Source: an uncultured Candidatus Saccharibacteria bacterium (GTDB taxonomy: Bacteria; Patescibacteriota; CPR2; UBA1875; CAZAFQ01). Taken from it: a stretch of DNA of 37,982 nucleotides. Under the pieces are notes generated by a model. That model made no database searches. It was not told the DNA's origin and saw only the letters and a list, made by a program, of their open reading frames with translations. The DNA lies in the NCBI GenBank assembly GCA_964484885.1, contig CAZAFQ010000001.1, positions 1 through 37,982 of the forward strand, written 5' to 3'. This document shows positions 1 through 37,982 of the stretch, piece by piece. Position 1 is the first letter of the stretch. Each line of letters begins with the position of its first letter. The translations under genes and the position numbers were made by a program.

Positions 1-13
1 ATCTTTATTCAAT

Positions 14-394
14 TTTATTATTTACAAATCTTGATAAGGAAAAAATGAAAATAGTATTGAGAGCATTTAATAATAAATTACAAGGAGTAATGGAAGTGCC
101 AGAAAACACCACTCCAAGATTCAAACTAGCTCTTGAGCAACCGATACAGATAGCTAATTTTGGTTTTACTAAGAAGGATAATTTTAATTTAATGAAATCG
201 CCAATTAAAACAATCTGTGTTTTTGAATGGACTGGTGGAACATTTGTTGAAGAAGGACACGAGTTTAATGGGGCAAGAGAATATCAATTAGTAGACATTG
301 AAAAACTATGAAAGGAAAAAATGAAAGTAATTAAAATATATAATCAACATAGGAGAGATTGCTATATTGATTTAGAGTGTGAGAGTTGTGGTAA
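14..394 (+). repeat. Copy A of a 381-bp direct repeat (partner 36376..36756)
   Basis: Hand alignment at offset 36362 is identical except pos 33 (g) vs 36395 (a). Identity ends after 394/36756. It is only about 8/13 in the 13 nt to the left. Confidence 0.9.
45..311 (+). CDS. hypothetical early protein, 88 aa (paralog copy A)
   Basis: ATG follows the RBS block AAGGAAAAAATGAAA. The same protein is encoded at 36407..36673. No family recognised. Confidence 0.7.
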   Translation: MKIVLRAFNNKLQGVMEVPENTTPRFKLALEQPIQIANFGFTKKDNFNLMKSPIKTICVFEWTGGTFVEEGHEFNGAREYQLVDIEKL

Positions 395-551
395 GAAGAT
401 TGTTTTTGGAGACGGCTACACCTCTCGAAGGATACACAATAAATATGGAACTGGATTTTCTGTCTGTATGGATTGCCATGAGAAGGAACGTGAGAAGGAA
501 AACGAAATATATAACCGTTATAAAAAGCAACGAGTAGAAAGGACTAAATGA
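321..551 (+). CDS. small zinc-ribbon-like protein, 76 aa
   Basis: Two Cys pairs (CESCG ... CMDCH). Uses the AAGGAAAAAATGAAA start block. The first ~24 codons are identical to the gene at 36683, then diverge. Confidence 0.65.
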   Translation: MKVIKIYNQHRRDCYIDLECESCGKKIVFGDGYTSRRIHNKYGTGFSVCMDCHEKEREKENEIYNRYKKQRVERTK

Positions 552-790
552 AAACCAAACCACCATTTTACGAAACTTCTGATATGGGTACAATCGCCAT
601 GTTAGAGATGTTTAAGTTTCCAATTAGAGAGATAAAAAGAGAAAAGGGCAAAAGTATAGCAGTCTTTGATAGAACAGATGAACTTGAGGAAGCGGTCAAC
701 AACTTTAATGTTGGACTTTTAGAGGGCAACCTGTTTGATTTTAATGACCAGCTGAAAAAAACTAAACACAGGTTATTGCATGCTATTTAA
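548..790 (+). CDS. hypothetical protein, 80 aa
   Basis: ATGA stop-start overlap with the upstream gene. Intact ORF. Confidence 0.6.
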   Translation: MKTKPPFYETSDMGTIAMLEMFKFPIREIKREKGKSIAVFDRTDELEEAVNNFNVGLLEGNLFDFNDQLKKTKHRLLHAI

Positions 791-799
791 TTTTGGTGC

Positions 800-828
800 T
801 TGACAGCGTTGTTTTTTTATAGTATACT
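800..828 (+). promoter_or_regulatory. sigma70-type early promoter (TTGACA-17 nt-TATACT)
   Basis: TTGACA at 800-805, 17-nt spacer, TATACT at 823-828. It lies in an intergenic gap. It shares gtGCTTGACA context with the promoters at 32373 and 34600. Confidence 0.65.
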
Positions 829-851
829 AGAGACAATCGTCAATTATTAAA

Positions 852-1007
852 ATGTATATGCAAAATGTATATGAAAAAGAACTCCAAACATTAGAGAGTT
901 TTTTTGAGCTTAGTCAGCCAGCTGAAACTCTAGACCAATTGATAGAGTACGCCATCGAGGCTTTAGAAGTCGAGCTGGTTTTATCAGGCGTAGAAATTAC
1001 TAATTAA
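852..1007 (+). CDS. small hypothetical ORF, 51 aa (below the ORF-track cutoff)
   Basis: Hand translation gives MYMQNVYEKELQTLESFFEL...VEITN*. It fills the gap between the promoter and the next gene. No SD. Confidence 0.35.
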   Translation: MYMQNVYEKELQTLESFFELSQPAETLDQLIEYAIEALEVELVLSGVEITN

Positions 1008-1022
1008 ATAAGGAGAATTAAA

Positions 1023-1268
1023 ATGACGTTTGACGAATTCGCCAAGGAGCTAACCAAAATACTTGATAAGGTGGCTGAGGAGGAAGAAAAAAAACTAGAG
1101 GCAGAGCAAGCAGAGGAAGAGCCAGAAACAAAAACACGCTATTTTAAAACCCTAAAAGAGGCGGTGAAAATGGCAAAAACAGTAACGCAAGACAGACATG
1201 ACGCCGTAGTTTTTGATACCGAAACGGGCGAAGAATTATTTTATTTTAATGTCGAAGATATTATTTAA
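1023..1268 (+). CDS. acidic hypothetical protein, 81 aa
   Basis: Strong SD (AAGGAG) 6-7 nt upstream of the ATG. Confidence 0.7.
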   Translation: MTFDEFAKELTKILDKVAEEEEKKLEAEQAEEEPETKTRYFKTLKEAVKMAKTVTQDRHDAVVFDTETGEELFYFNVEDII

Positions 1269-1289
1269 TTAGAATAAGGAGGGCAAAAA

Positions 1290-1601
1290 ATGCCAAAATA
1301 TCTACTAATCACAAAAAAACACAACTCGGCGCCAATTTCAGAAAGTACAGCTGATTTATTGGCTTACTATAGAGAGTTGGATTATTCTGTAAGGGAGGCA
1401 GAGAGTGCGGACGATCTTAATCCTTGTTTTTTTCGAAACAGTGGTGTGGTGCGATGTGCCTCTGATTTTCTAGCCTTAGAGGTAACAGATAAAAACAGTT
1501 TAGGGGAGGCACTCGAGGAGGCGCTCTCAGACCTGCCAACCACAAAAGAAACAGAGCAGTTTTATAGCGAAAAATTAGAGGAGCTAAAAACTCAACTATA
1601 A
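1290..1601 (+). CDS. hypothetical protein, 103 aa
   Basis: SD AAGGAGGG upstream of the ATG. Confidence 0.7.
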   Translation: MPKYLLITKKHNSAPISESTADLLAYYRELDYSVREAESADDLNPCFFRNSGVVRCASDFLALEVTDKNSLGEALEEALSDLPTTKETEQFYSEKLEELKTQL

Positions 1602-1706
1602 ATTATGGCGGACTAGGTGAAAGCTTAGCCCGTAATAAATTCTAAACCGAAACAGGAGAGTAATTGTTTTATTTTAGTTTTAATCAAAAAGACTAAATGA
1701 GCCACT

Positions 1707-2174
1707 ATGAGTTACTCAAAGAAAAAACAACTAAAAAAAAACAAGCGTGAGGCAAAAGTCTGCTCTAAGTGCAAAAGAAGGCGGTTGATTAAATTCTTTG
1801 AAAAAGAAACATCTCGGGTTTGCGACGAATGCAAGAGACGAAGTAAAAGACTAAAAAAACAATCCTCTAAAGGCTATATTGAAAAAAAACTCGACACTAA
1901 ATGGAGTGAGCAGGTAAAAATAAAAGCCGGCTATAAGTGCGAGATTTGCGGAACAAGAGAAAACCTCAACTCTCACCATATTTTTTCACGAAGTAATAAA
2001 GCGGTTCGACACGATGTAGAGAACGGTTGTTGTTTATGTGCAAAGCACCATCTTTTCGATTTAAAACTTTCAGCTCATAAAGCGCCAGTGGAGTTTTTGG
2101 AAATAATTAGAGAAAAACGGGGAGAGAAGTGGTATAATAAGCTAAGACAAAAAGCAAAAATACTTTCAACATGA
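1707..2174 (+). CDS. HNH-type / NinG(Rap)-like nuclease with N-terminal Cys-rich basic region
   Basis: N-terminal CSKCK...CDECK pairs. CEICG...NSHHIF...ENGCCLCAKHH resembles the HNH/NinG metal-binding core. Confidence 0.6.
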   Translation: MSYSKKKQLKKNKREAKVCSKCKRRRLIKFFEKETSRVCDECKRRSKRLKKQSSKGYIEKKLDTKWSEQVKIKAGYKCEICGTRENLNSHHIFSRSNKAVRHDVENGCCLCAKHHLFDLKLSAHKAPVEFLEIIREKRGEKWYNKLRQKAKILST

Positions 2175-3415
2175 ACAGACTAGACGATTTTTTTGAGGAA
2201 ACTTGGCAATTTTACAGAAAGCCTCTAAATAATTACACGAAAACAATCGTCCGAAGGTATGATGACTACCTAGTTAGAAAAAAAATAGTTAGAGAAGAGA
2301 TTGCAAAAGAAACTAAGAAGATCGGGCTAAACAAACAAATAATACTACCGACATATCCGCCTTTGCCAAAAGAAAATCCAGTTTTTACAAAACCAAAAAG
2401 AATAGCATTCATCCACGAAGATGTCGGTCATATTACTGGAGGTAGATATTATACATATTTTATTATTTCTGCACTATTAGAGCTAGGGCATGAGGTTACT
2501 GTTTATTCGAATAAAAAAGCTGTGTTCTCACATGAGTTTGATGGTTATAAAAAACCAAACTTCAAGATAGTGACTCAAAACGCTTCTCAGCTTGCTATGA
2601 TTAAAATTCCGGAGGCTGATGTTTTTATGGGATCGCCAATTCATGGTGCAATGAGCGCAATAAAAAATGCACAAAAATACAACAAACCCTGCTTTGTTTT
2701 AATCTTTGACCCATTCCCCATGATGAACAAATTTATCGGCAAGAGAAAATATATTGGGTGGCAACACTTAGTAAAAGATTTAAGAGAAAGCGATACCGAT
2801 GTTATTTCTCTTTGCAATGAAACCAGTAAATATATTTATGATTGGTTGAAAAAAACACAAGACAAAGTTCATCCACTGTATCCATGTATAAACTCAGCAG
2901 AGCTCAGTAAAGTAAAAGAGCAAAAAAGAGAGAAATATGCTCTTTTTATATCGAGGCTGACGAGTCATAAAAGATTCCAGGATGTAGTTATTGCGTGCAA
3001 GCGAGCAAACATTAAGTTAAAGGTCATCTCGTCTATAAATGGGATTAACGCTCAAGAGGTAGTAAAAAAACAAAATGCTAATTCTTTAGTAGAGTTTCAT
3101 CTTAGGGTAAATGACAAAAAGAAATTTGAGATGATAAAACAGGCGAGTGTTGTAATCAACGGTTCTATTTTTGAGGGATTTGGTATTTATGTTGCTGAAG
3201 CTATTGCTTGCGGAACTCCATTTGTGGGGTACGACTATATAACATTTCGAGAAATAAGAGATTATGCTGGCGCAAAAAATATTTATCTAGCAAAACCAAA
3301 AAACATTGATAATTTAACGAGTAAATTAAAACTTGCAATTAAAGAGGAAAACTTTCAAAAGCCAAGCAATATGTTTGATTTTGAGAGAATGGTAGAAAGG
3401 CTAAGCGGAATATGA
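2171..3415 (+). CDS. GT-B fold glycosyltransferase (GT4/Glycos_transf_1-like)
   Basis: C-terminal signature SIFEGFGIYVAEAIACGTPFVG (E-x7-E type GT1/GT4 motif). ATGA coupling to the upstream gene. Confidence 0.8.
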   Translation: MNRLDDFFEETWQFYRKPLNNYTKTIVRRYDDYLVRKKIVREEIAKETKKIGLNKQIILPTYPPLPKENPVFTKPKRIAFIHEDVGHITGGRYYTYFIISALLELGHEVTVYSNKKAVFSHEFDGYKKPNFKIVTQNASQLAMIKIPEADVFMGSPIHGAMSAIKNAQKYNKPCFVLIFDPFPMMNKFIGKRKYIGWQHLVKDLRESDTDVISLCNETSKYIYDWLKKTQDKVHPLYPCINSAELSKVKEQKREKYALFISRLTSHKRFQDVVIACKRANIKLKVISSINGINAQEVVKKQNANSLVEFHLRVNDKKKFEMIKQASVVINGSIFEGFGIYVAEAIACGTPFVGYDYITFREIRDYAGAKNIYLAKPKNIDNLTSKLKLAIKEENFQKPSNMFDFERMVERLSGI

Positions 3416-4053
3416 TTACTGCAATATTTGCTATTAAAAACAGAGATAGGCAGAGAGCAGAGAACTGTATTGATAGTTTAATGGGACAAGATACTAAAAT
3501 TATTGTAGTTGACTATGGAAGCGATGACCTATCTTGGTATGGTGAGGTGTTTAGGTGTGGTTGGATTAGCGTAAAAAGAGATACTGAAGACTGGAATAAA
3601 AGTAGAGCCTATAATATTGGGTTAAGGTTGGTTACGACTCCTTATGTGGTTTTTAGCGACATAGACAATATTTTTGCAGACAATTTTATAGACAGAGTAA
3701 AAGAGGAAGTTGTAAAAGAAAAGTCAGCAGTTTTATGTCAATGCGAAGATTTAGATAAACAAGGGAATGTCTATCGGTTGCATCCTAAGACTGGTTATGG
3801 AGCTTGCTTTGGAATTGACACCAATTGGGTAACATCAGTTGGAGGATATGACGAAACCTATACTTATTGGGGAAATGAGGACACTGACATTGCAAAGAGA
3901 GCAAGCCAATCAGGATATAATTTAGTTTGGCTTGAGCCTCTTATTAAGCACCAACATCATGAAAATGCACCCAGACCAACTCTAGATGAAAACAGGCGGT
4001 ATTTTGAAAAGAAAAAACCAATAATTAGAAATCAACCATGGGGAGAGATATGA
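3412..4053 (+). CDS. GT-A fold glycosyltransferase (GT2-like, Glyco_transf_7C-like C-terminus)
   Basis: IVVDYGSDD nucleotide-binding region, FSDIDN (DxD), and WGNEDTDIAKR resembling the WGxEDDD motif. ATGA coupling. Confidence 0.75.
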   Translation: MITAIFAIKNRDRQRAENCIDSLMGQDTKIIVVDYGSDDLSWYGEVFRCGWISVKRDTEDWNKSRAYNIGLRLVTTPYVVFSDIDNIFADNFIDRVKEEVVKEKSAVLCQCEDLDKQGNVYRLHPKTGYGACFGIDTNWVTSVGGYDETYTYWGNEDTDIAKRASQSGYNLVWLEPLIKHQHHENAPRPTLDENRRYFEKKKPIIRNQPWGEI

Positions 4054-4685
4054 CCGATATTTACATACCCATTCTAAGAACAAATAGAATTGATGAAATT
4101 AAAAAAAACATTTCTCAAACAACTTATTCGCCCTATAAAGTATATTTTATAGTTGAAAAGCCTGATTTTGAGCGACTGAAGGGGTCAACCAGAGATGAAA
4201 TTTTGTTAAATACCTCATCTATGAGCTATCCTGGCGCAATTAACTCGGCTTTCAATCAAACAAATGGTGATTATTTTTTTTGTGGCGCTGATGATTTGAA
4301 GTTTTATCCTAATTGGCTAGAGATTGCTTTGAAATATATTAACGACTATGGCGTTGTGGGAACAAATGATAAATTAAATATACATGTAAAGGCACAAAAA
4401 CACGCAACACACTGCCTCGTAAATAGAAATTACATAAATAAATATAGAGGGACTATTGATGGTTCTTACCCAGTGTTGTTTGAGTACAAACATAATTATT
4501 GCGACACTGAGTTTATCCAAACTGCTATTAAGCGCAATGAATTTAAGCCTTGTCTGGAATCTGTTGTGAGACATGAACATTGGTCTAAAGGTAGAAATAT
4601 GAAAGATGAAATTTATGAAAAATCAGAAAAAACAAAACATATAGACCAGCAAACTTTTAACTCAAGGAGTTATTTATGGCAATAA
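4050..4685 (+). CDS. putative GT-A-like glycosyltransferase
   Basis: FFCGADDLKF DxD-like motif in an alpha/beta-looking N-terminal half. ATG 4050 has a GGAG 4 nt upstream and ATGA coupling. An in-frame ATG at 4038 is the ORF-track start. Confidence 0.5.
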   Translation: MTDIYIPILRTNRIDEIKKNISQTTYSPYKVYFIVEKPDFERLKGSTRDEILLNTSSMSYPGAINSAFNQTNGDYFFCGADDLKFYPNWLEIALKYINDYGVVGTNDKLNIHVKAQKHATHCLVNRNYINKYRGTIDGSYPVLFEYKHNYCDTEFIQTAIKRNEFKPCLESVVRHEHWSKGRNMKDEIYEKSEKTKHIDQQTFNSRSYLWQ

Positions 4686-5560
4686 TAGTGACAGGTCATC
4701 GAGGATTTATTGGTAGAAATATCCTCAAAAGGCTTCAATCAATGAGATATAAAGTCATCACTATTAATGATGATTTAAGATACTGCAAATTGCCAAAGGC
4801 AGACGGGGTAATACATCTAGCATCAAACATGGGAGGGGTGGGGTTTTTTACAACTGAACAGTTTTATCCAATATTAGATAATGTCATAATGGACTCTCGT
4901 ATAATAGAACATTGTCGAAAACACAAGATGAGGCTTTTTTACCCATCGTCAGCTTGCGCTTATCCAGTTTCTACTATGAACACAGGAATTAAATTGGCTG
5001 AGGATTTACTAGAAGAGCCTTTTGAGCCAGACCAAATGTATGGATTAGAAAAATTGTTTATAACTAAACTGGCAGAGCATGCCGATTTTGATTTCAGGGT
5101 TGGAGTTTTGCATACAGTTTATGGAAAGGGTCAAGAATATGAGAGCTGTAAAGCAAAATTCCTCCCGCAGATTTGCTATAAATTTGCTACTCAAAATGAG
5201 ATTGAAGTATGGGGAGATGGAGAGCAAACGAGAACATTTTTACACATTTCTGATGCGGTTGAAATGATTTTAGAAGTGTTTTTTAGCAATAATTATTTTG
5301 GAGCGGTTAATATTTCATCTAGTTTAGAAATAAAAATTAAAGAAGTTATAAATATTTTATCTGAGCTATCAGGCAAAACAAATATTAAGTATAATAAAAC
5401 AAAACCAACTGGACCAAAAAGAAGGGCAGTTGACATGAATAAGTTTAATCGCCACTATAAAACTAGACCTATAATAAACTTCAAAGAGGGACTAAGCGAG
5501 GTTTTTAATTATGTCAAAAGTAACAGCCATACTGCTAGCCTATTACCCAGAAAGAGTTAA
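4676..5560 (+). CDS. extended-SDR NAD-dependent nucleotide-sugar epimerase/dehydratase (GDP-mannose 3,5-epimerase-like)
   Basis: VTGHRGFIGRN Rossmann motif, SSACAYP, YGLEKL (YxxxK), and VWGDGEQTRTFLHISD. SD AAGGAG lies upstream. Confidence 0.8.
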   Translation: MAIIVTGHRGFIGRNILKRLQSMRYKVITINDDLRYCKLPKADGVIHLASNMGGVGFFTTEQFYPILDNVIMDSRIIEHCRKHKMRLFYPSSACAYPVSTMNTGIKLAEDLLEEPFEPDQMYGLEKLFITKLAEHADFDFRVGVLHTVYGKGQEYESCKAKFLPQICYKFATQNEIEVWGDGEQTRTFLHISDAVEMILEVFFSNNYFGAVNISSSLEIKIKEVINILSELSGKTNIKYNKTKPTGPKRRAVDMNKFNRHYKTRPIINFKEGLSEVFNYVKSNSHTASLLPRKS

Positions 5561-6188
5561 AAATATATCATTTATTATTAACGCATTAAAAAATGGAACA
5601 AGACCACCAGATGAGATTGTTGTTTTATGCAATAGACCCGACTTAAATATTGATGGCGTTTTGGTGCGTTCAGACATTAATCTAGGAAATAGAGCCAGAT
5701 ATCCGTTTGCCTTAACTATTCCTTCTGATTATTACTTTTTTATTGATGATGACGTTGCACCCAGGGATATGACAATTGATAATTTTCTAAGTTATAATTT
5801 TGATGGAGTTTTAGGTCATTGTGGAAAAATAACACCAGGTGGCAATTACTCAACGCCCTTAATATGGGCAGATAGAATAAAAGAGGAGAAAGATGTTGAC
5901 TTGCTAATAGGAATTGGCAGTATGTTTGCTTCTTTTAATGCAATCGTTAATATGCTTATTTTAGAAACCACAATAAGAAACACAAAACAATACAACAACG
6001 GCAGAGAAGGTGATATTATTTTATCTATGGCTAATAATTGCAAGGTAGTTACTGCCGACAGTCAATCTATGACTTACAATTTAGATGATGGGAAAGTAGG
6101 AATGTACCTAGAGGATAATCACGTTAAAATGCGAAAAGACACTACTAAATCAATTTATGACGCTAGGCATCGCACTGATTTCGTTTAA
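5511..6188 (+). CDS. putative GT-A fold glycosyltransferase (GT2-like)
   Basis: N-terminal VTAILLAYYPER..., FFIDDDV (DxD). Overlaps the upstream gene. Confidence 0.55.
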   Translation: MSKVTAILLAYYPERVKNISFIINALKNGTRPPDEIVVLCNRPDLNIDGVLVRSDINLGNRARYPFALTIPSDYYFFIDDDVAPRDMTIDNFLSYNFDGVLGHCGKITPGGNYSTPLIWADRIKEEKDVDLLIGIGSMFASFNAIVNMLILETTIRNTKQYNNGREGDIILSMANNCKVVTADSQSMTYNLDDGKVGMYLEDNHVKMRKDTTKSIYDARHRTDFV

Positions 6189-7020
6189 TCGAGGTCAATA
6201 CTTCAAGCAAACAATCAAATCTCTTGAAAATCAAGTTAAAGCGGGAGAGGTTGATTATCATTTATTTCAAGATGGGGCAGTTAATAAATTTTCACATGCC
6301 TTAAAATCAAGACCAGAGTTAATCAGTCAGTCTATTAGAATATTTGATAGAGCAAATCTGAAGCGTAAAATAAAACACATAAGCGAGATGAATATAGGGA
6401 ATGCTTTAAATCAGTTTAGAGCAATAGAGTTCATGAGCCAGTACTATGACTATTTTTTAATTATTGAAGACGATGTTGTTTTATCTAAGTATTATCTAAG
6501 ACTCATCAGAGTTATGATTGAACAATTTTTAAGCGAAAATGATGTTTTTAGCGTTGCACTAAATTTTAAGAGAATGTGCGAGAAAAGCAAGATAAAAGAA
6601 AATTTAGACAAAGCAGGCTACAATTTAAAATTCCCAGGGGCTAATTCATTGCATTGGTGGGCTGAATGTTTTAGTAGCGAGAAATGGCAGAGGGCTAAGC
6701 CTTATTTTCTTGATTATATTAAATTAGTTGAGAATTGCGACTATCAGAGGCGACCGGCTCAAAAAATTAAAGAGTTATTTTATCGAAGCGGTATGTTTAT
6801 TGCGCAAACTTCGCAAGACGCAGGAAAAGACTATGCAATTAAAATGGCAGGCATGAAGCGAGTAAACACAATTGTTAATCGAGGGTTCTATATTGGACAG
6901 ATAGGCTTGCATTTTAATCCCGCTTTATACAACAAAATGGAATATGCTAGTCAGAAACCTTTTGAGTTTAAGAGCGACCTTTTATTAAATTCTTTCAATA
7001 TTTGCGATAAAAACAATTAA
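6157..7020 (+). CDS. putative GT-A fold glycosyltransferase
   Basis: GIALISFNRGQYF N-terminus typical of GT-A. LIIEDDVVLSKYY resembles the EDD motif of GT13-like enzymes. Confidence 0.55.
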   Translation: MTLGIALISFNRGQYFKQTIKSLENQVKAGEVDYHLFQDGAVNKFSHALKSRPELISQSIRIFDRANLKRKIKHISEMNIGNALNQFRAIEFMSQYYDYFLIIEDDVVLSKYYLRLIRVMIEQFLSENDVFSVALNFKRMCEKSKIKENLDKAGYNLKFPGANSLHWWAECFSSEKWQRAKPYFLDYIKLVENCDYQRRPAQKIKELFYRSGMFIAQTSQDAGKDYAIKMAGMKRVNTIVNRGFYIGQIGLHFNPALYNKMEYASQKPFEFKSDLLLNSFNICDKNN

Positions 7021-7120
7021 TTTAATAATTAATGCAATTTGTGCGGGAATAAACCCCTCCCCTACCCCACCACAAAAATATGGTTTTTTGACATTTTACT
7101 TGAGGTAATAGTGGGACATA

Positions 7121-7149
7121 TAGAAAAGTGGGGGATAGGTTGTTATAAT
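7121..7149 (+). promoter_or_regulatory. extended -10 promoter (TGtTATAAT) with weak -35 (TAGAAA)
   Basis: TG at 7141-7142 and TATAAT at 7144-7149. It lies in the 315-bp intergenic gap upstream of the methylase/packaging genes. Confidence 0.5.
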
Positions 7150-7178
7150 AAATTATATACAATAATTATTCAAGAATA

Positions 7179-7334
7179 ATGACGAAACAATTCATTAGAA
7201 AGAATATCAAGCAAGACAGGATTACCACTAGAGGAATGAAGTGGCGATTAATAAAGGATGGCAAGCACTACATTGCTTATGGAAACAAAAAAGATGTAGT
7301 AGATTTTATTTTTAATCTAATAAACAAAAATTAA
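7179..7334 (+). CDS. small hypothetical ORF, 51 aa
   Basis: Hand translation gives MTKQFIRKNIKQDRITTRGMKWRLIKDGKHYIAYGNKKDVVDFIFNLINKN*. It ends 1 nt before the methylase ATG. Confidence 0.4.
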   Translation: MTKQFIRKNIKQDRITTRGMKWRLIKDGKHYIAYGNKKDVVDFIFNLINKN

Positions 7335-7335
7335 T

Positions 7336-8394
7336 ATGCTGGTTGATATTAAGAAAATTAAATTAAATCCAAACAATCCTAGGTCTATCACAAACGACAA
7401 GTTTAAATCACTTGTGAAATCATTGAGAGATTTCCCAGAAATGTTAGAAAAACGACCGATAGTGGTTGATGAAAACATGATGATACTTGGAGGTAATATG
7501 AGACTGAAAGCGTGCCTAGAAGCAGGAATTACTAAAGTTCCAATCTCTATTGCAAAAGATTGGAGTGAAAAGAAAAAGAAGGAGTTTATTATTAAAGATA
7601 ATCTTGCTTACGGTGAGTGGGATTGGGATATTTTAGCAAACGAATGGGAGCAAGAGGAGCTAGAGGACTGGGAAATGGACCTGCCAACTGATTGGAAGAC
7701 TGATGAGATAGAAGAAGATGATGCTCCGGAAGTTAGTGATGAGCCAGCCATATCTAAACTCGGAGAAATCTACAAGCTAGGCAGACATCGCCTAATGTGT
7801 GGGGATGCTACAAAGATTGAGGATGTTAATTTGCTTATGGGGGGAGGCAAGGCTGATATGGCATTTACTGATCCCCCGTATAACATGGACTATAAAGGGG
7901 CTGGTGGTCAAAAAAGAGAAGGGATTTTAAACGACAAAATGACATCTGATAGCTTTTATCAGTTTTTAAAGGATTTTCTTATTGCTATAAAGTCAAAAGT
8001 TTTTGGAGGAGTATATGTTTGTATGGGAGCTAAAGAGATTGGAACTTTAAAGCTAGCCATGGAAGAAACAGGAGTCCACTGGCAGGACATAATTGTCTGG
8101 GTTAAAAATAAATTTGTGCTAGGTGGGACTGATTATCAAAGACAAACAGAGTATATAATTCTTGGAAATAATGGAGAGGAATTTTTGGACAATACAGAAG
8201 AAGCGGAATTAATTGGTTATGGTTGGACAAAACATAATTGGTACGGAGGAAGAAAGAATGCTAATGTGTGGAGGTTTGACAGAGAATTGAAAAATGACTT
8301 ACATCCGACGATGAAACCAGTCAAATTGTGTGGAACAGCAATTGTTAATAGTTCTACGAGGGGGGGGGTCTGTCTTAGATGTTTTTGGCGGTAG
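7336..8394 (+). CDS. ParB-like nuclease domain fused to DNA methyltransferase (N6A/N4C beta class), N-terminal 5/6, out of frame after the G9 tract
   Basis: The ParB/Srx-like N-terminus has KIKLNPNNPR and GGNMRLKA. Motif IV is FTDPPYN. HPTMKPVKL lies just before the frameshift. Confidence 0.8.
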   Translation: MLVDIKKIKLNPNNPRSITNDKFKSLVKSLRDFPEMLEKRPIVVDENMMILGGNMRLKACLEAGITKVPISIAKDWSEKKKKEFIIKDNLAYGEWDWDILANEWEQEELEDWEMDLPTDWKTDEIEEDDAPEVSDEPAISKLGEIYKLGRHRLMCGDATKIEDVNLLMGGGKADMAFTDPPYNMDYKGAGGQKREGILNDKMTSDSFYQFLKDFLIAIKSKVFGGVYVCMGAKEIGTLKLAMEETGVHWQDIIVWVKNKFVLGGTDYQRQTEYIILGNNGEEFLDNTEEAELIGYGWTKHNWYGGRKNANVWRFDRELKNDLHPTMKPVKLCGTAIVNSSTRGGVCLRCFWR

Positions 8395-8545
8395 TGGCAC
8401 AACACTGATCGCAAGTGAACAATTAGATCGTAAGTGTTATATGATGGAACTAGATCCTAAATACTGTGATGTCATTAGAAAAAGATACTGGAAGTTTACA
8501 ACTGGAAGTATTAATGGATGGTCAAAAGGAACACCAATAATATAA
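8330..8545 (+). CDS. C-terminal segment of the same methyltransferase (motif I), +1 frame
   Basis: Encodes GGGSVLDVFGGSGTTLIA (AdoMet motif I FxGxG). It is continuous with 7336..8368 if the G run were 8 nt. Confidence 0.75.
   Translation: MEQQLLIVLRGGGSVLDVFGGSGTTLIASEQLDRKCYMMELDPKYCDVIRKRYWKFTTGSINGWSKGTPII
8360..8368 (+). repeat. G9 homopolymer inside the methyltransferase gene
   Basis: Direct count in acgagGGGGGGGGGtctg. It is the point where the reading frame changes by +1. Confidence 0.95.
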
Positions 8546-8557
8546 AATTTTACAACT

Positions 8558-8926
8558 ATGGACAACAAAATACTAAAAAAAGCATTTATAGATGCTTATA
8601 AAAAAACTTTTGGCAATATTAGCCAGTCATGCAAGAGGATAAAAATAAGTAGGCAAACTTATTACAACTGGATGGAAAAAGATGAAGAGTTTAAAAAACA
8701 ACTAGACGGGGTAGAGCCGGAAGAAGTTTTTATTGACTTTGCAGAAAATGCCTTAGTCAAGAGAATACAAGAAGGCGACACGACCGCAATTATATTTACT
8801 CTTAAGACTAAAGGCAAAAAAAGAGGATATATTGAAAGGCAAGAAATTGAGCACAAGGGAGAGATAGACACGGGTTCAAAAGAGGTAGCAAAAGCCCTTC
8901 GTGAAATAATAGAAAGCGATGAGTAA
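8558..8926 (+). CDS. terS: terminase small subunit-like HTH protein
   Basis: HTH ISRQTYYNWMEKDEEF and the later AIIFTLKTKGKKRGY resemble phage terS families. It sits immediately upstream of terL and overlaps it. Confidence 0.6.
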   Translation: MDNKILKKAFIDAYKKTFGNISQSCKRIKISRQTYYNWMEKDEEFKKQLDGVEPEEVFIDFAENALVKRIQEGDTTAIIFTLKTKGKKRGYIERQEIEHKGEIDTGSKEVAKALREIIESDE

Positions 8927-10211
8927 AAGCATAAAAGCGATTAAAAAAATCGTTCACACTTATTTCAAAGACTCAAATAACGAACCATTCCCGATTACTG
9001 ACAGCCAGTGTAGACTATTTGCAGGGATAGTAGATAGGCGTAAAAAATGGTTATGGATATCCGCGCCCACCCGTTATGGCAAGAGCGAGACTTTAGCCCT
9101 TGCGATAATTTATTTAGCGGTATTTGAAAGATTAAAAATCCCCGTTGTTGCTGGCTCAAAAGACAAAGCAAAAAAAATAATGGATTATGTCGTGGCTCAT
9201 ATTGCAGACCACCCAGAGTTACACAATGGACTGATCAACGTTAAGGGGATTGATGACGTAGAGAAGCTAAAGATAACAATTTCTAAAAATGCTCTGCGAT
9301 GGTCTAATGGTGGTTGGATATTTGTTACCTCAATTGACTCAAGGTCAATAATTAGTGAAGGAGAGGGAGCAGTTGGCGAGGGAGGTGATGTAGTTATTTT
9401 AGAAGAGGCTGGCTTAATAAAAAGAGAAGAGCAGTTCTCGAAGGTGGTAAGAATGACAGAGCACAAATCTGGCTGGGGGAAGTTGGTAATGTCCGGCAAC
9501 TGTATAGAAAACAGTGTGTTTGAAAAAGCATATAAAAGTAGCCTCTATTTCAAGATAAGAATTAGTTTAGAAGAAGCAATTAGAGAAGGCAGGTTTACAA
9601 AGCAAGAGCTAGAGGATAAAAAACAACAAACAACAGCTAAGGATTGGAAGCGATATTATTTAGTTAAATTTCCAAAGGCTAGCGAGTTTGCTTATTTTAA
9701 ACCAAATAAGTATGAGGTGTTGCCCAGAGAGCTAGATTATTTTGGAGCTATTGACCCCTCTCTTGGCGAAACAAAAAAGTCAAGCAAAATTGGGATAGTA
9801 GTTTTAGCAAGGGACACTAAAGGTCAAGTTTTCGAGACAGAGAGCGTTGTCGACCATCTATCCCCAGATGAAGCAATAAGGAAAATATTTAATATGCCTT
9901 ATAAATTTAAGCGGTTTGTATTTGAGGCTGTTCAGTTTCAAAAGTACTTCTTAGAGATAACAGATGAAAAAAGCAAAGCTCAAGGACTATATATCCCATT
10001 TGAGGGGATTACTCAGGCAAAGAATAAAACAGAAAGAATAGAAAGCCTAGAGCCACATGTCAATAACAAACACATATTATTTAAGGGTGACAATCAGCTG
10101 TGGAAAGACTTGCAAGACTACCCAGAAACAGAGTTCTTAGATGGGCTTGACTCATTAGAGATGGCATGGAGAGCTATTGGGGAGGCTGATACAGAATTTT
10201 TCTTTGCTTAA
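8919..10211 (+). CDS. terL: terminase large subunit
   Basis: Walker A-like SAPTRYGKSE and Walker B-like VVILEEAG. The C-terminal nuclease-like region has GAIDPSLG. Position is canonical. Confidence 0.8.
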   Translation: MSKSIKAIKKIVHTYFKDSNNEPFPITDSQCRLFAGIVDRRKKWLWISAPTRYGKSETLALAIIYLAVFERLKIPVVAGSKDKAKKIMDYVVAHIADHPELHNGLINVKGIDDVEKLKITISKNALRWSNGGWIFVTSIDSRSIISEGEGAVGEGGDVVILEEAGLIKREEQFSKVVRMTEHKSGWGKLVMSGNCIENSVFEKAYKSSLYFKIRISLEEAIREGRFTKQELEDKKQQTTAKDWKRYYLVKFPKASEFAYFKPNKYEVLPRELDYFGAIDPSLGETKKSSKIGIVVLARDTKGQVFETESVVDHLSPDEAIRKIFNMPYKFKRFVFEAVQFQKYFLEITDEKSKAQGLYIPFEGITQAKNKTERIESLEPHVNNKHILFKGDNQLWKDLQDYPETEFLDGLDSLEMAWRAIGEADTEFFFA

Positions 10212-10224
10212 CAACCACTTATTG

Positions 10225-10233
10225 TGATATATT
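10225..10233 (+). promoter_or_regulatory. extended -10 element TGaTATATT
   Basis: Intergenic, between terL and portal. Same TGATATA core as 15889 and 25438. Confidence 0.4.
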
Positions 10234-10285
10234 ATAGTGGACACACAAACTATTGAGAGTCAGCGAGCCCCATAAAGTAAAAAAT

Positions 10286-12523
10286 ATGAACATATTTCAA
10301 AAAGGCTTACAAATAATTAAAAAAGACTTTCTAGGTTTAGGTCACTCTGTTACTTCTTTTGGGTGGCAAATTCCAGGCAGATGGAACAAAAGACAACAAC
10401 TCGAGCAATACAATAGATACGTTTACACAATAGTGTCTGCTTTTGCTATTGATTTTGCGAAAAATGGCTACAAGCTAAAGAGGGGGGAATCAGAGGTTGG
10501 CAGTCATGAGCTACTTAACGTTTTAAATTCCCCCAATTCAGAGCAGTCAGGGTTTCAGTTTAGAGAGTTGCATGCCACCTACATGAAGCTAGCAGGTGAG
10601 TCATTTTGGTACTTAGTTAGGGGAAGTCTTAGTAAAAAAGCAAAAGAGATATATTTGCTTAGACCCGATTTAGTAGATATCGAGCTAAACGATGACAGTA
10701 TTGGGTCGATAAAAAAATATATACTTCACTTGCCAAGCGGAAAAAAAGAGGATTTTAGCCCAGAGGAAATTATTCATTTCAAGTATCCGAATCCTATAAA
10801 TCCAAAACGAGGCATGGGAGTAGTAGAAGCCTCAATGACTTACCTTCAGACCGAAGAGTATTCTAGCCAATGGACAAAAAACTCAATTTATAACTCTGGT
10901 CGTCCATCTGGAATTATAAACCTACAGGGGAAGATGGATGACAATCAATTCAATCAATTAAAAGAAAATTTCAAACAAGAGTATACAGGCACAGTAAATG
11001 CTGGCAAAACCCTACTATTAAAAGGATTTGATGGTATAGACTGGGCGAAGTTGGGAATGGATTTAGAGGGCATTGATTTAAAGAGCGTTAAAGATTTAAC
11101 TAGAGAGGACATTATGTTTATGTTTAGGACCTCAAATACCATTATGGGAATTACTGATGATGTGAATCGAGCTAATTCTAGAGAAATGAGAGGAGTGTGG
11201 ATGGACAATGTGGTAAAGCCTGAGCTAGATAGATTTGTTGATCAAATAAATCACTCATTGGCTAAGATTTACGGAAATGATCTAACACTAGAATATGAAG
11301 ACCCTAATCCTGAAACAATTAAAGATAGGGTCGAGGAATGGGATAAAGGAGTAGACAGGTGGCTAAGTAAGAACGACATCATTAGAGAGAGAAATCAAAT
11401 ATTGGGAACTGATATTCCAGAGAAAAAAGGAGGGGATGAGATTTGGCAACCACTGTCACTCGTACCCATGGAGTTAAGAAAAGAGGATAAGTCTCAAGAG
11501 AAACAAGTCAAAACAGAAAAGAACCTAAAAAAGGAAAGGAAAGTAGAAAAAGAAGTTAGTCTAGAAGTCAAGCCAACAAAGAAAGAGCGTGGAGAGATAA
11601 TGAGAAAGAATATTTTTAGAGAACAAGAAAGATGGGAGCAACCATTCCAAGAACAAGTCAACAAAGTATTTGAGTATCAAAAAAAGCAAATTCTGGATAA
11701 AGTAAAATCAATAGACAAAAACTTTGAAGATTGGTTATTTGACCGATTAGAGTCAATATTATTATGGAAAGAGTTAATTTTGCCAATTGCAACAGAAATC
11801 ATAAAAAGTCAATCTAAGTATATGTTTGATTTTGTTGATGACGATAGCGTTGCAGGAGAGTTAGAGATAACCCCTTCAATAAAAAACTCAATCGAACAAA
11901 GAGTGGAAAGGTGGTCGTCAGATGTTGACGCCGACACTAGAGAATTATTGAATGACACAATCAATCAAGGAGTAAGAGCCGGAGAATCTGTTTCTAAGTT
12001 GAGGTCTCGAATAGAGTCCGTGTATGATCAAGCAACTAAAACGAGAAGCACTAGAATTGCTAGAACAGAAACGATATTCTTATCTAACATGGCTCAACTT
12101 GAAGCTATGCAGTTTTTACCAAGCGTCGTTGGCAAACAATGGATGACTAATCCAGATGCCTGCGAGTTTTGTAAACCGCTTGAGGGGGTAATAATGGGTT
12201 TGGGAACTAATTTTGTAAATCAAGGGGAGTCAGTTGAGGGCTCTGATGGCGGTATTATGGTTGCTGACTACGAGGACGTATTACACCCACCCTTACATCC
12301 GAATTGCAGATGTACTATCCTTCCGGTAAACCGAGAGGAAATGAAGGACGTCAGGATTAATAAACTAGAGCAAATGTTAAATGAGTATAACGATATGGAT
12401 AAAAGAACCAAAGAAGCTAGAGGGATGTTAGAGAAAATGCAAAAAGAAAAAGAGGATCTAGCAGAGGACAAAAAAGAGTTAAATGAAACATTGAAAAAAA
12501 TAGAGGAGCTAGTAAATGAGTAG
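10286..12523 (+). CDS. portal protein fused to a MuF/SPP1 gp7-like minor head protein domain
   Basis: The N-terminal ~400 aa look portal-like. A K/E-rich linker follows. The C-terminal part has RIARTETIF...CEFCKPLEG...HPNCRCTILP (Phage_Mu_F signature). The ORF-track start at 10253 is a TTG, and the first ATG is 10286. Confidence 0.85.
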   Translation: MNIFQKGLQIIKKDFLGLGHSVTSFGWQIPGRWNKRQQLEQYNRYVYTIVSAFAIDFAKNGYKLKRGESEVGSHELLNVLNSPNSEQSGFQFRELHATYMKLAGESFWYLVRGSLSKKAKEIYLLRPDLVDIELNDDSIGSIKKYILHLPSGKKEDFSPEEIIHFKYPNPINPKRGMGVVEASMTYLQTEEYSSQWTKNSIYNSGRPSGIINLQGKMDDNQFNQLKENFKQEYTGTVNAGKTLLLKGFDGIDWAKLGMDLEGIDLKSVKDLTREDIMFMFRTSNTIMGITDDVNRANSREMRGVWMDNVVKPELDRFVDQINHSLAKIYGNDLTLEYEDPNPETIKDRVEEWDKGVDRWLSKNDIIRERNQILGTDIPEKKGGDEIWQPLSLVPMELRKEDKSQEKQVKTEKNLKKERKVEKEVSLEVKPTKKERGEIMRKNIFREQERWEQPFQEQVNKVFEYQKKQILDKVKSIDKNFEDWLFDRLESILLWKELILPIATEIIKSQSKYMFDFVDDDSVAGELEITPSIKNSIEQRVERWSSDVDADTRELLNDTINQGVRAGESVSKLRSRIESVYDQATKTRSTRIARTETIFLSNMAQLEAMQFLPSVVGKQWMTNPDACEFCKPLEGVIMGLGTNFVNQGESVEGSDGGIMVADYEDVLHPPLHPNCRCTILPVNREEMKDVRINKLEQMLNEYNDMDKRTKEARGMLEKMQKEKEDLAEDKKELNETLKKIEELVNE

Positions 12524-13259
12524 AGTTAAAAACATTACAAACTCTTTAGAATTAAAACGTATCCAATTAAGCAATGAAAAGGAAGTTAGAAATTTAATTG
12601 GAGAGGTTAAACTACAAAATGATTTATTAGGAGAGGTTATCCAATCACTAGATAAAGTTAAGGAATCGATTGACTCACAAGATTATCCACAGCCACACAA
12701 GACGGTAAAGATTAGTAATCTTAAAGATGTAAAAATCCCAGAGCTAAAATCAGTTCAGATAGAAAAACCCACTTGGTTAAAGTTAAAACAATTTTCTCTT
12801 TCTGAGCTGATTAGCTCTATTGGTGATTTGTTTAGCAATTTGCTCAGCAGGGAGTTTAGGGTTGATTTAGAACAATATCGAGTAGCCAGAAATGCCATAT
12901 CTGTTCGATTGTCAAACGGGAAAGAGTTTTTAGAGTCATTAAATACGGGCATCGCAACTGGTATGTCTAGTATTGAGTTTCCTAGTTGGATTTCTAAAGA
13001 GGAAGCCCAAAAATCGATAAATTCCAAGCTAGACACATATAGTCTTAACGATGTAAGAGATAATTCTATTAACAGCAATATTACATATTTAGGGAAGGAT
13101 GATAAGCAAGGCAATTGGCTAATAATAGAGATAAACGAGCTAGAAGGAGTAAGTATGAGATTTGCAACAGTTAAAAACAATCCCTTAATAAATACATATC
13201 AAGAAGCAATGCTAAACAGAGAGTCATTAACTTATGATATTTACTCAAAAGCTTTCTAA
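12516..13259 (+). CDS. hypothetical head-module protein, 247 aa
   Basis: SD GAGGAG 7 nt upstream. Overlaps the portal stop. No family recognised. Confidence 0.6.
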   Translation: MSRVKNITNSLELKRIQLSNEKEVRNLIGEVKLQNDLLGEVIQSLDKVKESIDSQDYPQPHKTVKISNLKDVKIPELKSVQIEKPTWLKLKQFSLSELISSIGDLFSNLLSREFRVDLEQYRVARNAISVRLSNGKEFLESLNTGIATGMSSIEFPSWISKEEAQKSINSKLDTYSLNDVRDNSINSNITYLGKDDKQGNWLIIEINELEGVSMRFATVKNNPLINTYQEAMLNRESLTYDIYSKAF

Positions 13260-13261
13260 AT

Positions 13262-13447
13262 ATGGTAGACGTTCGATGCAAATATTGTGGTAGATTGCAG
13301 ATGAGGCTCGACTTTGGAATCGGCGAGATTAAGTGTGGTAGGTGTGGCAAAATAGTTAAGTTTAAGGTTACTACTCAGAGTTTAGATAGGTTTGTTGAGA
13401 GGTTAAAACTAAGAGACCAGAAAATTAGACTTGACAAGCAAGACTGA
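13262..13447 (+). CDS. Com-like zinc-finger protein, 61 aa
   Basis: VRCKYCGRL...GEIKCGRCGKIV matches the spacing of the Mu Com zinc finger (zf-Com) as I recall it. Confidence 0.6.
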   Translation: MVDVRCKYCGRLQMRLDFGIGEIKCGRCGKIVKFKVTTQSLDRFVERLKLRDQKIRLDKQD

Positions 13448-13533
13448 AAATGCAAGAATTATAGTAGAAGTCCTAGAGATTCCCTATATAAGAGGTCATA
13501 GAACCCGACAAACTAATAAAAGAGACCTTTGAG

Positions 13534-13556
13534 TCCGCCTTAGTGGCGGATTTTTT
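13534..13556 (+). terminator. rho-independent terminator
   Basis: TCCGCC-ttagt-GGCGGA followed by TTTTTT. Confidence 0.7.
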
Positions 13557-13576
13557 GTGTCCGAAAGGAAACACTT

Positions 13577-14050
13577 ATGTCATTTGAGCACTTTAATATA
13601 GGTGCGGGAGAGCTATCTGTGAATAGTATTGACGTTGGGCATACGACAGAAGAAGGCATTGTTGTAATGCTTGAGCCAAATGTTCACCTACATCGTTCCG
13701 GTAAATGGGGCATGACACCAGTTAAGGCTTCAATCATCGGATATGAAGTTACAGTCCAAATCACAATGGCTGAAACTACTTTAGCAAACCTGAAAAAAGC
13801 TATCGCTGGCTCAACAACTGGCGGTAACAATGTGCAGATCGGTGGATTAGCTGGCAGAGAAGTAAATGGCAGTGAGATTACTCTTACGCCTTTTGATGGA
13901 ACTCACAGCTGGACATTCAGAAATGCAGTCCCGACTTCACCAGTCGAAGTTCTTTATCAAGTTGAAAACGAAAGAGTTTATCAGGTGACCTTTACTGCAC
14001 TAGTAGATGAGGACTCACCCGATGAATCTAACGTTGTATTTGTAAGTTAA
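13577..14050 (+). CDS. virion structural protein, 157 aa (possible displaced tail tube or decoration protein)
   Basis: SD AAAGGAAA. TAATG coupling to the capsid gene. Beta-rich sequence. The function is inference only. Confidence 0.65.
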   Translation: MSFEHFNIGAGELSVNSIDVGHTTEEGIVVMLEPNVHLHRSGKWGMTPVKASIIGYEVTVQITMAETTLANLKKAIAGSTTGGNNVQIGGLAGREVNGSEITLTPFDGTHSWTFRNAVPTSPVEVLYQVENERVYQVTFTALVDEDSPDESNVVFVS

Positions 14051-15834
14051 TGGAAAAAAGAATACTCACAGTCACTAAAGCTAGAGATTTAGGCGATGGG
14101 ATTATCGAAGCAGTTATTGCTTCTGAAAAAGAGGATAGGCATGAAACAATACTAGAGCTGAAAGGCTTGGATACCTCATCATACATGAAAAATCCAGTAG
14201 TATTATGGGTTCATGATTACTCTCATCCGCCAATAGGGAAAACACTAAGTCTGAGAAAAAGTGAGGGAAAGTTAATTGCTAAAATTCAATTCGCAATAAA
14301 CGAGGACTCATTTGCTCATAAGATTTACAAACTCTATAAAGGTGGATTTATGAAAGCTTTCTCAATCGGGTTTATCTCTAAAGAAATGAATGAGAACAGA
14401 TATACCAAATCCGAGATGTTGGAACACTCAGCAGTCCCTGTTCCCGCAAACTCAGAAGCTCTAGCTCTAGCAGTTACTAAAGGGGTTATTGAAAAAACAG
14501 ACCTCGAATTATTTGCCGAAAGGCAGAAGGGAAACAATATGAAATTAAAAGATATTCTAGCAAAAAGACTAGAAGACTTAACAGGTGAGGAAAGAGCCTT
14601 CCTCATCGAAAATAAAGATAAATTGTCAGAGGCTCAAAAAATAGTATATAGGGAAATCCTTACGGAAGCCGAAGAGTCAGAGGAAACTCCAGAGGAAACC
14701 CATGAGGAAGCTCCAAAAGAGAATGAGGAAGTCAAGGAACAACTTAAATCATTAAGCGAGGCTGTGGGTAAAATCTCAGAATTACTTGATGGTCAAGTTG
14801 TTAGAAAAGACATCAACCTAGGCGCTCAATCTCGATATTCAAGAGGGCTCAAGAAGGAGGAAAAGACTAAACTCTGGTTCAAAGGATTGGTCACAAACAA
14901 TTTCTCTGAATACGTTGATGTTGTAGGCAAACAAGCCATGACCACCGACGAAAACGGAGCAATTGTCCCTCCAGAAGAGTTTATCGCAGAAATTTCTCGC
15001 CTTGAGGAAGAGTACGGAGTTGCTTCCAGATTTGCGAATGTAAGGCGAACAACTAATAATGCTCTCAGGGGTGTAAAGGGAGGTGATGATTTAGAATTGG
15101 TCAAAACTTCTGAGCTTGGGCATAAAGCCAAACAAGAAACAAGCTATGAGCCATATAATCTAACTCACCTAGAGTATACGGGCATTGTGCCTGTATCTGA
15201 TACTTTGCTTGAGGATAGCGCCATTGATTTATGGGGGGACTTAACTAATAGGTTCGCTCGTGCCAATGTCAAGCGTCAAGATGAGTTGGTCTTAACTGAG
15301 AATGATACCGACGACGATGTTTATGGTATCTTAAATGCTCTTGGTACAGCTCAGATTGGAGTTGTAGATTTAGAGGACACATTAGCAGACAAGTTAAACG
15401 AGATGTTATACGCTGTCCCCACCCCCTCAATGAGCAATGGAAGATACCTCTTTCATAGAACTTGGTTGGGAGCTATCCAAAGATTGAAGGATAAAGACGG
15501 CAGATATATTTGGCAACCTGGCATTGACGGTGGAGTTTCAGGAACTATCTGGGGCGTGCCTTACACCTTAACAGAAGCCATGCCTTCACTTAATGAGGTT
15601 CAAGAAGGCGACCCGTTCTTGATTTTTGGTGACATGAAAAACACCACTCTTTCAATCAGAGTACCAATGCAAACCCAGTTCTTTAATACTGGCGTTATCA
15701 CAGATAGTAGTGGTAATGTTCTGTTGAACTTAATGCAACAGGACGCACAAGCTATTAGAGCTAGAGTGAGAATGAACCAAGTCCACGTTCACCCAGAGGC
15801 TTACAGTGTGTTGGTTTTAGGAGATATTAGTTAA
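14050..15834 (+). CDS. HK97-type prohead protease (S78) fused to an acidic linker and an HK97-fold major capsid protein
   Basis: The N-terminus has PVVLWVHDYSHPPIGK...AFSIGF...HSAVPVPAN (protease-like). An E-rich coiled linker follows. The C-terminal ~300 aa look capsid-like. A strong terminator lies downstream. Confidence 0.85.
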   Translation: MEKRILTVTKARDLGDGIIEAVIASEKEDRHETILELKGLDTSSYMKNPVVLWVHDYSHPPIGKTLSLRKSEGKLIAKIQFAINEDSFAHKIYKLYKGGFMKAFSIGFISKEMNENRYTKSEMLEHSAVPVPANSEALALAVTKGVIEKTDLELFAERQKGNNMKLKDILAKRLEDLTGEERAFLIENKDKLSEAQKIVYREILTEAEESEETPEETHEEAPKENEEVKEQLKSLSEAVGKISELLDGQVVRKDINLGAQSRYSRGLKKEEKTKLWFKGLVTNNFSEYVDVVGKQAMTTDENGAIVPPEEFIAEISRLEEEYGVASRFANVRRTTNNALRGVKGGDDLELVKTSELGHKAKQETSYEPYNLTHLEYTGIVPVSDTLLEDSAIDLWGDLTNRFARANVKRQDELVLTENDTDDDVYGILNALGTAQIGVVDLEDTLADKLNEMLYAVPTPSMSNGRYLFHRTWLGAIQRLKDKDGRYIWQPGIDGGVSGTIWGVPYTLTEAMPSLNEVQEGDPFLIFGDMKNTTLSIRVPMQTQFFNTGVITDSSGNVLLNLMQQDAQAIRARVRMNQVHVHPEAYSVLVLGDIS

Positions 15835-15858
15835 AAAGCTAATGTCAATTGAACAGTT

Positions 15859-15887
15859 GCCCCACTCTTTAGTGGGGCTTTTGTTTT
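15859..15887 (+). terminator. rho-independent terminator after the capsid gene
   Basis: 8-bp stem GCCCCACT/AGTGGGGC, loop cttt, then TTTTgTTTT. Confidence 0.8.
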
Positions 15888-15888
15888 G

Positions 15889-15897
15889 TGATATACT
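15889..15897 (+). promoter_or_regulatory. extended -10 promoter TGaTATACT
   Basis: Lies immediately after the terminator. An identical 9-mer occurs at 25438. Confidence 0.5.
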
Positions 15898-15967
15898 TAA
15901 TATATGCTAAAAATAAAAGACATTATTCACCAGGCAATTATAAAGCCATTCATAACAAAGGACGAAG

Positions 15968-16561
15968 ATGAGCATATATACAAACGAGCAAAAAATCGAA
16001 GCAGTGCTTCAAAGAGAGTTAACAAACGAGGAGAAGGTAGTTGTCAGCGACGTAATCGAAGCAGTTGGGAAAGCGATAAATTCATATACGGGTAGAAGGT
16101 GGTTAGATTTAGATAAGGAGACAGCAGATGAGGAAGTTAGGCACTTCGATGGCAACGGAAAAAGAGAGCTTTTTATAAATGATTTTATCTCAATCTCTAG
16201 AATTAGATTTAAAGATTCTCTCGGCACAGTAACCAGCACCCTTCCGGCAAAATCATACATTTGCTATCCTGCTAACAGCAGTTGGAGAAATAGTGTATTT
16301 TTGAGAGACAGGTCATTCCCTAGAGTCAGATCAGGAGTCGAGATTAAAGGACTGTTCTATACGGGAGTCGTGCCGGTTGATATTCAGCTGGCTTCCTCAA
16401 CTCTAGTTGGTCACTTCTTTGCCTCATCAAGAAACGTAGGCGACTTCAAAAAGGAAAGCATTGAAGGCTATTCATATGAAATTTTGACAGGAGACGAGAA
16501 AACGTCACAAGACAAAGCAACTCTTAATAAAATAGATTATTGGAGAAAGGTTAATCTTTGA
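15968..16561 (+). CDS. head-tail connector (gp6/gp15-like) protein with C-terminal extension
   Basis: The N-terminus EQKIEAVLQRELTNEEKVVVSDVIEAVGKAINSYTGRRW fits the gp6-like connector pattern. SD AAGGA lies 5 nt upstream. Confidence 0.7.
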   Translation: MSIYTNEQKIEAVLQRELTNEEKVVVSDVIEAVGKAINSYTGRRWLDLDKETADEEVRHFDGNGKRELFINDFISISRIRFKDSLGTVTSTLPAKSYICYPANSSWRNSVFLRDRSFPRVRSGVEIKGLFYTGVVPVDIQLASSTLVGHFFASSRNVGDFKKESIEGYSYEILTGDEKTSQDKATLNKIDYWRKVNL

Positions 16562-16896
16562 TGCTTAACCACACTTTTGAGCAAACCGCTTCAATCATAA
16601 CCACTTCTTATAATGATGATGGCGACCAGTCTTTTGTTTCATCACTTGAGATAAAATGTAGGTTCAGGTGGATTACTGATTTAGAGCGACCCTCAAATAG
16701 GGAGGAGGTTAGAGCAGATGCAATGATGTGGGTAAAACCAAGCGAGATAATTTCAGAAGGGTGGATAATAAAATTCAAAGATGATTTTTTTAGGGTCAGG
16801 AGAGTGGTTGAAGCTAGACGATTAAGAGGCGATATAATTTATTTCAAAAAAGTTTTATTAGATAAATATGCACAAGGAATAGAGGTTGTCAGTTAA
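16561..16896 (+). CDS. head closure / head-tail adaptor-like protein
   Basis: Called from position and size. ATG at 16561 overlaps the TGA (TGATG). The ORF-track start at 16558 is a TTG. Confidence 0.55.
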   Translation: MLNHTFEQTASIITTSYNDDGDQSFVSSLEIKCRFRWITDLERPSNREEVRADAMMWVKPSEIISEGWIIKFKDDFFRVRRVVEARRLRGDIIYFKKVLLDKYAQGIEVVS

Positions 16897-17245
16897 ACAA
16901 GAAAACAATACTAGTGCAGTATTAAAAAATATTGAAGGCAAAATCGATTTAGTTTTATCATCAATGGTTACTGATATTTACCGATTGTCTCAACAGCAAG
17001 TGCCGGTTAGCGCTGGAGGCGGACACTTGCAGTCGTCTGGTCTTGCTAAAAGGGTCGGCAATTTAAAGTATGAGATAAAATACAACAAAGAATACGCCTC
17101 CTATCAGCACCGAGGTATGAGGCGAGATGGGACGCACGTTGTTAAAAATTATACCTATCCAGGCAAAAAATCACACTATCTAACTGACCCAGCAGAACAA
17201 ATATTAAAAAATCAAAACTCATATATTAAGCGTTTCATTAAATGA
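16886..17245 (+). CDS. HK97 gp10-like tail completion protein
   Basis: QQQVPVSAGGGHLQSSG resembles the vP.dTG.L motif. TTG start with AAGGA 7 nt upstream. Confidence 0.55.
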   Translation: MSVKQENNTSAVLKNIEGKIDLVLSSMVTDIYRLSQQQVPVSAGGGHLQSSGLAKRVGNLKYEIKYNKEYASYQHRGMRRDGTHVVKNYTYPGKKSHYLTDPAEQILKNQNSYIKRFIK

Positions 17246-17613
17246 CTATAATCAAAGACATACACAAATATCTAAAAGACAAAGGATTTAATATCTTTCG
17301 GTCTAAAGCACCTCTAAAAATAGAAGATGTGCTATGGATTGTGGAGTCACCTTCGTCTCCTCCAAGCTCAAGTTTAGGATATTACGAGCAAAACTTAGAT
17401 TTGTGGGCAAGATTTAGAGTAACAGACAACGCTAGAACACAGCTAGAGGAGGTGCAAAAACTAATACATAGGAAAGTAGCCTATAACACAGATAATTTTC
17501 ATGTTTATTTATCAGTCGCAAATGGACTTGTAACAGATATGGGCGAGGATGTTGAGGGTAGAGCTTTATTTACTTTGCCATTGAGATTTATTTATAGAGC
17601 TATAAAGAAATAA
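17242..17613 (+). CDS. tail terminator / DUF3168-like protein
   Basis: ATGA coupling. Called from size and position. Confidence 0.5.
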   Translation: MTIIKDIHKYLKDKGFNIFRSKAPLKIEDVLWIVESPSSPPSSSLGYYEQNLDLWARFRVTDNARTQLEEVQKLIHRKVAYNTDNFHVYLSVANGLVTDMGEDVEGRALFTLPLRFIYRAIKK

Positions 17614-17614
17614 T

Positions 17615-17947
17615 ATGAATGAACTAAATCTAGACGAATTGCTCCCAGAACCAAGAAAGGTGTTTCTAAACGGAAAAGAATATGAGTGCAAGCACCCAAC
17701 GGTAGAACAGATGTTGAGAATAGCAGATTTAGAAAGTAAGCTAAGAGGCGTAAAGTCGGCAACAGAAGCAATAAACTTAATCAATGAGTCGATTAAACCG
17801 ATTATGCCAGAAATAGAGGATATGAGTTTAACCAAGGAGCAGTTGTTCGGTTTGATAAGTTTCATAATCACAGGAACTAAGCCAGAAAGACTACAAAAGG
17901 CGAGCGGTATAACGCCAAAAAAAAAATTAGATTCTCAAAAGCAATAG
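17615..17947 (+). CDS. tail assembly chaperone (G-like)
   Basis: Lies directly upstream of the tape measure gene. Ends with an A10 slippery run. Confidence 0.7.
   Translation: MNELNLDELLPEPRKVFLNGKEYECKHPTVEQMLRIADLESKLRGVKSATEAINLINESIKPIMPEIEDMSLTKEQLFGLISFIITGTKPERLQKASGITPKKKLDSQKQ
17917..17926 (+). promoter_or_regulatory. A10 slippery run for -1 programmed frameshift (G to G-T chaperone)
   Basis: CCA AAA AAA AAA TTA in frame 0. The -1 frame is open from 17881 through 18225 (checked codon by codon). Confidence 0.6.
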
Positions 17948-17949
17948 CT

Positions 17950-18225
17950 TTGTTTTTACATCATTACAGGGCGTACACCTATCAAGATTTACTAAAAGAA
18001 AAAGCAATTATCTTTTATGTATTACTAGATGAAGCGATGATAATTGAAGCAGAGGATAATTATTTTACACTTTACTCTAGCATTTTTAATAAGTTCAAAA
18101 ATAATATTGTTAGTGAAAAATTAAAAAAACTATCAAGAATTTTCGCAGGGGATATAGCAGATGACAACAGAGAACATGATATAATTAAAGACAGGGAACA
18201 ATTAAAAAATATATTAAAAAAATAG
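17950..18225 (+). CDS. T segment of the tail assembly chaperone (expressed as a -1 frameshift fusion)
   Basis: It has no ATG or SD of its own (the track start is a TTG). Its frame is continuous upstream to the slippery run. Confidence 0.6.
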   Translation: MFLHHYRAYTYQDLLKEKAIIFYVLLDEAMIIEAEDNYFTLYSSIFNKFKNNIVSEKLKKLSRIFAGDIADDNREHDIIKDREQLKNILKK

Positions 18226-18258
18226 AGACCCCAGCGTGAGTCCAAATAAAGGAGCACA

Positions 18259-21060
18259 ATGCCAGATAAAATCGGCTCAATAATTTGGACAATTTCAGCC
18301 AAGACAGACGAACTCCGACAGGGATTAAAAACAGCCCTGGATAAAGTTAATATTTTCAAATCCAGCACAGAAAGTGCTGATAGGTCTAGTAGTAGTTTTG
18401 AAAGCACCATTGGACTGCTCTCTCAGTCTTTTACAAGCCTTGATAAATCAATATCAGAATCAGAGCAACAGGTTTCTCAGTTTGGAAAAACAAACGAGGA
18501 AGTAAGTTCTGTGTTTCAGCGACACATGGCTGAGGAAGCCGAGATAAGAGCTGGAGCTACTGATGAGATTAACAGAATGACTGATGAGATGTTTGGAACG
18601 TCTTATGCAACAGAATCAGCTAGCCAGTCTACAACTCAGTTTGCAGAAGCCTTAAAACGAGTCGACGAGGAAGCGAGGGCTTCTCAAAAAAACATCTTGT
18701 CTTTAAAAAGTGCGGTTGAGGGATTAGTAACTGGATATATGGCTCTTAGAGCAGTTAGATGGATCGCAGACCAGCTTCGTGAGTCGGTAGATATTGCTGG
18801 TCAAACCGAAAGAGCAATGGCTTTAACAAAGTCAACCATTGAAGCTACCGGAATGACCGCAGGTATAACGGCAGAAAAGATTAGAGAAATGGCTAATGAG
18901 ATACAAAGAAACACAGCTATTTCTAGTGACTCTGCGCAAGCTGGCATGAACATGCTTCTTGAATATACTCGTATCGGCGAGAATGTGTTCCCTAAAGCTA
19001 CAGAAGCAATGCTAGATATGGCTACCGCCATCAATGGTGGAGTTATCCCCTCAGCCACTCAGCTTGAATCGTCTGCCAAACAAATCGGCTCAGCACTAAA
19101 CGATCCTATCAATGGAGTTAGACGACTTACTCAATCAGGAATAACTTTTACTGAGCAACAAAAAGAACAAATCAGAACGCTAGTAGAATCTAATAGATTG
19201 GTAGAGGCACAAGGAGTCATTCTAGAAAGACTAGCTGTATTTCAAGGTTCAGCAGAAGCACAAGCAGAAACATATCAGGGCAGAATTGCCAGTTTAAACA
19301 ACGAATTTAACGATATAAAAAGAATAATCGGTCAAGCAGTTATACCAGCTATTGAGCATTTTATAGAAGGCTTGAGTGTTGGCGGAACTGCAAGCGAAGG
19401 TCTTGTGTTTGCAATTAGGGGTCTTATCTCGGCTTTTACTGGTTTAATTACGATAGCGAGAATGGCTGGGATAGCCATAAGCACCGCATTATCGGCAGGA
19501 TTTGCACTAATTCAAGGGGATTTTCAAACTGCTAAAAATGCCCTAAAGGTTGGGCTTGAAGATATTGTTCAAGAAGGAGTTAAAACACAGGAATCTTTAA
19601 CAAAGATTTGGAGTAGTGAAGCTTCTAAACAAACTGATTATTCTTTAGCAAACTATAAAGAACAAGAGCAAGGCTCTAGTTCTAAAAGTCAAAAGATTAT
19701 TGATGATCTAGAAAAAGAAACTGAGGCATATAGACGAGCAGTAGAAAAAAGACAGGTTCAGTTTGAGCGATCAATGGCTGACTTGATTTGGGCACATCAA
19801 GATAAGGTCAAACAGTTGAGAGAGGATTTAAGAAATGAGCAAGACACATTTTCAACAATAATGGACGAGAGGACTAAAAAGTTTAATGAGTCAATGCTTG
19901 AGATGGAGCAGTCTCATCTAAAAAAAGTAGAAACAATAGAAAAACAACTCGCTAGAGAGGAGCAAAAACAAGACGACAAGGTGGCTGAAGCGCTTAACAA
20001 GGGTCAAAAACAACTAGATGAGGAGGAAAAGTTATTTTCTAAGCGTGAAGCAATAATTGAGTCGCAAATAGAGTCTGAACTTGCTAAGGGGGAATGGGCG
20101 AGCGACTCAGTTTTAGAAACCCTGAGACGACGCCTTGATAATGAGAGAGCTATTCATGGCATAAAGGTTGATGAGATAAAAAATCAAATTGACGAGGAAA
20201 CTAAAAAAGCTATTGATGCCCACGCCTACAGGATTGAAGACTTACAAGAAAAACTAAGCGAAGCAACAGCGAGTAACAAAAAAGAAAAAGAGGGCAGGGA
20301 ACTATCTTATGAAGAGGAAACCACTAAACTACTAAGAGAACATCAACAAAGAGTCAGTAATTTTCAGTCAAGCCTAGATGAAGAGCTATCCATATTAGAC
20401 AGACATCAAGATAGTGTTGATATGGTGAAAGACCAAGCCAGACTTGACGATATTGCTCGACTAAAAAGACAGTTTAGCGAACAGGCAAAAGAGGAGGAAA
20501 TTAATCATCGGCAACGAATGAACGACATCAGGAATAGAGGCTCTGAGGCGGGAGTTTCTTATGGACAGTTTTTTAATGACGGACTAAGAGGGATTATACC
20601 AGAAGTACAAAATACCTCTAGAAATATTGCCGACACTCTTAAAAGAACAGCTCAGGCAACCTCTAATAGTGACGGCAGAACTTTGGGTCAACTTTTTATG
20701 GACGGGATTAAGTTTTCGATTGAGAGCAATAAATATAGTTTAAAAAATCAAATTGAAGACGCATTGAAGTTTTCTATAAGTCCGGTTTGGGGCATAACTA
20801 GTGCTATTGGTAACTTGCTTGGCACTAAAGGGTATCCAGCTTTTGCTGACGGAGTTACTAATTTTGGTGGAGGTTTAGCACTAGTCGGAGAAAGAGGACC
20901 AGAAATAGTAAATTTACCAAAAGGCTCAGATGTAATCCCTAATGAGAAAATAGGAGAAATAGGTGGTAATATAGTTATAAACATTGACCAGGTTAATGAT
21001 AAGAGTGATGTTGACATGCTCATTAGAGAGTTAGGGTTCAAGCAATCAATTATGCATTAA
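18259..21060 (+). CDS. tail tape measure protein, 933 aa
   Basis: Supported by size, an SD AAGGAG, a TP901-type core (ALTKSTIEATGMTAGITAEKIREMANEIQRNTAISS...) and long coiled coils. Confidence 0.9.
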   Translation: MPDKIGSIIWTISAKTDELRQGLKTALDKVNIFKSSTESADRSSSSFESTIGLLSQSFTSLDKSISESEQQVSQFGKTNEEVSSVFQRHMAEEAEIRAGATDEINRMTDEMFGTSYATESASQSTTQFAEALKRVDEEARASQKNILSLKSAVEGLVTGYMALRAVRWIADQLRESVDIAGQTERAMALTKSTIEATGMTAGITAEKIREMANEIQRNTAISSDSAQAGMNMLLEYTRIGENVFPKATEAMLDMATAINGGVIPSATQLESSAKQIGSALNDPINGVRRLTQSGITFTEQQKEQIRTLVESNRLVEAQGVILERLAVFQGSAEAQAETYQGRIASLNNEFNDIKRIIGQAVIPAIEHFIEGLSVGGTASEGLVFAIRGLISAFTGLITIARMAGIAISTALSAGFALIQGDFQTAKNALKVGLEDIVQEGVKTQESLTKIWSSEASKQTDYSLANYKEQEQGSSSKSQKIIDDLEKETEAYRRAVEKRQVQFERSMADLIWAHQDKVKQLREDLRNEQDTFSTIMDERTKKFNESMLEMEQSHLKKVETIEKQLAREEQKQDDKVAEALNKGQKQLDEEEKLFSKREAIIESQIESELAKGEWASDSVLETLRRRLDNERAIHGIKVDEIKNQIDEETKKAIDAHAYRIEDLQEKLSEATASNKKEKEGRELSYEEETTKLLREHQQRVSNFQSSLDEELSILDRHQDSVDMVKDQARLDDIARLKRQFSEQAKEEEINHRQRMNDIRNRGSEAGVSYGQFFNDGLRGIIPEVQNTSRNIADTLKRTAQATSNSDGRTLGQLFMDGIKFSIESNKYSLKNQIEDALKFSISPVWGITSAIGNLLGTKGYPAFADGVTNFGGGLALVGERGPEIVNLPKGSDVIPNEKIGEIGGNIVINIDQVNDKSDVDMLIRELGFKQSIMH

Positions 21061-21061
21061 T

Positions 21062-21826
21062 ATGAAACAATTAAAAATAACAGACAAAGACACATCTAAA
21101 TCGTTTACTTTTTTTGATAACTCAAATGGAACAATACTCCAATCTTTTAATGGCTTTGAGTATCCAGAGGTCTTGTGCTCAATCGAGGATGTTAGCGGAG
21201 TAGGAGGGGCAAACTACGTTACTTCAAAATTTGGTAGGCGAAGAATGTCTTTTCAGGGTGATTTAGTTGGGTCTAACAAGTTTTTACAAAGAAGGGAGTT
21301 GTTGTCTGCACTTCGTCAAAGGGGAAAAATGAAGCTTTTTCAAATAACAACCTATGATAACCTTGAACTTGAGTTTGAGGCTGAAATCGTGCGACTCACA
21401 ATGCCCTACACACACCAAATTCACTCTTTTCTATTCGAGATTCAAGCTCCAGACTGGCGATTTTATTCACAAGACGACTATGATGAAATTTTTAATGCTA
21501 ATGATGAACTGACAGTTACAAACTCAGGAACAGAGCTTACACAGCCGGTTTTTAGTATAGTTGGTCCCGCTGTGGGAGTTGAGGTTGGAAATATAAGCAC
21601 TGGAGAGTCATTCCAAATAGATAGTCTTGCCGATGGAGAGATAGCAGTCGTGGATGTTTTAGAAAGAGTTGTGACCCTAGGCGGTGAAAGGGAATTTTCT
21701 ATATTTACCGGTGATTTTTTTGGTTTACAGCCTGGAAAAAACATTATAGAATTTTCAGTAGCTTCTGGGGACAGCCCCAACACTCAAATGAGAGTTGATT
21801 ACAAATTTGCTTATTTAGGAATCTAA
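21062..21826 (+). CDS. distal tail protein (Dit-like)
   Basis: Lies immediately after the TMP. Size fits (254 aa). Confidence 0.6.
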   Translation: MKQLKITDKDTSKSFTFFDNSNGTILQSFNGFEYPEVLCSIEDVSGVGGANYVTSKFGRRRMSFQGDLVGSNKFLQRRELLSALRQRGKMKLFQITTYDNLELEFEAEIVRLTMPYTHQIHSFLFEIQAPDWRFYSQDDYDEIFNANDELTVTNSGTELTQPVFSIVGPAVGVEVGNISTGESFQIDSLADGEIAVVDVLERVVTLGGEREFSIFTGDFFGLQPGKNIIEFSVASGDSPNTQMRVDYKFAYLGI

Positions 21827-21827
21827 C

Positions 21828-22376
21828 ATGACACTAACATTCGATTGGTATTTACAAGGCTCATCAGATACCAAAATTGATGATACTGACAAACTTTTAT
21901 TTTCATCTGGTGAGTTTGACGAGAGAATAGTGGCAGGAAAATGCAACGACTCAACCCATGTTAAAACTGACGTTGGGGCTAATAAATCAGACGGGAACTC
22001 ACCAAATAACAACAAGTATCTGACAAACAGCACAGCTTCTTTAAACGGAGGATTGCCACGAAATATAAACACAGTTCTTGACTCTGAGGCAACTATTAAA
22101 CTAGAGCTTAACCTAGGAGATGACTTTCAAGTAGAGGACGCTATTTTTTACGCCTATCAGGAAAGTAGCAATGTATCTCCCGATGGGTTGATATTCTATT
22201 CAGCTGAGACCGGAAACTCTAAATGGAGTGATATCGGAGGCAGAGGAAACGCTCTCGAGCTGGGTGACAAAACAATAGACAGCAACAAACAAACTTATTA
22301 CTTACTTGCTAGTGTTTGCCTAACCGCAGGAGGAAGGCAAACTGGCACAATGAAGTTTGAAGGAGTTATAAAATGA
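21828..22376 (+). CDS. hypothetical tail/baseplate protein
   Basis: Tightly packed intact ORF in the tail module. Confidence 0.55.
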   Translation: MTLTFDWYLQGSSDTKIDDTDKLLFSSGEFDERIVAGKCNDSTHVKTDVGANKSDGNSPNNNKYLTNSTASLNGGLPRNINTVLDSEATIKLELNLGDDFQVEDAIFYAYQESSNVSPDGLIFYSAETGNSKWSDIGGRGNALELGDKTIDSNKQTYYLLASVCLTAGGRQTGTMKFEGVIK

Positions 22377-22576
22377 ATTTTGACAAAGATTTACCAGACC
22401 ATTTCTTTTTTAAAAGTTGGACCAAGCCTAAAAAAATAAATTATTTGCACCCGTTCAGTACGGAAAGAGGCTCGGTAAACAAAGATAAGGTCTATTCTGT
22501 TGCAGAGCTTGAGTTTGATAGTTATAAAATACAAATTTGCATAGATGGCGAAAGCTGTTGGATTAAAAAATGCTAG
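22373..22576 (+). CDS. hypothetical protein, 67 aa
   Basis: ATGA coupling. Confidence 0.5.
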   Translation: MNFDKDLPDHFFFKSWTKPKKINYLHPFSTERGSVNKDKVYSVAELEFDSYKIQICIDGESCWIKKC

Positions 22577-23751
22577 GATTTACACCAATAGGAGCAAGTC
22601 CAGTAGGAGCAGTACTAAGCTTTCAGTTCGCATGGGTTTCTAGTAGAGAATGGGAAACTAGGGGGCAAGAAAAGGTTATTACTGATATTGAGTTTGAAGC
22701 AAGCGGAATAAAAATATTTCACAAACCGCTTGATTATAGGGTGTTAGTCAAAGATGAAACTGGAAAGACTGTTGGTCAAGTAAATTATAGAACTATTTCG
22801 TTTAACAAGAGATTAAATAACTATGGTCAGGCAGATTTCGACATTAGAGTAAACAAAAGTTACGACTTAATAGATTTACGAAAAAACACCATTGAAATTT
22901 ATCGGGATTATGACAGGGACAGAAACTTAGTCTGGGCTGGTGAGCAAGCGGTTCGCCGAAGCCAACTAAACTCTAAGGGCAATAATTGGTCAGAGGTTAC
23001 CTGTTATACGTGGTTTGAGCAATTGTTTCATAGATTTACCGAGGAGTTTGAAAGATATGAATTGGAGGACGCAGGAGACGTTATTAACGGGCTAATAGCT
23101 TCTACACAAGCTAAGCCAGACGGAAGTTTTAATATTATAGAAGGCACTATTGACGAAACTTATCTGGCAGACATTATTTATCAAAATGACAATATAGGGG
23201 GCGCAATTTTAGGACTTGCAGATGGAGGACTGGATTTTGAGATAACCGATGAAAAAAAACTAAATATTTCAAGTATTATCGGCGAGGATAAAACAAATGA
23301 CGTGATCATAGAGTATGGACACAATGTTACCAACATGACAATTACCGAGGACTTTAGTCAACCTGCCAACCAATCTTTAGTTTTGGGAGAGGTGATAGAG
23401 GATGAGAACATCCAAAGAATTGAAAGAACCAATACTACTTTAAGAAGTGAGTATAAGTTAAGACAAACTAGGCTTAACCAGCTAGAGCCTGCTATTTTAG
23501 CAATATTTGAGGATAAAGGGGACGCCTCTATTCGAAAGCTTGGCAGACCTTTGATTAAAGTTGATTTTAACTTGATTAAAAACATTACTCCATCAATTGA
23601 CAAATTTACGGTTGGTGATGGAATTAGACTAATAGTCAAAGACGGAGTTTATGATATTGACGAGGAGTATCGAGTTTTTGAGTGGCAAGTAACTTTCGAT
23701 AAACAGAATACAGAAAAATTATCACTCATTTTAGGAAAATTCACAATATGA
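22570..23751 (+). CDS. tail-associated (Tal/baseplate hub-like) protein
   Basis: Called from position downstream of Dit and from size (393 aa). Confidence 0.5.
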   Translation: MLGFTPIGASPVGAVLSFQFAWVSSREWETRGQEKVITDIEFEASGIKIFHKPLDYRVLVKDETGKTVGQVNYRTISFNKRLNNYGQADFDIRVNKSYDLIDLRKNTIEIYRDYDRDRNLVWAGEQAVRRSQLNSKGNNWSEVTCYTWFEQLFHRFTEEFERYELEDAGDVINGLIASTQAKPDGSFNIIEGTIDETYLADIIYQNDNIGGAILGLADGGLDFEITDEKKLNISSIIGEDKTNDVIIEYGHNVTNMTITEDFSQPANQSLVLGEVIEDENIQRIERTNTTLRSEYKLRQTRLNQLEPAILAIFEDKGDASIRKLGRPLIKVDFNLIKNITPSIDKFTVGDGIRLIVKDGVYDIDEEYRVFEWQVTFDKQNTEKLSLILGKFTI

Positions 23752-24008
23752 GCCTAAACACTATTGAGCAAGACAACATTTTAGAGGTTGTAGCTAGACA
23801 AGAGCAGAGGATAGCTCAGCTTGAGGCTATGCTAAATGGTCAGGGAATACGAATGGCAAGAATAGCTGACGCCTCTATTACTGACGCAAAAATACAAAGC
23901 CTAAGTGCAGACAAAATAACTACCGGCACTTTAAGCGTAGGGGTAACTATTAGAATTAGAAATGAAGCCGATACTGCTGACCAAGGAGCTATCGGGTATT
24001 TGGGATAA
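23748..24008 (+). CDS. tail fibre-associated protein with SADKITTGTLSVG motif
   Basis: ATGA coupling. The motif is shared with the next gene. Confidence 0.6.
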   Translation: MSLNTIEQDNILEVVARQEQRIAQLEAMLNGQGIRMARIADASITDAKIQSLSADKITTGTLSVGVTIRIRNEADTADQGAIGYLG

Positions 24009-24009
24009 T

Positions 24010-24576
24010 ATGCCAAAAGGACTAAATATCATCGAAAGAGCCAAGCTAACCAGAAGGCTACAAGTAAATCAAAGGAGGCTAAATAAACTAGATGAGCTGT
24101 TTGCAGGTCAGCCAGTAGGAACAGCCAAGTTTTTAGATTTATCTATTACTTTAGCAAAAATAGCAGGTGTTTCAGCCGATAAGATAACTACTGGGACTTT
24201 ATCGGTGGGGGAGCAAATTATTATTAACGACGGGACAACCGATAGAGTTTTAATTTCAAGAGATGATATAAGAATTTCTAAGCCAGGAGTAGATGTAAAA
24301 AAGAACATAACAGAAACAAATAAGAAGGATTTTATTCTATTGAGTTTAACTGAGCTACACAAAATGAGATTTGCGGGATTTGTTACTGGAGGAAGCTACA
24401 CACACAATTTAGGGAAAGTGCCTGTTTACTTTGCTTGGAAAGTAGATAGTGTTGTTACTCCAACCAAGTTTAGTCTTTTAGCAACTGATTCTATACCAAA
24501 GGCAACCTCAACTAAGATAATTGATTTACCAAATCCAGCCTATTTAATTATTTTTAACGAAGGGTTCAATCCATGA
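24010..24576 (+). CDS. tail fibre-associated protein (paralogous N-terminal motif)
   Basis: ATG 24010 follows the upstream TAA by 1 nt. The track start at 23962 would overlap by 47 nt. Contains VSADKITTGTLSVG. Confidence 0.6.
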   Translation: MPKGLNIIERAKLTRRLQVNQRRLNKLDELFAGQPVGTAKFLDLSITLAKIAGVSADKITTGTLSVGEQIIINDGTTDRVLISRDDIRISKPGVDVKKNITETNKKDFILLSLTELHKMRFAGFVTGGSYTHNLGKVPVYFAWKVDSVVTPTKFSLLATDSIPKATSTKIIDLPNPAYLIIFNEGFNP

Positions 24577-24992
24577 GCAATTATGGCTTTATTTGGACAG
24601 ATGGAACTGATATAAGCGATGCAGAACTGAAAAATATCATAATAAGTTCTGAACATCCTTGCCTAAAGTTTGCAGAAAGCGGAACTGGAAGTGTCACATA
24701 TACCCACGACGGTAGATATCAAGATGTATTAATAAAGGCGCACAATCTTGGATATGAGCCAATGTTTTATTTTGCAACGCAATGGCTTGACATAAATACA
24801 AACAATTTAGTAACCAATTACAGAAGAGGACCTTTTACAGATTCTTTATCAGGAAGAAGTATTTATTTTACAGCTAATGCCTATTCGACCACCACCCAAC
24901 TAAGACTTTCTATTGGCTCTTTTACTGGCTCTGGAGCTAAGTCAGTAACAGCCAAATATATGTATCTTATTTATTACGATCCAGACTTATGA
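24573..24992 (+). CDS. hypothetical baseplate/fibre protein
   Basis: ATGA coupling. Confidence 0.55.
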   Translation: MSNYGFIWTDGTDISDAELKNIIISSEHPCLKFAESGTGSVTYTHDGRYQDVLIKAHNLGYEPMFYFATQWLDINTNNLVTNYRRGPFTDSLSGRSIYFTANAYSTTTQLRLSIGSFTGSGAKSVTAKYMYLIYYDPDL

Positions 24993-25435
24993 GCAGAGGA
25001 ATCAAATTTGCTAAAGATGGAAAAACCATCGCCTCAACAAACCCAGATGATTATAATTTTTGGACAGCCTATCCGCCTCTTAATTTTCTTGAAAAAAAAA
25101 GCACAACAGTTACAGCCAAACCAAGTGTTAAGAGTGGCACAAAAGTGGTTTCTCATAGCTATGGTTTCAGTCCTGTGGTTTTTGTGGAAGTACAGAAGCA
25201 AGGAGGCACAAAATATTTATTGCCGGCTCAAGAATTTGATTACATTGCTTGTGATTTTGGACTTTACCAGGTTTTGCAGTTTGGTTATTCAGTTTTTGAC
25301 AGCAAGGTTGAAGTTTATTGGACAGCCGATTGCGCTCTAATGGGAAGCAGTTATGGAGTACTTTATGATCAGGTATTTAATATCTATCTTTATTTTTATT
25401 TATGGGAACTTGGAAAGACCTTTCCATTTTCTTAA
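24989..25435 (+). CDS. hypothetical baseplate/fibre protein
   Basis: ATGA coupling. Confidence 0.55.
   Translation: MSRGIKFAKDGKTIASTNPDDYNFWTAYPPLNFLEKKSTTVTAKPSVKSGTKVVSHSYGFSPVVFVEVQKQGGTKYLLPAQEFDYIACDFGLYQVLQFGYSVFDSKVEVYWTADCALMGSSYGVLYDQVFNIYLYFYLWELGKTFPFS
25411..25433 (+). terminator. weak terminator-like hairpin
   Basis: TGGAAAg-ac-cTTTCCA followed by TTTTCTT. It overlaps the 3' end of the ORF. Confidence 0.4.
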
Positions 25436-25437
25436 TA

Positions 25438-25446
25438 TGATATACT
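25438..25446 (+). promoter_or_regulatory. extended -10 promoter TGaTATACT
   Basis: Identical 9-mer to 15889, in the same hairpin-then-promoter arrangement. Confidence 0.5.
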
Positions 25447-25452
25447 AATTGT

Positions 25453-26574
25453 ATGAATATAAAAAATCTTTCACTATCTTTAGTAGCTACAGCCCCAACT
25501 CCAGCAACAACTGGGACAAGTTTGGTTCTAGAATCAGGCACAGGAAGCAGATTTCCTAATACTGATGATGAGAGTTTTTACGTTACTGCCATGCCTCCAG
25601 GCGAAAATCCACATATAGAAAATAGTGAAATATTAAAGGTAATAGACATCACAGGCGATACCATCACAATGGTTAGAGAACAAAGAGGTTCAACCGCTAA
25701 ATCAATAGGGGTTGGGTGGATAATAGTGAATGGAGTCTATGCTGAGGATGTTTCCGGCATTTTAGAAGCCCTAGACGCATTAAACATAGAAGGTGACCCT
25801 GACAACAAAGTCACTACAACCCTTAATGAAAACGACTTCGCTTCTGACTCTGCAACCGCTCTAGCCACACAAAAAAGTATTAGGTCTTATGTAGATAATG
25901 TAGCTGAAACTTTATCCAGTGCTGACGGCTGGATAAGTGCCAATGAGAACTGGACTTACTCTAGTGCAACTGAAATAACTGTTCCTTCTGGGGCGACTAG
26001 TAAATACCAAAAAGGCGACAAGATTAAATTAACGCAAGGCACGGTCAAATACTTTTATATTATCAAGGTCGAGGATACCACCTTAACCATCACAGCAGGT
26101 AGTGATTACACTTTAGTAAACTCAGCAATTACAGAAAATTACTACTCTAAAGTAGAAAATCCACAGGGGTTTCCAGGATATTTTTATTACAATGTACAGT
26201 GGAAAGGTTCAACCACAAACCCGACAATAGGCAATGGTGTTTTAATCGGCAAGTTCAAAATAAGTGGAAGTTTTATCTCTATAACAATATATTTAAGGAC
26301 AGGTTCAACCACAACCTATGGGAAAGGGTATTATGGTTTGACTTATCCTGGACAATGGGCAAAACCACCAAGTGAAGAGGATTATGCAGGAGCAACCCAT
26401 TGGTTAACAGGATTTGGACACATAAATGGCAAGTGCTATTTTTTAGGACAAGCAGGAGCTGAAAGACTTAGATGTTCTGGGACTAAAGAAGGAACTTGTA
26501 CCCCAACTTATCCAGAAACTTGGAAATCTGGGGACATATTATCACTAACTAGTACAACAGAATTTCGTGGTTAA
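25453..26574 (+). CDS. tail fibre / receptor-binding protein
   Basis: The N-terminus (ESGTGSRFP...FYVTA...SEILKVIDITGDTITMVREQRGSTA) resembles a conserved fibre N-terminal domain. Confidence 0.65.
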   Translation: MNIKNLSLSLVATAPTPATTGTSLVLESGTGSRFPNTDDESFYVTAMPPGENPHIENSEILKVIDITGDTITMVREQRGSTAKSIGVGWIIVNGVYAEDVSGILEALDALNIEGDPDNKVTTTLNENDFASDSATALATQKSIRSYVDNVAETLSSADGWISANENWTYSSATEITVPSGATSKYQKGDKIKLTQGTVKYFYIIKVEDTTLTITAGSDYTLVNSAITENYYSKVENPQGFPGYFYYNVQWKGSTTNPTIGNGVLIGKFKISGSFISITIYLRTGSTTTYGKGYYGLTYPGQWAKPPSEEDYAGATHWLTGFGHINGKCYFLGQAGAERLRCSGTKEGTCTPTYPETWKSGDILSLTSTTEFRG

Positions 26575-26605
26575 ATGACTAACTTAATAAAAAAAAATCT
26601 AGCTT

Positions 26606-26932
26606 ATGGATAACATTCTTGAAAAACTGCAAGGTTTTTTTAACCTTCTTAACTCAGCCAAAACAACTTTATTCACAATCGGGGTGGTTATTGTGGCTTT
26701 ACTTAATATTTGGCTTAGCCATCAACTTGTTCCTGTTGTGGATAGCGTCAAAACTAATTCAAGAGATATCCAGATAGTAAAGGCGGAAGTAGAGCTGGTT
26801 AAGAAAGATTGCACCAACTTACCTCACGAGGTAGAATTGAGGTTAGACGCTAGATTAAAAAAAATAGAGAGTGATGTTGAGCGGTTGGATGATAGGAACT
26901 TGGAAATCTATAAAATACTAATCAATAGATGA
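26606..26932 (+). CDS. membrane-anchored coiled-coil protein (holin-like or lysis accessory)
   Basis: One TM segment (TLFTIGVVIVALLNIWL) followed by a coiled coil. ATGA-coupled to the endolysin. Confidence 0.5.
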   Translation: MDNILEKLQGFFNLLNSAKTTLFTIGVVIVALLNIWLSHQLVPVVDSVKTNSRDIQIVKAEVELVKKDCTNLPHEVELRLDARLKKIESDVERLDDRNLEIYKILINR

Positions 26933-27984
26933 CGATAGACGAATGGGTTAAAAAATACGAAGGAAAAAGTGTGGGTTATCCAGAAGGTAGTTATGTTGGG
27001 CAATGTTTGAGTTTGGCAAAATGGTTTATTAAAGATATTTACAAGATTAACCCACCAGCAAGTGGCTGTAATGGGGCTAGATGTTACTGGTCGATATTTC
27101 CTAGTCCTTTAGGCACAGTCTTAAAGAAAGTGCCAAATACCCCTACTCTAGTGCCTCAGAAGGGCTGGATTGCAGTCTGGAATGAGAAGGTTGGTGATGG
27201 CTATGGACACATCTCGGTTGTCCTGTCGGCAAATGTGAACACTTTTGTGTCACTAGACCAAAACTGGTACTCTAAACTCGCTACCAAAGTTACACATAAT
27301 TATACTAACGTCTATGGCTTTTTAGCCCCTTTAGAAACTACTAATAACAATATGCAAGAACTACTTAACAAATACTCTGTCAAAACAATAGAGGAGTTAG
27401 ATAAGAAAATATTTGAACATCTTGGCTTGGACTGGGGCAATGCCGAGAATGCTAATAATAAATCTCACCTTGCCTCAGATAGGCGAAAGATAATAAAGCT
27501 AGAAAATGAGGCAATCGCTCGTGAGAACAAGATAACCAACCTAGAGGGTCAAGTGGCAGTCTTAAAAATGGAAAAGGCAAAGGTCACTCAAGATTTAAAG
27601 GACGCTAATGCCAGACGAGTTTTAGTAGAGGGTGAACTAAAAGAGGCACAAGACGAGATTAAAAGACTAAACGAGTTAATCAAGAGTGATACTAAGACTT
27701 TAGAAAAGATAATTGCTGAGAGAGAAAAGCAAATCAGCGAGTTAGAAGGTGAGGTTAAACGGTTGGAGAACACAAAGATTAACCAGTCTGAGCTGGTCTC
27801 TAAATTCTTAGAGCAGGTTATTCAAGGATTGGGTAACTATGGTGGTGAAAAAACCCTAGAGGGTGTCTTAAACTCAATCTCACAGCGAGAGGCTCAAAGA
27901 GAGGAGCTTAAAAAAAGGGTGGCAGAGCTTGAGGCTAACCCTCTAATAAAAATTTTTCAAGCATTAAAGGATTTAATCAGATGA
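26929..27984 (+). CDS. CHAP-domain endolysin with long C-terminal coiled coil
   Basis: YVGQCLSLAKWF (catalytic Cys) and GYGHISVV (His). The C-terminal ~200 aa are heptad-rich and K/E-rich. Confidence 0.8.
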   Translation: MTIDEWVKKYEGKSVGYPEGSYVGQCLSLAKWFIKDIYKINPPASGCNGARCYWSIFPSPLGTVLKKVPNTPTLVPQKGWIAVWNEKVGDGYGHISVVLSANVNTFVSLDQNWYSKLATKVTHNYTNVYGFLAPLETTNNNMQELLNKYSVKTIEELDKKIFEHLGLDWGNAENANNKSHLASDRRKIIKLENEAIARENKITNLEGQVAVLKMEKAKVTQDLKDANARRVLVEGELKEAQDEIKRLNELIKSDTKTLEKIIAEREKQISELEGEVKRLENTKINQSELVSKFLEQVIQGLGNYGGEKTLEGVLNSISQREAQREELKKRVAELEANPLIKIFQALKDLIR

Positions 27985-28220
27985 TAGAACTAGAACAGTT
28001 TGCACTAGCTTCTTTTATGCTAATAGGGCTAGTTAATGGCTTTCAGTTAGCACTAAACAAGGAGTTTAAATCATTTGCCCTGTTTGCCCTAGCTGTAACA
28101 GCAGGAGGCGTTTTTGGGCTTCTTAACTGGTTCTCATTACCTAGTTTAGAAATAGGACTAGCTGTTGGTTTATCAAGTTCAGGAATTTACAAGACAGCAA
28201 AGAAAATATCAGGATATTAG
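27981..28220 (+). CDS. holin-like small membrane protein, 79 aa
   Basis: Two to three hydrophobic segments. ATGA-coupled to the endolysin. Confidence 0.65.
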   Translation: MIELEQFALASFMLIGLVNGFQLALNKEFKSFALFALAVTAGGVFGLLNWFSLPSLEIGLAVGLSSSGIYKTAKKISGY

Positions 28221-28373
28221 GTTTAAGAAGGTTTTTAGTTTTAAATTAGACTGATACACGAATTAGAGTATAGATAGGTCTGCTGAATTTTTTACTATTA
28301 AATACTGCTAGATATAGACCTTCACAAACTACCACTAGGTTAAAGACGAGGCGGTTTCTTTGACCTAGAACTT

Positions 28374-28793
28374 ATGAAAGAAAGATATTTAGTTAAATGT
28401 AGAAAATGTAAGTGGTGGTTTTATACATACGACCATGACACAAAATGGCACAGTAAATGTAAACCAGTTAAAAAAGAAAGGCAAAAACTACCAAAAGGAT
28501 ATGCACACAAAAGACACTCGGTTTTAATAAGAGATAAAAATATTTGCCAAGAATGTGGAACAAAAGTAGTAGAAAGAATAACCCACGTTCATCATATTGA
28601 TAGAGATTATAAAAACGATAGCTTAACAAATTTAGTTACATTATGCGCAAGCTGTCATAAAATGGTTGAGAATAATGACGATTACACAAAGTTAAGTGAT
28701 TTTAAACTGCAACCTGATGAGAGTTTTAAAGATATACCTAAACCTAAAGAAAGAAAGCCAGTAAAAAAACATTTATTTACTAATATAAAATAA
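28374..28793 (+). CDS. HNH endonuclease
   Basis: CQECG...HVHHIDRDYKNDSLTNLVTLCASCHKMVE is a classic H-N-H motif with zinc Cys pairs. Confidence 0.85.
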   Translation: MKERYLVKCRKCKWWFYTYDHDTKWHSKCKPVKKERQKLPKGYAHKRHSVLIRDKNICQECGTKVVERITHVHHIDRDYKNDSLTNLVTLCASCHKMVENNDDYTKLSDFKLQPDESFKDIPKPKERKPVKKHLFTNIK

Positions 28794-28932
28794 TTACTCT
28801 TATGTTCTTAATACAGGTAGAACTTTAGACTTTACTGCCTCTGAGGCAGGTGATGTAGAGGGTGTTTTCACAGAGCTGAGGGTAACCAATCCTGTTGCTG
28901 ACCAATCAGTAACCTGCACCCTGCAAGAAAAC

Positions 28933-31161
28933 GTGGCTTCTGTTTGGACTGATAGAGTTTCCAAAACCTTAACCTATGAGGAGATAGCTGGTGATTATGC
29001 ACCCATTTTACTAGGCAAGGCAGTGAGTGCTATGTGGGTTTATTTTGAGTTTGATAGCCTGTTTTCAATTACTACTGACCCCTCTAAGTATCGAGTTAAA
29101 TTTCTCTCAACAGACAATGGAGCTTATATAGCTCGTGCCACGTCAACTCCTAGTAATGTGTTTGCAGTAGTAACCACCCTGCCAACCTTTTTCTCTACCA
29201 ATGATGATATTGTCCTTAATAATAAAATAACCTTTAGGGTTGACCAAGATATTGAGTGTGCAGGTTTTTATCTAGGCAATGATAGTTCGCTAAAGTGGGA
29301 GGAAAATCCTGTCTCATCTTACAGTTTAAAGATAACCGACTTATGGATGGGCTGTAACACAGAGTTTAATATCGGTTCAGAGGATAACCCCATTCCTTAT
29401 GAAAAACAAGCAGAGTTCCAAGTTACTACTCTAAGAGCGCCTTTAGTTTGGGCTGGTGATGTGCCTTACAGAATTAAGATATATGGCGAGAAGCCAGAAG
29501 GAATTAAAACCACCTCTACTACTACATCAAACACAGCAACAGTCAACCTCGCTACTCAAGATGACATGAGTGATATTTGGCAAGTGGGTGATAACATCAT
29601 CTGCCACTCAGGCTTGAACTCAACCTCTCGCACTATTACGTATATCTCGGGCAAAGATATATCTATCAACGGCACTGCCTATCCAAGTAAAGATTATCCT
29701 ATTTTAAACGCAACTGTTTGGGAGAAATGCGGAGTAAAAGGAGCAATGGTAATCTCTCGCATTGCTGGCAACCCACATGAGATTTGTTTTTCAGGAGTAT
29801 TCTTAAATGGAGGTCTTCTAAATATTCAACTAGCCTATAACGCTTCACAACAGCAAGTTACTAGTGCCTCGATTGAAAAGATTAAGCCTGTTTTATTAGA
29901 GTATATTACAGGTGGAGGGCTAACGCTTGACTCTACCAATGTTATCTCTGGTAATGCTGACATTCAAGAAAGATACTCAGGCTCTATCATTAGGCATTAC
30001 TACGCCCATAAATCAAGCTCACAAAATTTTACAATAGTAAGTAGGGTAAAATACATCTTATCCGATATTTACACAGGCGGTTACTTAAACAAGGCAAACA
30101 TCCAACTATCCAACAGCACAATAACTGATATGAGTGTTTCTTTAGACGCTTGGCAGGGAAATGTTTGGACTTATTACAGCGTTAGGCTAGACGGCTCTAA
30201 TATTATGATTAACAACTTTAAGGCTAACAACGTCTGCGTGGCACTAAGCGGAGTAAACATCACCTTTAATAATAGTAAGTTCAACAACATGAGAGGGAAT
30301 GCTAGAGCTATTACTGCTGTTGGGGCTTTAACCAATCTTGTGTGCAAAGACTGCGAGTTTGGTCAAATAGTGCCTAATGGAGCTTCTTTTGAAACTTTAC
30401 CTGATAACTATATTGAGGCTAAGTTTGAAAACTGTCTACTAGATACAGAGGTTGTTGCAGACCAAACACAGCTTTTGCAAGGCAGTAGGGTTTTGTTTCC
30501 TTTTTACAATCAAGAGAGTAAAAGTAACTATGCTTATTTTAAGACAGGTACAATCACTACTACTGGTGATGGGCTAACCGATACCACTACTAGAACACCA
30601 GGAGCAGGCAAGTTTGCAATGAGATTTGAGCCAGTCAGTAAAGAGCTGTTTGAGTTTTCATCAACCATTCCTACTGGAAACATTAAAAACAAAACAATGA
30701 CTGTGGCGGTTTGGTGCAAGATAAACTCCGACCTTTTCTATCAAGATGAGTACCAGTTACCCAGGCTTGCAGTTAAGTTTGACAACCAGACAGTAGTTTC
30801 TAAAGAGGCAAAAAAAACTACCTCTTGGCAACTTATACCTGTTAGTTTCACTCCCTTAACCGAGTATGGACAAGTAGAGGTTACCTTTTCTGCTGAGACT
30901 GACAAAACAGGCTCTGACGCTTATGTTTACTTTGATGACTTCTCAACACTTTTTCCAGGTGGCTATCAGCTAGACACACAAGGATTTGATTTGTGGGCTA
31001 ATGCTCTACCTGTTGCTCCTTACTTGTCTACCAACCTATCAGCTAAAGATGTCTGGACTGCTCTTGAAACCGATGACTATGGGGAAAACAGTATGGGAGA
31101 GAGAGTGAAAAAGGGAGCTAAGATTAAATACATTGCAGATGGTATACCTTTATACGAATGA
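28933..31161 (+). CDS. large beta-helix-like protein with C-terminal jelly-roll/CBM-like region (second receptor-binding or depolymerase candidate)
   Basis: Repetitive N/S/T/G-rich beta-strand-like segments (NISLSNSTITDM..., VNITFNNSKFNNM...). The earliest canonical start is GTG 28933, with no SD. The frame is open back to 28789. Confidence 0.65.
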   Translation: MASVWTDRVSKTLTYEEIAGDYAPILLGKAVSAMWVYFEFDSLFSITTDPSKYRVKFLSTDNGAYIARATSTPSNVFAVVTTLPTFFSTNDDIVLNNKITFRVDQDIECAGFYLGNDSSLKWEENPVSSYSLKITDLWMGCNTEFNIGSEDNPIPYEKQAEFQVTTLRAPLVWAGDVPYRIKIYGEKPEGIKTTSTTTSNTATVNLATQDDMSDIWQVGDNIICHSGLNSTSRTITYISGKDISINGTAYPSKDYPILNATVWEKCGVKGAMVISRIAGNPHEICFSGVFLNGGLLNIQLAYNASQQQVTSASIEKIKPVLLEYITGGGLTLDSTNVISGNADIQERYSGSIIRHYYAHKSSSQNFTIVSRVKYILSDIYTGGYLNKANIQLSNSTITDMSVSLDAWQGNVWTYYSVRLDGSNIMINNFKANNVCVALSGVNITFNNSKFNNMRGNARAITAVGALTNLVCKDCEFGQIVPNGASFETLPDNYIEAKFENCLLDTEVVADQTQLLQGSRVLFPFYNQESKSNYAYFKTGTITTTGDGLTDTTTRTPGAGKFAMRFEPVSKELFEFSSTIPTGNIKNKTMTVAVWCKINSDLFYQDEYQLPRLAVKFDNQTVVSKEAKKTTSWQLIPVSFTPLTEYGQVEVTFSAETDKTGSDAYVYFDDFSTLFPGGYQLDTQGFDLWANALPVAPYLSTNLSAKDVWTALETDDYGENSMGERVKKGAKIKYIADGIPLYE

Positions 31162-31403
31162 GTTTTATAGAAAACAAAAGACGAGTTAGAGAGATTTACG
31201 GCATTGCCGAGAACGATAAAAGGTACTCTATTCATCACATCTGTTTTAGAAGCGACTTTAAGGGAGCTGAGAGAAAAAACATGCACAACAAGGAAAACCT
31301 GATACCTTTAAAAAAAGAAGACCACAGATTACTGCACCAGCGGATACAAGAGCTAGAAAACGAGATAAAAGCAACAAAGAAAATCAAAAGAAAGAAACGC
31401 TGA
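31158..31403 (+). CDS. miniature HNH-family protein, 81 aa
   Basis: YSIHHICFRSD...NKENLIPLKKEDHRLLH (H-N-H spacing). ATGA coupling. Confidence 0.6.
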   Translation: MSFIENKRRVREIYGIAENDKRYSIHHICFRSDFKGAERKNMHNKENLIPLKKEDHRLLHQRIQELENEIKATKKIKRKKR

Positions 31404-31432
31404 CTTTAACCATATTAAATCCTGGTGAGGAT

Positions 31433-31465
31433 ACAGGCTAGGGGTTGTCCTCTAGCCTGTTTTTA
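31433..31465 (+). terminator. rho-independent terminator (1 of 3 in tandem)
   Basis: ACAGGCTAG/CTAGCCTGT stem extendable to ~13 bp, then TTTT. Confidence 0.7.
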
Positions 31466-31513
31466 TGTTAGGATAAAATTTAACCCCCCTCATACCTATA
31501 CGGTTTGAGGAAG

Positions 31514-31547
31514 AAAGGCACTATTCCTGCTAAATCATAGTGCTTTT
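31514..31547 (+). terminator. terminator-like hairpin (2 of 3)
   Basis: GCACTAT/ATAGTGC stem flanked by an A tract and TTTT. Confidence 0.5.
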
Positions 31548-31553
31548 AGATTA

Positions 31554-31590
31554 GCCAGGTTGTTGGGCAGGCAACCTGGCTTTTTTTTTC
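31554..31590 (+). terminator. strong rho-independent terminator (3 of 3)
   Basis: GCCAGGTT/AACCTGGC stem. The loop contains TGGGCAGG. Followed by T9. Confidence 0.85.
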
Positions 31591-31630
31591 ATTATTGACA
31601 GTTTGTTTGAAATCGTATATAAACAATATT

Positions 31631-31761
31631 GTCCATCTTAAAGGTGGCGTTCCTACGGCAAGCAGGGACAAAAATAAGAAAGAGAAGACCGTTACTCTCT
31701 GGTAAGTTAAAGACTTGCCGAAATCTCTTTCTTAGACTTGCCAGAGATTAGCGGTTTTTTT
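31631..31761 (+). ncRNA. candidate small RNA ending in a long imperfect hairpin terminator
   Basis: TTGACA at 31596-31601 with TATAAA at 31617-31622 (15-nt spacer, suboptimal). A 15-position stem pairs 31688-31702 with 31741-55 (13 WC, 1 GU, 1 mismatch), followed by T6. No ORF. Confidence 0.35.
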
Positions 31762-31800
31762 ATGATACACTTTCCACCACTACAAGCAGAAGATATAAAC

Positions 31801-31835
31801 AAACCGATTGTCTGGGCAGGGCAGTCGGTTTTTTT
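31801..31835 (+). terminator. rho-independent terminator with TGGGCAGG loop
   Basis: ACCGATTG/CAGTCGGT stem (1 GU), loop tcTGGGCAGGg, then T7. Confidence 0.7.
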
Positions 31836-31963
31836 GTGTTTTTTTATACCGACTGGAAGCCTAAGTCGCCTGAAACGTCGGTTCACAGAAAAGTGGGCGA
31901 ACTAATAGCCGATAGCGTTTATGCGGAAATTAGTGTTAGCACAAAGAAAGGTGATGACCCTTC

Positions 31964-32060
31964 AAGAGGTTGGAGGACACCTTCCCCGATACTGAAAAAT
32001 AGTATCGGTGCTTAGACCGCCTAGAGTAATGTCTAGCGAGATGCGTAAGTAACCTCTTTT
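31964..32060 (+). ncRNA. candidate structured RNA element (four helices closed by an 8-bp stem plus U tract)
   Basis: P1 pairs 31964-71 with 32051-58 (8 perfect bp). P2 is GGAGG-acac-CTTCC. P3 is CCGATACT-gaaaaat-AGTATCGG. P4 pairs 32011-14 with 32046-49 and 32018-25 with 32032-38. All pairs were checked by hand. Confidence 0.35.
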
Positions 32061-32325
32061 ATATTATTAAGGTGCTGGGAAGCACTTTAGCCTCCTGCGT
32101 TTGTCGGAAATATCTTGCTTGTAAACTACCACTTAATTTATTAAACCCATGACCATTAAAAAAAACTTGATCAATTAAGAGATCAATGGACTAAGTTTCC
32201 AGAAAAGCGTAAAATAATCGAGCTTCAAGCTCTTATTGTAAAAAAAGGCATCGAGTACTCTAAAGAAGATCTACAACTCCAGAAAGATGTTGTTTCTGAT
32301 CTACTAAGATGGTAAAATTATTCTA

Positions 32326-32365
32326 ACCGCAGGAAGCTTCGCATAAGTCGCCTGCGGTATTTTTA
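32326..32365 (+). terminator. rho-independent terminator just upstream of the early promoter
   Basis: ACCGCAGG/CCTGCGGT stem, 17-nt loop, then aTTTTTaTT. Confidence 0.65.
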
Positions 32366-32372
32366 TTCGTGC

Positions 32373-32401
32373 TTGACAACGTCATCTTTTAGTGCTATAC
32401 T
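32373..32401 (+). promoter_or_regulatory. sigma70-type early promoter (TTGACA-17 nt-TATACT)
   Basis: Exact consensus -35, 17-nt spacer, TATACT. Same gtGCTTGACA context as the promoter at 800. Confidence 0.7.
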
Positions 32402-32427
32402 ATTTATATAAATAAAGGAAAGGACTT

Positions 32428-32631
32428 ATGCAAAAACTCACTCTAAAAGATTTTTTATTTTCAGAAGTAGACCATTGTTATTATTCTGGGGATTTTATGC
32501 TTGCCCCAACATTTGGAGGATTTGCTGTATTTATAAATGGTGAGCAATATGGAACAAAACCATTCCCTCATAAAGAAGCACTAGAATTAATTAATGAATT
32601 AAGAGAGACCAATAAGGAGGAAAGACAATGA
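32428..32631 (+). CDS. hypothetical early protein, 67 aa
   Basis: SD AAAGGAAAGGA. It is the first gene after the promoter. Confidence 0.7.
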   Translation: MQKLTLKDFLFSEVDHCYYSGDFMLAPTFGGFAVFINGEQYGTKPFPHKEALELINELRETNKEERQ

Positions 32632-33227
32632 ACTTATATATTAAATTAAATAATGCCAGATATGAGTTACAAAATTTAAGACTTAAAAAATCAGGCTTAA
32701 ACAAGTATTCAAGCTATAATTATTATGAATTAGGTGATTTTTTACCAGCGATAAACTCCCTGTGTTTGAAATATGACATGACGACAAGGTTTAATATCAT
32801 AACAGATAAAAATAGTGAAAAGGCGATTTTAACCATAATAAACTCGTCAGAGCCACAAGAAAAGCTGGAGTTTATTTCACCAACCGCAGAAGTTGAGATC
32901 GGAAAGAAAAAAGACGGCACAGGCGGAGCTGAGCCTATTCAAAACTTGGGGGGAAAGATTACCTATATGAGACGCTATATGTTAATGACAGCTTTCGAGA
33001 TGGTTGAGTCTGACAGAGTAGAGCAGATAAATCGTGAACTAACAGGGTCTATATCTGATGATGATTTAGAAAAAATAAACAAAACAAGAACACAATCACA
33101 ACTAATAAAGGTTTGTTCTGCACTAAAGACAAAATATAAAACTAATTTAATCACCCCTCACTATGAAAGAAGAATTGAGGAACTAAAACAAGACGAAGTA
33201 GAGTTGCAAAAGAAAGGCAAGAAATGA
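32628..33227 (+). CDS. ERF-family single-strand annealing protein
   Basis: KKSGLNKYSSYNYYELGDFLPAI...LGGKITYMRRYMLMTAFEM resembles the ERF family pattern. Paired with an exonuclease. Confidence 0.6.
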   Translation: MNLYIKLNNARYELQNLRLKKSGLNKYSSYNYYELGDFLPAINSLCLKYDMTTRFNIITDKNSEKAILTIINSSEPQEKLEFISPTAEVEIGKKKDGTGGAEPIQNLGGKITYMRRYMLMTAFEMVESDRVEQINRELTGSISDDDLEKINKTRTQSQLIKVCSALKTKYKTNLITPHYERRIEELKQDEVELQKKGKK

Positions 33228-33817
33228 AAATTTACGACAACATAATTCAAGGCACAGAAGAATGGTTTCAGGTTAGGTTGGGTAAGTTTGGATCGTCTGA
33301 TGCACAGGCTGTTGCTTCTTGCGGAAGGGGACTAGACACAATTTGTTTTCAAAAAGTAGCAGAGATAATCATTGGCAAGCCACAAGAAAGCTACACCAAC
33401 GAACACATCGAGAGGGGAATAAAAACAGAATCGATGGCTAGGAGTGCCTATGAGATAGAGACCGGAAATTTAGTAACACAGGTAGGATATATTGAAATTA
33501 GTGATTATGTTGGGGGGTCTCCAGATGGAATGGTAAAAGGGGACGGATTAATCGAGATAAAGTGCCCGTCAGACGCCAACTATATAAGGACTATCTATGA
33601 GGGCAAGATTGACAGCAAATATATTTGGCAAATGCAACATCTAATGCTCATTACAAACAGGAAGTGGTGTGATTTTGTCGTGTTTAATGAGAATTTAGAC
33701 AAGATTAGAATCCAGCGTGTAGAAAGAGATGAGGAGGCAATCGAAAAGATTAAGGTTGGATTGGAGTCAGGAGAGAGAAAAATAAAAACTATTTTAGAAA
33801 AAGTAAAAAAAGGATAA
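33224..33817 (+). CDS. YqaJ/lambda Exo-like PD-(D/E)xK exonuclease
   Basis: GTEEWFQVRLGKFGSSDA (YqaJ N-terminus) and GSPDG...IEIKCP (D...ExK). Confidence 0.75.
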   Translation: MKIYDNIIQGTEEWFQVRLGKFGSSDAQAVASCGRGLDTICFQKVAEIIIGKPQESYTNEHIERGIKTESMARSAYEIETGNLVTQVGYIEISDYVGGSPDGMVKGDGLIEIKCPSDANYIRTIYEGKIDSKYIWQMQHLMLITNRKWCDFVVFNENLDKIRIQRVERDEEAIEKIKVGLESGERKIKTILEKVKKG

Positions 33818-33819
33818 AT

Positions 33820-34311
33820 ATGAAAAACGAACTTTATGAGCAATCAGTAAAAAGAATTCAGTCATTTGATTTTTTTAACGAGGTAGTCTTAGAGATTCAA
33901 AAAATAACCGACGCTCTTACCAGCCGTGAGATTGGAAGGTGGTCAGGAGACGAACTGTCGAGGGCGATCTCTAAACTAGCGATCCTTAGGGTGAATTTGG
34001 GTCAGGAAATGTCTGACGCAATTGCTAAATATGATTTTAGTTATCTATCTAGAAAAATAAAATACGCTAAAGAGTGGAAACCAACCAAAGAAAAACTAAA
34101 CGCTCAACTAAATAAGGCAACAGTTAGCGACATCGAAAACGAGATCGTAAATAAAATATCAGATATACAGTCAGCAGAAATCGAGAACAAACACTACGCA
34201 GATCAATTAAAAACGATTTATGATTCTACAGAGACTCTAATCACCGCCCTCCAAAGCAGATTGGGATTTCTAAAACAAGAAATGCGAGAGACAGCGACTT
34301 ACAAACATTAA
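33820..34311 (+). CDS. hypothetical protein, 163 aa
   Basis: Intact ORF, tightly packed. Confidence 0.6.
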   Translation: MKNELYEQSVKRIQSFDFFNEVVLEIQKITDALTSREIGRWSGDELSRAISKLAILRVNLGQEMSDAIAKYDFSYLSRKIKYAKEWKPTKEKLNAQLNKATVSDIENEIVNKISDIQSAEIENKHYADQLKTIYDSTETLITALQSRLGFLKQEMRETATYKH

Positions 34312-34386
34312 TAACTTTTAACAGCAGTTGGTTGCCTTATCGGGATTTACGAACTGCTACTAAAAATTATTAATTAAGAGGTCTAT

Positions 34387-34620
34387 ATGTATATAAAATC
34401 TAAAGCCAGAATAAATAAAGACAAAAGTCAAGCTAACTGGGAAAGACGTATGTATATTTTTATTAAACGAAATCAAGGTTGGACATACCAACAAATTGCA
34501 GACACTATTGGAACTTCACGTCAAAATGTAGCCGAGATTTATGGCAAGATTAAAAAAATGAGTATTGAGGAGTTAGAACAAGAGTATCTAAATTGGGGCT
34601 TGACAGATACTAAAAAATAG
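34387..34620 (+). CDS. small HTH DNA-binding protein (sigma region 4 / LuxR-like HTH)
   Basis: WTYQQIADTIGTSRQNVAEIYGKIKKM. Confidence 0.6.
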   Translation: MYIKSKARINKDKSQANWERRMYIFIKRNQGWTYQQIADTIGTSRQNVAEIYGKIKKMSIEELEQEYLNWGLTDTKK

Positions 34621-34628
34621 CATATATT
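34600..34628 (+). promoter_or_regulatory. sigma70-type promoter (TTGACA-17 nt-TATATT)
   Basis: ggGCTTGACA context and counted 17-nt spacer. The predicted TSS lies within a few nt of ATG 34638. Confidence 0.55.
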
Positions 34629-34637
34629 AAAAACAAT

Positions 34638-35063
34638 ATGTATATGAATTTTTTTCTCCCATTTTTTTTAAGAGCCTTTATTAAAGCAAAAACCACTCCT
34701 GAGTTGCTTGTTGAACCACCAGTTGAGGTGGTAGAGGAAGTTAAGGCAAAAGAACCCAAGTGGTCAGGAACAGCCAAAGTAACCGCCTACTCTTGCGGAG
34801 GTGAGATGACGGCTAGAGAAAAAGCAATCAACTGCCCAAACGGCATTACTGCCACAGGAACTATCCCACAGCCTAAAAAAACAGTAGCTTGCGACAGGGC
34901 TAATTTGGGCAGAACTTTTGAGATTGAGGGGTTGGGTAAAGTAGTTTGCGAGGACACTGGTGGTAGTATCAAGGGGGCAGGAAGGTTTGATGTTTATCTT
35001 GAAACAATCCAAGAAGCCAAAGAGTTTGGCGTTCAATATTTACCTTATAGGGAGGTTTTATGA
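34638..35063 (+). CDS. 3D-domain (RlpA-like double-psi beta-barrel) cell-wall-active protein with N-terminal hydrophobic leader
   Basis: KVTAYSCGG...TATGT...VACD...FEIEGLGKVVCEDTGGSIKG.RFDVY matches the 3D domain pattern. Confidence 0.75.
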   Translation: MYMNFFLPFFLRAFIKAKTTPELLVEPPVEVVEEVKAKEPKWSGTAKVTAYSCGGEMTAREKAINCPNGITATGTIPQPKKTVACDRANLGRTFEIEGLGKVVCEDTGGSIKGAGRFDVYLETIQEAKEFGVQYLPYREVL

Positions 35064-35260
35064 CAAAAAAACTTCGTGTTTTAGAAATGTTGGAAATCGC
35101 AGGTCAGAGAGGACTAACTGTTCATGAGATGATAATGAAAGGCGGTGGCAATGATGTTAGAAAGTACATCAGTGAGCTAAGAAGGGCTGGTGAGGACATT
35201 ACAGATAATTGGGAGAAAAAGGGTAGAGAAAAGTGGAAGCGATATTATCTAGTTAATTAA
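35060..35260 (+). CDS. small winged-helix-like DNA-binding protein
   Basis: GLTVHEMIMKGGGNDVRKYISELRRAGEDI. SD AGGGAGG and ATGA coupling. Confidence 0.55.
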   Translation: MTKKLRVLEMLEIAGQRGLTVHEMIMKGGGNDVRKYISELRRAGEDITDNWEKKGREKWKRYYLVN

Positions 35261-35271
35261 TCTATTGAATT

Positions 35272-35436
35272 ATGACAACAATGAAAGAAATATCAGAGAG
35301 AATAACAGAGCTAATGCAGGAGCTAAACATGGACACTAAAGATGATATTCTTGTGCGGAAAATTAGAGTTATTTATTATCAAGCTCGTCTTGACCAGATA
35401 GATAAAGACCTAAAACAATTAAAAACTAAAAAATAA
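35272..35436 (+). CDS. small hypothetical ORF, 54 aa
   Basis: Hand translation gives MTTMKEISERITELMQEL...KQLKTKK*. It fills an otherwise empty gap. Confidence 0.45.
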   Translation: MTTMKEISERITELMQELNMDTKDDILVRKIRVIYYQARLDQIDKDLKQLKTKK

Positions 35437-35440
35437 CCTT

Positions 35441-35683
35441 ATGCAATTAAAATCAAGAAACATCATAAAAACAACTTTTGAAAGAGTGAAAGAGGACAAA
35501 CTAACTTATGTCTCTACCTTTAGGATAAATGGAAAAGAGTTTGAGGTAAAGGCAGATTACCCGTTTTTCTTAATCGGGCAAGAAGCACTGGAAAATCTAT
35601 TGCTTGAGTTTTCAGATGACGTTTTAAGCTGTGAGGCTATTGATAGCACAGTTGATAATCTAATTTTTGAAAGTAGTAATTAA
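35441..35683 (+). CDS. hypothetical protein, 80 aa
   Basis: Intact ORF. Confidence 0.6.
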   Translation: MQLKSRNIIKTTFERVKEDKLTYVSTFRINGKEFEVKADYPFFLIGQEALENLLLEFSDDVLSCEAIDSTVDNLIFESSN

Positions 35684-35692
35684 AAAGGACAT

Positions 35693-35983
35693 ATGAAAGA
35701 ACTGACACTAAAAAAGCTAGACGAATTGGAACAGGGTATTTTTGCTAAAGGTGAAACAGTTGATAGTCCAGAGGGTGACAATATGGCTAATACGGGTAAT
35801 AGAATTAAATGGGTGGCAGTCAGAGGTGCAATAAACGATTGGGCAATTTATTTAGATAACCCCTTTGAGCCAAAGAATAGTTTTGAAGATGTGGCTAATT
35901 GGGGGGATAAATTACATAACCGAGAAACAATTAAAAAATTAGTGCCTTGTGATGATGAAGCTCTAGCAAGGTATAGGGATTAA
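35693..35983 (+). CDS. hypothetical protein, 96 aa
   Basis: SD AAAGGA. Intact ORF. Confidence 0.65.
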   Translation: MKELTLKKLDELEQGIFAKGETVDSPEGDNMANTGNRIKWVAVRGAINDWAIYLDNPFEPKNSFEDVANWGDKLHNRETIKKLVPCDDEALARYRD

Positions 35984-35986
35984 ACT

Positions 35987-36088
35987 ATGAAAACATACAC
36001 TATTGACGGTGTAACCGTTACAGAGGAGCAGTTAAGAAAAGTAATTCAAGAAAATCCCGAACTAAAAGAACAAGCAGAAGAATTATAA
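35987..36088 (+). CDS. micro-ORF, 33 aa
   Basis: Hand translation gives MKTYTIDGVTVTEEQLRKVIQENPELKEQAEEL*. Confidence 0.35.
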   Translation: MKTYTIDGVTVTEEQLRKVIQENPELKEQAEEL

Positions 36089-36110
36089 ATATTTAAGTGA
36101 AAGGAGTATT

Positions 36111-36233
36111 ATGAAACCACAAAAAGACTACACCAGACACGCTATCTGGGCTATTGTAGCTTACTTGGTTATCTTTTCAGCAGGAGTGGTAACCTTAGCA
36201 CTAGGAGTAAGTGCCTTATGGAGTTTGGTTTAA
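36111..36233 (+). CDS. small membrane peptide, 40 aa
   Basis: SD AAGGAG 5 nt upstream. One TM segment (AIWAIVAYLVIFSAGVVTLALGV). Confidence 0.5.
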   Translation: MKPQKDYTRHAIWAIVAYLVIFSAGVVTLALGVSALWSLV

Positions 36234-36278
36234 AGTAAAAAGAGTTTGCCAGTTCTCTTTCAAAAACTGGCTAAAGAA

Positions 36279-36410
36279 ATGAAACTAAAACTAGACATTG
36301 AGATTAAGCTTGCCAAACCATTACCGCCCAGAAAGGTATGTATGTCCAAGCAAAAGAGTTTAACCTTTGTCCAGATTTATTATTTACAAATCTTAATAAG
36401 GAAAAAATGA
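36279..36410 (+). CDS. micro-ORF, 43 aa, ATGA-coupled to the 88-aa gene
   Basis: By hand translation, the single repeat mismatch (33/36395) is synonymous (TTG/TTA Leu) in this frame. Confidence 0.35.
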   Translation: MKLKLDIEIKLAKPLPPRKVCMSKQKSLTFVQIYYLQILIRKK

Positions 36411-36756
36411 AAATAGTATTGAGAGCATTTAATAATAAATTACAAGGAGTAATGGAAGTGCCAGAAAACACCACTCCAAGATTCAAACTAGCTCTTGAGC
36501 AACCGATACAGATAGCTAATTTTGGTTTTACTAAGAAGGATAATTTTAATTTAATGAAATCGCCAATTAAAACAATCTGTGTTTTTGAATGGACTGGTGG
36601 AACATTTGTTGAAGAAGGACACGAGTTTAATGGGGCAAGAGAATATCAATTAGTAGACATTGAAAAACTATGAAAGGAAAAAATGAAAGTAATTAAAATA
36701 TATAATCAACATAGGAGAGATTGCTATATTGATTTAGAGTGTGAGAGTTGTGGTAA
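36376..36756 (+). repeat. Copy B of the 381-bp direct repeat (partner 14..394)
   Basis: See copy A. Confidence 0.9.
36407..36673 (+). CDS. hypothetical early protein, 88 aa (paralog copy B)
   Basis: Protein and RBS block are identical to 45..311. The longer track ORF from 36338 lacks this support. Confidence 0.7.
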   Translation: MKIVLRAFNNKLQGVMEVPENTTPRFKLALEQPIQIANFGFTKKDNFNLMKSPIKTICVFEWTGGTFVEEGHEFNGAREYQLVDIEKL

Positions 36757-36910
36757 TAAGGAAATTGAGGTATCAGCTTATGATGATAGAAACTTTTGGG
36801 ATAATGTTGTTCCAGATTTCAAATGCGAAAAGTGTGGAAAGTCTAGTAATGATCTAGGCACTGAAAAAGAATATATTGGTACGAAGTATCCAGAAGGTTA
36901 TCAAATATGA
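36683..36910 (+). CDS. small zinc-ribbon protein, 75 aa
   Basis: CESCG ... CEKCG pairs. The N-terminus is identical to the 321 gene, with a different C-terminus. Confidence 0.65.
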   Translation: MKVIKIYNQHRRDCYIDLECESCGNKEIEVSAYDDRNFWDNVVPDFKCEKCGKSSNDLGTEKEYIGTKYPEGYQI

Positions 36911-37119
36911 CAGAAGTAGAAAAACAAATTAAAAAAATACTTGATGATTGTCCAGAAGTTAATAGAAGAATATTGGAACTTCAATTAGAAACACTGGTTA
37001 TAAAAGCTAAAAGAGAACAAATGAAGGAAGATCACAAGTCAACTATAAAAACATGGAGGATTGAGGGCAATATTGGTGGAGATCTAAACAACCCATTCCC
37101 ATTAAAAGGAGAAAAATGA
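36907..37119 (+). CDS. hypothetical protein, 70 aa
   Basis: ATGA coupling. Confidence 0.6.
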   Translation: MTEVEKQIKKILDDCPEVNRRILELQLETLVIKAKREQMKEDHKSTIKTWRIEGNIGGDLNNPFPLKGEK

Positions 37120-37128
37120 AAGGAAAAA

Positions 37129-37278
37129 ATGAAACACTATCTTGGATCAGTCTTAATTGTGCTAGTCGCTATGATAATCTCTGCTTTTTTGATAGCTGGA
37201 ATGTTTTGGGGAATTAAACTAATTATAGAAGGCTGGCAAGTAGTAGAAGAAATGGGAGAGTTATTATTAACTAAATAA
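37129..37278 (+). CDS. small membrane peptide, 49 aa
   Basis: Uses the AAGGAAAAAATGAAA start block. TM segment LGSVLIVLVAMIISAFLIAGMFW. Confidence 0.5.
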   Translation: MKHYLGSVLIVLVAMIISAFLIAGMFWGIKLIIEGWQVVEEMGELLLTK

Positions 37279-37284
37279 GGATAT

Positions 37285-37368
37285 ATGGAAAAAATAATAT
37301 TATTTTTAATCTGGTTAGCAATTGTTGGAATTATGGCAGTAGCAGTAATTCAATTACTAGTTAAATAG
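37285..37368 (+). CDS. micro membrane peptide, 27 aa
   Basis: MEKIILFLIWLAIVGIMAVAVIQLLVK*. SD-like AAGGA upstream. Confidence 0.35.
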   Translation: MEKIILFLIWLAIVGIMAVAVIQLLVK

Positions 37369-37374
37369 GAGAAT

Positions 37375-37620
37375 ATGACTAAACAAATACAGACAGTGGG
37401 AGGAAAACTAAAAGACAGTATCGGGGCAGTTCTTGCCAATCACAACCTTAGACAAAATGAAGGATTGTTTTTAGCCCTGTGTGAAGTAGGGGCTAATGCT
37501 ATTGGTTTAGCCCAACAAGAAGCGGTGGAGCAAGTAATCACTAAAATACAAGACTTAGGTTGGATAGGAACTTTACAAAGACAAGAACTGGAGCAAGAAC
37601 TTGAAGCCCTAAGAGGATAA
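37375..37620 (+). CDS. hypothetical protein, 81 aa
   Basis: SD TAGGAGAA. Confidence 0.65.
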   Translation: MTKQIQTVGGKLKDSIGAVLANHNLRQNEGLFLALCEVGANAIGLAQQEAVEQVITKIQDLGWIGTLQRQELEQELEALRG

Positions 37621-37621
37621 G

Positions 37622-37882
37622 ATGACTAAGCCAATAGATGGTGAAAAAAGATGGGTAAAAAGAAAAGGCTGTAAAAACTGCGCTAAACAGTGGGTAGTTG
37701 ATGGCATTGATGAAGATGGTGAAGAATATGGTCGGTGGTTTGTTGTCCCGATGACACCTGGGAAGCATTTTGAGTATGTTAGCGAGGTTTTTGACCCAAA
37801 AGAACGCACATATTTATTAAACGCATATTTTGATCCAGACACAAATACGTTGAGGTTTAATCAGAAAGGACAAGATGACTAA
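37622..37882 (+). CDS. hypothetical protein, 86 aa
   Basis: SD GAGGA. Intact ORF. Confidence 0.65.
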   Translation: MTKPIDGEKRWVKRKGCKNCAKQWVVDGIDEDGEEYGRWFVVPMTPGKHFEYVSEVFDPKERTYLLNAYFDPDTNTLRFNQKGQDD

Positions 37883-37970
37883 ACAACCAGAAAAAATTAT
37901 TGAGTTGTCTAATGGTAAAAAAGTAAGCGAAAGCACAGTAATAGAAGCCTTAAAAGGATTAGTTAAATAG
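37875..37970 (+). CDS. micro-ORF, 31 aa
   Basis: MTKQPEKIIELSNGKKVSESTVIEALKGLVK*. It ends in the same 21-nt junction as 37285..37368. Another gene starts at 37976 and runs off the window. Confidence 0.35.
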   Translation: MTKQPEKIIELSNGKKVSESTVIEALKGLVK

Positions 37971-37982
37971 GAGAATATGAAA

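Follow-up and report, generated by a model that had tools for sequence, protein, structure and literature searches.

An uncultivated tailed phage genome of ~38 kb spends 13% of its length on a glycosylation operon (positions 2171-7020 of the window, the whole 37,982-nucleotide stretch of DNA analyzed here), in which six overlapping plus-strand genes encode one GT4 (GT-B) glycosyltransferase (GT), four GT-A glycosyltransferases, and one extended SDR. The six genes form a translationally coupled operon of soluble cytoplasmic enzymes, and the island is a conserved core module, under purifying selection, in a lineage of ~38-kb uncultivated siphophages. That it glycosylates virion proteins is our best guess, offered tentatively.

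The island encodes five glycosyltransferases and a nucleotide-sugar enzyme

The six genes are consecutive and overlapping, as the original prediction had placed them (Table 1). Successive pairs from ORF1/ORF2 to ORF5/ORF6 share 4, 16, 10, 50, and 32 nt, and the upstream HNH gene shares 4 nt (ATGA) with the start of ORF1. Kyte-Doolittle profiles contained no transmembrane segment in any of the six proteins, confirming an earlier observation; the sole peak above 1.6 (ORF5 residue 132) falls within the confidently folded GT-A core of the AF2 model. The window ORFs scanned contained no gene for a flippase, a polymerase, a Gtr protein, or a phosphoglycosyl-transferase, in agreement with the reported lack of Wzx/Wzy, GtrA/GtrB, and phosphoglycosyl-transferase-like genes.

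Table 1. Genes of the glycosylation island and of the adjoining slot
Feature	Coordinates	Strand	Description
ORF1	2171..3415	+	414 aa, GT4-type GT-B glycosyltransferase; N-terminal extension of ~75 aa
ORF2	3412..4053	+	213 aa, small GT2-family GT-A glycosyltransferase, motif FSDIDN
ORF3	4038..4685	+	215 aa, GT2-like GT-A glycosyltransferase, motif GADD; variable middle of the island
ORF4	4676..5560	+	294 aa, extended-SDR nucleotide-sugar epimerase/reductase; GxxGxxG, SSAC, and YxxxK motifs
ORF5	5511..6188	+	225 aa, GT-A fold glycosyltransferase, motif FIDDDV
ORF6	6157..7020	+	287 aa, GT-A fold glycosyltransferase, motif IIEDDV, GnT-I-like EDD
DNA-modification slot	7336..8545	+	ParB_N + N6/N4 DNA methyltransferase, between island and terS; not a pathway member

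The assignment of five glycosyltransferases and an SDR epimerase held up in Pfam, family profiles, and AF2/Foldseek, and the motifs quoted for it (E-x7-E, FSDIDN, GADD, FIDDDV, IIEDDV) are all present, most of them invariant in family alignments. The enzymes comprise a retaining-type GT4, two GT2-type GT-A proteins, a KfiA/EXTL2-like GT-A, a GnT-I-like GT-A, and a nucleotide-sugar SDR. ORF1 matched Pfam Glycos_transf_1 (3e-19) and Glyco_trans_1_4 (1e-11), and its GT4 motif E335-x7-E343 is invariant across the family alignment. Over the C-domain only, its profile matched BshA (1.3e-8), GtfA/Gtf1, and MshA; tetrahydrobiopterin glucosyltransferase is also among its closest solved relatives. The ORF1 family is discrete: its 47 members lie on contigs no longer than 41 kb, after which the score drops from 286 to 81 bits. 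ORF2 matched Glycos_transf_2 (6e-13), Glyco_transf_7C (2e-9), and PHROG glycosyltransferase families, and has orthologs in related loci L005 (68%) and L013 (74%). ORF3 by itself is marginal, scoring 24.8 bits where the cutoff is 23.3; within its family, which spans 829 representative clusters, 42 of 59 members matched PF00535, D85/D86 of the GADD motif are conserved at ≥90% in the alignment, and the family profile matched PglI (2e-5), chondroitin synthase, and DPMS. The homologue in L005 is fused to an SDR, and other fusion partners in the family are GT2 domains, an NDP-sugar C-methyltransferase, and TPR repeats. ORF4 matched Pfam Epimerase (1.6e-34) and phrog_540 (4e-46); its best NCBIfam match, GDP-L-fucose synthase, covered the full length but scored 96 bits, far short of the cutoff of 500, with RmlB and heptose 6-epimerase next.

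Pfam and PHROGs missed the two remaining GT-A assignments, which only predicted structures revealed; for these models, Foldseek, a check that had been recommended, returned GT-A folds. ORF5 had no match in Pfam, PHROG, or NCBIfam; its AF2 model (pLDDT 91.5) matched KfiA in the PDB (8.6e-9), then PmHS2, SpsA, EXTL2, and TarP. R15, D79, D81, R165, and D168 are invariant in its family alignment, and the family is confined to phage-like metagenomic contigs. For ORF6, the only Pfam match was to MGAT4 and was sub-threshold, whereas its model (pLDDT 94.4) matched GnT-I (2.8e-10), POMGNT1, GnT-II, and TarP. E104/D106 of IIEDDV are invariant in the alignment. ORF6 has 60 homologs and belongs to a phage-restricted family; in GTDB genomes, the family lies on phage-like contigs only, except for Bacteroidota glycosyltransferases at 20 to 23% identity.

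The island is a core module of its phage lineage

The low GC content of the island had been read as a hint of horizontal acquisition. Island GC is indeed lower (34.1% versus 37.3% for the remainder) and lies at the 2nd percentile of 4850-bp windows; the contrast was nonetheless overstated, as GC falls just as low at either end of the window. A deficit of ~3 points, the presence of the island in related phages, and its selection profile all argue against a recently gained cassette. L013 carries the full island in the same gene order, and it is partly visible in L002, L003, L005, L012, and L023, in every case right ahead of the terS, TerL, and portal genes. The suggested synteny comparison yielded no close relative without the island among those with visible sequence upstream of TerL. 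The pN/pS ratios of the island genes (0.21 to 0.38) resemble those of TerL and portal (0.18 to 0.24).

The pair of GT4 (ORF1) and ORF6 occurs in at least 9 loci belonging to two phage lineages whose portals differ, and island genes adjoin or sit inside head/packaging modules in four phage types: the lineage of the window, that of L010/L011/L019/L022, L006 (where portal and ClpP precede them), and L020 (where MCP precedes them). The SDR of sister lineages is not orthologous to ORF4 (22% identity), and sister islands pair glycosyltransferases with the sugar methyltransferases Methyltransf_24, _21, and _11. Sister phages of 37 to 41 kb carry equivalent modules, and the 39.6-kb podophage L020 has a glycan cluster of ~14.5 kb; the proposal that the system is unusually large for a phage of this size is not supported. 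A search of the five glycosyltransferases against 50,697 GenBank phage records gave no convincing match (one marginal match for ORF1), and tblastn of ORF5 and ORF6 against GenBank phages gave none.

Because no integrase or repressor was detected in the phage window, the phage is probably virulent, and a lysogenic-conversion moron is therefore unlikely. The host labels of the genome bins disagree with each other.

Virion proteins as the favored acceptor

These data support the proposal that the five soluble glycosyltransferases and the nucleotide-sugar SDR could together assemble a defined oligosaccharide on an acceptor accessible from the cytoplasm. In such a pathway, ORF4 would make a dedicated donor from an NDP-sugar of the host, and the conserved GT4-ORF6 pair, together with ORF2, ORF3, and ORF5, would add up to five sugars sequentially. 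The glycan would differ between lineages, since the SDR is exchanged and sugar O-methyltransferases are added in sister lineages. We tentatively infer that the acceptor is phage virion proteins, modified in the cytoplasm during late infection; if so, the glycan likely shields or stabilizes the particle or tunes adsorption.

Several features point to virion glycosylation: the enzyme identities, the solubility of the proteins, the core status and head/packaging position of the island, the probably virulent lifestyle, and the lack of a base hydroxylase. By analogy, the glycosyltransferase and sugar methyltransferase sets of sister islands and the glycan-assembly fusion partners of the ORF3 family would fit as well, and the top NCBIfam matches of ORF1, all with weak scores, are the cytoplasmic protein O-glycosyltransferases SdgA and GtfA, along with Agl16. 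Actinobacteriophage workers take the combination of glycosyltransferase and sugar methyltransferase to indicate virion glycosylation (PMC13313380; PMC12363180). Virion-protein glycosylation is reported as experimentally shown for the mycobacteriophages Che8, Corndog, and Myrna (Freeman et al. 2023, via PMC12363180, PMC12619734, PMC13313380), and mycobacteriophage glycosyltransferases are described as acting in the cytoplasm, where they assemble O-linked glycans on proteins of the virion, in lytic and temperate siphophages alike (PMC12363180, PMC12619734, PMC13313380). Those phages (Che8 gp110, Corndog gp38, Myrna) encode soluble glycosyltransferases, often with sugar methyltransferases, as sister islands do here. 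In contrast, the present island is larger (five glycosyltransferases and an SDR in 38 kb), its host is apparently not an actinobacterium, and glycosylation is a prediction from the genes.

Other observations count against virion glycosylation. Mycobacteriophage glycans are attached at the C-terminal ends of the subunits of capsid and tail tube (PMC12619734), whereas no capsid or tail protein of this or related loci carries a Ser/Thr-rich C-terminal extension, and the acceptor is putative. The two Ser/Thr tracts put forward as acceptors are not supported; they are short (13 to 15 residues) and lie in a beta-helix tailspike-like protein and a distal tail protein. No island glycosyltransferase shows BLAST-detectable relation to those of Che8 and Corndog or BLAST-level homology to other GenBank phage glycosyltransferases. 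DNA-modification modules just as typically lie close to packaging genes, and the modeled likeness of ORF5 and ORF6 to TarP would fit an envelope polymer equally well.

Giant viruses glycosylate virion proteins (PBCV-1 capsid and Mimivirus fibril glycans) in the cytoplasm without recourse to the secretory pathways of the host, with their own multi-GT set, nucleotide-sugar enzymes, and methyltransferases. The island shares the virus-encoded multi-GT set and nucleotide-sugar enzymes; however, these are eukaryotic viruses with genomes of >300 kb, and the likeness is at fold level only (BFVD matches).

Host envelope glycans as a possible target

A possible but rather unlikely alternative is that the soluble glycosyltransferases modify a lipid-linked or polymer intermediate of the host at the inner membrane face (wall teichoic acid [WTA], an S-layer or capsule precursor, or an O-antigen unit), with export by host machinery. 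The surface would then change during infection, for example to give superinfection exclusion or to keep progeny from adsorbing to debris. An argument against an envelope target from the absence of transmembrane segments and flippase genes is not supported: most envelope glycosyltransferases are soluble or peripheral, and TarP-type and most O-antigen or WTA enzymes are soluble and rely on host export. TarP (PDB 6h1j and related entries), the S. aureus prophage enzyme that transfers beta-GlcNAc to WTA, is a phage-encoded soluble GT-A that works from the cytoplasm without export machinery of its own, and the ORF5 and ORF6 models match it at 1e-6 to 1e-8, although sequence identity is only 11 to 16%. 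In addition, PglI, the best match of ORF3, acts on an Und-PP-linked glycan, and the ORF5-containing cluster of L020 (MFS transporter, LicD, cytidylyltransferase) resembles a teichoic-acid or phosphocholine decoration set. Published surveys likewise read nucleotide-sugar genes of Patescibacteria-linked phages as surface-modification genes (PMC12911398).

TarP, however, is one enzyme encoded by a temperate prophage; with no integrase or repressor here, there is no lysogen to benefit from an envelope change. Conversion genes are usually variable morons, whereas the island is core, syntenic, and under purifying selection. The window ORFs scanned include no priming phosphoglycosyl-transferase, Gtr-type gene, or flippase. 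Gtr seroconversion (GtrA/GtrB/GtrV) is also phage encoded, but those systems depend on membrane proteins, namely a flippase, a bactoprenol glycosyltransferase, and a periplasmic glycosyltransferase, and are carried by temperate phages; none of these membrane proteins was found in the window. Five glycosyltransferases plus a private donor far exceed the validated phage envelope-modification systems, none of which, to our knowledge, approaches that number.

DNA hypermodification as a possible role

Glycosylation of DNA is a serious rival to virion glycosylation, even if we consider it improbable. Here the glycosyltransferases would assemble a mono- to oligosaccharide before packaging, with a hydroxylated base (5hmC, 5hmU, or 5hoC) as its anchor, shielding the DNA from restriction and CRISPR nucleases. 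The original prediction named T4 glucosylation of hmC DNA among its analogues but underweighted this target, given that multi-GT DNA-glycan clusters are documented and that TET and TAGT genes adjoin the island in L019. Pyle et al. (bioRxiv 10.1101/2023.12.21.572611) document clusters of GT-A and GT-B enzymes, with or without an epimerase, that put up to trisaccharides on 5hmC and often have ParB-like, methyltransferase, and terminase genes nearby, much like this island and its neighborhood: a ParB-DNA-methyltransferase gene and terS/TerL adjoin it, and oligosaccharide products are possible in both. In L019, ParB, Tet_JBP (80 bits), and TAGT (53 bits) directly follow the island. The ORF3 family aligned to TAGT over its N-terminal half (hhalign probability 86%), and BshA and MshA, the nearest solved relatives of ORF1, are those reported for DNA GT-B enzymes.

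Sugar-hypermodification clusters are described as combining a C5-MT, a 5mYOX/TET or ThyA homolog, and a GT-A (TAGT/JGT-like) or GT-B, with or without an epimerase (Pyle et al. 2023/2024, bioRxiv 10.1101/2023.12.21.572611; Lee et al. 2026, PMC13326640). The defining hydroxylase is missing here: no TET/JBP, thymidylate-synthase homolog, or other hydroxylase was found in any window ORF, and every window ORF of ≥200 aa is either assigned or within the head/tail modules. Six-frame searches with the L019 TET and TAGT gave no match in the window or in ~30 other ORF6-family loci, so that TET occurs in only 1 of ~30 loci, and L019 brings a dedicated TAGT of its own. Moreover, the island is constant while the neighboring slot varies, holding ParB plus a C5-MTase in L010, L011, and L022, ParB, TET, and TAGT in L019, and ParB plus PAPS reductase in L002, and being empty in L005, L013, and L023. 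In the window itself, the slot gene (Pfam ParB_N and N6_N4_Mtase; phrog_498, 7e-90) encodes an N6/N4-type methyltransferase, not C5, and is split by a frameshift at the G-run 8362-8371. Finally, the likeness of ORF3 to TAGT is no stronger than that to ordinary GT2s, and the fusion partners in its family are polysaccharide-type domains.

Other possible cytoplasmic acceptors

Also improbable in our estimation is a target among non-virion phage proteins, host proteins, or small molecules, whose glycosylation would redirect metabolism or inactivate a defense or host factor. The small-molecule GT4s BshA, MshA, and tetrahydrobiopterin glucosyltransferase among the closest solved relatives of ORF1 fit such a target, as does the absence of an acceptor signature of any kind. 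However, five different glycosyltransferases with a dedicated donor enzyme imply an oligosaccharide, which is atypical for small-molecule or effector glycosylation, and the head/packaging-module location seen across several lineages suggests a role late in infection and linked to the particle.

The island encodes five glycosyltransferases and a nucleotide-sugar enzyme

Profile searches and structure models upheld all six enzyme identities originally proposed for the island, and none of the six proteins has a transmembrane segment. The functional class of the island (five glycosyltransferases [GTs] and one nucleotide-sugar SDR) is secure. ORF1 belongs to GT4, a class assigned by a profile match to the GT-B C-terminal domain together with an E-x7-E motif; it matched PF00534 (Glycos_transf_1) at 69.6 bits (cutoff 26.4; 3e-19), and its motif (E335, E343) was invariant in nine family members. 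GT4-GT2 fusion proteins were considered as a clue to the partner GT of ORF1 and discarded, since the fused GT2 belongs to a different family. ORF2 and ORF3 were assigned to GT2 by a GT-A N-terminal nucleotide-binding domain above the gathering score and a DxD motif. ORF2 scored 49.4 bits against Glycos_transf_2 and also contains a Glyco_transf_7C region, and ORF3 alone was barely above the Pfam Glycos_transf_2 cutoff (24.8 versus 23.3 bits). Exhaustive searching expanded the ORF3 family to 829 representative clusters; 42 of 59 aligned members matched PF00535, and the family profile matched PglI, chondroitin synthase, DPMS, and TarP. The extended SDR of the island is ORF4 (Epimerase, 1.6e-34); its top NCBIfam match, to GDP-L-fucose synthase, was subthreshold, and RmlB and heptose 6-epimerase ranked next. 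Given this ranking, the original label "epimerase" is better read as "nucleotide-sugar epimerase/reductase."

Profile searches gave no usable match for either ORF5 or ORF6. Single-sequence PDB searches with ORF3, ORF5, and ORF6 returned only noise and the ORF5 profile returned nothing, making structure prediction necessary. We collected 26 homologs of ORF5 and 60 of ORF6, and AF2 models of both proteins (pLDDT 91.5 and 94.4, respectively) adopted a GT-A fold, each with more than 500 PDB GT-A matches at E ≤ 1e-3 in Foldseek. The ORF5 model was nearest to KfiA, heparosan synthase, SpsA, and EXTL2, and the ORF6 model to GnT-I, POMGNT1, and GnT-II; identity to these structures is 9 to 16%, and the class assigned is the GT-A fold, not a specific CAZy family (GT45/GT64 or GT13/GT16). 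Both proteins show the two features that define this class, a Rossmann-like fold and, where beta-4 ends, an acidic metal-binding motif, and the motifs (DDD in ORF5; EDD in ORF6, E104/D106) were invariant in the family alignments. EDD is the form that the metal-binding motif takes in GnT-I. A BFVD fold search with ORF6 yielded generic viral GT-A matches only.

Organization of the phage genome

The window is the whole contig, a 37,982-bp phage genome deposited within a "Patescibacteria group bacterium" MAG, and its genes lie almost entirely on the + strand. It opens with small early genes, an HNH gene, and the island, whose six ORFs were confirmed at the positions first given and occupy 12.8% of the genome with mutual overlaps of 4 to 50 nt. 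A ParB-DNA methyltransferase gene follows, and then terS, TerL, a portal-MuF fusion, an Ig-domain protein, a protease-scaffold-MCP fusion, head-tail connector (neck) genes, tape measure, Dit, tail proteins, holin, and endolysin. Beyond the lysis genes lie a second HNH gene, a 742-aa beta-helix-like protein, a noncoding gap, ERF and YqaJ recombination genes, and small early-type genes (a 3D-domain protein and HTH proteins) up to the contig end. A promoter and terminator scan of positions 1 to 9500 gave counts equal to the shuffle expectation and no signal on transcription timing.

Features of the phage genome, in window coordinates
Feature	Position	Strand	Size	Description
Direct repeat, first copy	3-302		300 nt	Touches gene 45-551
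ORF1	2171-3415	+		GT4, GT-B
ORF2	3412-4053	+		GT2
ORF3	4038-4685	+		GT2
ORF4	4676-5560	+		Extended SDR
ORF5	5511-6188	+		GT-A fold
ORF6	6157-7020	+		GT-A fold
ORF6-terS interval	7020-8558			ParB-linked slot
ParB_N-N6/N4 DNA methyltransferase	7336-8545			Two frames, interrupted at a G-run of ~10 nt (8362-8371)
Portal	10253-12523		756 aa	Fused to MuF-like head-morphogenesis domain
Com-like Zn-ribbon ORF	13262-13447
Ig-domain protein	13577-14050		157 aa	Upstream of MCP
MCP fusion	14050-15834		594 aa	Prohead protease, acidic scaffold-like linker, and MCP in one ORF
Endolysin	26929-27984			~200-aa N-terminal region matches phage endolysin and amidase families
Tailspike-like ORF	28933-31161		742 aa	GTG start; 3' of lysis cassette
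Noncoding gap	31400-32430		~1 kb	No convincing ORF; hairpins then T-runs, e.g., 31433-31460 and 31564-31586
Direct repeat, second copy	36365-36664		300 nt	Touches gene 36338-36910

The Com-like ORF hints at a Mu-like head module, and the long C-terminal half of the endolysin has SMC-like coiled-coil matches only. The noncoding gap, flanked by a small 81-aa gene on one side and the recombination genes on the other, has no Rfam match and is probably an operon boundary or origin. The direct repeat lies near both contig ends with 98% identity between copies; an 88-aa gene is duplicated exactly, and the copies of the Zn-finger-like gene 3' of it diverge after ~25 residues. Because the second copy is 1.3 kb from the contig end, we interpret the repeat as a paralogous early-gene cassette, not a simple terminal overlap.

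The island is a core module of its lineage, and recent acquisition is not supported

Low GC content had been taken as a hint that the island was acquired horizontally. That idea is not supported: the island has 34.1% GC versus 37.3% for the rest of the genome, its genes and the other genes overlap in GC3, and equally AT-rich sequence is found at the ends of the window. Among TerL-based relatives in IMG/VR and GTDB, the island was present wherever sequence upstream of TerL was visible. One relative (L013) carries all six genes in the same order (56 to 78% amino-acid identity), L012 carries ORF3 to ORF6, L002 carries ORF4 to ORF6, and L003 and L023 carry the 3' part of ORF6 only, at a contig or locus edge. 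In L005, ORF1, ORF2, a fusion of an ORF3-family GT with an SDR, ORF5, and ORF6 are found. TerL (787 aa, 4972-7335) and portal (1,084 aa, 7346-10600) of the latter phage have large insertions, intein-like with homing-endonuclease domains. Between the window and L013, pN/pS was 0.21 to 0.38 for the island genes and 0.18 to 0.24 for TerL, portal, and MCP. These sequence comparisons mark the island as a core module of the lineage that is under constraint.

Three of the proteins (ORF5, ORF6, and the ORF1 subfamily) each represent a discrete family that is nearly confined to phage-like (metagenomic) contigs. A tblastn search of 50,697 GenBank phage records with ORF1, ORF2, ORF3, ORF5, and ORF6 returned nothing beyond one marginal Staphylococcus phage match, and megablast of 25 kb of the window detected no nucleotide relatives among GenBank phages. 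Apart from that marginal match, the ORF1 subfamily, ORF5, and ORF6 are absent from cultured phage genomes.

The pair of GT4 and ORF6 recurs in at least nine loci, among them a second lineage of 37- to 41-kb phages (L010, L011, L019, and L022) with portals only ~23% identical to that of the window. The layout of these phages is the same: recombination genes, GT4, ORF6, a variable set (sugar methyltransferases, an ORF5 homolog, and an SDR different from that of the window), a ParB-linked gene, terS, TerL, and portal. Within the island, variation is concentrated in the middle, at ORF3 and ORF4, a pattern suggesting that the composition of the glycan diverges from one lineage to another.

Much larger glycan clusters likewise contain homologs of ORF5 and ORF6. 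In L006, a 108-kb phage, a cluster of more than 17 kb (3502-20846) directly follows the portal and ClpP genes; among its genes are those for a GT4-GT2-methyltransferase fusion (776 aa), a split transketolase, a cytidylyltransferase, and several methyltransferases. In L020, a 39.6-kb SU10-like podophage, a cluster of ~14.5 kb (4668-19194), about a third of the genome, directly follows MCP; among its products are a GT4-TPR protein, a cytidylyltransferase, an MFS transporter, LicD, several GT2s, a methyltransferase, and an SDR. Two phages of 77 to 133 kb (L007 and L018) carry ORF6 homologs beside methyltransferases and a weak GT8-like protein, with no detectable ORF5 homolog. The island represents phage-encoded glycan biosynthesis of a new variety, built from phage-restricted GT families.

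A hypervariable slot adjoins the island, and DNA is an improbable acceptor

The genes directly downstream of the island (ParB_N-N6_N4_Mtase, terS, and TerL) form a neighborhood of the DNA-hypermodification type, raising the alternative that the GTs glycosylate hydroxylated bases. Phage clusters of GT-A and GT-B enzymes, with or without an epimerase, place up to trisaccharides on 5hmC, 5hmU, or 5hoC, and often lie near ParB, methyltransferase, and terminase genes (bioRxiv 10.1101/2023.12.21.572611). The window island likewise adjoins a ParB-methyltransferase gene, and in the 39.5-kb relative L019 a ParB-like gene, a Tet_JBP dioxygenase, and a TAGT together occupy 10842-13090, between the glycan island and terS, a layout resembling published ParB-dependent 5mYOX systems (PMC13229309).

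However, this chemistry needs a base hydroxylase, and no scanned ORF of the window matched the Tet_JBP or ThyA/ThyX Pfam families. The L019 TET had no six-frame match in the window, whose ORFs of at least 200 aa are all otherwise assigned or lie within the head and tail modules. The idea that the 742-aa ORF conceals a TET or dioxygenase was rejected, that protein being beta-helix tailspike- or depolymerase-like by inspection, with no family matches. TET and TAGT occur in only 1 of ~30 ORF6-family loci, and the fusion partners of the ORF3 family are polysaccharide-type domains. As for DNA-acting GTs (GT-A of the TAGT/JGT type or GT-B like the T4 beta-GT), none of the island proteins matched PF20691. 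The ORF3 family aligned with the L019 TAGT at 86% hhalign probability over the N-terminal 86 residues only, and a specific kinship was rejected as generic GT-A similarity. A 196-aa protein of L002, also considered as a TAGT, showed no similarity.

Across the window and seven relatives (L002, L005, L010, L011, L013, L019, and L022), the interval between ORF6 and terS behaved as a hypervariable ParB-linked modifier slot, containing an N6/N4 methyltransferase, a C5 methyltransferase, TET with TAGT, PAPS reductase-DUF3440, or nothing; L005, L013, and L023 lack the ParB slot. The slot thus varies while the island is constant, again arguing against DNA, which we regard as a very improbable acceptor. 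A constant island beside a hypervariable slot offers a useful natural experiment for separating the two functions. The split of the window methyltransferase at its G-run may reflect misassembly, mark a pseudogene, or be a slippage/phase-variable site.

Virion proteins are the leading candidate acceptor

Host envelope glycans are a second alternative. Envelope pathways normally use soluble GTs, and this reading stays in play through the structural resemblance to TarP, the PglI match of the ORF3 profile, and the transporter, LicD, and cytidylyltransferase of the L020 cluster. On the other side, we found no primer GT and no lysogeny genes (integrase or repressor) in the window, and the module acts as core and not as a moron. 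Lysogenic conversion of the Gtr type, by comparison, is carried by temperate phages and uses a GtrA flippase, a GtrB bactoprenol GT, and a serotype-specific membrane GT, whereas the window island lacks transmembrane segments. An envelope acceptor seems unlikely to us.

We tentatively favor phage virion proteins, which the island enzymes would glycosylate, as the most likely candidate. This target fits a module that is core to its lineage and that recurs within head and packaging modules. Virion proteins are also the sole validated non-DNA use of multi-GT (plus methyltransferase) sets in lytic tailed phages (PMC12619734, PMC12363180, PMC13313380). For the mycobacteriophage system, whose essential GTs belong to the Che8 gp110/Corndog gp38 cluster, tblastn of the GenBank phage records revealed no homology beyond the marginal Staphylococcus phage match, with the inclusion of Che8, Corndog, and Myrna in those records unconfirmed. 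Mycobacteriophage glycans sit on capsid and tail-tube C termini; no Ser/Thr-rich C-terminal extension was seen in the sequence of MCP or other structural proteins of the window or its relatives; other sites are possible. The Ser/Thr tracts originally suggested as acceptors (~29506-29550 and ~25483-25520) both proved to be short linkers in tail-fiber or tailspike-like proteins and are not supported in that role, and no feature of the window sequence singles out an acceptor. The Ig-domain protein, the best-conserved protein among relatives (87 to 88% identity; pN/pS 0.10), is a candidate acceptor and might serve in decoration or as a tube protein. Further candidates are mature MCP, tail proteins encoded at 17242-17613, 22570-23751, and 25453-26574, and the tailspike-like protein.

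More broadly, we raise as a guarded proposal a family-level clade of uncultivated ~38- to 40-kb siphophages, one member of which was binned with Patescibacteria, with a core, vertically inherited virion-glycosylation pathway combining a phage-restricted pair (GT4 and a GnT-I-like GT-A) with lineage-specific donor and methylation enzymes. To our knowledge, phage glycosylation has been experimentally validated in only a few settings: T-even/TET-linked DNA, prophage serotype conversion and TarP, and actinobacteriophage virion glycans. Here, a lineage of small, apparently virulent phages spends ~13% of its genome on a conserved five-GT pathway. A virion target would extend particle glycosylation to a new, environmentally widespread phage group, with consequences for adsorption, stability, and immune or defense evasion. 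If the clade exists as proposed, self-encoded particle glycosylation would be widespread well beyond actinobacteriophages, using GT families unrepresented in cultured phages. With a DNA or envelope target, the island would be the largest such phage system in so small a genome.

Indications of the host

Bin labels of close relatives conflict (Thermoplasmatales, Gammaproteobacteria, and "bacterium ADurb.Bin212"), and the window itself lies in a Patescibacteria MAG; such labels were therefore rejected as host evidence. The "ADurb" name, which belongs to the bin of L013, may hint at an anaerobic digester as its source. The window contains no tRNAs or Rfam matches to indicate a host, and TerL finds its nearest cultured matches at only ~33% identity, across just part of its length. 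TGA serves as a stop codon, so the genome does not use code 25. That the phage encodes an endolysin and a 3D-domain protein indicates that its host is a bacterium with peptidoglycan. The 742-aa ORF has no match in Pfam, PHROG, or NCBIfam; its sequence resembles that of a tailspike or depolymerase of the parallel beta-helix type that ends in a jelly-roll-like C-terminal region, and it may point to a polysaccharide receptor.

Follow-up and report, generated by a model that had tools for sequence, protein, structure and literature searches.

The 1024-nt stretch at 31404–32427 is a compound noncoding control region situated where the late transcription programme of a phage meets the early one, in a circularly closed 38-kb genome, analysed here as a window of 37,982 nt. 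Past the late terminators, the order of this island is that of a separate "pre-early" unit: promoter, a structured RNA (RNA1), a terminator (T5), a structured region of ~300 nt (NC300), a small gene (ORF55) and a closing terminator (T6), followed by the main early promoter. RNA1 and the four-way-junction RNA within the ~300-nt element are new, with no described family matching either of them; the phage group that carries them is uncultivated and has a low-GC host.

The genome is ~91% coding with a one-strand gene layout, and the island is its biggest intergenic gap, the runner-up being 354 nt. Open reading frames of 60 aa or more are absent from both strands, the two longest having 59 aa; the sequence-only reading, which described an ORF-free island of about 1 kb in an otherwise nearly gap-free genome, was right on both counts. 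The island is also the richest stretch of the plus strand for structure. Its mean folding z (100-nt windows, GC-corrected) is −1.57 on the plus strand and −1.07 on the minus strand, compared with −0.13 and +0.21 for the rest of the genome, and the best folding 100-nt window genome-wide begins at 31681 on the plus strand. Three of the five strong plus-strand terminator-like sites found in a genome scan lie inside the island, with the remaining two at 13531 and 15859. The GC stem-loop and U-tract of an intrinsic terminator are present in T1, T3 and T5 by the scan and in the RNA1 hairpin and T6 by folding, and all five fold more stably as plus-strand RNA because of their G·U pairs, in agreement with the plus orientation previously assigned to the hairpins. 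The features, all on the plus strand, are as follows:

31433–31465, +: T1, first intrinsic terminator past the late operon (12-bp stem and T-run)
31471–31552, +: 82-nt lineage-specific insertion with a weak hairpin, "T2" (31514–31547), missing from relatives L015, L016 and L017
31553–31590, +: T3, strong intrinsic terminator (12-bp stem and T9)
31595–31623, +: island promoter with consensus-like hexamers, TTGACA (31595–31600), 17 nt, TATAAA (31618–31623)
31631–31762, +: RNA1, predicted transcript of ~130 nt with an inferred start (long hairpin 31682–31760 and U7)
31801–31846, +: T5, second terminator past the island promoter (13 pairs and T-run)
31848–32148, +: NC300, conserved noncoding structured region (folding and conservation)
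31964–32058, +: four-helix (four-way junction) element, core of NC300 (alignment and folding)
32149–32315, +: ORF55, small hydrophilic 55-aa gene, frameshifted in the window (A8 at 32158–32165; A9 in relatives)
32326–32367, +: T6, terminator closing the island and mosaic junction (folding z = −3.45)
32373–32401, +: main early promoter, TTGACA, 17 nt, TATACT, with TG (11/12 consensus match)

The last gene of the late operon, encoding 81 aa (31158–31403), lies directly upstream of the island, and T1 and T3 are the predicted ends of that operon. T1 has a folding energy of −21.5 kcal/mol on the plus strand versus −17.7 kcal/mol on the minus strand, and its stem is kept in the related contig L017 via a compensatory A-T to G-C change. 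T3 shows compensatory changes in L015 (C-G to T-A) and in L017, and forms the left edge of a block common to all island-bearing relatives but L057. Two of the three tandem terminators proposed earlier stand, and the middle one is weak (−10.7 kcal/mol), not conserved, and situated in the segment that relatives lack. The promoter-like element noted ahead of a ~130-nt hairpin RNA was recovered: among plus-strand TTGACA sites it is one of only four genome-wide to have a good −10 hexamer spaced by 17 nt, it is conserved in L015 and L017, and L026, L001 and L057 each have a TTGACA promoter at the corresponding location.

The hairpin RNA also holds up as a structured candidate. RNA1 has a folding z of −5.4, and its hairpin folds with −38.0 kcal/mol on the plus strand versus −22.3 kcal/mol on the minus strand. 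Identity in L017 and L015 is 98.5–100%, with the RNA1 3′ arm and U-tract (31744–31762) absent from L015 and L016. A covariance model built from the window and L017 matched contigs L025–27 at 31.1 bits (E about 1e-4; next background match 20.6 bits), revealing a distant, equivalently placed counterpart of RNA1 in a different phage lineage. The hairpin has seven compensatory pairs relative to L026, this covariation being a single comparison with a sequence that nhmmer with an island profile does not detect. The loop motif GCCG(G)AAA.C.CUUUCU is the same in the window and L026 although the stems differ, and its conserved pairing partner lies within RNA1 itself.

Folding also predicts for RNA1 the mutually exclusive pairing, sequestering part of a terminator, that characterizes attenuators. 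A competing 11-bp helix, in which 31675–31685 pairs with 31724–31734, is the earlier to form when the RNA is folded stepwise, and it cannot coexist with the base of the RNA1 terminator. Partial transcripts form this helix together with a small hairpin (31700–31720), and the terminator replaces both in the full-length fold (−51.1 kcal/mol when free versus −35.2 kcal/mol with the competing helix forced). Ten of the 11 pairs of the competing helix are kept in L026, two of them compensatory, an outcome that 56 of 500 shuffles equal with three sequences. RNA1 has no recognisable sensor for a ligand, protein or tRNA, and no Rfam leader matches it.

The second terminator reported past the hairpin RNA corresponds to T5, with folding energies of −17.6 kcal/mol on the plus strand versus −8.0 kcal/mol on the minus strand. 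Changes in L017 are confined to its loop, and in L057 the stem is kept, one A-U pair having become C-G by a compensatory change and one C-G pair having become U-G. Two strong terminators separate the island promoter from NC300, and no conserved promoter was found that would belong to NC300 itself; read-through would be its only source of transcription, which suits an origin poorly.

NC300 comprises a hairpin (31848–31882), a helix with a variable apex (31901–31934), the four-helix element, and a further hairpin (32068–32089), with ~90 nt of AU-rich, weakly conserved sequence between the junction and the ORF55 start codon. It is 100% identical in L015 and 97.7% in L017, and its conservation exceeds that of the neighbouring spacer and small gene (Fisher p = 0.003), as does that of RNA1. 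L057 likewise conserves NC300, with 21 nt inserted at the apex of helix 31901–31934 and the loss of three pairs in hairpin 32068–32089. RNAalifold predicts 75 pairs, six of them compensatory, the comparative covariation amounting essentially to one deep comparison, window lineage versus L057. No conserved open reading frame was found in NC300 among the relatives compared.

The four-helix element, earlier described as 97 nt long, is well supported. It consists of a closing helix (31964–71/32051–58) and three hairpins (31972–84, 31986–32008 and 32010–32050). In a gap-free alignment of the window, L017 and L057 (104 columns), 98.1% of cells are paired and six pairs are changed on both sides, with L057 differing from the window at 21 of the 104 positions (~80% identity). 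Two of 500 shuffles match this, and slid controls are 36–51% paired with 0–1 double changes. The four-way junction is the minimum-energy fold of the window (z −3.9) and of L057 (z −3.45), each folded alone, and six G·U positions point to the plus strand. Its arm lengths differ from those of tRNA, and no Rfam model matches it. Conservation or covariation of helices in relatives, the check that the sequence-only reading had named, was found for T1, T3, T5, the four-helix element and RNA1; because this check failed to refute its terminators and structured-RNA candidates, we regard these as right.

What had been taken for a "startless" small ORF is instead a frameshift allele, A8 rather than A9, of a conserved small gene, a gain for annotation. 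ORF55 is intact (54–55 aa) in L003, L015, L016, L017 and L057, and the A8 allele is present in five independent assemblies. The product is highly charged and hydrophilic, and the gene has no Shine-Dalgarno sequence. L001 holds a 51-aa homologue at the same position (29% identity over the full length), and NC300 always occurs with ORF55 (window, L015, L017 and L057), which fits a cis-regulatory leader as well as it fits an origin.

The final terminator ahead of a consensus early promoter was confirmed as T6 and the main early promoter, past which the first early gene begins at 32428; the TTGACA of this promoter is kept in L001, L015 and L017. At T6's place, L015, L017 and L057 have non-homologous GC hairpins and T-runs. 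Identity between L001 and the window begins exactly at 32325, and from there through the early genes the two are 99.3% identical. Further signs of mosaicism are the 82-nt indel and a 19-nt deletion in L015, and L001 and L007 diverge from the window at 32325 and 32419, respectively. Assembly contigs break at polymorphic points, not at one fixed point, and the contig breaks were rejected as physical genome ends because they coincide with strain polymorphisms.

Contig L001 offers a natural experiment, in which near-identical phages differ in one slot: a classical initiator with iterons in one and noncoding transcripts of predicted structure in the other. Between the last late gene and T6, L001 has, in order, a promoter, a leader, an initiator gene, a 93-aa gene and the ORF55 homologue. 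The leader is ~110 nt long, structured and terminated (z −4.4). The initiator is a 224-aa DnaD-like/O-like protein (phrog_2514 at 3e-26, phrog_345 at 2e-12) whose gene contains a 4.3-copy 11-nt tandem repeat (iterons) and AT-rich DNA, so that the components of an iteron-type origin—initiator, tandem repeats and AT-rich DNA—are all found in L001. No homologue of this initiator was found in the window by tblastn, and the island has no DNA or translated similarity to the L001 slot genes, no tandem repeats or iterons, and no AT-rich region clearly suited to unwinding; the lack of iterons and of such a region fits an origin poorly. Pfam and PHROGs recognised no initiator, helicase, primase or polymerase anywhere in the window genome, which is weak evidence because about half of the genes are without annotation and may include an initiator that these profiles miss. 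A promoter and a structured, terminated RNA of ~100–130 nt are found at the island position in four sequence-unrelated versions (window/L026, L001, L057).

Since L001 carries a DnaD-like initiator and iterons in the same slot where the window has no recognisable initiator, we tentatively suggest, as our best reading and by analogy, that the island unit may be a transcription-dependent replication-origin or replication-control module of the c2 kind, short of an even chance as this is. RNA polymerase starting at the island promoter would produce a structured noncoding transcript, the terminator/anti-terminator choice in RNA1 would set the amount of read-through into NC300, and the transcript, or transcription itself, would activate or prime DNA synthesis carried out by enzymes of the host; recombination-dependent replication could then draw on the recombination genes Erf and YqaJ, which lie immediately downstream. 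A broader and slightly more doubtful proposal is that the promoter, the attenuator-like RNA and the ~300-nt RNA with its four-way junction make up a protein-independent, RNA-structure-based origin cassette that is interchangeable, among phages otherwise 99% identical, with a DnaD-like initiator and iteron cassette, and that phages swap initiation modes in modular fashion. Transcript-dependent phage origins are so far known essentially from lactococcal c2-type phages; if the origin reading is right, such origins would be more widely distributed than assumed, and their cassettes could be exchanged for initiator-based origins. If the origin reading is wrong, the RNAs stay candidates for a new cis-regulatory leader or phage regulatory RNA. 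Among the functions originally listed for the island with no choice made between them (sRNAs, origin, packaging site, insulator), insulation is straightforward for T1 and T3 only, a packaging site is unsupported, and the origin is indirectly supported by the L001 slot comparison.

The ColE1 origins use no plasmid-encoded initiator; a structured transcript of ~550 nt (RNA II, with its regulator RNA I) decides priming by its folding. The ~555 nt of structured noncoding sequence between the island promoter and ORF55 is similar in size, an analogy only, and unlike ColE1 the island has no identified antisense partner, no plasmid similarity and no sign of RNase H-type priming. The closest architectural parallel is the origin of Ceduovirus c2, in which early promoters PE1 and PE2 flank a noncoding sequence; for its PE1-T transcript, also noncoding, both length and sequence or structure are important, and this transcript is proposed to activate or prime DNA synthesis (PMC7150918). 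The Ceduovirus origins (c2, bIL67 and 923 types), like the island, are ORF-poor, situated at the start of the early genes and equipped with two co-directional early promoters. In c2 the first promoter gives a noncoding transcript without a ribosome binding site, as is predicted for the island, and there is no classical initiator in c2 and none recognisable in the window; the island promoters at 31595 and 32373 are co-directional with no ribosome binding site past the first, but a small gene, ORF55, lies in between. The c2 region, however, is 611 bp with ~360 nt between promoters and sits between divergent early and late blocks, and hairpins are not abundant in it (z −0.4, terminator-like sites absent), whereas the island has five terminators, a small gene and a four-way junction. 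By blastn against GenBank phages the island does not match the c2, bIL67 or 923 origin types, and the four-helix covariance model (R3) has no match in the c2 origin region. Because there is no common sequence, c2 is not hairpin-rich and the covariance model does not match, the analogy is architectural only.

Transcription close to the lambda origin modulates initiation, and oop RNA is antisense to cII and convergent with pR (PMC3985674). The oop RNA/pO arrangement resembles the island as a short promoter-to-terminator RNA unit beside the replication module, and L001, with an RNA unit and an O-like initiator carrying iterons, has the lambda-like arrangement; unlike oop, RNA1 is co-directional with all of its surroundings, and the window is without an O-like protein or iterons. 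Gram-positive attenuators, bacterial and phage, share with RNA1 a promoter-proximal leader, a U-tract terminator and an early-forming exclusive upstream pairing, but in the island the unconditional-looking T5 follows RNA1 by 40 nt, no sensor is evident, and L015 is without the RNA1 terminator arm while the remainder is kept. GOLLD, ROOL and HEARO/omega-RNA are similar in being structured phage RNAs of a few hundred nucleotides in low-GC hosts with nuclease-like neighbours; they differ in that the island gives no Rfam match, there is no IscB- or TnpB-sized protein, and the adjoining nucleases are of 81–118 aa. An IscB/HEARO guide-RNA system was rejected, there being no HEARO match and no RuvC-HNH protein of ~400 aa, and the 81-aa protein having no HNH profile. 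A type I toxin-antitoxin was rejected as well: ORF55 is charged and hydrophilic, not a hydrophobic membrane peptide, and only weak antisense promoter-like sites are seen.

Several other explanations bear on the same evidence. NC300 could be a cis-regulatory leader of ORF55 (a long structured 5′ UTR, riboswitch-like or protein-binding) with RNA1 as its upstream attenuator and with no direct origin role, which we consider rather unlikely. A 54/55-aa gene lies directly 3′ of NC300 in all four lineages having NC300, the L001 leader is directly upstream of coding genes, RNA1 has its terminator/anti-terminator alternative with compensatory changes in L026, and unusual initiation control is plausible for a gene without a Shine-Dalgarno sequence. 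The L001 small-gene homologue, however, has no NC300 and its predicted expression is coupled to upstream genes, no known riboswitch class matches, and the weakly conserved spacer ahead of the start codon and the pairs lost from hairpin 32068–32089 in L057 also count against a leader, as does an intact NC300 beside the frameshifted ORF55 of the window lineage, a frameshift perhaps too recent to tell. It is unlikely that RNA1 and NC300 are stand-alone trans-acting phage RNAs that serve to take over the host, to counter its defences, or to regulate mRNAs of phage or host, in which case RNA1 would act via its pyrimidine-rich, anti-Shine-Dalgarno-like loop, CUCUUUCUU. Like sRNA genes, RNA1 has its own promoter and terminator, its loop motif is conserved despite differing stems, and NC300 shows ncRNA-like covariation and an apical stem of variable length. 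Yet no outstanding target of the loop was found at phage translation starts (best duplex −15 kcal/mol versus a mean of −7.9, sd 3.1), duplexes stronger than −15 kcal/mol arise at random internal sites, the conserved partner of the loop is internal, NC300 has no promoter of its own, and the family is extremely rare, with no true matches in IMG/VR, JGI metagenomes or GTDB genomes.

A passive boundary of insulating terminators, recombination scars and decaying gene remnants, with no further function, would account for the mosaic hot spot (the 82-nt indel, the L015 deletion, the T6 replacements, the L001/L007 divergence and the frameshifted ORF55) and for contig breaks that fall at mosaic points, and T1 and T3 alone explain insulation. 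This is nevertheless improbable, and already disfavoured by the covariation: the four-helix element keeps 98% pairing and six compensatory pairs at ~80% identity, conservation is higher in RNA1 and NC300 than in the sequences beside them, all lineages keep the promoter, and there is no translated or DNA similarity to L001 genes. Still less credible, to the point of being very improbable, is a packaging site (cos or pac) or physical genome end in which the hairpins are DNA-level signals. HNH genes accompany cos sites in HK97-like phages, and the late operon ends at the island, beside nuclease-like small genes, those of L001 and L057 being HNH by Pfam; the window's 81-aa gene, however, has no HNH profile match. 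Moreover, pac and cos sites normally adjoin the terminase genes, which here (about 8558–10211) are ~14 kb downstream on the circular map, the G·U strand asymmetry and U-tracts point to RNA and not to duplex DNA signals, and contig ends match strain polymorphisms instead of a single fixed point.

Database searches placed the island apart from described sequences. Rfam 15 gave no matches over the whole window at gathering thresholds, and 4227 Rfam models run at E up to 10 over 31100–32700 gave only implausible weak matches (plant miRNA, lncRNA); ARAGORN found no tRNA or tmRNA genes in the window. The island DNA matched no GenBank phages, near or distant, and no plasmids. An IMG/VR search seeded with the 742-aa and Erf proteins returned no relatives, a look-up of Erf homology no new gene contexts, and searches for homologues of the first early gene and of the 81-aa gene almost nothing new. 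Two invariant NC300 20–22-mers had no match in IMG/VR. The RNA1 loop and U-tract pattern had no matches in IMG/VR, 18 in JGI metagenomes (one inside a 764-aa ORF) and eight in GTDB genomes, all by chance, as were the seven IMG/VR matches to the motif GGAAGC...TAAGTCGCCTG.

Four hairpins had been proposed to form an ACCG...CGGT family. The motifs are enriched in the island (five copies of ACCG versus 1.5 expected, six of CGGT versus 1.6), T5 and the adjoining hairpin 31848–31882 have arm sequences in common, and the latter shares the 11-mer TAAGTCGCCTG with T6, but the four are related only loosely and are not one demonstrable family: the 11-mer is weakly above chance (8 of 100 shuffles reach at least two matches) and the RNA1 covariance model scores T5 at only 23 bits. 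An 8-mer and a 7-mer common to hairpin 31848–31882 and L026 were set aside, chance sharing being expected at these lengths. Among the small reading frames rejected as genes, that of 26 aa (32072–32152) is broken by a 2-nt indel in L017, and indels in L017 and L015 disrupt both the plus-strand frame 31738–31905 and the minus-strand 59-aa frame. The plus-strand 59-aa frame (31836–32015) has no ribosome binding site and no real protein homologue; it matched only a repeat protein and a spuriously called ORF, the latter leading to L057.

The gene-free island at 31404-32427 contains no ORF of at least 60 aa on either strand; in a genome that is ~91% coding, no other gap comes near it in size. It is also the strongest folding outlier of the genome (mean z -1.57 on the + strand), with the best-folding window of all starting at 31681; a genome scan gave five strong terminator-like sites on the + strand, three of which fall within the island, and the hairpins T1, T3, RNA1, T5 and T6 are all clearly stabler as + strand RNA owing to G.U pairs. 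The ~1-kb ORF-free, structure-rich island of the sequence-only reading is therefore confirmed, with the corrections described below. Two other + strand windows are strongly structured: 15801-15920, which holds the terminator after the capsid gene (15859-15878), and 12721-12840, within the gene at 12516-13259.

The genome is ~38 kb with a GC content of ~37%, all of its genes are on the + strand, and it is circularly contiguous, with contig L003 connecting window ~37025 to window ~387.

Gene order in the window
From 32428, + strand: early genes (67-aa gene, Erf, YqaJ exonuclease, small HTH proteins)
After the early genes, + strand: glycosyltransferase/epimerase cluster, then ParB-methyltransferase
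After ParB-methyltransferase, + strand: terminase, portal-MuF fusion, protease-capsid fusion
After the packaging and capsid genes, + strand: tail genes, CHAP lysin
Last, ending at 31403, + strand: HNH gene, 742-aa ORFan, 81-aa gene

No close relatives were found among GenBank phages or in IMG/VR. Related metagenomic contigs were recovered by exact-protein look-ups and fall into several groups. L002/L009, L003, L005, L008, L010 and L012-L014 are near-identical to the window, and L001 is a sibling with different content in the slot at 31404-32324. L015/L016 and L017 represent two lineages in which block 31553-32300 is 97-100% identical, unlike their early genes, which are only 68-88% identical to those of the window. 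L057, found via a spurious gene-caller ORF inside a relative's island, is clearly more diverged with the same layout, and L025-L027 form a distant lineage reached from the 81-aa gene through a homologue of 54% identity.

Features of the island
31433-31465, + strand: terminator T1, stem kept by compensatory substitutions in relatives
31553-31590, + strand: terminator T3, stem kept by compensatory substitutions in relatives
31595-31623, + strand: promoter TTGACA-17-TATAAA, conserved in L015 and L017
31801-31846, + strand: terminator T5, L017 changes confined to the loop
31964-71 with 32051-58, + strand: 8-bp closing helix of the four-helix element, three compensatory pairs and one wobble
31972-84, + strand: hairpin of the four-helix element (RNAalifold)
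31986-32008, + strand: hairpin of the four-helix element, one compensatory pair
32010-32050, + strand: hairpin of the four-helix element, two compensatory pairs
32326-32367, + strand: terminator T6, mosaic junction

Three tandem terminators had been proposed at the start of the island. T1 and T3 stand, their compensatory substitutions being seen in L017 and L015, while the weak 'T2' sits in an 82-nt insertion found only in the window lineage. The T5 stem is maintained in L057 (A-U to C-G plus C-G to U-G). Identity of L001 to the window starts exactly at 32325, the edge of T6, and L015, L017 and L057 carry unrelated GC hairpins with T-runs at that position, so that terminator function rather than sequence is conserved there. 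The hexamer GTCGCC has two + strand copies in the 38-kb window, at 31865 and 32347, each within a hairpin of the island (31848-31882 and T6). L015 has it at 1743, 2204 and 2228; in L015 and L017 the terminator that replaces T6, unrelated in sequence, has two copies, as GTCGCCGG, 24 nt apart. It may be a protein-binding motif, with weak statistical support.

Only four good TTGACA promoters lie on the + strand, the island promoter among them, and we infer that RNA1, the ~130-nt predicted transcript downstream (31631-31762), is transcribed and that transcription starts at the island promoters. RNA1 folds (z = -5.4) as a long hairpin with bulges (31682-31760) and then U7. A purine run of 11 nt (31675-31685) can pair without mismatch with the pyrimidine-rich apical loop (31724-31734); on stepwise folding this helix forms first, along with a small hairpin (31700-31720), and the stabler terminator replaces it only after the 3' arm is made. 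In the L026 lineage, the homologous upstream gene is followed in the same place by a terminator, a TTGACA promoter and a ~130-nt RNA (z = -5.8). A covariance model trained on the window and L017 alone, with roughly calibrated E-values, gives this RNA a score of 31.1 bits, with E about 1e-4 for a search of 188 kb; the top background match has 20.6 bits. Among 26 pairs of the hairpin, 11 are identical, four changed on one side, seven compensatory and four broken, and 10 of the 11 purine-run/loop pairs are kept, with two compensatory changes and one wobble. Homology is probable, not proven, since nhmmer does not detect the similarity. These results bear out the candidate 130-nt hairpin RNA previously noted behind a promoter-like element. 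L015 and L016 have lost the 3' arm and U-tract through a 19-nt deletion and retain the remainder, and at this position in L001 and L057 a TTGACA promoter precedes an equally structured RNA of ~105-110 nt that ends in a U-tract and is unrelated in sequence.

NC300, a conserved noncoding stretch (31848-32148) with no conserved ORF, has 100% identity in L015 and 97.7% in L017 and is better conserved than its neighbours, the spacer with T5 (91.7%) and the small gene ORF55 (94.7%); RNA1 and NC300 taken together are better conserved than the rest (Fisher p = 0.003). Run on the window, L017 and L057, RNAalifold gives 75 predicted pairs. Six have changed on both sides, all of them within the four-helix element (31964-32058); the sample comprises very few lineages, essentially one deep contrast per RNA. 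The 104-column alignment is gap-free and so owes nothing to the structure. Of the 21 columns in which L057 departs from the window, 17 are paired: 12 make up the six compensatory pairs, three give wobbles and two break a pair. In all, 98.1% of cells are paired, values matched by two of 500 column shuffles; sliding the partners by 1-3 columns reduces pairing to 36-51% and double changes to 0-1. Each sequence folded singly gives the same junction (z -3.9 for the window, -3.45 for L057), and six G.U positions argue for the + strand, more likely as RNA than as single-stranded + DNA. The '97-nt four-helix element' is thus upheld, and helix covariation in relatives, proposed as a check, is found in it and in the kept stems of T1, T3 and T5. 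Helix 31901-31934 keeps its base (ACUAAU/AUUAGU) and has a 21-nt apical insertion in L057 with two TCTAGA palindromes, read by eye. No counterpart of the four-helix element was found in L001, L025-27, the origin of lactococcal phage c2 or Rfam, and no Rfam family matches the island.

The 'startless ORF' does not hold as such. If the run at 32158-32165 is lengthened by one A, 32149-32315 reads as a gene for a charged 55-aa protein (ORF55), intact in L003, L015, L016, L017 and L057 and with a 51-aa homologue at the same position in L001. The A8 allele occurs in five independent assemblies and is therefore a real, derived frameshift. Assemblies that are otherwise identical have ORF55 off or on depending on the A8/A9 homopolymer; with A8, an A_AAA_AAC slippery site remains at which a -1 shift would restore the frame, and expression by such slippage, or by transcriptional slippage, is conceivable. 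No Shine-Dalgarno sequence precedes the 'pre-early' genes (window 32149, L001 3772, L026 620 and 966), which may be leaderless or otherwise unusual in initiation; a strong one, AAAGGAAAGGA, stands before the adjacent early gene at 32428.

From 32325 onward L001 and the window share 99.3% identity. The stretch that replaces 31404-32324 in L001 starts with an HNH/NinG gene, and then come a promoter, a structured leader, an initiator, a 93-aa gene and the ORF55 homologue. The initiator (224 aa, DnaD-like / O-like) has no homologue in the window, and its gene contains 4.3 copies of CCAACAAATCG followed by AT-rich DNA; the island has no tandem repeats, and the window no recognisable replication proteins besides Erf and the exonuclease. 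Two near-identical phages thus have either an initiator-plus-iteron cassette or RNA1 and NC300 at one position. The terminators are ordinary, and RNA1 and the four-way-junction RNA each represent a new family of a known general kind; the unusual feature is this exchange with an initiator.

Transcription signals, folds, conservation and cassette exchange, as read from sequence, form the demonstrated part of our account. Beyond them we tentatively propose a replication-origin or replication-control module, in which transcription and the structured noncoding transcript would drive or control DNA replication and competing RNA1 structures would set the amount of read-through. The proposal is modelled on the origin of c2-type phages, in which early promoters PE1 and PE2 flank a noncoding region and the length and sequence or structure of the noncoding PE1-T transcript are critical (PMC7150918), and is in the spirit of ori-lambda, which is activated by transcription (PMC3985674). 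The island shares no sequence or model similarity with the c2 origin, which unlike it is not hairpin-rich, and on this proposal would work like that family without belonging to it.

Other roles are less probable. That NC300 is a leader for ORF55, which lies directly after it, is rather unlikely, and we consider it unlikely too that the island encodes trans-acting RNAs. A passive boundary is improbable, and a packaging site very improbable.

A small nuclease-like gene lies directly upstream of the island promoter in every lineage (window 31158-31403; L001 3257-3613; L057 836-1189, its stop codon overlapping the -35 hexamer; L017 4786-5082; L026 102-377). Pfam assigns it to HNH in L001 and L057, and in L017 it has a weak PHROG HNH match; the window 81-aa protein and its 91-aa homologue have no profile match and an H-H...N...H pattern by eye only.

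Relatives' contigs start or stop at 31417 (a SNP), 31470-31485 (the 82-nt indel edge), 32157 (the A-run) and 32408-32419 (the L007 divergence point). These are island polymorphisms, which suggests co-occurring strains differing in the island rather than physical genome ends. In L007 (1-90, in a 1-kb contig) the first early gene is identical and its upstream context is of a third kind: an ORF reaching to ~55 nt from the start codon, then a different TTGACA promoter, without a terminator.

The 742-aa ORFan (gene 28933-31161; region 28804-31092) has no Pfam, PHROG or PDB match. It is found in the window, L002, L010 and L012 and is absent or truncated in L003 and L013, with differing right junctions. 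Flanked by an HNH gene (28374-28793) on one side and the 81-aa gene on the other, it resembles an inserted mobile or accessory element. A cluster of four or five glycosyltransferase-like genes with an NAD-dependent sugar epimerase (1707-7020), preceded by an HNH gene, lies between the early and packaging genes and could have a role in DNA or cell-envelope glycosylation. Two morphogenesis genes are fused: portal with a Mu-F-like head morphogenesis domain (10253-12523, 756 aa) and prohead protease with major capsid protein (14050-15834, 594 aa).
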